A DNA stretch of 61,747 nucleotides, the filler included, from Hausera hauseri (Eukaryota), in the NCBI GenBank assembly GCA_046269625.1. It is 11 parts of 11 records of this genome, joined end to end, with 100 filler letters (N's around TTAATTAATTAA, not from the genome) between each part and the next. Parts side by side here need not be neighbours in the genome. Positions count along the whole stretch, not along the records: positions 10,402 to 15,363 come from JBJURY010377479.1; 10 more parts are not named here. The stretch is one strand, 5' to 3'. The notes beneath the pieces were generated by a model that saw only the letters and a list, made by a program, of their open reading frames with translations, was not told the origin of the DNA and did not search any database. This document shows, piece by piece, positions 1 to 61,747 of the stretch. Numbering within the stretch: the first letter of the stretch is position 1; every line of letters starts with the position of its first letter. Position numbers and translations under genes: made by a program.

Positions 1-318
1 GGTGCGAAATTTCGTGGCGTGTTTCTACTGGATGGTGTGCCGCGTGATTTACGACGCGGTAGCTTTATTTTCAATACACACACTTCATCGTTGCCGGGCG
101 AACATTGGATTGCTGTGTACGTCCACTATCCGACAAACGTCATCAGAGTATTCGATCCGCTCGGATTTTACTACTTGTCATCGTTAGTTTCTCAAATTAA
201 AAGACAATCACCATTGTTATATCGTGTTGAATACAATCGATTTCATTATCAACATCCACTGATCGTATTGTGTGGAAATTATTGCTTACTGTGGCTAACG
301 TTACAGACACTTGGATAA
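1..318 (+). CDS. Polinton/Maverick adenain-like cysteine protease (5' end outside window)
   Basis: Frame +1 open from base 1: GAKFRGVFLLDGVP...IFNTHTSSLPGEHWIAVY...VFDPLG...YN..HYQ....LCGNYCLLWL; His (HW), Asp (FD), Gln and Cys (CG.YC) of the adenoviral-type protease typical of Polintons. Confidence 0.88.
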   Translation, partial: GAKFRGVFLLDGVPRDLRRGSFIFNTHTSSLPGEHWIAVYVHYPTNVIRVFDPLGFYYLSSLVSQIKRQSPLLYRVEYNRFHYQHPLIVLCGNYCLLWLTLQTLG

Positions 319-689
319 ACAATGATAATTGTACTTTGTGTTCATTTTGAGAGAAATACAGTATTTTGTTACACATGCCTTATCACTTTGACGTCCCTTT
401 GCTACACACACGGCACAACTCATTATTTCGTTTTGCATACACGCATGTCTAGCGCGTAACGCACACTTGTTTTACGTCACACCTCACCATTGCACGTGTC
501 AACTCCTCGTATCCCGGCTTTGTCTTCTGCGACGCGACACGCAAATCCGACTGCACCACTAAACTCGCCGTTGTCAAGTTAACCAATGAGCATACGAGCC
601 GCTTCTGATTAATCAATCGGTGCGTGGATGGACCCCCAACCCCCTTTGGCCCAGAACGCTCTTTTTTCCCTACTATGACAGAATTTTTA

Positions 690-1067
690 CGATGCGTTTT
701 TTCGGTTTGTTTGTTCGTTCGGTTGCCATTTTCACCTGGATCCTTTGGTCTGATCGTGAGGCGGCTATAATATGAAACGCTCAACTACTGATGGGTTATG
801 AGCTCAACCCATTTCCATCGCCGTTTGACTTGTGTAAGGGGAAATTTTCCTCCTTGGAAATTTTCCCATCGATTTTTGCTCATGCTCCCATGGTCTGATT
901 GAGTTGCAACCGTGTCCATTAGATTCGCTAACATCGGTTTACCCTTTGTACACATTTTGTCAGTGCTAGCAGCACGTTTCTCGTTACGCGTGGCACATTT
1001 CCTGTTTTGCTTCTTCCTCTTCTAGCGCCTCTCCCTTACATTTCTCAAAGCCGCACCGCTATTAACT
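690..1067 (-). repeat. Probable Polinton terminal repeat region (element end)
   Basis: Non-coding, follows the protease; reverse complement begins AGTTAATAGCGGTGCGG (AG start as in Polinton termini) and aligns by eye with 55567-55940 and partly 56230-56540. Confidence 0.55.
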
Positions 1068-2453
1068 TTTGCTCAGCTCGCCACGCGCTATCGATATCAC
1101 CCGGTCCAAAGTCCATTGCTCGACCTTCTTTTCGGCCGAGGGGGTCATCCGAAATTTTAAGTGACATGTTCAGAATAGCCAATTAGGTGGGGAAAACTAG
1201 TCAACTGACCAATCAGAGAAGTGCGGTGGAGAGCTCACTTCCACCTATGTTTGCATTCAAGAGAGTATTTTATTAAAATAAAGTAAATGATCTTATCATT
1301 TTACTTTCTGAGGTAAATATCATAATTATTTGCTTTCATTCGAACTTAGTCGTCGGTTTGATTATTTATATTCTATGTAAGTGGTGATTGCACATTTGTG
1401 AAACTTGTAATCATGTAGTGTGCGGGCAATGCTTGTCAAACATATTCAGTCCATGTAATCGTACAAATACGTTGTGAACTTAATTTTATAAATAAAATGA
1501 ATATAAAAGTAACTGTTTCATCAAGAATATATGCTTAATAAGTGTTTTATGAGCAAAACTCCGATAATTATTTCATGTATAAACAATGGTCACATGCATA
1601 ATTCATTTCCTACACACTAATTTTTGCTTGATAAAATCACACTTCTTCATGAGTCTAACAAAGTCACGCATATTCAGCTGCGTAAATAAAGTATTGGCTG
1701 TGCAGCTGATGTTTGAATTTGCAGTAGGGTCAAAATGATCGAGACGGCCCATCTAGTGCTAGGATCATTCATTTTACTGACACTATAACTGTGACCAAGA
1801 AAATATATCAATTTTTACCATTAAGTACCTATAATTCAAATATGAAAATTAACAAAAATATTAGTTTCAAAATTTGTATCAAATAGAATAAGATTTGTGA
1901 TCTAATTTTATTTTTGGAAAATAATTAAAATCAATTAGTCTAATGCCAGAAAGTCTGTATATTGAAATTCTCTTATGAAGAAAAAACCCAAATGTATTTG
2001 AGATTCCTAAAGTAGATAAGTGAGTTGGATTGAATAAAGGTGCATTAAAGTGAGCTATATTCATGTTTAAAAAATAAGTGTATTTTATTTCATTGAAATA
2101 AAATGTTTGATTTGCATTATTTTGTGCATTATTATGTATAAAGAACCCATTAAGGAATCAACCAATTTTAAAATGTCACGATACATTGCGTATCATACCA
2201 ATAAACATGTTATAGTTGAAGGTGGGCCCTATACAACACCTGCTATAACAAGAGATTACACTTGAATTTAAAGTTAACTATGCAGGTAAGTTCTAACGTT
2301 CTCATTAGAATGTTTGTACCAAGTTTAAGATGTCTGAACTGTATGCAATATCCTTTGCGGATTTTTAAAAGTCTCGACTTAACTATGAATTTTACACTTG
2401 AATTTAATCCTTACTGTAACTCAAGTCCTTCTTAAGGAGCGACGGAAAAACTA

Positions 2454-3024
2454 TATAACGATTTTAGAATACAACAATATATTTTACAAACAACAAAATA
2501 CCACGACGTACAATTGTCGAATTTGGATCCAAGTAATCTTCGATAACTGCTCAAGTTTCCAAGCGTTTCCACAATCTCATTTCTCTGTTCAACTGTTCCA
2601 AGTAGTTTCCACTATACGACTTCGAATGTGTCAACCTCAAAACTGTATTTATCCAATTGCTCGCTCGAATCATTTCAAATATCAAATCAACAATGTTCGT
2701 TTTACTGTTTTCTAAACCGTCTTATATAGTCGGCTGATTGTGGGTGGAATTATCTGTGAATAATTTTTAATAATTTCTTTTCTAATTTTTCCAATTATCC
2801 GTTGTTGTGGGAGTAATGTTAAACGACTTTCCAGAAATAAAATTATTTTCGACTGTTCAAAATTGTAGGCGTAAGCCAATTAATCATTCAATATTCTTGT
2901 AAATTAATAATCATTCAATAATAATTCCTGCTCCCGATTTCTAATAGTTCAGTTTAAGTTTCGTTTTGTATTTACAATTTGTACATTTCAACTCTCTTAG
3001 ATCTTTTTTAACATTTCTCCTCCC
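2454..3024 (-). mobile_element. 3' LTR plus polypurine tract of an LTR retrotransposon
   Basis: Minus strand GGGAGGAGAAA (3014-3024) immediately followed by TGTTAAAA at 3013; TATA-like CTATATAAG near 2721; far end near 2454 is approximate (TATAACG, possibly decayed TGTAACG). Confidence 0.55.
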
Positions 3025-4130
3025 TGAACGGCACTCTCGGATGTGACCATTGCGTCAGAAGTGGTGCCGTGTCTTAAGAGGTTCAATCGTCCGAGTAAGT
3101 CCGCTTCCGAATCTGACTCATCGTGTGGAGATCGCATTTCTAATTGGTATGCTACATTAGGTCTCGGAGGAAATATCTCCACTATTTTATTTTCCTCATT
3201 GGAAAAATATCACAGTCTCGTAGATTCGGTCCGACATACCGGACAAGGCGTTTTCCCCCTTTTCAGGATCCACGTTTCCAGGCAATATCGACAATATTTA
3301 TAGGTGCAATCCTTATTGTCTAATACTACAAATCCTTGGTAGAGGTCTGCGTCAAATACGAGGCATTCTTACTTTTCGCCTCCATCTAGGTCTATAATAT
3401 CCTGGTCGACTTCAATTCGTTCGAACACAAGTCCTTGTTTGTCCTAGTATATATAGCCATATAAATGTTTTTGCTTTGAGTCTATGGAACTTTTCTTGGG
3501 GTCATCGGATACGGTCTCGATGATTTCCTGTTTATCCAGATCTGGTATTCCTGTTTTCTTGTATTGTTTCTTTAACTAAATTCGGACTTTAGTGTCCACT
3601 GGGATAGTTAGTCGTTTGGTACCGTTTTTCGATTATACCAATTTTTGTATCTTCTCGGGCATAGCCGTTTCCGCTTACGATTCTTCTTGGGATAGTGGAA
3701 ACAAAACATTGCCTCCTTTATCTTGCCTTTGCTTTAATACTCGGCCATGGCGAGTATTCTGGTATATTCTTTAATTTGGCCGAATTCCATTGTTACTATG
3801 GGGGCTGGTTCTTCTCAATTCTTCCTGAGAAAATTTACCTCGGTTTTCGGTGGTTCATAACGAAACTTTCATTCTCCGTTCATTGAGTTCTTCGTCTTTT
3901 GCCGTTTTGATTTAACCTTGGAGCTTGTTATTTCTGGAATATTGGGTACGAGACTGCTTCTAAGTTGATTTATCCCTTCGGTACGGTTATTACTAGCTTT
4001 ATTTTCTTTCTATTTATGCATTCGAAAAGGGAGAGTTTCGTTTTCTGTGCCTTTTGGTTTTCTCTGGTCCTAATTTCTGTAGATTTAACTTCTGTTTCTT
4101 TCTGGTGAATGACTTAATTATGCATGATTC
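2997..4130 (-). pseudogene. Decayed extra ORF of the LTR element containing a RING-HC (C3HC4) finger
   Basis: Manual translation 3390->3180: K*ECLVFDADLYQGFVVLDNKDCTYKYCRYCLETWILKRGKTPCPVCRTESTRL*YF; continues in frame into ORF 2997..3182 that reads through the PPT. Confidence 0.6.
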
Positions 4131-4212
4131 TGAACTGATCATAACTCTTAGGGATTTGCGGCCTTATAAAACGATTTTGCCGTTCTATTCGACCTTGACT
4201 GGTTGATGGAAT

Positions 4213-4684
4213 TTATAAACTTTATATACATGTCTTTTTCAGGACAATAATGTTGCAGAATTTGTTTAACGTTCTTTATGTAACGTTCCAATATTTCGAT
4301 CTTATTAAGATCTTCGTTAGAGTACATCGATCGGGCAGATATTTCGACACGAACTAAACAGTGTCTACTCACCTTTTTGAATCTCGCACACACAATATGT
4401 TGCACTATATGTAAATGTAGATACCCAACTACCAATACAAAGGTAATCTCACAAATGAAGACGTTTTTGACAAAATCATTTGTTTAATCAATTTCTATTG
4501 GATGCTGTTTTTGATAAAGCCTTGTACAAGCTGATGACTTTACAGTCAATATAAAATAACAATAGGATTCTTTTGGAGCAACATATTAAGTTATAAACTT
4601 TATATGCATGTCTTTTTGAGGACAATAATGTTGCAGAATTTGTTCAGCGTTCTTTATTTAACGTTCTAATATTTTGATGTTATT
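4213..4684. repeat. Diverged ~95-bp direct duplication (4213-4306 / 4591-4684), likely transposon relic
   Basis: TTATAAACTTTATAT.CATGTCTTTTT.AGGACAATAATGTTGCAGAATTTGTT.A.CGTTCTTTAT shared by both copies. Confidence 0.7.
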
Positions 4685-5007
4685 TCAATATTACTCGAAT
4701 ATCTGTATTACGTTTTTAAAATGCCGGTATTAACGAAGGCATATTTGGACACGAATACCGGTATTGAATAACCTAATCACAAGTCATTAAATTAAATAGA
4801 ATTTTAAGTAAAACATTCAAGTTACAATAATAATAAATCACAAAAATAAAAACTCCCAAAACACAAATGGGTTAGTCCGTTTCACCCTTCGCAATTTAAG
4901 TTCCAAAAAAACAAGTATTAAAAGAACCATGATAAATTTCAAAAAAAAACAACGATTATATATAAACATTTTTTATTAATGAAAATCCGTTTCAATTATG
5001 CCGACTT

Positions 5008-8000
5008 TCAATGCTTTTTGTTCATTTTGCTTTGATTTGACGAATAGGCGGAATTAGTATGATTTATTGAATAAGGAGAGTAAACTTCTGAATATCGCGA
5101 TCCTGGTGTCAGGCTTGGTGAAGTTGGAGAATAACTTGGCGAAGATGCTAAGCTGCTATGTAATGATGAAGAAGCATTAGGCGAATAATTTGGTGATACT
5201 GGAGAGTAACTTTGTGCGCTCAGTGAATAATTTGGTGTTGTTGGTGAATAGTTAGGAGAAGTTGGCGAATAATTCGGGGAAGTGGGTGAAAAATTCTGCG
5301 AAGCTGGTGAATAATTTGGTGAAGTTGGTGAATAATTCGGTGTTGTCGGTGAATAATTTGGAGAAGCTGGTGAAAAGTTCGGAGACGTTGGTGAATAATT
5401 TGGAGAGGCTGGTGAAAAGTTCGGAGACGTTGGTGAATAATTAGGAGAAGAAGGAGAATAGTTTCTTGAAGGAGAAATGGCTGGACTATATGCTGGAGAT
5501 GTTATCGAGTAATTAGGACTTGTTGGAGTATAACCTGGTGAAGTTGGTGTGTATTTCGGAGTTCTTGGTGAATATGCTGGACTAGTTGGTGAATATCCTG
5601 GGCTAGTTGGTGAGTAAGCAGGACTTGTTGGTGAATATCCCGGACTAGTCGGAGAATAAGCCGGACTTGTTGCTGTATATCCTGGACTAGTTGGTGAATA
5701 TGCAGGACTTGTTGGTGAATATCCTGGACTTGTTGGTGAATATGCAGGACTTGTTGGTGAATATCCTGGACTGGTTGGTGAATATCCTGGACTGGTTGGT
5801 GAATATCCTGGACTGGTTGGTGAATATCCTGGACTGGTTGGAGTGTGTCGTGGACTTGCTGAACTGTAGTTCGGACTTGATGGACTATAAGAAAGTGAAG
5901 TCTGCGACTGACGGAAACCAGATGGGGATAAAGGCGATAAAGCCGGACTCGATCCTGCAGAATATGGACTTAATATTGGACTTTGAGGACTGAAACTCGG
6001 AGACATGAATCCATAATCTGGAGTACGAGGACTGAAATAAGACATAGGACTATAACCGCCATAAACAGGCGTTCCTGCATCAGACACGTTACTAGGAGAA
6101 AAAGCACCTCGATAATCGTTGACAGGAGAATATGTTCCAGTAGGTGAACAACTGGACTGACCATACATTGGAGACATATAACCAGTTTGGAACATATTTT
6201 GAGCAAAACCTCCAATTATGTTGATTTGTTGAGCTTCACTGCATTTCTCAAAATCCATCAAAATATCGAAGGCACCTGTTCCTGCTTTAGCTAGCTGACC
6301 TAACATAATATTTTCCGATACTCCTCTCATTGGATCAACTTCAGCATGAGCTCCAGCGGCCTGTAATATATCGACAGTTTCCTCAAATGAACATCGAGCC
6401 AATGGACCAGTGTCTTGTTTATTGATCCCGTGTCTGTCGATAGACATCAAATGACCTTTTACTGTCATAACATCACATAGTAGAGACAGATGTCTTTTAT
6501 TCATATACGCATTATCAAATGATAGTACGTTATTCAATTCTTTCTCTATAGCATTTCGGGCTGCTTCAATTCCAAGTGTTTCGAAAATTTCAACGATGCT
6601 GTTGCACACTGTTGTTTTGGAATTAACATATCTTTCAGCCAATACTTTTTGTAAACATGATCCATCGGTTTCCAAAAATACATCATCCAAATAATTAATA
6701 TTACCTTCTTTATCGAATTCATAAACTTTTATATCTGCTGTCTCCGGTTTGTGGATATAACACTTTGAAATTTGAGGAATACCTTTCAAACTAATTTCGT
6801 CTAGAATCAAATTTTCTATTAGCTTTAAATGATCACATTCCTCCATGTTATGATTTGATTCTTCCTTTGGATCGAAATTATTGTCAGAAGGATTATAAAT
6901 TCGAATCCTCAGAACGAGGTCAGCATTGTCATCCGGATAATGACATATAATTCCGTTACTAAAGTACTCAACAATTTTTTCAGAAACACCGTCAAGAGTA
7001 ACTAGTTTATCTTCGCACTTTTTCATATCTAACTCAATTCGCAACACGTAAGAACCGATTTTTGTTGCATCAAAATCCGGTAACTCATAATATGTTCTTA
7101 CCCAGTCTCTGTCCTTTTCAATCACCGAATTTTCCGGATCGGGATCGTAATAAATTTCCGATGTCGTAGAAATCATACGCAATGTTGTGTGTTCTAACTG
7201 TGATGCAACAACTTTGGCAAATGTTTCATCTATATCACCTTCCTCTCGACTGAGATATATCGTAAGAGATGGAGTCTTTAAATTTTTTGTAACGTTCAAG
7301 ATTTCCTTCAATCGCGGAACACCAAGAGTAATGTTTTTCGCAGATACACCGGCAAAGTGGAATGTGTTCAAGGTCATTTGTGTAGCTGGTTCACCCAAAC
7401 TTTCAGCAGCCAACGCACCAACCATTTCTCCAGGATTAACAAGTGATTTGTCAAATCGGGATTTAATTTCACCGATTATCCATTCAAAAGCCTTTGAATG
7501 TAGCTTGTAGTTCACAATGACTTTTTTACAACACAGTACACTTCGTATCAAACAGCATAATAAATGGGTGGCATTCGTATTGATAATTTTGCTCATTCGA
7601 TCAGATCTACGGTCAACAATTAACTGCGAGCATAATTTTTTGACTTCATTGATTATTTCTAACGGTGAAATTTCAGTTTTTTCGAGCAGATCGATTTTGA
7701 ATAATTTCTGGGCATTTTGGATGAGGCGATAAATATTGCATGGCAGAGGCACTCTACCATTAGTAGTCGGAACGAGAACTTCTCTCATTAGTTTTTGATC
7801 TGCAACTATATGACTCCATTCTGATTCAAGCAACTCACCAATTTGTTTATTGCAATAAATTTCAGATATAGCATCTTTGCTCAAATGTTTATTCAACATA
7901 ATTTCATCTTCTATGCAAAATCTGTACTCGTTCTCTAACTGTCGTTTGTTTAATTTATAAGTCGGAAGAACTTGAAATTCGACAAAAGCTCCATCCAGTC

Positions 8001-10301
8001 CATCTTCTCCATAAAGGAACTGAATGATCTGATCCATTTGATTTCTGACTGTGCCATCATACATTACCATAATCGATTCCATAGCTTTGATCAATCGTCG
8101 TTGTATATATCCAGTTTCTGCGGTCTTTACGGCGGTATCAATGACACCTTCTCTACCACCCATTGCGTGAAAGAAAAATTCAGTCGGTGGCAATCCATCA
8201 GCATATGATCTAGTAACAAATCCTTTGGATTCTGAACCTAAGTCATCCTTATCAAAATGCGGTAATGTTCGTTTTTGAAATCCAAACGGAATACGCTTTC
8301 CTTCGACGTTCTGTTGACCAACTACAGCCATAACCTGGCAGATATTAATACTTGATCCCTTTGCCCCAGAACTGACCATAAGATTGAAATTGTTGTTCTT
8401 CGGTAACTCTTGTGACACTTTACTCCCGAGATCTTTTCGAGCATTGTTTAATAATGCATTGACCTTATATTCCACTGTTTCACGGTAGCTTTTTCCTGGT
8501 TCACTTTTAATATTTCCTGCACAAGCATCTCCAAGTGTTTCTTCCACACTTTTTGTGCATTTATTAATTCTATTTCTGATTTCCTTTTTCAACCTTAAGT
8601 CAATAGTAGCATCAGCGATGCCAATTGTGTGCCCTTCTATCAATAGCCAGTTGTTTATTACGGTCTGTACATTGTTGAAAAACATGCCAACTTCATCCGC
8701 TGAATGTTCTAAAGCCAAGACATGGATCAAAGATCCTTGACCACTTCCTAAGGTCTTTTTGCATAGCATACCGCATATCAATTCACCATCATCAATTATG
8801 ACATTCGTGTCGAATGGAGATATTCTATTAGTCTCTTCATCTACTTTATCGTCATGTGTCGAATGAAATGCCCTGCAATTAACACGGCCTGGAATTATCG
8901 CTGAAAATAATTGTTTTCCTGTCCACAATTGCTGTGGTTTATAAATGGCTGGCCTTGGCATTTTTCCATCCCACGTTGAAAGATGCATCAGCAGGTTCAT
9001 CATTTCAGATTTGGTGAGAAAAACGTCTCTACGGGTCATTTTATTGGACGCAGTTAGTGTATCCTGTACGATACTCATGACTGGCTTGTTACTTTGCGGT
9101 GTAATTATTAACTTTGTAACACGGGCAAGTTCTGATACTTCTGCTTTTGTTTCAAGAGACTGTGGAAAATGTAAATTCATTTCGTCGCCATCAAAATCTG
9201 CGTTATAAGGTGTTGTGACACTGAGGTTCAATCGAAATGTTGAGAAGGGCAAAACTTTGACTCGATGGCACATCATTGACATTTTGTGCAGAGTTGGCTG
9301 TCGATTAAATACGACAATATCATCATTGAGCATATGCCGTTCAACAATGTAGCCGTTTTGTAATCGCACATCTTTCGTATCTGCTCGCCTTTTGAGATCA
9401 ATTCGCTCGCCGTTTTCCCTGATAACAAATGATGCACCAGGATACATTGAGCCATTGTTGACGAGCTGTTGTAAAAATGCACAATTGTAAGGAGTAACTT
9501 TCTCTGGAAAAGTCAAATTTTGTGCGATACTTTTCGGCACACCGACTTGGTCAAGGTTCAAATACGGATCGGCTGTAATAACAGTTCTCGCGGTATAATC
9601 TGTTCTTTTACCCATTAGATTCGACCGTACTCTGCCATGTTTGCCCTTTAGCCTTTGTTTGATACTTTTCAACGGGCGACCCGATTTCTGTATGGCTGTT
9701 GGTAGCACAGGACTCTCATTGTCGAAGTACGTTCCAACGTGAAACTGTAGTTGATCGATTAAGTCTCGAAGCGCGACAGACGCCGCTCCGTTTTTTTCAG
9801 ACACCTTTATTGATTCATTGACCTTTACTATGTCTGTCAAAATATGAGTCAAGTCATCGTGTGCTCGACCATTCTGCATCACTACAGCAGGTCGAACTGC
9901 TAATGGTGGCACCATTAAAACAGTCAGAATCATATTCTCTGGACGAGAATATTTTGGATCAAAACCCAACAACTTACAGTCATCATTGCTTATACGGCTA
10001 AAAATATCGAAAATTTTTTCGGGTAAAAGAATTTCTTTGCCATTCTTTTTCCCATCTTCAATATTAGTTTCGATGTAATAAGTCAGTTGAGTGCGTTTAT
10101 ATTTTGGTTGAAACGCTTCACATTTCATTTGCTTGTTGTCTTTTTCATCATCAACTTCATTTTTTCCTCCTGCAAAACACCTTTTAGTTTTTTTTGCTAA
10201 TTCATATAGGCTTTCAAATCGTTTGCTGGGATTACTCCTTTTCAGAACTTCTTGTACATCTTTATTTTCCATGTTCACCAGCAATGCGGAACATTCATAG
10301 C
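5008..10301 (-). CDS. POLR2A: RNA polymerase II largest subunit, N-terminus cut by contig end, no introns in 5.3 kb
   Basis: NADFDGDEMN catalytic motif, FNRQPTLHKMSMM, bridge helix FFFHAMGGREG.IDTAVKTAETGYIQRRL, trigger loop EPATQMTLNTFHFAGV, C-terminal heptad repeats; frame open up to the gap (CYECSALLV). Confidence 0.98.
5113..5889 (-). repeat. RPB1 CTD 21-bp heptad tandem repeats (about 35 heptads)
   Basis: YSPTSPG/YSPTSPA block followed by YSPTSPN/FSPASPN block. Confidence 0.95.
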
Positions 10302-10401
10302 NNNNNNNNNNNNNNNNNNNNNNNNNNNNNNNNNNNNNNNNNNNNTTAATTAATTAANNNNNNNNNNNNNNNNNNNNNNNNNNNNNNNNNNNNNNNNNNN
10401 N
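10302..10401. other. Artificial contig-joining spacer (first of ten)
   Basis: 44 N + TTAATTAATTAA (stops in all six frames) + 44 N; same spacer at 15364-15463, 22728-22827, 28113-28212, 32314-32413, 36840-36939, 41715-41814, 47450-47549, 52119-52218, 56780-56879; a 10-N internal gap at 35427-35436. Confidence 0.99.
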
Positions 10402-11556
10402 TTTATATCAAAAATACCTTCAATATATAAAGCAACACCGGAATATTGTAACTTATATTATAATCATTCAGCTCACACTTGTTGCGAACCTACGTTCGGA
10501 GTATCCTACAGAATTCAATATGCAATCGGAACAATAGGTCAGTCATATAGAACATACTTTTCATATCCCGGCACGACTCAGTACATTTACCAACCATATT
10601 TTCTTGCCTCATTTTATATTACAATTATGAGAAATGGGCTGTGTGTTACGGCTGAAACAGAAATTTCTATATCTAAATATCAAGCCATAGAATATTGGAT
10701 TGAAAATAAAATCGATGTTATAAAATGCAAACCAGATCATAAGAAACCATATTTTTGTTGCCCCTTTCCATTTAATAAACACTATCAGATATACTACCGA
10801 ACTACAATCAATAGCTATACGTGGTCAACATGGTCAGATGGATCGGAAATAATGGAATGGACCCCACCAGTAACTACAACCATTCCGACTAAAGCAATAA
10901 CTTCTATTACAAAATTACCGATAAAGAAGCCGACCGCAGCTACAAGAATCATTAAGAAATTGGACGTAGTTGTACAGTGAACACCATATTGGCTTATTAT
11001 CACTTTATCAGACTTGAAGAATACGAATGTAAAATTTAAATGCTCCCTTCACAACAGCATGGTTAGTAAAGGCGTGTTGACTCCGGACAAATCAACATCG
11101 GCCTGTATGCTCTTAAAAGCCGACACTAATTATAAGATCGTTATAACGGAGTTTGATGAGGATAGACAAACTCTAAAAATTATTAGAAAAATAGAGAAAA
11201 CGTTACAATTACCGATAATTGTTACGAATACAGTTATAAAAACAACTGTCATGCAGACTCAAGAAGGAACTTTTAATACATATTTCTGGATGGTTATCAT
11301 CCTAGGTATCCTTTTAGCGCTAAAAATTGTATTATTACCAATAATAATCTATTGTTCTAAAGTAAGACGAAGAATGCGCAAGACCCAAGTATTAATACAA
11401 CAATTAAAATTATTAAGGGAGGATTCCCAAAATGACTCTATAAATGATTTAAGCGCGCCTGTTACGAGTAATGAGATAACCGAAAAGAATGCCAACCTTA
11501 AACGGTCAACCCTACCGTCAATGAATGCCGTATTGTGCTTTAAACATAAAAGATGA
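10402..11556 (+). pseudogene. Type I membrane protein ORF (FnIII-like modules, WSTWS motif, Thr/Pro stalk, TM helix), one in-frame TGA at 10978; in env position of an LTR element
   Basis: Frame open from contig start; ORFs 10627..10980 and 11014..11556 are in the same frame; YQIYYRTTINSYTWSTWS, LLKADTNYKIVIT, TM YFWMVIILGILLALKIVLLPIIIYC followed by KVRRRMRK. Confidence 0.6.
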
Positions 11557-11687
11557 GGCCGCAAAATTTTTAGAGACCTACTATACCCTTAAAAAGCACA
11601 ACAAAGTTGCAAAATCCTTAGCGATCAATAAGAATAATTTCTTTCTAAAAAGAATTTCCTTGTTAATATTGATTTACTTCTTTTCAG

Positions 11688-13089
11688 TTCAAGAAGGAAC
11701 AAAGATGGTCGATAGACCAAAGTCATTTTATTACAACATTACCTCGAACCTTAATGCAACTGCTCAGAAAGATTATATTTATTATGGTGAATGCTCCTTC
11801 ATCCCCAATAATCTGAAAGGCCATCTCACAACCCAAAGAAGTGGACTTATTATTCAATTATCAACTGCTTCAGTCACCTTATCTGATCTTATTGATTTAT
11901 CTAACAAAACTACTTCTGTATACATATCGGTAGTCAGGGAAAAACTCCAGTTAAAGAGCAGAACCCATTCAAATGGAATGACGGATACATTAGAGATCAC
12001 GCCATTTACTACAATCAGATTAGATCAACGTTTTTATAAGAACGTCGCCATAATATTGCGATAAATGGTAAACCGTCTCCAACGATTTGTATAGAGGTTA
12101 CCCCGAGGGAAATATTCCCCCAAATAGATTTCAAGAAAGCTCCTGAGTATCCCATTAAGATGCCTGAAGAATTACAGCTAAGACAAGGACAGTCCTTTAT
12201 AAGACTACCAATAATACAAGAAAATGATATCATCATAATAGCCTCTAATAATGCATACTTAATGAAACCGATCCGTTCTAAGGAACAGGCACTTGTGGAA
12301 GTAACTATTATAAACCTAAATGGAAGTGTTATTTACGATCGAATTATTTGCCCATGGGACCGTATAGACAACTATAATTGTCGTTTTACTGGACTAAACG
12401 AAGCCGAAATAATCGGCCAAGCTGATCAGTATCAAGAAGAAAGGCTTATCCGACAACAAATCGTTGGTAAGATAGTCATAGGGATGAACGTGTTTGAGAT
12501 TAACTTACAAGGCCCATTGTTCGAACCCAACGCTATATTGGGAATCAGAGACGTATTCCATCATAAAGAAATAAACCCAGATAGACAACTTACTCAAGCA
12601 CAGATTCTGATGAAGCACAATAATGGAGATTATCCCTACAGAACCAAAGAAAAAGCCCTTGTCATATTAAAAATCTATCAGCTCATAAACGAGTTTCGTA
12701 TTAAATCAGAAAGTACTTTACCTTCGACATTTTCACCAATGGAAACCCAAGAACTAGCAACAGTCGACCTAATCGAACCACTATCTATTAGTGAGGTAAC
12801 AGACCAAATAGCTTCATCTTTGTCATCAATCCCGTTTAGCAATAATTCGGCAGTCCCTATAATAATGGATTCGACAAAAAAATCCAAGAAAAGATCTTAT
12901 CATGGGACAGAAACCATTACCCTTAAAAGTAAAATCAAAAATAAAGGGTTATGGCTAAACATTCACTCTGCCAATTACCAGTACTCAAATGGTACCTTAA
13001 AAACTTATCCCCTCGCTCTGAGGACAGCGTTGTCTAAGGAGGGAGATGTTGATGCTAATGCCATTGACATCGATGCACATTCTGACTAA
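11688..13089 (+). pseudogene. ORF with degenerate DEDDh exonuclease domain (ISG20/REXO4-like), frameshift near 12050
   Basis: ALVEVTIINLNGSVIYDRIICPWDRIDNYNCRFTGL...IRQQIVGKIVIGMN...IRDVF matches the LARVSIVN..G.V.YD.YV.P...V.DY.T..SGI...G.ILVGH...IRDT pattern; acceptor-like TTTACTTCTTTTCAG ends 11687; reads through PPT into LTR. Confidence 0.65.
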
Positions 13090-13236
13090 CGTACATTCTG
13101 ATCAACAAAATACGATGCACATTTTGATAAATTGATCGAGTATGTACAAATATTTTTCTGACTCTTATGGCATGCAGTAATAAATAAAGAATGAAATTGA
13201 GAGAAGTTGTCATTCAATAATAAAATTTACACTACA
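13036..13236 (+). mobile_element. Polypurine tract and short (190-bp) 3' LTR
   Basis: GAGGACAGCGTTGTCT-AAGGAGGGAGA then TGTTG (13047) ... AATAAA ... CTACA (13236). Confidence 0.7.
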
Positions 13237-13492
13237 AAAATTATTGTTTCTGGAAATAGAATTATAAAATGTAATACAGTAAAAAATAAGTGTGGTAAAC
13301 ATGTGCAATACATAATGAAAAATCAATATGCATTTATTGTGTAAGATTTTCAATTAATTTTCTGAGTCATTTTCACTGAAATGCGGGTACCAGTGGATTC
13401 TCGTCTTCCCTAACGTGGCGCAATAAAAATTGTGACATATCAACATGGCATTTGTTAAATAACCAGAAACAGTGGACAGTCGATTATTAGAC

Positions 13493-14571
13493 ATGCATTA
13501 TTCCACAGCAATTCTGTTGATTCTGTCATTCAGTTATACTGGAACGACTGCGGAAATTAAAGTTCCTGAGTTGACATCACAGACATTTGACGAATTTATC
13601 CAAAACCATGCATTAGTCATGTTCTATACTCCATGGTGTCCCCATTGTCAAGAAGCCAAACCGCATTTCTTTACATGCGCCGCAAAAATGGCAGATATCG
13701 ATAAGAAGTATTTTTTTGGAGTTGTCAATTGTGATAATTCCGAAAATTTCGGTATATTTTGATGTATTGTGACATTTTATTAATATTTATTTTTTAATTA
13801 ATGTATGTTGATATTATATTTCTTATAAACTGTTAACTGATAAATCAATAATCATCAATAATATCCATGAGAAAGTTAACTAAACTAAATAGTTTTCCTG
13901 CATTAGTTTAAAGCAGTTATTCGAAGGATAATCGATAATTGTTCATTTTCTTATATAATTTGAACACCAGAATATGAATACAAAATATACAGGGTGTTCT
14001 TAAATTGACACGAAAGAAAATTCGAATAAATTCAGTAGTTTAAACAGATGTAGTTTTTGTTATATAGTCACATTCATAAATTGATTGACTTTATTCTATT
14101 GCTAATGAAATGATAAAAATTATTATTTTTATATTACTTACTAATTGTTAATTAGGTCTGTGTCGGAAGCAAAAAATCGAAGGCTATCCAACCATAAATC
14201 TCTACCAACCTAAACATGCGGCTGTGACATTTGGAGCAGAGCCAACAGAAGAAAATCTCATGGGGTTTATTAAAAATCCCGAAGACTATATTCTTGGAAA
14301 GGAAGCAACAGAAGAAGTAAGAACCGGTATTGTTGTCAAATAACTTCATCTGAATAGATAAAGGATACGGCATTGAAACATACCAAGTATTTGAACGGTC
14401 TAAATTTTAGTGAATCTGTGGAACATATTCTGCACGCTTTAGTATTTTTCTATGCACCATGGTGTTCTCATTGTCAAGAAACCAAACCGGTTATTGACGA
14501 AGTCGCGGAACAATTAATGTCCAAGGACAGAGCCATATTTGCTGTCAATTGTGAAGATGAAAATAGTAGAA
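13493..14571 (+). CDS. Protein disulfide isomerase family gene (signal peptide + two thioredoxin domains), 3' part not resolved
   Basis: Exons 13493-13751, 14156-14316, 14358-14571 with GT-AG introns (404 and 41 nt) give an open frame: FYTPWCPHC, IEGYPTI, FYAPWCSHC; both domains have a phase-1 intron after VNC. Confidence 0.85.
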
Positions 14572-15796
14572 GTAAATTTATTTGGGAAATATCTTTTAAA
14601 ATATTATTTGTCAATTAAATATATTGGCAACATACAATGCCGTTAATTTTACACAATAACGCCTTGAGTTACTCGTACCTTTTTGTGGAAAATTTTTCGG
14701 TTATTGTGAAGAATTCGATATCAGTTATCTCAAAATTTTGATTGAAAATTATATTATATTTATTTTTTCGCTTGTTTAAATGTATCATTTAAATGTATTT
14801 TGAAAATTAATCTTACAGATCTTTTACAAAATATCCCCAAAGCCCTGGTTCATATAATCCCGAAAATATTCACGGTTCATAAAAACATTTTCACGATTCA
14901 CTTGCTCGGCAAAAGGTCTTTTTTGCTTGTGTGACTTTTTCAAGTTCTACATGTTCTACAAGTACAAAGTTTATCATTTTGCACTTATTCACTTTTCCCC
15001 CGAACATTGTTTTCAACAATTTGTGTCGTATTATTAATCAGAATAAAATTTTAGAACTTGTAGAACTTGTGAAACTCCGATTAGCAGGAAGGTACTGTTC
15101 CTTTGTAGAGCAATTAGTACTCATACTTTCTCCGCCAACTTACCCAGATCATTGTCAACTTTGACCGTCTATCAGTATTCTAGATATCGTTTTGTATGGT
15201 AGGGGAATCTCCGATACAGTAATTTCACGATTAACTGGAACTTCTTGTGCATTTCCTTTTTATGATAATCATGTGGGGAAGTCTGATCATCATATAAATA
15301 AAATCATTCGGCGGAGCCCGCTCGTACCTTTTTGCATGGAACGTACCAAAAGCATAACACTTANNNNNNNNNNNNNNNNNNNNNNNNNNNNNNNNNNNNN
15401 NNNNNNNTTAATTAATTAANNNNNNNNNNNNNNNNNNNNNNNNNNNNNNNNNNNNNNNNNNNNGTACAAATGTGAATACTGAAACAAAAGCTGATAAATT
15501 TTACGTTGTTGAAATGTTGTCAGTTCTCAATTTTTTGTTTCTTGTGCTTTGTAAGTATTATTTGTTGTTCCTGATGATAAATAGACCGTATTGAGATTGT
15601 AGTAAATGGATTTAGTGGATAATGATTATTTTTGTTTAAAAATATATACAATTATCATTGTATTTACCTTTGTTCAAACGTATAATTATTGTAATTATTC
15701 CATTCATGGAAATACGCGATATCTCAGGCTTAATCATGAAACAACAATGGTGTCAGAAGTCCATATGGAAAGATATGTTAACTATTGGATTTATAG

Positions 15797-16800
15797 ACAT
15801 GTTTTCTGTTGAAACATGTTCAAATGTAATTACAATTGTTGCTATTCAACCAAAGGTCAATACTATCTCAAGAGTAGCAGCAGTTTTTTACGCTGGATCA
15901 CGATTTGAAAATTATCAAACAAAAGGATTTAATCATTTGTTACGATGTTGTATTGGATTGTCGAATAATAATTTGTCTGCTATTCATGTTACTAGACACA
16001 TACAGCAAATGGGTGCCACAATTCGTTGTGTTGGTTCTCGTGAAACTTTAGTGTACATATTAGATTACCCACATGATTTACAAACGAAAGCTATTGAACT
16101 GTTATCCAATCTCACAACTAGACAGCACTTCTATCTTTGGGAATTAAAAGATGTAAAACCGTTGATGGAAGTTGATCTTCAGCTGTTGAACAGTCGGGAT
16201 TTTCAGACATTATGCTCGGAAATGTTACATAAAGCTGCATTTCGTGATGGTCTTGGAAATTCTCTTTTCTTACGAATTGAAGATTGGAAATTGGAATTAA
16301 TTGAAGATTTTCTCTCAAATACCTTTACAGCAAATAAAAGTATGCTGGTTGGTATATCCGTTAAACCAGATGATTTGATGAAACTGGCAACAATGTTCAA
16401 TATCAGACCTCTAAAAGATTCGACCATTCCATCGAGTATTTTTCGTGGAGGTTATTGATTAGCGGAAAGAATCTTCTAATTGTCATTATTTAGGTGAAAT
16501 ACGAAGAGAATTGCCTTTGGATTATGCTCATGTTTTATTGGCTTGGGAGGCTCCTGGATTTTCTGTCACATGCAATTGATTCTGGAGTTATCTACGGATA
16601 AAATGGAACGCTGGTGATTATGATTTGGTGCGAAAAGTCACGAAAAATGAGGATATTTCGAATAATTAGACGGAAAACCGTTTGTTCTATTCCTATAGTG
16701 ACAAAGGATTGTTTGGATTCTCTCTAACTGGCGGTAAAGAAGTTATGAGTGAACTTGTGACATCAATGTTTAAACATTTTGTTGCAATTGGCAAAAATGA
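15797..16800 (+). pseudogene. UQCRC2: Cytochrome bc1 core protein 2 (M16 peptidase fold), decayed 3' half
   Basis: AGSRFEN...GFNHLLR, RHIQQMGATI...SRETLVY, F.LWELKD, EMLHKAAFRDGLGNSLF, FRGG/GEIRRE across a 43-nt intron (16451-16493), YSYSDKGLFG; stops and deletions after 16580. Confidence 0.8.
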
Positions 16801-16930
16801 AATTAAAAATTGCGTGCAGGATTTCAGTTGTTTGAATTTCGAAATCACAAGATTTCTCCAAAGCACTGTTTATTGGTATTCGATAGATTACTGCGTCAAC
16901 GGCGTATGTTTTATTGGATAAAACAGTTGT

Positions 16931-17980
16931 TTGACATTGGAGGATTCGACTGTTACTCGTGCGAACGTTGGTTGTGAATACGAGCTTGTTATTTTGAATC
17001 AAGAATTAAAATTTAAGTGTTTTACATATGAGATTCAGCTACTTAACAATATTAACGATATCGACACGAAACCGCAATTATGTACGTTAGGGATCATTAT
17101 TATTGAAAGTAAACATTTCAAAAACTACGAAGACATTTTCAAGTTTCTTATCAGTCTTTCATATCCGAAAAAACTGAATTTTCTATCAAATTATATTGCA
17201 AAACAATTGCAGATTCAAAAATATGAAACTCAACCAATAGTCCTTACGGTTGAGGACAATTGTGTTTTTGTCAATACGATAAAGGTACTCCAACTCACAT
17301 CTTTAAACTTAAACAATATTTCTCAAGAAGATTATTTGTCCTTCAATATGTTTAACTGCAAATCAGAAATTGCCGACATTTGTAATTCTATGAGAAACCA
17401 TAACACCGTATCAACTCATACCGTCTTTTCTCAATCTCCTTTTACGAAGAGACGAAATATAAAACCAGTCCCAGTTGCCAAGGATACTTATTATTTTGTT
17501 CCTTTTGTATGTCTAAAAGACAAATCATTGATTGTTATTCATCGTTGTCAAGACTTTCCTAGAGTAAATGACCATCAGAATTCAGAACAAATCGAAGAAA
17601 AATATATTGGGAATGAGTTGAACAAAGAAGATAACTTCAATTCCTCGTGTGAAGGAAATAAAATTGACAAATGCCAGAATTATATCAAAGCCGTTTTTGT
17701 TAAATCTCTTTTGACGCTTCCAGATATTTATTTTCCAAACAAACTTGGCACTTGCTTTTGCAGTAATTGTCGATCAGTAAATGTAGGATTATGGATAAAC
17801 AATTCGGTCAACGTTTCTGAGTTGTTGATAAAAGGCGAGCCGGCTAAAGAATTTAGGTTACCCTTAGGATGGACAAAGTTTAATTTACGGGTGAAGAAAG
17901 ATGCACGGTCTTGTTCATCTTTATGGCATTTAGCCTATCTGACACTACCTGTTGGATTGTTGCATCGGTTTTTGACAGCA
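16931..17980 (+). CDS. NEURL4-like fragment (NHR-like region + start of C-terminal ART-like domain), 5' part of chimeric 565-aa ORF
   Basis: CFCSNC...KGEPAKEFRLPLGWTKFNLRV...WHLAY resembles NEURL4 CYCESC...[21 protein letters not shown]...WHMAYHG. Confidence 0.65.
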
Positions 17981-17999
17981 CCGGACACCAATAGCAGTG

Positions 18000-18545
18000 A
18001 TGTTTATAATGACATTCGATCCCATTTTATTTTGTTACTATCCTATTCTCGTACTGATGAATTAAGTCGTTGGTTCATTAATCAAGAAGTTGATTTGTTT
18101 AAATACCGCTTTTCTAAACACAAAAAAGATGTCATTAAACAATTCCTTAGCGACAACAAAATTGACATGGAAGTTGTCAACGATCTTGTTGTCAAAGCTA
18201 AACATTCAAATACAAACAAGGTGTTATACAGAGTTAAATTCCGAATGGTTATCGATTTGATTAAATCACGCAAAGTCTATTTGAATAAAGGATTTGCATA
18301 TATTACCGAAGATGAACTCGTCCATTTTGTAGCAACGGAATTCCGCAAGCACATGTCTCATAATATATCAATTTTGCGTCTGAATTGGTCACAAGTCGAA
18401 GAAGACAGTCGTTTGAATTTCTTGTCCACTATTGACAAGAAGTACATTGGTAAAGATTATTCTCAGACGGAAAAAATCGAAAAAATTACCGCTAATCAAA
18501 TACCGACATTGAATAAAATTCCTTTTCCTCCGTGCACGCAACTGC
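18000..18545 (+). CDS. PRIM2: DNA primase large subunit internal fragment, 3' part of chimeric ORF 16931..18628
   Basis: SHFILLLSY...ELSRWFINQEVDLFKYRF, DLIKSRKVYLNKGFAYI, EEDSRL, YIGKDYS, FPPC; stops at first Fe-S cysteine. Confidence 0.85.
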
Positions 18546-18820
18546 TGCAACAGCAGCAAAAGCTAATGTCAACCAGTGAGGTTATCCATATTAGACTGCA
18601 GAGTGGAGCGAGTAAAAAGATCGATTAAACTTCTGTCAAAAGGCTCCATGCAGACAAGATTCGATGAAAACCAGACGACATATAACGAACTGGTGGGTTT
18701 GTTCAGAGTCATTGAATACGCAGATCGCTCGTAGTACGACACGACGTGAGAAAGTCGATCTGAAGTGCCAACAATGCAAAACGATACTGCCAACCGCGGA
18801 GAAACCAGCACACGATGAGG

Positions 18821-19240
18821 TGAGTTTTGTCGTTGCGTACTATTCGTCTGGTAACCATCTTTTTAATCTACTTCTTGTTAGTGATTTCTATTCCCTGTTT
18901 TTCTTATATGTTTTAGCTCTTCATATGGCCGCCGTTGGCACAAAAACATCACCCCTTTTAGGTCTAGTCTCCAGTTGTAGTTGTAACTTAATGCCCCTTT
19001 ACTTAGAGATTACTTATATTTGTTCACATGATCTACTAACATTTTCATCAGCCCTTAAATTAAATCTTCGTCTGACAGTTTTATGTTTGACACTGATTTT
19101 TAATAGATGTCCTCTGAATTCCTTTGAAACCGTGATTTGCGGAGTATATATTGATATACACCTTGTTATGCCTAACCTCCATTTGCGTTCTATTAATTTG
19201 GACAGCAGTAATACGTCCCTACTGATGCGATTCAGTTGAG
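18821..19240 (-). mobile_element. 3' end relic of an LTR retrotransposon (PPT + ~128-bp LTR)
   Basis: Minus strand AAAAGGGGTGA then TGTTTTTG (18948) ... AAAACTCA (18821). Confidence 0.4.
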
Positions 19241-19345
19241 TGCCGATCGCTATGGAAATGCGATTGAACAATCGAATCAACATATTTCTCTGACTGGACC
19301 CCCCGGTGGAACCTCGGAAACCCAATATTTTTGGGTACATGGCAG

Positions 19346-22300
19346 TGTGACCGACTTCCCGGCCGCCCGTCCTTTGTCAGTGGGTCCCACACCATGGTTC
19401 ATTCAATTGGCACGCCATCCAATAGGTCCTGTGACACCTCTTTCGTTTTACTTTTTATTAAATAATTCTCAAATACTGACGCACAATATAACATACTATA
19501 TAGATTCACTGTACGTACACAAATATATTAACATTTTACTGCCCTTTCAAACTTTTACTGAACTCTTAATAACCTACCATTCGTTAATGCCAATGTCCGC
19601 AATTTTTTTCTACTTCAATCCCACAATTGGTTATTCATGTACATTTGCGCATACGTGGTGAAATGGACTCTTCATCCACCATTGGCACCACTAACACAAC
19701 TACCTCTAAACCATCACATTTTGCTTTTCACCAAAAATCAACGACCGTAACCACACCATCTACTTTCACCAGTAATACACCTTCCACCCTGCTAGCCAAA
19801 CACACTTCTCAGTGCACAGAATATTTTATTAATCATTAAAACTATAGCAAAACCTGGCTTAGTTTTCACAAACTTTGGCTGAAGTCTAACAACGTTACTG
19901 ATCCCTTAGCAAAAGCTCATAGTTTACATTCCCTCTTACCAAACACAGTAAAGACTTCTGTTCACGATATTTTAGACATCTTTCAACAAGCTGACCCATA
20001 TATACATATTTATAACGCAGTCTTAAAACTTACCGAACCGTCTATAGATTCCATAATCCATAGATTTTTTAATGATAACGCAATGGGAATACAAAAGCCT
20101 TCAGAGTTCCTGCGTACGTCGTTGACTCACCTACAAACGCTAGATGTAACTAAGCAGCATAATTCAAACCTTCTGCGACGATATTTCTTAAACGCGTTGC
20201 CTATACAAGTTAGGGCACTTCTTACCGTTGTCGAAGAATCTACGGCATTGGATAAATTGGCGAAATTGGCTGATACAGCACATGTAGTGCTACAATCGAA
20301 TTCTCAACCAATTGTATCAGCAGCGATTACGACAAGCGACAATCAACTCAATACAACAATGGAGCAACAGTTGAGCCAATTACGCGTTAAAAATTTAGCA
20401 CTATGCCAGACAATAAATAACATTAATAATAGGTTGAACGATCTTTCATTACCACGACGAAGTGTTTTTATTCATAATCATATTCATTCTGTTTCCAGAA
20501 ACAGGTCACCATCGCCTACACGATCCTTTGTGTGCTATTACCATAGCAAATTTCATAATAAAGCTAATAAATGCTGTTTAGAGTGAAGATATTACACTCC
20601 ACATTTACATTCAGATGACCGTTTGCATCTACCATGCGAAATTTGGATTCCACGCTCAGAAATGTCTTTCAGGCTGCAACTATAAGAACAACGCTAACCA
20701 TACTACCGACAGACGTTCTATTTCCCCTAGTAATAGTCGGCCGATCTCACCAATCCAAAAAAACTAATTTCGCCGCCAGTATGCACGGCAGAGTCTGGTA
20801 AAGGGAAATTCTCTAATACTACCTGCCGACACTTTTTTTGCAGTCTTCACACTAAAGGATTCAATAACCACACCAACAACTCAACCCATAGACTTCCTTA
20901 TCGACACAGACGTTGCGGTTTCTTTGCTCCCACTCACTTTCCCTGTAAAAAATTCACCATTCAAAGCTAAATCCTTATTTAAGACTTTAGGACAACTGCT
21001 AGACATTTCAGGTGCATCTAAATTGTCGGTCATCTTACCAAACTTTCAGTCCACGTTTCATTGGACATTTATCGTCGCTAACCTCGGCACAGCAATCCTA
21101 GGTTCGGATTTCTTATCGCACTGTAATCTCTTAGTTGAATGCAAACAACAATGTGTGAAACGTAACACTAATGGATATCTTACCGAGTGAAAAAATAGTA
21201 TATCTTCTAAGGCACAAACAATCTTCCCGAGGAAGCCTATACTCAAAAATCCTGTAAGTAATCCAAACTTCTTCGAAAGCATTTTTCATTTTGTAAATTT
21301 TTTAATGCTAATATCGATATTCAGTCGAGATTTGGTTTTGACAACTATGATTGCGTTGGTTCAGTACATTCACTAGACAAAATTACCTCTTCAAACACTA
21401 TTTTTAATACTACTATTCTGCATCAAATTCCCCTTGATTTCAATAACTCGCAAATATCACTCGTCACTGCACATATTGACTCAACACCATCAACATCACC
21501 CAGTCTCTCGCAATTGCCTGCAAGTCTACGGCAATACATACACACTTTATGACCCCGATTAATCCAGAAGGACCGAACCTTCACACCTACAAACAGCACT
21601 TTTCATCACATCATAACGCAACACCAAAGACATATTCGTCAAAAGGTACGTCCATTGTCATCTCGTCGTAGGCAAGCTGTCGAAGCGGAATTTCTAGACC
21701 TTGAACGCTCCGGCATTGTACGCAGGTTTAAATGGCCGTGGTCTTCGCTTTACACGTTGTCCAAATAAGATGGATACTTCCGACCATGCGGTGATTACCG
21801 TCAGCTAAACACTTTAACTGTTATGGATGCATATCCTTTATCATTAAGGATATCCTGCACCGGCTCAATTCCTCTACAGTATATTCAACCATAGACTTAG
21901 CCAAGGCATATCATCAAATTTCTGCAGGACCCGAGGACATCGAGAAAACGGCCGTTACGACACCTTTCGGCCTGTGAAAATACATTTATATGCCTTTTGG
22001 TTTACGCAACGCTGTTCAGATTTCCAACATCACGTCGATTCCATCCTCTCGGATTTCACTTCCGCGCATCCATATATCGACAATATCTTGATTGCTTCAT
22101 CTTCAATCAAACAGCATGAGGAACACCTCCGTTCTATTTTCAAACGACTCAACCACCATAATTTATAAATTAATTTTACGAAATGTCACTTCTTCCAAAA
22201 GCATATTAACTTTCTCGGACACATAATTTCAGCAAATAGTCATTCTCCTCAGCCAGAACGTGTTGATGCTCTCAAGAGTATACAACTACCTAAAACAACA

Positions 22301-22727
22301 ACAGAAATGAGAAGCTTTTTGTGAACTTTGCATTTTGTTCTCAAGTATGTGCCGTATTGCTCTGAACTTACCGCACCATTTGCTCACTTAAGCGGCGGCA
22401 AAAACATCAACCAATTCAGTGGACACCTGACCTGGTCATAAGTTTCATAAGCTACGCGAAGGAATTAAGACAGTCGACATTCTCGCTTTCCCCAAGCCTG
22501 ATGCGGAACTCATCCTTACTACAGACGTGTCAACCACTGCGGTAGGTGCGGTGCTTCACCAAATCCTCAAAGAAAAAATATCAACCGTTGGAATTTTTTC
22601 TCGTAAGCTAACATCCCCTCAATCTAGATATTCAACGTTCGATAGAAAATTATTGGCCATCGTTCTTGCTTTAAAGCATTTCTCCCACCTACTTGTCGCT
22701 CGCCATTTTACCATACAGACCGATCAC
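19346..22727 (+). mobile_element. Decayed Ty3/gypsy element, family B (5' LTR ~19346-19625, gag, protease, RT, RNase H)
   Basis: gag KPSEFLR...CYYH.KF...A.KC, AAAAAAC slippery site near 20760, FLIDT, DLAKAYHQI, YIDNILIAS, TD.STTAVGAVL, YSTFDRKLLA. Confidence 0.9.
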
Positions 22728-22827
22728 NNNNNNNNNNNNNNNNNNNNNNNNNNNNNNNNNNNNNNNNNNNNTTAATTAATTAANNNNNNNNNNNNNNNNN
22801 NNNNNNNNNNNNNNNNNNNNNNNNNNN

Positions 22828-25800
22828 TGTCTTTTATCAATTTCGACTCAAATGCTTTCCCGCAGTCTGTATGTATTTCTTTTGGTGCTCCATATTTGAG
22901 GATCTATTTCTTTTCTATCTCTGCTTTGATGGTTGCTTCGTCTTGCCTTGGTATAGCAATTAGGGTTAGGTATCTATTGTACTGATCTATCATTGCTAAA
23001 ATGTACCATTTTTTTCATGTCTCCTTCATTGGTCCACAGATATCTATATATTTTTTCTCGAATAGCTTATTTGCTGATAGGGTCACTGTTTCTTCCTTCG
23101 TGCTCATTGTCAAGGTTTTGCTTTGCTTTTTTTGTCTGGACTGCTTGTCGTAGGTTGTCCATGTCACAGTTAATGTCAATGTATTTTGTTACCTTTTCTG
23201 ATCCTGCGTGGGACAGCATGACATAATTGTGTGTTATCATTTCTACGAGTCTGTTCGTCGGTATCCAAATCTTACCTGTTCGTTTTTCTATTATTCAATC
23301 CTCTAGTATAAATCTTCCTTGTTTTCTTCGGGCAATGCTTTCTTTCATTTCTTCAATTTCCTTGCTATCCTTCTTGTATTGGTGTGTTTCTACTGTTCTA
23401 CGACGTTTATAATTCGAGTCTTGCTTTTCTACATTTTGGTGTCGTCGTGTTGTTGTAGACATTGGCTGCATGTTTCGCAACTCGTGCGGGATAGCATATC
23501 TGCGTTCGCATGATCTTCGCCTTTTCTGTACTCCAGATTGATGTTTAGACTGAATAGGTAGTTGATCCCCGTCTGAAATTGGGCTGTTATAGGTTTTTTT
23601 GTCTTTCCCATTTGTGGTCCGTTCTTAATGTGAACCGTTTCCAGTATATGTAATGGTTGAAATGTTGACAGAAATAATACATGGCCAGTAGTTTTTTCTG
23701 AGTTATACAATATCCTTTTACATGGTTGTTCATTGTTTGTGATACGTACGCAATAACTCTCTCGCGCCCCAAACTATCTTTCTGTGATAGTACCACCCCA
23801 ATTGTGTCAAAGCTTGCGTCCGCATCGAGGATAAATTCTCTATCGAAATCAGAGAAACCTAGTATTGGTGGTGTGGCTAAAGCTCTTTTCACTGACTCAA
23901 AAGACTTGTTACATTGCTCGGTACATATTAGTTTCTTGTTATTCAATTTGCATAGTTGCTCCAATGTCTTGACCTTTGTTGCGTAACCTTGGATAAATAT
24001 GCTATAGTAGTTGCAGATCCCTAAGAAGCTTCTCAATTTCTTGACACATTTTGGTTTCTCAAAGGACTTAATTGCTTCCGGTCTTGACGGATCTGTCTGC
24101 ATCCCCTTCTTATTCACTATGTGCCCTAAAAATTTTACTTCTTTCTTACGGATGTGATATTTCTTTGGGTTTATTCTGAGACCTGTTTGCGTGATCCGCT
24201 GCAATACCTTTTCTAGTATCCTATAATGCTCTTCTAGAGTCTTACAGAAGATTAGTATATCATCTAGGTATACCACTGTTTGTTCAATGTCCCCTAGTAC
24301 TTTATTCATTAGTTCTTGGAAGGTGCCCGGAGCTGCTGCTATGCCGAATGGCATCCTGTTAAAACAGAACTGTCCTAATTTGGTTGAAAATGCTGTCTTC
24401 AATTTGGAGTCTTCCTCTAACTCGACTTGGTAGTATGCATTCCCTAGGTCGATTGACGTGAAAACCTTTGTCCCGTATAACCTGTCCAATATCTCTACCA
24501 CGTTAGGCATGAGGAAGGTCTGCCGTTCCGTTATAAGATTCGGCTGTGTGAAGTCCAAGCATATTCTGACATCGTTCTTGTCTTTCTTCCATACGCATAT
24601 CATTGGTGTATTCCATGCTGGGTTACATGGCTTGATAATGTCGTTTTCTCATAGGTTTCGGATGGCCTCGTCAATCTTTTTTTCTAGGTTCACTAGTTGC
24701 CTCTGAGGTTTGATATTAATCGGGGCTCCTGTCGTGTCTATTCGGTGTTTGATGAGAGATGTGCACCTTATATCCCACTTGTCGGCCATGAATATTTCTG
24801 GGTATTTCTGTATAATGTTGAGTAGCTCTTTGTTGTCACCCACATGAAGAGCTTCCTTTGCCCTGTGTACTTGTTCTTGATTAGTCACCTTACGGCCGAA
24901 CTTGTCTTCCAGGTTGAATATATCTTGCTGTAATGTCTCCGTTTCCATGCGTTTCCATCCCAGTTCTATTCCAAATGCCTTTTGCAGGTCCACATCACCT
25001 ATTATTTCTGGGAGTAATTCCGATACTACCAGGAATGTCACACGTCTCCTTAAATCCTTGATTTCTACGTCTGTTGTAAATGTGCACAGGCAATCTAAAG
25101 GGCTATTATTCGCGCATCGTAGCGTGGTATCTGATTTATCTATGTGTGTGTTTGCAAGTTTATCCACGGTCTTTTTGCTTATGACGTTTACCCCGGCCCC
25201 TGTGTCCAATAAGCAATCTGCCCATCTGTCTTGTATCTTTAATTTGATTCCTGGTCGTCCATTAAACTTCATATATGATATCTGTTCGACATACAATTCT
25301 TCCAGCGTAGAGATCTGCGTATCGCTCCCACTTTCTTCCATTCCGTTGAAGGATACTTCCTCGAAATTTTCCGTACTTTTTCCTATGTCCTTTTATCCAT
25401 CGCTATATCTCCGTGCCCCCTTCTTCTTGATCCGTCTATACTGTTTGATATACTACTAATACTATAAATAACGATATTTTAGGAGACTGAATCTATTGTA
25501 GTGCCCCGATTTGCTCCACTTTTATCGAGGCTCTACCTTTTGTGGCAACTGACTCCTGATCAGATTCTGTTTCTTCTTCCTCTACGTTTGCGACTTCCCC
25601 CCATCTTCTGTCCACGTTATCCCCGTACCTTCTTTTGACTCTGTACGTATCCCATCCTAGTTCTCTTGCCCCTTCTGTTGGGACTTGACTATTCAGTTGG
25701 GGAATCCTGCAAAAGTCCGATCAGAAGTGTGGGAACAATCAGAATTTCAAAATTGTGTATATAAAAGAGTGTGCGCGTGTATATATAAAATGGAGTGTGT

Positions 25801-27980
25801 ATGCAAATGTTATATATATTGTGTACAGAAAAAAATTATCTTTATAATGTTCAATTTGTGTGGGGTAAAGTTTATCTGGAAAGAAAAACCGTGATTGAAG
25901 AAGGTAAGTGTTCGTGAAATCTGAAATATAGTGATATGATTAATCGATACAGCACGACCCTTGTGGGCATTCATGGGAGCAGAAAAGTTAGAGAAAAGAG
26001 GTATGTATGTGTACACGTATTTGTGTGTGTATACTTGTGTACAAAAAAGAACATAGATGAGAATTAATAAAATTGATTATATATAATTTTAAAATTTTTG
26101 ATATAATATTAACTTTGGAATGGTTATTATATAATCCTACTTTTAGGAATAAAAAGATGAAAGCGAAGAAAATGGATAACAAAGCTATTTCATTCAATTG
26201 CAACGACAAATTAGATGAATTAGATAAAAGGGGAATGATGCCAAATCACAGTGAAATACAGAATGGAATTTATGGAATTTGTGTTGGAGACTTAACGTTA
26301 AACAGACAAATTCTAAGGTTGATTAAAATGAACCTGGTCTCTGGAAACTCAATATTAAGTGGAACTATCATAAATCCTTTGATGAAATCGAATTTTCCAC
26401 CTCGCTGTTCATCATGGATTACAGAAGATATAATATCTGATGTTATGGTGCAAGATATCAAAAAGCATCGGCCATTGTTGTCTATGAATGAAAATGATAT
26501 GATAAAACCATCTATTCAATATTGGGATTTTATCACACGACAACCTATCTTCAATAATTTGACAACGGATCATCGGCTCACCGACGAAGAAGTGGATTAT
26601 TTTCTCGTGTCTAAAACGTTCTCTCGTATCTTATCTTGTTTAAAGTCCAGTCTCATAGGTGTTATTAGAAGTATCATTACTAGTCAGTTATTGCAAAAAT
26701 CTCTGTCACATTGTCAATATTCATTGTGTAATTTGAAGGGATCGGACTTTTGGGTTGATGAACTTTTCACAAGAGGTTGTCGTAATTCTCGTCATTCTGG
26801 GAAAAAACTTGATATCAAAACTAAATCAAGTAATGTTCCTGTGATCTTAGTTCAAGGTTGCCTTAATAAGATTATTAGTTATTATTCTTGTTTTTCTGGT
26901 CCCGTAGATGTTAGTATGGGTCGTGTTGTAGAGGGGATTGTCTGCACACTCGAAAGGGTTAAAACAAATGAGTGGGAAAATAAAGTTCAAGAAAAATGTT
27001 TTAAAGGGCTGATGATAAGTAGTCTCCAATATAAGTTCTTCTAAGGATTAAAGGGTTCAATGGTAAAGGGAGAATTAATTGAGAAAATTTACGAATCTAA
27101 TTCAAAAGTATATGGGCCCAGGAGAAAAATTATAAATGTGACTTCATGTTTTAATACGGATAACACATGGATGGATAAAGCTGTTTATTCTAGGGATGGT
27201 GTACGTGATGATAACATGAATTTACTATGTAAATGCTATATAGATATTCCACCTTCCAGCCTGGTGTAGCACTCCTTTTCTGTATGTTCCTTATGGTGAC
27301 ATCTTGCACAGCTAAGGTTTACGCAATTTCGTCTGATGTGTCCTAGCTGACCACATCCGCAGCATCTTATTGGTTTCCTTTCGGAACACTGCCTGCTTAT
27401 GTGTCCTTCTTTTCCGCATCCAAAGCATTTCATTGGTCTCGGTCCGGTGCAAGATATGCTCGTATGTCCTTCTTTCTGGCATGTTCAACACTTTAATTTA
27501 CTATTTGATGTTCTAGTTGGGGTCGGGGTGATTCCAGGAACGGGTTTCCTAATATTTTGTGCTGCCACTTCCTGGTAGCTTCTTTTACCTATCCCCGGAT
27601 ACTCCTTGACAGTGTTGACTTCTTCTATCTTAATCTTTACCTCGTGTATCTTCCGTTTTTTTGCCTTTATTGTTTCCGCGTATCGCTTGTCACTGAGGCA
27701 TATTTCTCTTCTCATCTCTCTATTGTTACAACTTTAGAACAATAGTTCTTCTTTTAGAACCTAACGTGAAAGATTGTGTTTCATGACTTTATCCAGAAGT
27801 TTCTCGATTGTCTCAAAGTAAGCCTCCGGTTCTGTTCCATTTATTCTGTACTCGAGCGCTTCTTTTAGATCTTCGCATAGCGTTGAGGGTCATGCGAAAG
27901 CCCTCCGTAGTCGGTTTTGGTATCCAGTTATCTTCGCATCTACTGCCTCGTATTTTTCTAGTGCATCTTCTTCCAAGAGG
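22828..27980 (-). mobile_element. Decayed Ty3/gypsy element, family A (gag with CCHC knuckles, protease, RT, RNase H, integrase start), interrupted by insert 25676-27251
   Basis: LLDTGAGVNVI, IDLGNAYYQV, RMPFG, YLDDILI, DADAS; paralog of 36940-40256. Confidence 0.95.
25676..27251 (+). mobile_element. 1576-bp insert with TG...CA ends and CCTTC target-site duplication; probable endogenous negative-strand RNA virus fragment (L protein N-terminal region)
   Basis: CCTTC at 25671-25675 and 27252-27256; empty site at ~39055-39075; ORF 26158-27251 (one stop at 27042) with SILSGTIINP, DVSMGR, YKFF.GL.G.MVKGELI in the order seen in Mononegavirales/chuvirus L N-termini. Confidence 0.6.
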
Positions 27981-28212
27981 TTTTTTGTGGTGCCGCAGTT
28001 TTGGGCGTCACCACAAGTCCCGCTTATCAAAAAATGAAATATAATAATAATCGCTGTTATCCAATGATGCGAAGGAATTTCATTGAAAATGAGATGGAGA
28101 CAAGTAATAATTNNNNNNNNNNNNNNNNNNNNNNNNNNNNNNNNNNNNNNNNNNNNTTAATTAATTAANNNNNNNNNNNNNNNNNNNNNNNNNNNNNNNN
28201 NNNNNNNNNNNN

Positions 28213-31079
28213 TGGTCTGACTGCCTCGGCTAGGTCAGAGGTACTGAGAGCCAAATGTAAACTACACGTATCCATTTCACATAGCTGAAAGTCGATCCTA
28301 TCAACATAGTTATCTATAAAATCGTAATAAAACTCTAACATTCTCAACTTTGCATCTTGATTTACGAAAAAACCTATTTGTAACGGGAGATTCCAAACTA
28401 TTTTTTCCTTCTGACTAATTTCTGTCATTTTTTAAATAGAGGCTATAACCGATTCGGTAGTGAGTGTCTTCACCCTTACTGTAAGATACGTCAGAGTGTT
28501 CGGCTATATTGGTAAAAGTTTTGCCATAAGTGGCATTCCCCAACAACTTCATCGACTTGCTGATAATGGCATATACGTTGTCGAGATCTGCCAGTCGCCG
28601 AGCATCCGAGACCTTTTACCAACCTCTTTGAAACATGCCTTTAAATGGTACTCAATGACCCAGTACACGTTTGTGACTTGTAGTCCGTGATTGATATACC
28701 ACCGTAATAACAAATTCACCAGGAGAATCTTTTCACTTTGTAACTCCCCACCAGCGTGTGGCGAGGACTAGTCAAGAGTTTGTTCTCTATCGTATTTACG
28801 CATAAAATCCCCTATGTCGGCTCTAGACGCTTCGACGATTTTGAATATCGGAGTCATTTCAGGCAAATGAATCTTTAATTCTTTGGGGACGTGTATATCA
28901 CACTCTACCAAGCCAAAACATTTCCGGTCCTGTACAGCTTTCAGAATTTCTTCTTTGGTCGGTGACCGAAGGAAGGTGATTGCGCCTTAAAGGGCATAGT
29001 GCGCAGAAAAGCCTTTATTGCTAGCTTTGATTTTTTTCAGAGCATTCCACTCAAATTCCCACATCACCACGACTTCAGCGAGTTTAGATATTTGCTCGTG
29101 AACCGAGGTTCTTTTGATTTTTTTAAATTATCTATTTATTCCTAACAGAAATATCCCTTATTTTCCTTTATCTTATACGTGGCTAGATACTCGCTATAAC
29201 TAAAACCCTACGCTAGGTAATTACACAAATCTAAAAATTTCACATTTGGCGTAGAAAAGCACATAAAGTTATTGTTTCTTTTAACTATAAAATTACGAGG
29301 CTTGGCAGAAGCTGCAGCATATCTAGCCTCGTTCTTTTTGGGGTTTCCCATCGTCACTGCTTTGAGAGGCGTGTGCAGTTATTGGGAATGGTTTAATCAC
29401 GTTAATATCATATTTTCCCGAGTTGAATCCTATGACTGGGAGCTGGTACAAATAAAACGTCAATTTGTCTAGAAGCGTTCTATCTTCTAATTTGCCCAAG
29501 ACTTTAATCACTTCCTCAAATTGTTTCTTTAACAGCTTAAAAGCCGTCTCTGAAATTTCTTGGAGCGTCTCCGTTTTTAAGAAGCAAATTGGATCCGTCA
29601 TTCCAGACACGTTAGAAAGTACAGAGATAACGGGACGTGTTTTGTGATAAATTTCGTCGCACCAGCCTCGGGAGGCAAATCTGTCTAGTGGAAACAAAAT
29701 AATAGTCGCCCGATAGGGGTACACAAAGTTTGTGTCATCTAATATTCCGAGTAGATCGATTTCCTCCCAAATAGTCTCGTGTGGAATGTAAACACCACCC
29801 TTATAGACATCGACAGGTTTTCTCCCAATACAAGTCTCTTCGTGTCGCATCAACATTTGGTGTTTGCCGCATTTGCTATATGAAAAGGCATGCGGCGCTT
29901 GATCAGTGTCCGAAATATGGATGAAATGGTTCCTATACACTAATAAATATAGTGTTTTTATATATTCACCGCTACATCTGAGTTTCGGGATGAGTACCTC
30001 TTGTTGGTCAAACTCAAAAATATCTATATGTATTTGGAAACGTTCTTATAATTTGGGAAGATCTGTTAAACTAACCCCAGGGAAACTGTCCAGTGGTTGG
30101 AACTCCTGGTAATCCGTGTTGGAGGCGTTGTTGTGTGCTTCGTCTAGTGTCCTTTGTTTTTTTACCTCTAAAAACTGCTAAACATCAAAAGAAACATAGA
30201 TTGTCTGTATAGAGCCTTAAGCTTGAGTCATATTGTAGTGTAAAAATGGCTGGATTTCGTGTAATATTTTCGAGTATTTGGTCTAGAGTGCATCCTATCG
30301 GGTATTCGTTTAAGTGTATACACAAAAACTAGATGATGGAATTGCTTCTACGGCGTATTTTGTGTCTGGCCTACTGTGTAATGAAAACTAAGTGGATCGT
30401 CTGGTTCTAAAGCCCTATCGAAATCTACAAAGTCTGCCCTTTTGTTAATGAGTTTAGGTGTGTCTAAGACAGCTGCATTGTTTGATGATGCGTGGTAAAA
30501 CCGTAGGTCCCCTGTCTCCCTGTGCCTAAGAAAAAAATGGTGGCTGTAGATAATATTAAACTTACGTATTTGACGTTTAAATATGTTGTCTAAGAGACAG
30601 GTTCAGTCCAAACGGTGATCAGTATCTGGTCTGTGGAAATATGTGTAAGTGGAAATGTGTTTGACAGTGTTTCTGTGTGTTTTAATAGACGCCCAATTGT
30701 CCATGTACTTCTGTCTGAGATAATCAGCCAAATGATTTAATGAATCAAAGTCAGAAACATTTTTCTTTGACTTCTCAAGTTTTGGTTTTTTTCCTTAAGA
30801 AAACACAGTCCCCTCATTCGAAGGAGTAGATCTCGGTTCTTCTCTTGAGAAGGAGCAGATCACACACTTGAGAGATGATTCAACGGCTTTTTATCGGCCG
30901 GTTGAACGGGAGCAGGTCTCTTTAGCGAGTCACTGTGTTCCTTTTGGATATGTGTTTTTAAATTTCGACCGCACACATCGCAGGTATGTTATTTGCAGGG
31001 ATGTGTAGATTCAGTATGTCGACACATATTTGTAGCGCGGGTAAAGATTCGCTCACATTTACCACAAGTATGTCTTTGT
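28213..31079 (-). pseudogene. Polinton protein-primed family B DNA polymerase with N-terminal C2H2 zinc fingers; fragmented
   Basis: LPVIGFNSGKYDINVIK (ExoII), VVMWEFEW, MKLLGNATYGKT (motif B), QIGFFV...AKLRMLEFYYDF, CEMDTCSL (motif C); HTCGKCERIFTRATNMCRHTESTH near 31000-31075. Confidence 0.9.
29120..29320 (+). mobile_element. LTR end + primer-binding-site relic interrupting pPolB
   Basis: ...TTTCACA (29244) TT TGGCGTAGAAAAGC; coincides with a large deletion in pPolB. Confidence 0.4.
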
Positions 31080-32413
31080 CTATGTGGAAGAAGAAACAAA
31101 ATATACGTTTAATAAGATTGGCTTCTAACCCAATTAATGCTGTTCTTCAACTTGGGACCAATCCTCCAGACAATGTAATCCTGTCACTAGTTCAATGTTT
31201 TCCATCACAGGATGTTTCCTTTCTCCTACTGTGCAAGGCTTTCTAGCACTCCCAGGTATTCAATGTTTCCCCGAGATTCCCGTTACCCGAAGCCACCATC
31301 TCACAATACATAAACACAGTCAAGTTACAAATAATGATTACTCGATCTGTACCCCCTAAATGTCTAAAACCAGAATGAAAGCTGTCTCTTGGTTCACTAA
31401 TGACACATCATTCTATATGTACTCAATACTGTTTTTTAAAAACAAATGCTACTCCAATACTTTTCTTTACAAACACATGTCTAAAACTAAATAAAAGCTG
31501 CCTACTCACTATACACAAATATTATTATCGAACCTTTTCTGCAATAGGCCTCACAGCAGTTATTAAACCATTAGACACAACGGCGGTCTCATTGGATTGC
31601 ATAATTTCCATTGGTACTGAGACAACATGATTCATCGATTGTTACTGAGACAATAGATTAGATGTGCCTTAGATACTACTTAATAACTGCAACTACTTAA
31701 ACCTCTAGTACAGAATAAACTTACTTTAATGGAGTGAGCAGGGCGGCGAAATAACCGAACAATGGTACCGTTACAAAAAAACGAATAGCTTATAACTCAA
31801 AAAGTTCGGCTTTATATATGCGTGTTGTGTTTGGCCACCTACCGCGATGGCCCACTATGTCTAGACTCGGCGACGCTTATTTAATTAGCTACAAGGAACT
31901 GACTGTTCCTTGTCATCACTAATGTGTGTCATGGTCTGACATGTCTGATACGTGAGTGAGATTATCGGGGAAAATTTCCCGCTGCCGCGTATCAGGTTCT
32001 CTACCTGTCAAACATGTCAGCCTACTTTAGTATGTTAGGAAATGTGGAAATAAAATGTTTTGATAAGAGATTTTAAAGGGTTTCAGTATGAGAAATCTTT
32101 TAAAATATTTAAATGCCTTTTGTAGTAGAAAATGTTGCTTGTGAATATCTATATATAAAAAGTCCATTGTACACGCCTAAGAAGGCGTATAGGTAATTGT
32201 GGAGTTAGTGTGCACATATTTTCCTAGACATCGGCACATAATTTGGTTATGTTGTCAGCATAACGCCAGGCCGCCTTTACTTTCCCAGAGAATTTCTCCG
32301 GTACCCATTTTTGNNNNNNNNNNNNNNNNNNNNNNNNNNNNNNNNNNNNNNNNNNNNTTAATTAATTAANNNNNNNNNNNNNNNNNNNNNNNNNNNNNNN
32401 NNNNNNNNNNNNN

Positions 32414-32871
32414 GGAAAACACCGAGTAGTGGTTTACGCCGAACCGTTTCAAGACCGCTGCAACGTGGGCGTTGTAGAATTCCTTATCCAAATCCGTTTG
32501 TAAATGCTTAAGCTGTTGTAGTTGTATCAGTGTCTGAACAGCGTCGGCAATCTCTAACGGATTTAGATTTCACAGCAATTGCACGTGCAAAACGACTAAA
32601 CACTTCAATACATGTCAGCACGTACCAATACCCATCGTTGATGCTGCCGTACGGATTCATTTCCATCAGATCCATTTGCCATGTTATTTACACCGGCAGT
32701 ACGGTATGCACGAGTTGGAAACCGTCTTTTTATCGGTTTGTTTAGGCTGTATGCTAACTGTTTCTCGAGTCAACGTTAGGTCTATTGCCGAGTCTGTTTG
32801 ACAGTCTTTGCCACTTTGTCGACTCCACTATAGCCGACGGGATGACGCGGGTCGAACCACACGTTGCCCAT
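32414..32871 (-). pseudogene. Polinton retroviral-like integrase (N-terminal half)
   Basis: WFDPRHPVGYSGV, LEKQLAYSLNKP, WQMDLMEM, GYWYVLTCIEVFSRFA, LQTDLDKEFYN. Confidence 0.9.
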
Positions 32872-33018
32872 CGGTCTTGTCGTCGATGGTGCGGGTTTTT
32901 CTTGCTTTACAACAATTAGAACAAAACGTAAATGAAAGATTTGGTAAACTGGGACAGAAAGGTGAAAACCATGCACCCATATCGCCGAATCATCATAGAC
33001 TTACCATCATTGTTTATA

Positions 33019-33345
33019 CTATGCTGCTGTAGAATTAATGAGTCCACCCAGTAATGACGTGACAATCGGTAGAATTGCACCAAGCAATCCACCATCTTGC
33101 TGGTACATGACCTATCGTTTCAGTCGTTTACTACGAGCGTTGGCAAGGCTAATGAGTCGTTTCCGGTACTTTAGTAAATTCCGCTTCCCACTATCAATGT
33201 CAACGTGACCTACAACGATATTGTATAAAATTTCCATCAAATCGTCTACTACAAATTGCGGGAATGATCGTAGCATGTTTTGCTTATGTCTCGAAGGTGC
33301 CTAGAGTAAAGCAATACAGTACGGCTGACTACGTTTGAATCGCAT
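33019..33345 (-). pseudogene. Conserved Polinton/adintovirus small protein with C-terminal amphipathic (membrane-active, cupiennin-like) peptide
   Basis: Manual translation: ...LMEILYNIVVGHVDI...LLKYRKRLISLA...YQQDGGLLGAILPIVTSLLGGLI; two internal stops. Confidence 0.7.
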
Positions 33346-33381
33346 TTTTTGGACGTATTGATGCTGCTGAGAGGTAGTTAT

Positions 33382-33552
33382 TTATAACTGTTGCCACTGT
33401 GACGGTAATTTGCGTCTAGTTGCTGCTGCTGTTGTTCGAAGCATAGAATTGATTAATGGCTTGACTGTAGCGGTTCGTTTTGATACACGTTTCTTGCCGA
33501 GCACCCGCTTAGTAGGTTTACGTTTAACAATTGTTTTTCGGAAATTCTTCAT
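33382..33552 (-). CDS. Small basic protein, possible virion core/DNA-condensing protein
   Basis: MKNFRKTIVKRKPTKRVLGKKRVSKR..., between ATPase and membrane-active protein on the same strand. Confidence 0.45.
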   Translation of the reverse strand: MKNFRKTIVKRKPTKRVLGKKRVSKRTATVKPLINSMLRTTAAATRRKLPSQWQQL

Positions 33553-33577
33553 TTTATCACTATCGTGTCGTCGATTT

Positions 33578-34217
33578 TTAAATTTGTTTAGACACACCTT
33601 TCTGATTGAAAATGTCTGTTCGTACACGCATGTCATCGGGACGCTGTTGTGTAAAGTCGATGAACAAGTATCCGTGTGGCTCGATCGTAGCATCATGATA
33701 TGCATCTATCAAGTAGGCTCGGTTGTGAGAAAATGCTTGTCGTGCAACATAATCAATAATAGTCTGATCACGGGGATTTTTTGAACAACACCAAATAGTG
33801 TACGTTGAGATTTCTTGTTCGATGCTGTCCGTCCTGATAAAACATGTTTTGCGTAATGAAAATAACCGTCACACCACGGTGTCGTGCAATCTTAGTGAAC
33901 AGGTTGTTGAAGTCAGTTTATTTCGTTGCCTCTTGAAATAAAACGTCAATTACAACAACGTTACCGTTGCGTAGTCGTTATTATTATTACCGTTATCGAT
34001 TTCAGTTTACAAAATTCCCAATGTGTCAAACCTGACTCTCCATCATCACCGCTGTCCTGATGCCAGTAAATGTGATTGAACAGCGCCGACTGGAATATAT
34101 CACGGTAGTTCTGCATCAATTTGCAAAGTGTGTTTTGCCACTTCCACAGGGGCCTACAATCTGGAAAATGGCACTATTCTGCAGCTTCATGTCGTTCTTG
34201 ATGCATTTCTCATACAT
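33578..34217 (-). pseudogene. Polinton A32/FtsK-like packaging ATPase
   Basis: Walker A GPCGSGKT; LFTKIARHRGVTVIFITQNMF; NLNVHYLVLFKNPRD; AYHDATIEPHGYLFID; frameshifted. Confidence 0.9.
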
Positions 34218-34275
34218 TTTGTTTATAATCACACACACATAAATAGGTGCAGCATGAACACTGTTCCAATCAATC

Positions 34276-34683
34276 ATGATAACCAATATTAACTACCATG
34301 GACATGTTACTGAGTGTATTAATGCGCTGCCGTTTAATCAATGGAAGCCGAGACAGTATGTCTACAAATGTCCACCGGATATTGCATGCATCATTTCCAT
34401 CGGGAAAGTGTCGTATTATGGGTTTTCGCAAACCAATCACAAATGATGGACATCTACCATTCGGAATTATCACTGACCAAATTCAATCAATAACGGTAAA
34501 GACTCAGATTGCTCACCACCACCACCACCACCATCAATTAATCTGCACAAATTAACAATGGCTACCAAATGTATTTATGAGCCCGAACTGTTTCCTACAC
34601 TGCGACTAACACTTACGCCGCCTTGTGTCAATGATTTTAGCAATGGAAAATTTGTCGTATTGGGAATTCGGTCAATCTACTGA
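34276..34683 (+). pseudogene. TATA-binding-protein-like gene within Polinton (two frameshifts)
   Basis: Reconstructed MITNINYHGHV...ACII/FPSGKCRIMG...IQSITVK...INLHKL...IYEPELFPTLRL...VNDFSNGKFVVLG: two TBP half-repeats. Confidence 0.75.
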
Positions 34684-34748
34684 GACGACTACTAATCAAA
34701 TTAAACACCACAAGTGTTTTACTGAATCAAAGTAATATACTCTGACCA

Positions 34749-35207
34749 ATGGATTATAAATATCATTCTCATATTCGTTCAGACATTACTACTATGGAAA
34801 ACGATGATAAAACAATTCTGCTAAATAATACTTCTGACAATGACAAAAGTACAGATTGGTCATGGCTGTTTGGTGACAAGAATGACAATGTCAGCTATTT
34901 GGAACCAAAACCTCTACAACAATTAGTAAAACCGATATTAAAACTGCAAGGGAAAATTATTGGTGGTAAACACATGTCAGATGAAGACAGAGCGATAATA
35001 TTCAATGGTGATGATGATGATGAGAGTTTCGATTTTTCACAAATGCTTAGTGGCAACAATTCTAATGTCAACTGTCTGGAACCGAAAATAGAATCTGTCA
35101 AACAATTAGAAAAGCCTAAATTAAAACGACAAGCGCGAATGACCAATAGAATACAGAAACGAAAATTAAAGCCTACGCATCAAACACTGTCATTTTTACC
35201 GACGTGA
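34749..35207 (+). CDS. Polinton accessory ORF with internal duplication, unknown function
   Basis: DWSWLFGDKNDNVSYLEPK..QQLVKPILKLQ vs DFSQMLSGNNSNVNCLEPK...KQLEKPKLKRQ. Confidence 0.5.
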   Translation: MDYKYHSHIRSDITTMENDDKTILLNNTSDNDKSTDWSWLFGDKNDNVSYLEPKPLQQLVKPILKLQGKIIGGKHMSDEDRAIIFNGDDDDESFDFSQMLSGNNSNVNCLEPKIESVKQLEKPKLKRQARMTNRIQKRKLKPTHQTLSFLPT

Positions 35208-35649
35208 CGTTTTCGAAAGTATGAAATGCATTATCTGCAAACGCATGTACAGTTTTCGTTGAATGGTCTGGTGTTGTTGACCACACCCAAGTACAGTTAT
35301 CGTGTAAAGCAGGCATCAAGTGAAAATGCTGCGAAACTTGGTGATGCTTTAAGTCAATTAAACATGGACTTAAAGTTGAAAGAACCGGCTTTACAAAAGT
35401 AATATGTCGTTTTACCGGCCGCAAAANNNNNNNNNNTAAAATGTCTAATGTGCCCGATGACTTAAAGTTGTCGACTCAACATTAAATTGCAGGCATACAA
35501 AGAAAAGGTGTCAAAAGCCCGATTAGGTGTTTATCCGAAGCACTTTTTGATTATCAATAAATGTTGTTGTTGTTGTTGTTTTGATTTTCTTCTTCTTCAA
35601 CAATGAGTATAAATATACATGTGTAATGGGCTTTTCATTAATAATGATA

Positions 35650-36116
35650 ATGAATTATGTAAAAATTATTTTGACGGATAAAAGTGCAACTGTACCGAAA
35701 CGTGTTACGGCAAGCAGTGCGGGCTACGATGTGTTTTCCAATGTCAATACGACAATTCTGGATAGCACAATCAAATGCATAACGACTGGGATTCGATTGG
35801 CGATTCCACCCAGTTACTATGGCCAACTTTTATCGAAAAGAGGACTGGCAAAACTCGGACTGCCGCTTGGGAGCGGTGGTGTCATTGGTTCAGACTTTCG
35901 TGGTGAAATTAAGGTGTTGTTGGAAAAACTATCCGGGCTATTGTATGATATTGCGAAAGGCAGTGCATTTGTACAAATCGTTTTTCTTCGATGTGAAGAG
36001 GCGGAATTTAGTGTAATGTCACCGGAACAATGGGATAGTTCTGTGTCAATGAAGCAACTCGAAATGAACGCAAAGAATTTGGCTTTGGCGATACGGACAA
36101 AGCCACCTATGTTTAG
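35650..36116 (+). pseudogene. Trimeric dUTPase (Polinton-borne), frameshift before motif 5
   Basis: SAGYD, GQLLSKRGLA, GVIGSDFRGEI, FVQ; alternative frame gives NERKEFGFGDTDKATYV* ending 36116. Confidence 0.85.
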
Positions 36117-36269
36117 TGATTGTGATAATAAGAGTAATAATAATAGTTAGTTGTTTTTTGTGTTATAAACAAAAAGTGATTCTGTGCATGATAATTAATG
36201 CAGACAGCATTTACAGATATTGAAACTTTTCAAGATTATGTCCGGTAGATTATAAAGGAATTATGAGTT

Positions 36270-36686
36270 ATGTACGTCGGTAACATTTTCAAACCGCTTG
36301 TGTACGTATTCAAGCCCACCGTTATGTGGAATCATTTGACAAAAAAGGCGAAAATTACCAATGGATATCTCATACGACGTCGTAATGGACTTTGTTGGCA
36401 CGAAGGCAATTCAACGTTTTGCGTATCATGTATCATGCGAGACATTTGTGATCGTTCTGACATTGAAAATACAATATTTTCTATTAAAGGTCAAATTGAC
36501 AGACAAAAGTTTACACTACTACATTCATACTTTCCCGAATTGCGAATGACAACGTATTCAACAACATTGAACAGCTCGATGGCGATGGTACCTGACAATA
36601 TTACATGTCCGTATTGTGATCATGCACCGCACTGTGCTTACAAAAAATTTCTACGGCTTTGTATTGACTATATTTCATGCAAATAA
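36270..36686 (+). CDS. Cys/His-rich Polinton accessory ORF, unknown function
   Basis: 138 aa open, CWH...CVSC and CPYCDHAPHC, AATAAA at the stop. Confidence 0.5.
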   Translation: MYVGNIFKPLVYVFKPTVMWNHLTKKAKITNGYLIRRRNGLCWHEGNSTFCVSCIMRDICDRSDIENTIFSIKGQIDRQKFTLLHSYFPELRMTTYSTTLNSSMAMVPDNITCPYCDHAPHCAYKKFLRLCIDYISCK

Positions 36687-36939
36687 ATAAATGTATTTCT
36701 CTGCTTCTTTTTTTCTTTCCGTTAATGAGGTCCGCCATATTGGTCAGTTAAATAGTTCAAAAACTACAAACACGAATAGGAAATAATAATAATAATCATG
36801 GAAATAGTTGATCAATTGAAGCAATTGCGAAATTTTGATNNNNNNNNNNNNNNNNNNNNNNNNNNNNNNNNNNNNNNNNNNNNTTAATTAATTAANNNNN
36901 NNNNNNNNNNNNNNNNNNNNNNNNNNNNNNNNNNNNNNN

Positions 36940-39900
36940 GCATGTTTCGCAACTCGTGCGAGATAGCATATCTGCGTTCGTATGATCTGTGCCTTTTCTG
37001 TACTCCAGGTTGATGTATAGACTGGATAGGTAGTTGATCCACGTCTGAAATTGGGCTGTTATCGGTTGCATGTCTTTACCATGAACGTTAATGTTTTGTG
37101 GTCCGTTCTTAATGTGAACCGTTTCCCGTATAGGTAATGGTTGAAATGTTGACAGATAATATATGTCCAGTAGTTTCTTCCGAGTTATACAATATCCTTT
37201 TTCATGGTTGTTCATTGCGTGTGATCCGTACGCAGTCACTCTCTCGCGCACCGAAATATCCTTCTGTGACAGTACTGCACCAATTGTGTCGAAGCTTGCA
37301 TCCGTATCGAGGATAAATTTTCTGTTGAAGTCAGGGAAACCTAGTATTGGTGGTGTGGCTAAAGCTATTTTCATTAACTCGAAAGCCTCGTTACATTGCT
37401 CGGTCCATACTAGTTTTTGTTATTCAATTTGCATAGTTACTCCAGTGTCTTGGCCTTTTCTGCGTAACCTTGGATAAATCTTCTGTAGTAGTTGTAGATC
37501 CCTAAGAAGCTTCTCAAATTTTTGACACATTTTGGTTTCTCAAAGGACTTAATTGCTTCTAGTTTTGATGGATCTGTCTGTATCCCCTTGTCATTCACTG
37601 TGCCCTAAAAATTTTATTTCTTTCTTTAGGATGTGACATTTCTCTGGGTTTATTTTGCGACCTGCTTGCCTGATCCGCTGCAATACCTTTCCTAGTATCC
37701 TGTAATGTTTTTCTAGAGTCTTTGAGAAGATTAGTATATCATCTAAGTATACCACTGTTTGTTCAATGTCCCTAGTACTTTATTTATTAGTTCTTGGAAA
37801 GCGCCCGGAGCTGCTGCTATGCCGAATGGCATCCTGCTGAAACAGAACTGCCCTAATTTGGTTAGAAACGCCGTCTTCAATTTGGAATCGTCCTCTAACT
37901 TGATTTGGTAGTATGCATTCCCTAGGTCGATTGACGTGAAAAATTTGGTCCCGTATAATCTGTCCAGTATCTCCACCACGTTAGGCATGGCGAAGGCCTG
38001 CTGTTTCGTTATAAAATTCAGCTGTTTAAAGTCCAGGCATATTCTGGCATCTTTCTTGTCTTTCTTCCATACGCATATTATTGGTGTATTCCACGCTGAG
38101 TTACATGGCTTGATAATGTCGTTTTCCGATATGTTTCAAATGGTCTCATCGATTTTTTTCTCTAGATTTTCTGGTTGCTTTGAGGTTTTATATCAATCGA
38201 CGCTCCTGTCATGTCTATTCGGTGTTTGATGAGAGATGTGCACCTTATGTCCCACTTGTTGGCCATGAATACTTCTGGGTATTTCTGTATAATGTTGAGT
38301 AGCCCTTTATTGTCACTCACTTGAAGAGCTTCCTTCGCCCTGTTGACTCGTTCTTGGTTACTCATCTTACAGCCGAACTTGGCTTCCAGGTTGCATATAT
38401 CTTGCTGCAATGTTTCCGTTTCCATGCGTTTCCATCCCAGTTTTATTCCGAATGCCTTTTGCAGGTCCACACCACCTATTACTTCTGAGCGTAATTCCGA
38501 CACTACCAAAAATGTCACACGTCTCCTTAGACCCTTGATTTCTACGTCTGTTGTAAGTGTGCCCAGGCAATCTAAGGGGATATTGTTCGCGCATCGTAGT
38601 GTGGTATCTGATTTCTCTATGTGTGTGTTTGCACGTTTATTCATGATCTTTTTGCTTATGACGATTTCCCTGACTCTTGTGCCCAATAAGCAATCTTCCC
38701 ATCTGTCTTGTATCTTTAATTTGATTCCTGGTCGTCCATTAAACTTTCTGTATGATATGTGTCCGACATAAATTAGTCTAGCGTGTCCTTTTATCCATTA
38801 CTATATTGCCATGTCCCCTTCTTGATCCATCTATACTGTTTGATATAATACTACTATTATACATAACGATATTGTGGGAGACTGAAACTATTGTAGTGCC
38901 ACTATTTTCTCCACTTCTGTCGGGGTTCTGCCTTTTGGGGCAACTAACTCCTGTTTCGATTCAGTTTCCTCTTCCTCTACGTTTGCGACGTCCCCCATCT
39001 TTTTTTCAGATTATCTCCGTACCTTTTTTTCACTTTGTGTGTATCCCATCCTGGTTCTCTTTTCTCCTCCAGCCTTGTGTAGCACTCCTTTTCTGTATGT
39101 CCGCTATGGTGACATCTTGCACAGCTAAGGTTTGTACAACTTCGTCTGATGTGCACTAGCTGACCACATCCGTAGCATCTTACTGGCTTTCTTTCGGGAC
39201 ATTGCCTGCTTATGTGTCCTTTTCCACATCTAAAGCATTTTATTAGTCGCCGTACGGTGCAAGATCTGCTCGTATGTCCTTCCTTCTGCATGTCTAACAC
39301 TTTAATCTACTATTTTGTGGTCTAATAGGAGTCGTGTTGATTCTAGGCACGGATTTCCTGATATTTTGTGCCGCCACTTCCTGATAGCTTCTTCTAACGA
39401 TCCCCGAATACTCTTTGACCGTGTTGACTTCTTCTGTCTTAATCTTAACTTTGTGTAACATCCGTATTTTCTCCTTTATTGTTTTCGCGTCTAGTTTGTC
39501 ACTGAGGCATATTTCTCTTTTCATCTCTCTATTGTTACAACATTGGAACAACAGTTTCTCTTTTAGAGCCGCGCGTGAAAGATTGTGTTTCACGATTTTA
39601 TTCAGAAGTTTCTCGATTGCCTCGAAGTAAGCCTTCAGTTCCGCTCTATTCATTCTGTACTCGAGCACTTCTTTTAGATCTTCGCATAGCGTTGAGGGTC
39701 GTGCGAAAGCCTTTCGTAGTCGGTTTTGGTATCCCGTTATCCCTGCATCTACTACTTCGTACCTTTATAGTACATATTCCTTCAAGAGGCATTCAACCAT
39801 GATTTCCCGTTTCCCCTCCAGAGTGTTCATATATTTAAAGAATTTTTCACATGCTTTAATGAACTTCTCCATGTTGTCGCCTTTCCCAAATTTGTTGGGC

Positions 39901-40256
39901 AACAATTGGGTCGCGAGGATGTCCATTGTGGCGTAAGTTGCCATGTTGGCCGCGGGCGCATCCACGCCGTCCACCTCGTCGCTCAGCTTGGGTAGGGTTG
40001 GAAAATCCCCGCCCCTTTGTCTGTCCGCTAAATCAGATTTTGATACTTTGTAATTGCTCATGAGAAGTAACACCAGTTGTTGAAAATTTTATTATAATCC
40101 AAAGTACTTATTTGGAAAGAAATTTTCACAAACAATTTTCTCAAATTCTAAATTTAAATTATACTTTTAATATTACACTTTTGAAATAATTTTTTTTAAA
40201 TTTAAAAATGTTTCTAATTTGAATTTAGATTTTCCTTTCTCGATTACATCCTCACA
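36940..40256 (-). mobile_element. Decayed Ty3/gypsy element, family A, with 179-bp 5' LTR (40078-40256) and PBS
   Basis: LTR TGTGAGGAT...TTCAACA then AC-TGGTGTTA; gag with four CCHC knuckles, protease, RT, RNase H, all frameshifted. Confidence 0.95.
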
Positions 40257-40749
40257 GTAATCATGTAATACAAATATAAACATGGAATGCAAATGTTCGA
40301 ATTTAAGTCTGTTTTGTGATTTAACAATAGCTTGGAAATATGGTGCATTTCTTCTCAATCTATGCATCTCGCTACTGCTGAATTATGTTATTCTTTTATA
40401 TAAGTAGGGTAAAAATGTATGTTCAGCACCAAGGAGTTTACCTTGCTTATTTTCACAATTGTGCCACTTTTGGTTCGATTTGCGTAACTTCCTATGAGAT
40501 TTTCGTAACTTCCATCGGGTTTTTGCGTAATTTCCCGTTAATTTTGAGCAATTTTGAGCATAAATCACCTGATTTACATGCAGTTTGCCCCAGTAATTAC
40601 ACAGCACGTTACGCGCAATCAACTGCGTCAAAAAATTGGACAAAATATTATCTCGTGATTATACAATCAACATTAAAGAAAAAGTGGTTTTTCGCGAATT
40701 GCGTGAGAACACTATCTGGTAAATTAAACAGTGAGCCGAGAAAACACTA

Positions 40750-41460
40750 TGTTAGTTCTGACACAGTTCAGGTCTTTCGATGCGTCTCCATAAAACGAGT
40801 CGAATGAACCTATTATCAACAGCATTGGACCACCGGGACCGAAGTTATTGGTAGAAAACTGAGCAAAAAAATTATTTTTAATTGAGCACTGCTCATATTT
40901 AAATAACGTTTGAAACTTTTATACATTTTGCTGAGTAGTATTTGGTAAGCTGGATCGACTGGAATCTGAACAGAGATTGTTTGATGCGTAGTTTGAGCAC
41001 AATTTAATTTTCCGTTAAAGCGATTTAAAGGTCTATTTACGCTATAACTCATTAGCTGTAAGCGAGAAAAAAATTCCCCATAGACCAGTGGAAAGGTCTA
41101 GTGGAGACGCATCGAATGATACATAACATGAGTGATTTTAAGCACTAGACTCAAAAATAAAAAAGTGTTTTTTGGGAATTACGCAATAACCAAAAAATAT
41201 TTTAACGTTTTTTGAACGGAATCAAACTTAACTTGTCAGTGCGGTTCTAATAGTGTATAACATTGGTCGGTAATGTGGATAATGGACCGAGAAAACCCTA
41301 TGTATGTTCTGCGTCAATCCGGTGGTTTAATATTTGTAACACTATAATTCAACAACCATAAATGGCATGGAACTATATCATACACCAACAGAAAGGTCCA
41401 GCAGAGACGCATAGAAAGATATATAACATGAGTGATTTTGAGCACTAGACTCAAAAATTT
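40750..41460. repeat. Direct and inverted copies of a GAAAGGTC...GAGACGCATCGAATGAT motif; non-autonomous DNA transposon relic
   Basis: Copies at ~41090-41157 and ~41390-41457; inverted TTCGATGCGTCTC at ~40776. Confidence 0.55.
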
Positions 41461-41814
41461 GGTTTTGAGCACCACTCAAAATTTATCCATGTATCAGGCT
41501 AATTATTCCTGCGATATCGTAGTATTTTTTGAGCTCTATCAATCGGTATTCGATTTGAATCAGTCTAACTGTTCGGTCGGTTCAGGTGAGTACAAATTGT
41601 TGTTGTTTTTCATAGTGATTTATGAATTCCATGTATCAGACTGATTATTATTCCTCCTATATTGTAAGATATTTTCAGCTCCATCAATTGCTATTCTAAT
41701 AATGTCAATATGACNNNNNNNNNNNNNNNNNNNNNNNNNNNNNNNNNNNNNNNNNNNNTTAATTAATTAANNNNNNNNNNNNNNNNNNNNNNNNNNNNNN
41801 NNNNNNNNNNNNNN

Positions 41815-42722
41815 CTAAAACTGATTTTAATTGATTCTGACTTGACCAATTTTCCAAAGCACAAGGGAAATTTGGAACAACCATCAATTTTTTCAAACTA
41901 CTAAACAAGGACGAAGTTTGAATGGCCATATTATCAAAGAACCCATTGTCCAACACACAACTTATTATGTAGAAAATTACTGGCCAAAACTTTACAATTT
42001 CCATATCGAATTTGTCGAAAACGTTCATTTTAAAAGTCACCTCAGAATCATTTGTCGACAGCAAATCACACAACTTTGTGAATGCGATTTTCCATTGTTC
42101 TTCATCGACCCACTTAAAAATTGATTGTTCAACTCTCGCACGAGTTTCTTCAACAACTTTGTGGACATTATTCTCCTCAAGATGACTCTCGTGAGGATAA
42201 CACAATCTGAACTCATTTTTAACAACATTCTTGCTTTCGGCATAATATTTCAGTGCTGCTTTCGAGCCATCGGAAGCATAAACTCTATCAGATATTGCTT
42301 TGCATAGATTGACCAATTTTTCGGAACATGGTACAATTAATAAAATCTCCAGTATTCTGTTGATATGGTATGCAAATGTACTGAACCATTGGTGATTGGA
42401 CGAAATTCGAATTTTACAAAGACCACCAAATAATTTCTTCAACTGAATCAAATCGTAAAAATTCGCTAGATTGCATTCGATTTTTGGATAGTCCAATTGG
42501 AAATGGACGATGAATTTTGCAACATTTTCGTTCAAGACCCCTAGACTTGAGGTAACAGCTTTCGATAATTTACCGCTCATCAGAAGTCGACAAATATTTT
42601 CAATGTTCAAGGAATTTAACAAATCCCGTTTTATTTCACTTGGTTTTAAAGACAATAATCGATCGATATCACCGGCTTCTTCATTGGGTTCACAGTCGAT
42701 ATTGTATATATCGAGTTGCATT
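41815..42722 (-). CDS. Large host exon, unidentified protein
   Basis: ~300 codons open to the contig end, preceded by acceptor TTTTCATTAATTTAG; no motif recognised. Confidence 0.55.
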
Positions 42723-42962
42723 CTAAATTAATGAAAAATATACATTTCAGATATAGACTGATTTTTTCAACAATAATTTGAACTAATCTAAAACTTAGGA
42801 ATTGCAGTAAAGTTCTTAAATTTACTATAACTACAGGCCCGAAAAATCTGTTTTCTTACGCGGACTACGAAGACAGTTATTAATTAGCACCGTTTTCATA
42901 TTCAAAATAACTACGTATTGCTTAATGACAGAATTATAGGTGTTTTATAATTCCATTATATA

Positions 42963-44280
42963 CAAGGTGTCCCATAAGCTGGTAACAGGAGAAAGGCCTA
43001 CTTATGCCGACCTCGTAACAAAAAATTAGCATCCTATGTACTACGGTTCTCAAGTACCAGCCATTTTAATAAAAATCTAAAAAATCACTACCTCAGGGAA
43101 CCTTGTCGGTAACGTGACTAGAGTTTTAAATTATGTGCATTTTTATTACTGTTTTTATGGTGCATGATTGCCCACATCGGACTGTATCAAATGTTTTTGT
43201 TTAAATATTCCAGTGTTTACGACGACACACTACTTTTTGTATTTTGTAATTCAAACAAATCCCACACTACCATTTTATTAGTGTTTTATTACGATGCCGA
43301 ATACGTACACTGCACAAGAATATGTTAACATGCATCTCATTTATAGGGAATGTAGATGTAATGCCAATGCTGCAGACACAGTTTAGCGTGAAAGATATCC
43401 TAATTCTGAGCGTTATCCAGATTATCGTGTGTTCCTAAATGTTCACCGATTATATTCGGAAGGCCGACTACCAAGTGCACAAGGAAACGAAGGAAGACCA
43501 TGTCGAATGAGCGAAGGTATAGTTTTAAATCAAGTCGCTGAAGACCCTGAAATTTCACTTCGACAAGTTCAACAAAATACAGCCATAAAGAAAAGTATGG
43601 CACAAAGAATTTTAAGAAACCAGTTTCACCCCTATCACGTCCAACGAGTACAATGCCTTCAACTACGTGAACATGCCGACAGGGTAGAATTTTGTAGAAA
43701 TATGCTAAGAAAGAATAGTGAAGACGGATTTTTAAATCTGCATAATTTGCACAGCTGGCAAACTGAAAATCCACATTTAATGCGGCAAAGAACGGTCTCA
43801 ATACCAATTCAAAATCAATTTACGGACTAGTATATTAAACGTTCGAATCCTAGGCCCAATACAGCAGTAAGAAAATTTAAACGGAGAAAACTATTTAGAA
43901 TTTCTCCGAAATGATTTACAAGATTTATTGGATGATGTTCCAATCAACATTGTGCAACGGATGTGGTTGCAGCACGACGGCTGTCCAGCCCATTATGCTC
44001 GTCCAGTAAGGAAATATTTAAATAAAGAGTGCCCCAATAGGTAAATTGGTCGTTTGGGCCTGATCCAGTGGCCGGCACGTTTCACCAGATTTAAACCCGA
44101 AAGATTTTTTATTGGGGCCACATAAAGAAAATTGTGCATAAAAAACCAGTGGGAAACATAACTGAACTACGGAGGAGAATAAATGAAGATGCAGATCAAA
44201 TAAGCAGAAAAGGATGCGCTAGATTCGTGAAAAGATCTTGAAGGAGTCAGTGCCCTATTTGCGCAACAAAGTTTTGATTA
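42963..44280 (+). mobile_element. Tc1/mariner DD41D (rosa-like) transposon, decayed copy 1
   Basis: TA + CAAGGTGTCCC left end; transposase from 43294; WLQHDGCPAH...WPAR/SPDLNP.DF with 41 residues between second and third Asp. Confidence 0.85.
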
Positions 44281-45790
44281 TTTTTATCCAGTTTATTTAA
44301 TGTATTATGTAACCGGAAGAGATTATAAGATGTGGAAGAGCCAGCAAATTAAATATTTACGTCAGAATAAATTATGAAACAGTTTAATATGCTTAAACAG
44401 TGTTATGAGTAAATTGTTATTTATATGTATTCAGTAATAAATATGATCTTACAACTGTAGTAATCACAGTACTAATCGGAAGTATCATAAATCAGTAAAA
44501 CAACAGAAGATTTAAATAAAAAATCTGAAGCATCTACAGACTCATGGAAAGACAGTTGAACAGAAAATAACCCCTACATCACATTCATATTTAAAGCTGT
44601 GTCATTAATGAGTTACTCTGATAGTAAACTATATATGAATAACTTTAAATGTATAGTATGACATATATATACAATTCTGATTCAGACTCGGGCTTTTATA
44701 AACAATTCGAAAGTTTGTACATTTTCCTTGTACAGTAAAACCCTACAAATTTAAAATATTAGTCGTACAAATAAAAATAATAATCCGCCAAAATGTACAT
44801 TAAAAACATCAACATCAATTAAACAAATTGTTTGCACATAATCCGTTCTCTACTGTCTTGCAATACTGTTAAATTAGTGATTGTTTTGAATTTGCTTTAA
44901 CAGTTGAAGGTCAGGCTAGTCTTAGCCTTATAGTGAGTTTGATTTCAAAGCTATGGCTATACGAGTAAGAATCGGCGAGTTTGTTATTGAGAAATAATTT
45001 ATCTGTGTACAACTGGTATCAGGGAGGCGATGCGAGCTCGAAACACGAAGTAGGTGAATATTGCTGTTATTCACAATATTATTTGGGGTTAGAGATTTTA
45101 GTGGGTCGCCAAGAATCGACTTGACAACCCGTCGTCAGGTAATATCACCAATATAGAGCCTGAGACCCAAGAATTTTACTTACTTATTTCACACACGTAG
45201 TCTGACAGTAGGGGCTACCCAATTCCAAGTACTGAAAATTAAGTTAGGAATCAAAATTTAGTAGGTAATGCTACAAGAACAAAACCTTTATCGTGAAAGT
45301 TTATTTTTGATTTTATTAGGTATTGCCACTAGGACAAAACCGTTATACTGAATAACTTTATAAGTCCCAACTGTCAGAATATTCCAGCAGGGATTTTTAA
45401 TTTATTATGATTTAAAATACCACTCACTCATTTTATTTCAAAAATTTGCAGAATATAACAAAAATTCTATTCTCTTTTTGGTTTTTTTACATGGTCCTTT
45501 TATAGTTATATTAGACCTCCCATGTACAAGAATGTCAGTAAATAAAAAATGTCACTGTCAAAAACATCAGTCGAGATTGGCGCCACTTTCATGGAGTTTA
45601 TCAATACTGTAGATTATTATATAACAGTTTCTCTTCCTATTATTAATAACCGGAATTCAGAAAATCTTTTATGTACTACTAAAATCTGGTATATAAATTA
45701 TCGGGTTATAAATTATTTTGTTAATACATGTACTAATTTATGGATCCTATTTTTAGACACTAACGTAAGATCTATTTTGTATCATATATA

Positions 45791-46860
45791 CAGGGTGTCC
45801 CAGAACGTAACGATAAACTGGCAACAGGAGAAAGGCCTACTTATGTCGACCTCGTAACAAAAAATTAGCGTCCTATGTACTACAGTTCTCAAAGTCACTA
45901 CCCTCAGGGAACCTTGTCGGTAATGTGACTAGAGTTTTGAAATATTTATATTTTATTACTGCTTTTTATGGTGCATGATTGCCTACATGGGATTGTATGA
46001 AAATGTTTTTGTTTAAATATTCGAGTATGTTTACGACTGTTTAAAAAATATACAATACTATTTGTATTTCCGTAATTTAGATTCAAAGTTTTAAACAAAT
46101 CCCACACAAACATTTTATTAGTGTTTTATTACGATGCCGAATGCGTACACTGCACAAGAATATGCTAACGTGCGTCTCATTTATGGGGAATGTAGATGTA
46201 ATGCCAATGTTGCAGCCAAAGTTTATCGTGAAAGGTATCCAAATTCCGAGCGTTATCCAGATTGTCGTATGTTCCTAAATGTTCACCGATTGTGTTCGAA
46301 AAGCAGACTACCAAGTGAACAAGGAAACGAAGGAAAACCCTGAAGAATCAGCGATGATATAGTTTTAAATCAAGTCGCTGAAGACCTTGAAATTTCATTT
46401 CGACAAATTCAACAAAATACAGGCATAATGAAAAGTACGGCACAACGAATTTTAAGAAACGGGTTTCACCCCTATCACGTCCAACGAGTACAGTGCCTGC
46501 TACCACGTGACTATGCTGACAAGGTAGAATTTTGTAGAAATATGTTAAGAAAGAATAGTGAAGACCCGCAATTTTTGGACAGCATTTTGTGGTCTGATGA
46601 AACTGCATGTAAAAAGGGCGGATTTTTAAATCTGCATGATTTGCACAGCTGGAAAACTGGAGATCCACATTTAATGCGACCAAAACGGTGTCAATACCAA
46701 TTGAAAATAAATTTATGGACTGGTATATTAAACGGTCAAATCTTAGGCCCAATACAGCTGCCAGAAAATTTAAATGGAGAAAATTACTTAGAATTTCTCC
46801 GAAATGATTTACAAGATTCATTGGATGATGTTTCAATCAACATTGTGCAACGGATGTGGT
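45791..46860 (+). mobile_element. Tc1/mariner DD41D transposon, 3'-truncated copy 2
   Basis: TA + CAGGGTGTCCC; same 5' sequence as copy 1; ILWSDE, NLWTGILNGQILGP. Confidence 0.88.
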
Positions 46861-47013
46861 CTTTGACCTTGTTGTGAGTATCATAGTTTCCATTATCAAT
46901 ATTCTTACCCCTCAATATTTTGCATATACATGCAAGTGATTGTGATGCAATATTATTTAGTGATATCTTTATACTTAGAGGTGGCTCAAGACGTCTGAAT
47001 TCTGCGTTAGTAT

Positions 47014-47449
47014 TGTGAGGATATAGTCGAAAACTGAAATTCTGAATTGAAATTTAAAGCAAATTTCAAATTAAAAAACCAACCACATATTACATTTACA
47101 AAATGTAATATTAAAACTTTAATTTAAATAGGGAATTTCAGGAAATTTGTTTCGAAATGAGTGTTTTAAGATAATAATAAAAATTTCAACAACTGGTGTT
47201 AACTTTCAATGAGTGATTACAAATTTCGCTTTAGTGGACATACCAGGGGGAGGAGGTTTTTCAACCCGACCAAAGTTGGGCGACTAGGTGGGCGGCGTGG
47301 ACTCCCCCGCGGCTAACATGGAGACTTAAGCCACAAGGGACATTTTCTCGAACCAAATGTTGTCCATGAAATTTACGAAAGGCGACGACGTGGAGAAATT
47401 CATTAAAGAATGTGAGAAATTCTTTACATATATGCACATCCCGTCGGCG
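47014..47449 (+). mobile_element. Family A gypsy 5' LTR (47014-47191), PBS and gag start
   Basis: TGTGAGGAT...TTCAACA AC TGGTGTTA; KFTKGDDVEKFIKECEKFF matches gag at 39765-40073. Confidence 0.85.
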
Positions 47450-47549
47450 NNNNNNNNNNNNNNNNNNNNNNNNNNNNNNNNNNNNNNNNNNNNTTAATTA
47501 ATTAANNNNNNNNNNNNNNNNNNNNNNNNNNNNNNNNNNNNNNNNNNNN

Positions 47550-49319
47550 AAGCCATCCACAGTGACTGGACTTCGCAGCTTCCTTGGCACGATCAATTTC
47601 TGCCATCGCTACATTCCGCACTGCTCAGAAATCCTGTCACCTCTGTCTGCTCTAAGCCAAGGACCCAAAAAATCCCAGTTAAATTGGATAGATAAGGCTG
47701 AACAGGCATTTGTCAATGAAAAAATGGCGCTTCTCCACCTACCTACACTACACTATCCTAAACGAGATGCACCGTTCATCTTAACAACAGATACATTCCA
47801 TAAACAACCCATCTTCTCGTCAACTGCGGCACATTTCATTTCTATCAGAATTCTCATTTCAGATAGAGCACATAACTGGGAAAGACAATACAGTTGCTGA
47901 TGTCTTTTCCAAAACTGGGATATCGACAATATACTTTGACCCAATTTTCACGGAAGAGGTTCTCCGATCGAACCCTCCATATGAAGACGATGTCACGTTC
48001 TTCAAAACAGTCGAAACAAAGGATGGAATACACTACAATACCATCCTCAATGGTTGTCCACGCCCAATTCTGGCAGCAAGCCTACTGAAACAGGTGTTTG
48101 ACACCATTAACAACATCCATCACCTTGGGTCAAAAGCCACAGCTTGCCTATTAAGCAGCAGAGTCTGTTGGCCTCGCATGCTAAGCGACATAAAGCGGTG
48201 GACAAAAGAATGTTCAATTTGCCAAGAGTACAAAGTCAACAAGATCCTACAACCCCCAATCCTACACTATCTTACTGGCTCACGGTTTGAAACCATCCAC
48301 ATGGACATAGTTTGACCACTTCCCGATTGTAATGGATATCAGTACATCCTAATTATTCTCAACCGGAAAACAAGATGGCCCGAAGCCATTCCAATCCGCC
48401 AAATAACAACGCAAAGCGTTGTGGTTGTATTGCTAAATACTTGGATTTCTCGGTTCGGAGTACCCAAAAGCATTATAACAGTTCAAGGAACCCAACTCGA
48501 GTCAGCCATGTTCAGCAAATTGACAAAATCGTTTGGTTCCAAGCACGTACATACATTACCCTACCATCCACAGGCGAATGGCTTGATTAAACTATTTTAT
48601 CGTACAATCAAATCATCCCTACGAATCCTTTGCCACGACAACAAGAACTGGCTGGATGCATTACCAATTGTGCTATTAGGATAGAGAAACACTACGAACA
48701 CTAGCACTGATGCCTCTCCGGCACAACTATTATTTGGTGCCCACCTCACATTCCCACAAGATCTGGTAAGCAACGAGGAAGTAACTTCAATCCCTGCTCT
48801 CAACCAAGCTCGGAAGCATTTTCTGTCAATAGACACAAAAATGCACAACAATCACAAAAAAAACCAATCATGCCCAAGAACCTACGAGATGCATCTTTTG
48901 TCTGGCTCAAAAGCCAACAAAGATAAGGTTTTGTACCATACTACACGGGCCCCTACAAGCTCATAGAAATCACTGAGCACAACGCCAAAATATTATGCGA
49001 CAACGCTGAACATATAGTCCACTTGTCGAACATAAAACCCTCATTCGGTTATCACGATTCCGATATAGAAGATCCTATTTATCAAGACGTACCAAGCATG
49101 TCAGAAGTAGACAAGCTTCGACAAAACTATGAGAAAATTGATCCATTCAATATGGACACTCCCGTAGCATATGACCCAACCCCGGTCCAAACTGAAACGC
49201 ATATCACCCCAACGCCCATACATCTAGAAAGGGAACGTACGACAATACGTAACCAAACCCCTGCCGCACCGATATTGAGTCGCACCAGGAGTGCATCAAA
49301 GATACCTCGACTCCAGTAA
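47550..49319 (+). mobile_element. Decayed gypsy pol (RT end, RNase H, integrase)
   Basis: LRSFLGTINF, HHLG...WP....IKRWTKECSICQ, IHMDIV, WISRFGVP, YHPQANGL, YTGPY. Confidence 0.88.
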
Positions 49320-61422: not shown

Positions 61423-61747
61423 TGATTCCTCGCCGAACATCAACGGGCGCGCGAAGCAGAGAGGGATCGCAGTGTGCAGCCAGCGCCAGCAGTGGGAGAG
61501 GGGTCGGCTGCGCGTCAACGATGCGCGTACGATCCCTGTTCGCTTTAGCGTCCGCCAGGCCCTCTATATAAGGAGCGCGCCTAGGCGAGCGAGCTCAATA
61601 CTCCATAGCCTACGGGCCAAACAACAACCGAAGAAGAAAGGAAGAGAAGGAAGATGCAGCAGCAGAAGCAACCGGCAGCGACCTGCCCAACGGAGCCAGC
61701 CAGACGCTTCCATTCCTGGCCTGGGCTCCCAACGTGGGAAGGAAGCA
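61402..61747 (+). mobile_element. PPT and 3' LTR (runs off window)
   Basis: GGGGGGGAG at 61402-61410; CTATATAAGG near 61565. Confidence 0.75.

Follow-up and report, generated by a model that had tools for sequence, protein, structure and literature searches.

A WSxWS-bearing, possibly receptor-like surface protein gene at the 3' end of a high-copy, likely LTR retroelement of Hausera hauseri

Poxviruses and herpesviruses encode cytokine-receptor decoys, and Latran (Eye transformer) is a short Domeless antagonist; for all of these, homology to host receptors is clear and function has been tested. We know of no cytokine-receptor decoy originating from an LTR retroelement. A search of mostly freely accessible literature returned no work combining 'LTR retrotransposon' with 'WSXWS', and the works returned described extra transmembrane (TM) and DEDDy ORFs in LTR elements but no WSxWS, FnIII, receptor-like or ISG20-like cargo; such a family could still be catalogued in Repbase, Dfam or the element tables of PMC13524379. 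In the accessible text of that article, the words 'fibronectin' and 'exonuclease' have 0 occurrences. The bdelloid elements Juno and Vesta carry a non-env ORF3 with a DEDDy exonuclease, GDSL genes and small TM ORFs, with a dUTPase domain occurring in the same elements (PMC5408684, available sections).

Here, we describe a gene (ORF1) located in a window of 61,747 nt (the whole stretch of DNA analysed) from H. hauseri assembly GCA_046269625.1. The window is a chain of ~5-kb contigs whose joints are N44-TTAATTAATTAA-N44 spacers (11 spacers, from 10302 to 56879), and genes on either side of a spacer are not linked. The contig with the receptor-like gene spans 10402-15363 (4962 nt); because its edge lies at 10402, the N-terminus of ORF1, along with any signal peptide, is missing. 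We favour, with a rough probability of 0.45, a reading in which the ORF1 product sits on the cell surface, neither fuses membranes nor signals, and acts as a decoy, with modules 1-2 as the likely binding site for a host ligand or receptor.

Other contigs of the window hold a mixed gene content. An intronless gene for the largest subunit of RNA polymerase II (RPB1), with heptad repeats and best PDB matches to animal-type RPB1, occupies 5008-10301 (-) and points to a host that is likely an animal; its linkage to ORF1 was ruled out, RPB1 being on a different contig. Another contig carries an intronless M16 peptidase (15640-16458) and, within a 568-aa frame (16922-18628), a piece of primase large subunit. 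A dUTPase at 35551-36150 (+) (PF00692, E 8.9e-16), flanked by orphan frames at 34746 and 36267, is possibly part of an endogenous DNA-virus piece. Two frames, 29323-30045 (-) and 26061-27044 (+), had no Pfam matches, and one stretch of the former may resemble Polinton-type DNA polymerase B. Finally, a GC-rich contig contains an uninterrupted 1089-aa pol frame (RT, RNase H and integrase) at 58153-61422 (+), in which no similarity to the element studied here was found.

The ORF1 region comprises the following features:
10402-11556 (+): ORF1 frame; 384 residues with one in-frame stop, by translation
10402-10977 (+): ORF1 up to the stop, truncated on its 5' side at the contig edge
10402-10587 (+): module 1, C-terminal half only, with C-x10-CC and C-x8-Y-x-I; probably corresponds to the second half of a beta-sandwich; approximate boundaries
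10588-10866 (+): module 2, with C-x9-CC, C-x8-Y-x-I-x-x-R and WSTWS, by motif scan; likely FnIII-like
10822-10836 (+): WSTWS motif, aa 141-145, by motif scan
10867-10956 (+): Thr/Pro-rich stalk, 47% S/T/P
10957-11211 (+): module 3, spanning the stop, with C-x8-Y-x-I inside LKADTNYKIV; likely FnIII-like; approximate boundaries
10978-10980 (+): in-frame TGA breaking the present copy, by translation
11281-11355 (+): single TM helix, by hydrophobicity; AlphaFold pLDDT 82-95 in the TM part only
11356-11556 (+): cytoplasmic tail, 66 aa, basic after the TM helix

Translation and motif scanning thus recovered the architecture described in the first-pass annotation, namely two Cys modules, a WSTWS motif, a Thr/Pro stalk, the LKADTNYKIV strand and one TM helix. 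The Cys motifs read C16-x10-CC and C109-x9-CC, and F-x3-Y-x-I-x-Y follows each of them. Three instances of C-x8-Y-x-I, starting at C27, C119 and C235, suggest three related modules; three instances at any one Cys-to-Tyr spacing from 5 to 10 were seen in 46 of 200,000 shuffles, for a pattern picked after inspection. Direct similarity between modules 1 and 2 is weak, with 189 of 5000 shuffles scoring as well, and the other module pairs stand at 892 and 3119 of 5000. The WSxWS pattern arose in 64 of 200,000 shuffles of aa 1-290 and is present once in the 123,490 six-frame residues of the window. Preceding it is Y-x-I-x-x-R, with an Arg-to-Trp distance of 8. CxW is absent from the part of ORF1 present, which begins only partway into module 1, and the C-x9/10-CC of ORF1 is a different motif from the C-x9/10-C-x-W-x26/32-C-x10/15-C of class I receptors.

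The predicted topology is that of a single-pass protein. In a 19-aa Kyte-Doolittle scan the best mean was 3.08 at aa 298, with no window elsewhere exceeding 1.2, and the ectodomain present contains 9 Cys in its 290 residues. The sole RxxR of the 384 aa lies at aa 323, on the cytoplasmic side of the TM helix, and the motif scan found neither an RxxR nor a second hydrophobic stretch in the ectodomain present. The original observation that a furin site plus fusion peptide could not be recognised consequently stands for the 384 aa available, with a single hydrophobic segment among them, although a fusion loop could lie in the missing N-terminus. No PxP or PxxP was found within the first 25 aa of the tail, and there are 0 Tyr in its 66 aa; signalling through JAK/STAT via this tail is unlikely because Box1-like prolines and Tyr are both absent.

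Copies of the element were surveyed in one public sequencing run (X1, contigs only), whose contigs were aligned at 80% likeness. This run is not independent of the window because the flank was matched without differences, and it may be the window's own sample. Across 10700-11010, 242 X1 contigs aligned, 218 of them less than 95% alike, and no indels were present among the 40 of 50 variant rows listed. Among these same rows, silent changes in module 2 amounted to 10 of 20 (5.0 expected, p = 0.014), whereas the stalk showed no excess (7 of 20, 6.4 expected). One listed variant, at a depth of ~700, falls in WSTWS; it is silent, and the motif is thus kept in other copies. The selection check suggested at the outset accordingly returned a silent excess in module 2, and we regard this as moderate evidence, given that the variant rows are not independent, that module 2, with its WSTWS, is under purifying selection among copies.

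The present copy itself is a decayed 3' end of a high-copy repeat. Its near-fixed differences from other copies were silent in 5 of 29 cases (among 40 of 547 variant rows listed for the whole contig), a proportion fitting a copy that drifts without selection. The in-frame stop at 10978-10980 is therefore more likely damage than programmed read-through, read-through having been listed in the first-pass annotation as a point to confirm; it was not among the variant rows listed (40 of 547 for the contig and 40 of 50 for 10700-11010).

Under the preferred decoy reading, ORF1 would encode a single-pass surface protein built from three or more related beta-sandwich modules, likely of FnIII type, of which the WSxWS-bearing module pair would bind a host ligand or receptor. 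The product would be a decoy that does not signal, and not a fusogen. The gene may have arisen by capture of a host cytokine-receptor-like gene and later duplication within it, and would presumably be expressed from a subgenomic RNA.

The same architecture could instead belong to an attachment or cell-contact protein, displayed on particles or protrusions and aiding cell-to-cell passage without a classical Env, with WSxWS serving as a structural ladder only. We consider this unlikely, if still the strongest of the alternatives. ORF1 sits at the expected env position, and coverage of the element peaks over it; a stabilising role of WSxWS is possible (PMC7378365, available text); and Drosophila LTR elements show envelope-independent transfer via a small TM protein (PMC11952523, available text). 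Proteins of this sORF2 type are short, though, compared with the frame of at least 384 aa found here, and adhesion alone does not deliver a capsid.

Downstream of ORF1, the contig continues with a cargo region and an LTR-like end:
11673-11687 (+): pyrimidine tract followed by AG (AG at 11687); from sequence, a possible splice acceptor, with the ORF2 ATG 17 nt further on
11705-12064 (+): ORF2, 119 aa
12040-13089 (+): ORF3, in a different reading frame from ORF2 and sharing 25 nt with it; ISG20/ISG20L2-like DEDDh domain from ~12280
13036-13046 (+): polypurine tract (PPT), directly before TG, from sequence
13047-13236 (+): probable 3' LTR, TGTTG...CTACA, 190 nt, with AATAAA at 13179 and 13219; right end inferred from a drop in depth

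A total of 1719 X1 contigs align to the 4962-nt contig. Depth, which does not equate to copy number, reached 430-1410 over ORF1 against 5 in the flank (86-282x), the deepest in the element; it was 26-381 over ORF2, ORF3 and the PPT, and 22 (~4x flank) over the LTR, returning to 5 from bin 13224-13389 on. This contrast, together with the sharp edge, indicates a dispersed family ending at the LTR-like end, and the element is a high-copy repeat that is likely an LTR retroelement. Beyond it, single-copy DNA ~230 nt past the LTR-like end contains protein-disulfide-isomerase-like pieces with two thioredoxin domains (13463-14618, +), and a second, unrelated high-depth repeat (depth 1208 and 254) lies on the same contig at 14884-15215.

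According to the first-pass annotation, ORF1 occupies the env slot of an LTR element, directly upstream of a second cargo ORF, a PPT and an LTR. The PPT and LTR-like end were confirmed, as was the position of ORF1 ahead of the cargo, but the cargo proved to be two overlapping frames, and the contig (10402-15363) contains no gag-pol. A second LTR is likewise absent from the contig and from the rest of the window, and the env slot is therefore a putative position.

ORF2 and ORF3 may be one gene, broken in the present copy. ORF2 has a faint dUTPase-like pattern that is not significant (E 0.09; 27 of 500 shuffles), and a further search gave no match; its assignment as GerE was dismissed, the Pfam row being below the cut-off. 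ORF3 matched ISG20 (E 1.4e-5) and ISG20L2 (E 3.1e-5), with a further search giving E 3.8e-6, while yielding no Pfam match and no near-length relative at E ≤ 0.001. Its motif I position was extrapolated from the ISG20 alignment and the ISG20 residue numbering; no Asp or Glu occurs at that expected position (aa 64-81), and ORF3 is likely an inactive nuclease, because acidic residues are lacking there. In the proposed mechanism, this ISG20-like, likely inactive nuclease would be the second accessory gene of the same cassette. In one X1 contig (depth 84), 686 nt of ORF2 and ORF3 are missing (11860-12547), and some copies may therefore lack or replace this cargo.

That skipping contig, along with the absence of gag-pol and the modest depth of the LTR bin relative to ORF1, would also suit an element that is bounded by LTRs but non-autonomous, or some other endogenous viral piece present in many copies, carrying host-derived genes. 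We judge this improbable: an LTR end accounts well for the PPT directly before TG, the AATAAA signals and the abrupt fall in depth, and the conserved frame of ORF1 and the selection acting on it argue against a passive passenger.

Homology and fold searches were carried out for ORF1 in several collections. We found no homologues among near-length and shorter proteins, no relatives among 1.84 billion protein representatives, and none in metagenome and viral contigs. Comparison with PDB sequences gave chance rows only, as did plasmids (2 rows), and NCBIfam gave only TM-driven rows below the cut-off; in Pfam, ORF1 matched neither fn3 nor any Env family. ORF1 and ORF3 are thus without close relatives in the large protein collections searched, and hence represent an unsampled family, whatever their function.

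AlphaFold modelling of the whole frame, with X at the break, returned a mean pLDDT of 41.7, with an ectodomain that is almost all beta and confidence for the TM helix only; module 2 alone reached a mean of 38.0. Foldseek with these low-confidence models gave nothing at E ≤ 0.001, and its rows carry no weight because the models are unusable outside the TM helix. Against a profile of 30 bacterial FnIII domains (built without a positive control, and not a cytokine-receptor profile), the three modules ranked at 192, 44 and 83 of 500 shuffles; in hhalign against the bacterial FnIII profile they ranked at 39, 6 and 13 of 100. In an Atlas feature comparison of aa 1-192, the top two matches were fn3 clusters scoring 0.77, with low recognition, and 8 of the 10 best named matches came from one family or clan, whereas module 3 received no assignment; a score of 0.77 is within the range reachable by shuffled proteins. 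An FnIII fold of the ORF1 modules is accordingly a prediction from motif spacing and this weak Atlas lead (0.77). The initial description of ORF1 as cytokine-receptor-like and FnIII-bearing was in this way sustained in its non-random WSxWS, whereas the FnIII profile stayed at chance and the models at pLDDT 41.7 and 38.0.

Alternatively, ORF1 may represent the C-terminal portion of a genuine Env that has diverged strongly. A candidate would be a Bel/Pao element's class II protein (phlebovirus-like Gn/Gc), in which a domain III with FN3 topology comes before the stem and TM helix. LTRs starting with TGTT are common in Bel/Pao, and the LTR here starts in the same way; the N-terminus of ORF1 is missing; and the top viral Foldseek rows were bunyavirus-type glycoproteins (best E 1e-3), albeit with TM-scores of 0.09-0.13 and rmsd ≥ 28 on an unusable model. 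The Gc protein of Atlas virus shows this arrangement, with an FN3-topology domain III followed by the stem and TM helix (PMC9094657, available text). Nevertheless, 9 Cys in 290 ectodomain residues contrast with 30 in Atlas Gc, a single domain III is hard to reconcile with three repeated modules interrupted by a Thr/Pro stalk, and no Pfam Env family was matched, making a diverged Env quite improbable. Least probable of all is that an orphan, beta-rich membrane protein with a different fold shows WSxWS and an FnIII look by chance: the blank profile and structure tests, the picking of patterns after inspection and an Atlas score within reach of shuffled proteins would allow it, but the rarity of the motif, its matching upstream spacing and its conservation among copies speak against it.

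If the fold and a gag-pol link hold, the decoy reading would describe an LTR element carrying receptor mimicry, and would offer a handle on the role of non-fusogenic 'ORF3' genes, be it in blocking host signalling or in mediating cell contact. A more far-reaching version, which we put forward as speculative and doubtful, is that of an invertebrate endogenous-retrovirus-like family whose env has been replaced by an immune-modulating cassette, in which a decoy captured from a class I cytokine-receptor-like gene, with WSxWS but without a JAK box, is paired with an ISG20-like nuclease that has lost catalysis, selection maintaining the cassette in many copies.

In layout, the element resembles the bdelloid elements, in which additional genes follow pol and precede the 3' LTR, among them one with a DEDD-superfamily domain and others for TM proteins of no known env homology. 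It differs in that the bdelloid exonuclease is DEDDy with intact catalytic residues, while the domain here is ISG20/DEDDh-like and likely inactive, and in that the TM proteins of the bdelloid elements measure 210-230 aa and contain RxxR or coiled coils, while ORF1 is longer and bears WSxWS (PMC5408684, available sections). With the Env proteins of invertebrate LTR elements (F-type, gB-type and phlebovirus-like Gc), ORF1 shares the 3' position, a type I anchor and a Cys-containing ectodomain, but the part present has no furin site, fusion peptide, heptad region or family match (PMC13524379 and PMC9094657, as far as their available text goes), and far fewer Cys than Gc-type Env (PMC9094657, available text).

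Class I cytokine receptors (gp130/Domeless, PRLR, IL-11R and CRLF3) resemble ORF1 in being single-pass proteins whose second module ends in WSxWS with Y-x-hydrophobic-x-x-R ahead of it, and group 2 receptors likewise have a further module before the TM helix (PMC1963337, available text). The Arg-to-Trp distance in human PRLR is 8, as in ORF1, and human IL-11R has the same five letters, WSTWS (PMC1963337 supplement, available part). The textbook cytokine-receptor homology domain (CHD), on the other hand, has its Cys pairs in the first fold, whereas module 2 of ORF1 has three to four Cys (PMC1963337, available text). Unlike these receptors, ORF1 has a mucin-like stalk between modules 2 and 3, lacks CxW in the part present as well as Box1 and Tyr in the tail, shows no sequence-level match to them and sits in a repeat family. 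We do not file ORF1 as a class I cytokine receptor, because Box1 was not found and neither FnIII nor the first-domain Cys motif was established. With the viral decoys and Latran, it has in common a receptor-like ectodomain that lacks a signalling tail.

Follow-up and report, generated by a model that had tools for sequence, protein, structure and literature searches.

Exonuclease genes that are expressed separately downstream of pol are known from the LTR retroelements of bdelloid rotifers, i.e. from the Vesta and Juno elements and the Terminons (PMC5408684), and these are the described cargo genes most similar to the one analyzed here. The bdelloid ORF3 encodes a 3'-5' exonuclease of the RNase D-like DEDDy type (DEED) whose catalytic residues are intact and that occurs in lieu of env; ORF3s are expressed from spliced messages, and no activity has been demonstrated for the exonuclease (PMC5408684). 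In the available part of a review citing this work, DnaQ-like domains figure as known accessories (PMC6338049). The family described below differs from bdelloid ORF3 in that its exonuclease is of the DEDDh type, is fused to a second domain, is found together with env and has a catalytically dead branch.

The scaffold of such elements also has precedents. GAG-ENV-POL errantiviruses with a glycoprotein of the HSV/gB type are known from Nematoda, Bryozoa and Platyhelminthes, as stated in the accessible text of PMC13524379, and they share with two of our five relative loci, L001 and L004, a gB/chuvirus-type glycoprotein upstream of a Ty3/gypsy pol. Unlike them, L001 and L004 read env and pol in a single frame and possess two protease-like domains, a post-integrase membrane tail and further 3' ORFs. 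A search for DEDD in the main text of that report gave no match, and nuclease cargo is not named there. The planarian element Burro resembles the present loci in its accessory ORFs and in one huge polyprotein that includes env, read in frame with gag before it and pol after it, but it exceeds 30 kb with LTRs, and its cargo in the available text comprises BIR, BCL2, MATH and ankyrin domains, with no exonuclease named (PMC6431247). Troyka, with CG termini and no env according to the sections seen of PMC12440569, was rejected as a match. Known already are the GAG-ENV-POL errantivirus scaffold and, with the bdelloid DEDDy enzymes, exonuclease cargo as such. The literature searched did not turn up, for such elements, an exonuclease that is of the ISG20/REXO4 type, fused to a cupin or dead, and so neither the cupin-DEDDh cargo nor its pseudo-enzyme branch was found there; Sacco et al. 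2022 and Repbase may bear on this point.

The window, by which we mean the whole stretch of DNA analyzed, comprises 61,747 nt from Hausera hauseri (GCA_046269625.1) in 11 contigs joined by N44-TTAATTAATTAA-N44 spacers. The gene of interest lies on contig JBJURY010377479.1 (window 10402-15363, 4962 nt), in which no gag, no pol and no second LTR were found. The analysis shows that a multicopy retroelement carries at its 3' end an accessory gene, with a layout of N-terminal domain, ISG20/REXO4-like DEDDh domain and variable tail, and that 11705-13089 is one copy of this gene, decayed and broken in frame. As an overall explanation we lean towards a two-domain exonuclease cargo that lost catalysis in an ancestor, may have acted as a host-interaction factor and in this copy has decayed.

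The repetitive nature of the locus emerges from depth values of a single run, X1, possibly from the source sample and consisting of contigs only; depth is not equated here with copy number. Depth ranges from 22 to 1410 across 10402-13223 and is 5 across 13224-13721; the locus belongs to a repeat dispersed in many copies, and host DNA at single-copy depth adjoins it at the end of the element. An LTR end at 13236, where the stretch of the first-pass annotation stops, is not borne out by the data, as depth is at the single-copy level from 13224 onward. Outside the element, a single-copy host gene with introns that encodes a protein disulfide isomerase/TXNDC5-like protein (13493-14580, +; depth in run X1 mostly 5-9) begins about 270 nt past the element end on the same strand. 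Further downstream, 14718-15215 is a second high-copy repeat with depth up to 1208 and an inverted repeat (14933-14961 and 15049-15077), possibly a MITE.

At the 3' end of the element, a GAGGAC motif and a polypurine tract AAGGAGGGAGA occupy 13020-13046 (+), where depth peaks at 380 (bin 12892-13057). The purine tract proper (13036-13046) is followed by TGTTG up to 13051, in the order GAGGAC..AAGGAGGGAGA and TGTTG, and it thus lies directly ahead of a presumed 3' LTR starting with TG, a feature of Ty3/gypsy elements. The same GGAC...AA..GG..TGTTG arrangement stands behind the exonuclease genes of L002 and L003. The 3' LTR, or a remnant of it, probably extends over 13047-13223 (+), starting with TGTTG, containing AATAAA signals and ending at about 13205-13236. 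No second copy of it was detected within the window, the contig and the retrieved loci being cut short of the 5' end, and the depth of 22 over this segment is below that of the element interior, unlike a normal LTR. The presumed LTRs of L002 (2149-2367) and L003 (2311-2382) carry short tandem repeats with a AATCTTTATCA core at a spacing of 41-49 nt.

The five relative loci (L001-L005) were retrieved from metagenome contigs, four of the five from one assembly. In L001 and L004 the cargo gene follows a single ORF of more than 3000 aa (2-9037 and 1-9621, respectively), in which a Monjiviricetes-type fusion glycoprotein (PF24664, E 9e-84 in L001 and 5e-94 in L004) precedes protease, reverse transcriptase, RNase H, integrase and a membrane tail. 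As judged by this domain order, L001 and L004 are Ty3/gypsy elements with env before pol; in their fetched parts, whose 5' ends are cut, neither a gag Pfam match nor a CCHC knuckle was seen. Linkage to pol is observed only for catalytically intact relatives, at two loci from one assembly. L004 has an extra block of signal, module and transmembrane segment between its two proteases, and a coiled-coil-like ORF is located before the exonuclease gene in L001 and after it in L004, with AG just ahead of each ATG. The assignment of the window gene as retrotransposon cargo is borne out by its multicopy state, by the polypurine tract with TG and by relatives downstream of gypsy pol; single-copy host DNA without a link to LTRs, the situation that would have spoken against it, is not what we find. 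The window element itself is very probably an env-before-pol Ty3/gypsy element whose cargo gene was made from spliced subgenomic RNA.

In the window, the cargo gene is preceded by a membrane-protein frame (10402-11556, +) that is truncated by the contig start at 10402 and contains an in-frame stop at 10978-10980. In L005, too, a membrane-protein frame is located directly upstream of the cargo gene. The window frame consists of a Cys-rich part with a WSTWS motif (10822-10836), a Thr-rich stalk, a beta module, one transmembrane segment and a tail, and its depth in run X1 is 430-1410. With an HMM for the tail module of L001 and L004 it ranked first of 685 window ORFs (E 6.9e-5), and with the prompting module left out it still reached E 0.0053, or 12.5 bits versus 10.8 for the best shuffle. 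It also ranked first in a phmmer search with the whole L004 tail (E 0.087), and the L001 tail gave no match to it. The frame had no Pfam match above cut-off, no PDB match and no longer homologue, and matches to septin and LSm2 were rejected as noise. The WSTWS motif recalls what we take to be the WSxWS motif of cytokine receptors, a reading for which the database searches yielded no support. With weak to moderate support, the frame probably represents the membrane tail that follows integrase in the polyprotein of the element. The receptor-like protein that had been paired with the exonuclease is read as this tail and probably not as a separate partner.

The cargo gene occupies two overlapping frames. 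The candidate splice acceptor at 11668-11687 (+) has 14 pyrimidines in the 20 positions before CAG, and the pyrimidine-rich CAG ending at 11687 that had been noted as a strong acceptor is present, with the first ATG after it at 11705. This ATG opens ORF A, of 119 codons and with its stop at 12064 (11705-12064, +), in which an IPNxLK motif occurs. ORF B (12040-13089, +) is an open frame of 349 codons that includes the purine tract, in agreement with the approximately 340 codons noted previously as open through this tract; the implied single frame from 11688 to 13089 is not present, as ORF A and the exonuclease lie in different frames. An HMM of the N-terminal part of the relatives, built without the window rows, ranked ORF A first among the 685 window ORFs (E 3.6e-16, and 4.4e-14 when its best-matching relative, P0001, was left out as well), and accordingly ORF A and ORF B are parts of one gene. 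ORF A scored 49-56 bits on this profile, versus at most 8.6 bits for 1000 shuffles, and is 30% identical to the N-terminus of P0001 (E 1.7e-10); a GerE match under the cut-off (E 0.0009) was rejected in favor of the family HMM. For the N-terminal domain a cupin fold is likely, though not certain: for residues 1-150 of the relative P0010, all ten structural neighbors of a predicted model (pLDDT 0.57) were cupin-type or related, with TM scores of 0.48-0.60, and no cupin Pfam family matched in 21 family rows. The variable C-terminal tail of ORF B runs through the purine tract (12701-13089, +; stop at 13087-13089), and an HMM of the C-termini of relatives gave no match to its end.

The frame break falls into the overlap at 12040-12064 (+). 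That both frames are real, either with the cupin-like domain made alone or with both parts joined by recoding or splicing, so that the break would not reflect decay, is a very improbable reading. Both frames are open, and among the 12 of 17 entries listed for run X1 there is no indel at 12040-12064, which proves nothing, as short contigs may not bridge this segment. All complete relatives, dead ones included, are single-frame, however, and the overlap contains no canonical slippery heptamer (XXXYYYZ). Decay remains the preferred reading: the window copy is in all likelihood a fossil from which full-length protein is not produced. In the upstream frame, 24 of the 29 listed differences from run X1 are non-synonymous (40 of 718 differences between the run and the window were listed in total), and with its stop, its frame break and these mostly non-synonymous differences the window copy looks to be evolving neutrally. 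One contig of run X1 with a depth of 84 skips 11861-12546, and hence many copies may be able to do without the gene and a variant lacking most of it may be common.

Spliced expression of the cargo gene is plausible. An acceptor-like YAG is located at most 2 nt before the start codon in three of the five relatives (L001, L004 and L005) and is absent from L002 and L003. An ORF of its own on the 3' side, preceded by a candidate acceptor, would suit an accessory gene expressed from spliced RNA.

The exonuclease domain (12220-12700, +) is assigned by three routes. The best solved relatives of ORF B by sequence are ISG20 (E 1.4e-5) and ISG20L2 (E 3.1e-5), its language-model features fall into RNase_T clusters (score 0.95), and with a model folded from an alignment with 34 relatives, intact ones among them (pLDDT 80.5), ISG20 and ISG20L2 take ranks 1-3 in Foldseek (E 3e-8 to 7e-8). 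A single-sequence model was poor (pLDDT 45), and neither Pfam nor a word-index search produced a match for ORF B. The DEDDh fold proposed at the outset is upheld by these matches, and a lack of RNase T/DEDDh similarity, which would have undermined it, was not encountered. In domain fold and sequence the protein resembles ISG20, ISG20L2 and REXO4 (PDB 1WLJ, 7YW5), and intact relatives from elements share with these the H-x4-D form of ExoIII. The window copy differs from them in having all five catalytic positions replaced, and the element family differs from ISG20 in the replacement of the Met14 and Arg53 equivalents, in the extra N-terminal cupin-like domain and in its carriage on a mobile element.

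The catalytic residues of ISG20 are Asp11, Glu13, Asp94, His149 and Asp154 (PMC9157404, available portion). The corresponding positions in ORF B hold Ala (12241), Asn (12247), Ile (12499), Tyr (12637) and Lys (12652). In ExoI it is the Asp and Glu present in 18 intact relatives that have given way to Ala and Asn, while the ExoII Asp is matched by Ile in an ungapped or by Asn in a gapped alignment, with a Glu one residue earlier, and in ExoIII both ends of H-x4-D are changed. The motifs IIIASNN and YRTKEKA read exactly as first described for ExoI and ExoIII, and none of the five catalytic residues is retained at the matched positions, as expected for a DEDDh pseudo-enzyme. By its sequence, the domain is thus derived from active DEDDh enzymes without being one of them, since all catalytic features fail. 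With a net charge of -2, nothing about it suggests a basic surface for RNA binding, and binding or shielding of RNA by the window protein would be a guess.

A HMMER scan of 1.84 billion representatives returned 37 matches, most of them proteins of 420-560 aa with about 150-200 residues ahead of the nuclease domain, and relatives were absent from the phages, viral contigs and prokaryote genomes searched. Among 31 rows of the element family, 18 keep the set D-E-D/E-H-D, ten are dead (at most one catalytic residue) and three are truncated; that most relatives appear catalytically intact had escaped the first-pass annotation. RNase_T (PF00929) matched in 12 of 21 rows and DNA_pol_A_exo1 weakly in one of the 21. 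The intact relatives carry H-x4-D and not the arrangement of RNase D-like DEDDy enzymes (Tyr as general base, DEED motif).

In phylogenetic analysis the window domain is placed inside an element clade of 30 rows (SH-aLRT 99) and not with host proteins, and within this clade an intact pair branches first from the host root, which makes catalysis the older state. Note that these were quick trees only, with the catalytic columns included, the first without P0024 and the second without P0003, P0008, P0012, P0025, P0024, P0034 and P0035. Four of the proteins from the search, P0003, P0008, P0012 and P0025, are 730-800 aa long and have a hydrophobic N-terminus, and each contains four DEDDh domains in tandem, of which 15 out of the total of 16 lack the full catalytic set; they are probably a separate, host family of pseudo-nucleases. 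The occurrence of such host-like dead proteins in the same search could be taken to mean that the window gene belongs to a host gene family or to another repeat, behind which the purine tract lies by chance, and that account would also fit the contig without pol or LTR pair, as well as the presence in the window, counting both strands, of 22 similar purine tracts with TG after them. Even so we hold it to be most improbable, because the fuller GGAC-PPT-TGT pattern occurs only twice in the window, at the end of the cargo gene and inside another gypsy element, and stands behind the gene in L002 and L003, because family members follow gypsy pol, because the window domain groups with the element clade, and because the gene is multicopy and without introns. 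Retroelement cargo is therefore retained as the reading of the gene.

The loss of catalysis can be dated relative to the decay of the window copy. In the ten dead rows each catalytic column is kept in no or one row (0-10%), but eleven other columns (P, R, H, G, E, D, G, G, R, D and Y) are kept in 8-10 of the ten (80-100%), and several of these are not conserved in host REXO4-like proteins and are thus specific to the family. Three dead relatives are open frames that are 42-56% identical to one another in the domain, and dead open frames measure 330-562 aa. In P0001, the best match, ExoI contains the Ala and the Asn of the window copy, whose five catalytic codons are no fewer than 8 changes, out of 15 bases, away from canonical ones (P 6e-4 under random decay of 15%). 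The retention of family-specific residues in dead members and the ExoI replacements shared with P0001 together argue that catalytic loss predates the decay of the window copy, and the question of whether the acidic residues were lost before this copy arose is probably to be answered in the affirmative. Catalysis was, we are fairly confident, lost in a functioning ancestor and not through decay. One or more such losses may have occurred; the dead rows are on long branches, and the pairing of the window copy with P0001 may reflect long-branch attraction.

For the dead members it can be argued that no function is left at all, i.e. that some lineages came to manage without the captured nuclease, whose dead forms persist as remnants subject to drift. 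The long branches of the dead rows, the broken window copy and the deletion variant at depth 84 agree with this, as does the finding that the resequenced env-like and GDSL ORF3s of bdelloids show, within genomes, no departure from neutrality (PMC5408684). Drift is nonetheless distinctly unlikely in view of the selective nature of the loss, with catalytic columns emptied next to eleven columns that are largely kept, and of the length and mutual divergence of the dead open frames.

We favor a role in host interaction, followed by that of a helper on RNA:DNA hybrids and, in third place, by the drifting remnant. In the first role, which we put forward tentatively and by analogy, intact members would trim or destroy nucleic acids that alert the host, be it small RNAs or by-products of reverse transcription, and dead members, keeping the folded two-domain body, would bind that substrate or partner, or serve as its decoy, without cutting. 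The arenavirus NP ExoN offers a parallel as a DEDD-fold domain in virus-host conflict, active and immunosuppressive, and Maelstrom offers another as a DEDD fold without DEDD motif that binds RNA in the piRNA pathway (both from the accessible text of PMC7968707). The two belong to another subfamily, both with an ECHC zinc finger that is not evident in the window domain, and they serve as analogy only. As a helper of replication, intact members would instead remove RNA from RNA:DNA hybrids or shorten 3' ends during reverse transcription, together with the RNase H of the element, and dead members would be left with a contact to pol that stimulates it or serves as a scaffold. In hybrids, human REXO4 degrades the RNA, and it also binds and stimulates RNase H1 (PMC12915616, part seen), and the equivalents of ISG20 Met14 and Arg53, residues proposed to read the 2'-OH (PMC9157404, available portion), are replaced in all 18 intact rows (F/C and E/G/M/N), so that substrate preference may have moved. 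Against this role, the cargo gene is a separate ORF unfused to pol, 10 of the 28 complete rows do without catalysis, and the deletion variant looks common; we consider it unlikely. Host interaction thus remains the first choice. Its fullest form, an accessory family of invertebrate env-gypsy elements that combines cupin and ISG20 domains, was captured once from a host REXO4/ISG20-like gene, acts against host defense and was converted at least once into selected dead decoys, is possible but doubtful as a whole. If true, retroelements would have their own equivalent of the arenavirus ExoN, one that comes as a natural pair of active and dead forms.

The interest of these observations resides in the family, as the window copy is only a fossil. 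Suppressors of host defense encoded by animal LTR retroelements are, to our knowledge, poorly known, and the family represents an independent capture, by envelope-carrying elements, of a nuclease class that is antiviral in vertebrates. With natural active and natural dead members at hand, the purpose of the catalytic site and what survives without it can be asked directly, and a dead branch in which the rest of the protein is kept hints at a non-cutting role. The family also points to elements of 13-25 kb that have env before pol, a membrane tail and, on the 3' side, several accessory ORFs, and that seem to be unannotated.

Elsewhere in the window, further gypsy gag/pol pieces are found at 21511-25392, 36958-38267, 47553-48837, 52222-54026 and 57605-61422; none of them has an env match to L001 or L004, and no env match was obtained anywhere within the window. 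Rfam gave no match in the window or in the five relative loci. A dUTPase ORF is located at 35551-36150. The last contig has a GC content of 54%, versus 34-42% in the others, and may derive from another organism. On a separate contig, 5008-10300 (-) encodes an intron-free, divergent largest subunit of RNA polymerase II (RPB1) that suggests an animal as its source, in that it scores 1345 bits against entries of 1970 aa versus 1067 bits against entries of 1733 aa, which from their lengths we take to be the mammalian and the budding yeast protein, respectively.

Follow-up and report, generated by a model that had tools for sequence, protein, structure and literature searches.

The window, by which we mean the whole 61,747-nt stretch of DNA that was analysed, is a string of short contigs separated by N spacers. 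One of these contigs, at 32414-36839, carries a decayed Polinton copy with genes in the order integrase, small conserved gene, packaging ATPase, TATA-binding-protein (TBP)-like gene, acidic ORF, single-strand DNA-binding protein (SSB)-like gene, dUTPase and a further Polinton gene. Two genes of a Polinton, the rve integrase and the A32-type packaging ATPase, are both present. The integrase (32414..32871, minus strand) is broken, and the end of the contig truncates it (tblastn E 6e-40; Pfam rve at E 2.8e-5 stays below the cutoff). A TATAAAC box on the same strand (33012..33018) stands 38 nt ahead of ATG 32980, which opens a short ORF running into the integrase. This ORF is also seen in L020; it has a Met-Gly start, bears cysteine and precedes or overlaps the integrase start, with the box upstream, and a short pre-integrase ORF with a box occurs in one of seven relatives checked. 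Between the integrase and the ATPase lies the small conserved Polinton gene (33037..33345, minus strand; tblastn E 1e-22), which we label PY-like, with a canonical TATA box 41 nt upstream in this copy. A short, very basic ORF between this gene and the ATPase (33385-33552, minus strand) has a one-mismatch box 40 nt upstream and may encode a DNA-condensing core protein.

The ATPase itself (33581..34190, minus strand) is broken and was recognised by tblastn with the ATPase of the related locus L023 (E 2e-51), which in turn matches Pox_A32 in Pfam. In the sequence, a TATAAAC box (34221..34227, minus strand) lies 37 nt ahead of the ATPase start, and a TATA-like box (34238..34245, plus strand) lies 38 nt ahead of the TBP start; the latter is one letter from canonical TATA, and that letter varies among copies in the contigs of sequencing run X1. 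These are the two intergenic motifs that had been pointed out in the original prediction. Both are real: TTTATAAT is the opposite strand of the TATAAAC box at 34227-34221, and CATAAATA is the box 38 nt ahead of the TBP start. They represent one box per direction, because TTTATAAT precedes the ATPase and CATAAATA precedes the TBP-like gene. The gap between the two genes had been given as 58 bp and is in fact 85 bp, with a relative's ATPase aligning from residue 1 at 34190. The head-to-head arrangement exists here but is not a conserved order, since of the 28 related loci that bear an ATPase two have the genes diverging, and in neither do they abut; the layout is incidental.

Downstream on the plus strand, a canonical TATAAATA box (34755..34762) lies 40 nt ahead of ATG 34795 of the acidic ORF. 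A gene piece at 35208..35402 follows, from a family that by prediction encodes single-strand DNA-binding proteins of the T7 gp2.5 type, and then a second canonical TATAAATA box with the dUTPase gene (35608..36150; Pfam dUTPase E 9e-16). A further TATAAAC box (36164..36170) stands 34 nt ahead of ATG 36198, the start of a broken conserved Polinton gene (36198..36686; tblastn from residue 1, E 8e-25) that is called exonuclease-like from an acidic motif and matches no Pfam family. The 4.4-kb contig ends inside the element, and no DNA polymerase is found on it.

Several other features lie elsewhere in the window. A neighbouring contig holds a broken polymerase-like region at 28213-32313, read from motifs and with no Pfam match; its pieces do not match the polymerases of four relatives, and it probably belongs to a different element. 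An adenain-type protease fragment at 7-297 (tblastn E 1e-11) comes from another Polinton copy, and a diverged repeat, 75-84% alike, is shared by two contigs (704-1056 and 55567-56533). On the first contig a long RPB1 frame (5008-10272) runs on without interruption and has a tail of heptad repeats. Ty3/Gypsy-like retrotransposon remnants were recognised from translations at 19840-25459, 36892-39764, 47502-54662 and 57605-61422; in the last of these, pol is still a long open frame.

The TBP-like gene runs on the plus strand from ATG 34276 to about 34745, in five pieces with four frame breaks. The first piece (34276..34392) spans the start, the first strand and the shortened first helix of the N-lobe, and shares 74-77% identity over 39 aa with residues 1-38 of the intact relatives P0066, P0109 and P0252. 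Past the first break, the second piece (34394..34516) contains the N-lobe phenylalanine, strand 5, the short linker that stands for helix 2 and the first C-lobe strand, with 76-80% identity to residues 40-80 of the same relatives. The second break falls in a CAC microsatellite (34514..34533), recognised from the sequence and the frame change between the pieces. The third piece (34534..34680), up to 69% identical to its relatives (P0109), covers the C-lobe, including the two glutamates of the TFIIB site and the two phenylalanines of this lobe, and ends at the third break. What remains of the last helix (34682..34745, end approximate) is spread over two further frames, the fourth break lying at about 34704-34711; its colinear matches with the three relatives, at 34682-34711 and 34704-34727, are only 8-23 residues long. 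A reading of the whole last helix in one frame was rejected in favour of this two-frame remnant, as it scored only at about the 90th percentile of random stretches.

Much of the earlier description of this gene holds, with corrections. The motifs IFPSGKCRIMG and YEPELFP...FSNGKFVVLG are both present in the sequence, in different frames. The two frame slips proposed are confirmed, near 34393 and in the CAC tract (about 34514-34533), but the total is four rather than two, the further two lying after 34677. The proposed protein of about 135 aa is too short, as the closest relatives have 149-160 aa and the gene continues beyond 34683. Of the two half-repeats claimed, the C-lobe is complete but the first is truncated. 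Twenty-six contigs of run X1 lose their match exactly at 34393, which suggests that the first frame break is not common to all copies. The window copy itself is dead and non-functional, and its value is that of a pointer to the family.

Several comparisons place the gene among TBPs. The piece at 34477-34680 exceeds the Pfam TBP cutoff (PF00352; 27.6 vs 22.9 bits, E 2.6e-6), and the pieces upstream of 34477 matched no Pfam family. A profile built from 42 intact relatives scores three consecutive window pieces at 21.6, 40.8 and 59.3 bits, and the next best six-frame segment of the window at 4.1 bits. When the C-terminal piece is compared with the PDB, TBPs top the matches, archaeal ones first. 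The reading named beforehand as the one that would undo the claim, the landing of a recent pseudogene of host TBP in the element, could be thought of in view of the four breaks in the copy. We give it practically no credence. The pieces are 69-80% identical to intact family members, the first two match no two-lobed TBP, and the intact relative P0002 has only 21-26% identity with eukaryotic TBP structures. The adjoining Polinton genes are as broken as the TBP-like gene, and the element exists in a large number of copies. In run X1, 28356 assembled contigs match the 4.4 kb contig and 1924 match the 701-bp stretch around the TBP-like gene, counts that are not independent support as run X1 is possibly the source of the stretch itself. 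With those 1924 contigs and with intact relatives inside Polintons, the host-pseudogene explanation is refuted.

The intact relatives form a large family. A search of 1.84 billion protein representatives with the C-terminal piece gave 59 matches, of which 42 short family members were aligned, leaving out 3 long proline-run matches, 6 two-lobed TBPs and 8 fragments or odd forms; a word-based protein search with the same piece gave no match. The family profile retrieved 366 proteins at E<=1e-20 among 1983 candidates, and 221 sequences fell into 131 clusters at 70% identity. Members are cores of 145-175 aa without an extra domain, and intact relatives score 53-66 bits against PF00352. One protein, P0032, apparently has two family-type C-lobes in tandem. 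A quick tree of 89 C-lobe columns places the window piece among the family, with seven two-lobed TBPs beyond a 97% branch; it gives no origin, because eukaryotic TBPs are not among its sequences and, of its 78 forks, 48 are open.

The home of this family is the Polinton. A metagenome scan gave 172 relatives, and the best 80 of the 172 loci were analysed: 50 of these carry one or more Polinton genes, the other 30 being only 1.0-5.3 kb long, and the window's ATPase is matched in 26 of the 80. In the long loci Pfam recognises rve, Pox_A32, Peptidase_C5 (adenain protease) and DNA_pol_B_2 (protein-primed polymerase), together with a weak capsid match; the protein-primed DNA polymerase B was found in the TBP-bearing relatives L058, L059 and L061. 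The survey for homologs thus finds intact relatives among Polinton integrase, ATPase, protease and pPolB genes, and the central claim, that a Polinton encodes its own TBP-like factor, stands in the form that the window gene is a decayed member of a large family of TBPs of about 150 aa carried by Polintons. The IMG/VR collection yielded less. Scans with the window ATPase piece and with an ATPase alignment gave no match, the C-terminal piece retrieved L001, a spurious phage locus that was discarded, and the single locus retrieved with the family alignment was L002, where a two-lobed TBP lies in a contig resembling that of a large virus.

Accessory genes also occur in the TBP-bearing loci, including a ubiquitin-conjugating enzyme (L023:225-719), a dual-specificity phosphatase (L017:4008-4316), a leucine-rich-repeat protein (L041:1918-3327) and a KilA-N protein (L061:7142-7999). 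For a frequent neighbour of the TBP gene (window 35208-35402; L006:1788-2135; 19 other loci) the prediction is a single-strand DNA-binding protein of T7 gp2.5/Enc34 type, its model having a pLDDT of 92.9 and matching with Z 8.4 and an rmsd of 2.8 over 103 residues. Some copies of this gene apparently begin after an intron.

The TBP fold that had been anticipated is borne out by the predicted structure of the intact relative P0002, which was modelled in place of the window copy and has a pLDDT of 96.6. The model is a saddle that superposes on human TBP (1cdw) with Z 13.2 and an rmsd of 2.6 over 145 residues, and on cellular TBPs over the whole length with a TM of 0.77. Its C-lobe is complete; in the N-lobe the first helix is short, and there is no helix between the strands at 45-51 and 65-78. 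Residues were tallied over the 131 clusters after the positions had been mapped onto two-lobed TBPs. Three of the four intercalating phenylalanines that kink DNA are kept (F41 in 130, F101 and F117 in all 131), and the fourth, in the N-lobe, is proline in 127 of 131. Both C-lobe glutamates of the TFIIB site are kept (E97 128/131, E99 131/131). New polar residues are near-invariant at DNA-facing positions: N6 in 121 clusters, R47 in 129, S72 in 124 and N115 in 131. The window copy shows all of these, namely the kept phenylalanines, the proline swap, both glutamates and the polar residues. At the position that we take to be the equivalent of the TBP leucine beside the C(-25) Hoogsteen pair of a variant TATA box, the family is aliphatic (I 59, L 41, V 30). 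The linker from strand 5 to the C-lobe peaks at 19-20 residues in the family and has 20 in the window copy, against 32-33 in three two-lobed TBPs; a longer-linker subgroup (most of L057-L082) has 27-31.

Compared with cellular TBPs (PF00352), the Polinton protein is alike in its predicted two-lobed saddle, in three of four intercalating phenylalanines, in both TFIIB glutamates and in its complete C-lobe. It differs in having about 150 residues rather than about 180, in its low identity, in an N-lobe with a short helix 1, most of helix 2 gone and one phenylalanine changed to proline, and in several DNA-facing residues replaced by invariant polar ones. Judged from the model, it is a protein of TBP fold that lacks two features of cellular TBPs, the set of four phenylalanines and the N-lobe helix 2 with its basic patch. 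In the portion available of PMC7221094, the two C-lobe glutamates are assigned to TFIIB binding and the basic patch of helix 2 to contact with TFIIA, TAF1, Brf and Mot1/NC2.

A second element of the system lies in the DNA. The 70 nt ahead of each gene class were lined up in the 80 loci, and boxes were scored 20-65 nt before the ATG. YATAAAC precedes 82 of 118 packaging-module genes and 0 of 66 TBP genes, and shuffled upstreams (300) gave 2.9 +/- 1.8. The 118 upstreams belong to ATPase, protease and PLA2 genes and to genes that we label, from their position, size and motifs, as putative penton and capsid, PY-like and exonuclease-like; integrase upstreams are excluded from the 118 and from the 32 control upstreams below. 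With one upstream per TBP cluster, the box is found at 16 of 19 ATPase genes, 13 of 15 PY-like genes and 0 of 39 TBP genes; it is patchy at putative major capsid (3/8), protease (1/5) and integrase genes (1/14). Canonical TATA has the opposite distribution, at 27 of 66 TBP genes vs 15 of 118 module genes, though after de-replication only 15 of 39 TBP genes have it in the tested range. A TAAGA box is rare, at 1 of 27 ATPase upstreams in the metagenome loci. As a control, though a weak one, nine IMG/VR Polinton loci with no TBP detected in them, all partial (4.4-15.7 kb), eight of them close relatives and representing about two lineages, have the box at 0 of 32 upstreams and canonical TATA ahead of the ATPase in 9 of 9; L092 was dropped from this set as phage-like.

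The contig of the window shows the same division. All three of its TATAAAC sites stand 34-38 nt ahead of an ATG on the right strand, and the TBP-like gene, the acidic ORF and the dUTPase have TATAAATA-type boxes 38-40 nt upstream. The PY-like gene, with its canonical box, and the basic ORF, with only its one-mismatch box, are exceptions. Over the whole window YATAAAC is not enriched (27 found vs 26.8 expected). Protein and box are connected by correlation, seen over a set of related elements.

It could be asked whether the box acts in transcription at all. The TBP-like protein might serve replication, packaging or integration, with ATAAAC being a signal at the level of RNA or translation; the TBP gene often adjoins the predicted SSB and the ATPase, and ATAAAC resembles the polyadenylation hexamer, here that of the upstream gene. 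We regard this as very improbable, as the box keeps a fixed distance to the ATG downstream (35-44 nt at 57 of 83 sites), even at the window ATPase with no same-strand gene upstream, and at 83 of 93 sites a T or C stands ahead of the core.

The reading that we favour, and think probable from the sequence comparisons, is that the decayed gene had intact versions in which a shortened TBP recognises YATAAAC as a box of its own and brings host TFIIB and Pol II to the packaging and capsid genes. Host machinery would transcribe the TBP gene early, since many copies have a canonical TATA box. The TBP would then bind YATAAAC; with the lobes oriented as in TBP-DNA structures, the altered N-lobe would read the 3' half of the box, the site of the unusual C. 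The two kept glutamates would dock host TFIIB, and the shortened N-lobe helix would allow escape from control by host TFIIA, TAF1 and Mot1. Loss of the helix is not what sets specificity, because members with linkers of 27-31 residues use the same box. The outcome would be a one-protein switch from early to late genes. Of the roles first proposed, the late-gene switch gains indirect support from the distribution of YATAAAC; blocking of host Pol II finds no support here.

Whether the viral protein is needed to read the box is a fair question. A cellular TBP has been crystallised on a C(-25) TATA variant (PDB 1qn3), bound via a Hoogsteen pair according to the accessible part of PMC4402545, so a host TBP can bind such a box. 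That the family keeps an aliphatic residue at the leucine position beside this pair also speaks against a need for the viral protein. To the host TBP or a paralogue, YATAAAC could then be a weak variant of TATA, which would leave another role for the viral TBP, for example that of a decoy that binds host TFIIB or promoters and damps host transcription. A kept TFIIB site with lost regulator sites would suit a dominant-negative decoy too. This account seems to us distinctly unlikely: the residues that face the DNA have changed and yet hardly vary within the family, a pattern suggestive of selection for a new, specific site, and the box is absent ahead of the 66 TBP genes and the 32 control upstreams.

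A related proposal accepts that the TBP binds the box, but has it either require element-encoded partners or act as a repressor or timer that holds the module genes off until replication. We judge this unlikely. The available part of a study of the TBP mimic of KSHV (Kaposi's sarcoma-associated herpesvirus) describes a requirement for six viral factors (10.1101/2025.08.25.672222), and several small conserved genes with no assigned role travel with the Polinton TBP gene. The near-invariant TFIIB-site glutamates fit the use of host TFIIB instead, no TFIIB family match was found among a subset of 56 ORFs scanned from the long loci, and the commonest neighbour without an assigned role has a predicted SSB fold.

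A precedent for the reading that we favour is that same herpesvirus system, in which the TBP mimic KSHV ORF24 acts with a TATTWAA late box, as set out in the available text (10.1101/2025.08.25.672222). The beta/gamma-herpesvirus mimics are alike in belonging to a virus without its own RNA polymerase, in having a TBP-like factor whose DNA-binding face is polar, and in a variant TATA box. ORF24, as described in the same partial source, is large and binds Pol II directly within a complex of six factors, and as modelled it is not compatible with TFIIB, whereas the Polinton TBP is a bare core with the TFIIB site kept and no Pol II-binding domain. By analogy, the Polinton protein would work like the herpesvirus mimic, and it is not a member of that system.

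Most nucleocytoplasmic large DNA viruses (NCLDV) have their own RNA polymerase. NCLDV-type TBPs are found among the structural matches to the P0002 model in BFVD, at 20% identity or less. They share with the Polinton TBP a virus-encoded TBP fold and loss of the N-lobe regulator signature, and large-virus TBPs diverge at the TFIIB site, such viruses usually carrying their own TFIIB (PMC7221094, in the part available, which does not mention Polintons or adintoviruses). TBPs are also listed in large DNA viruses in the accessible portion of PMC11410667.

In the open full-text literature, as far as the texts are available, the only direct mention is a TBP label in the MELD virus map of Starrett et al. 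2021 (Fig. 5 legend, PMC8502044), which may bear on novelty. By the legend, a TBP-like gene, possibly of the same family, occurs there in an element with an adintovirus-like PolB. The section that contains the label discusses no promoter or mechanism, and the supplement, so far as it is accessible, does not mention TBP. The available portions of two Polinton surveys mention neither TATA nor TBP.

The chances seem to us evenly balanced that a whole branch of Polintons has a one-protein orthogonal promoter system, in which a TBP of 150 residues, its DNA face rewired, recognises YATAAAC and turns on the virion module, still working with host TFIIB and Pol II but rid of the host regulators. The formation of virions by Polintons and the timing of their genes are an open question, which a self-encoded factor and a matching box make directly testable, and with no more than a small protein and a site of 7 bases. 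For the study or construction of orthogonal promoters, a natural TBP of altered specificity that has kept its use of host TFIIB would offer a compact tool. If true, the one-protein system would be the smallest viral switch for late transcription so far known, and it would extend the late-promoter strategy of herpesviruses, in a simpler form, to a virus lineage far removed from them. It would also be evidence for a staged, virus-like expression programme in Polintons.
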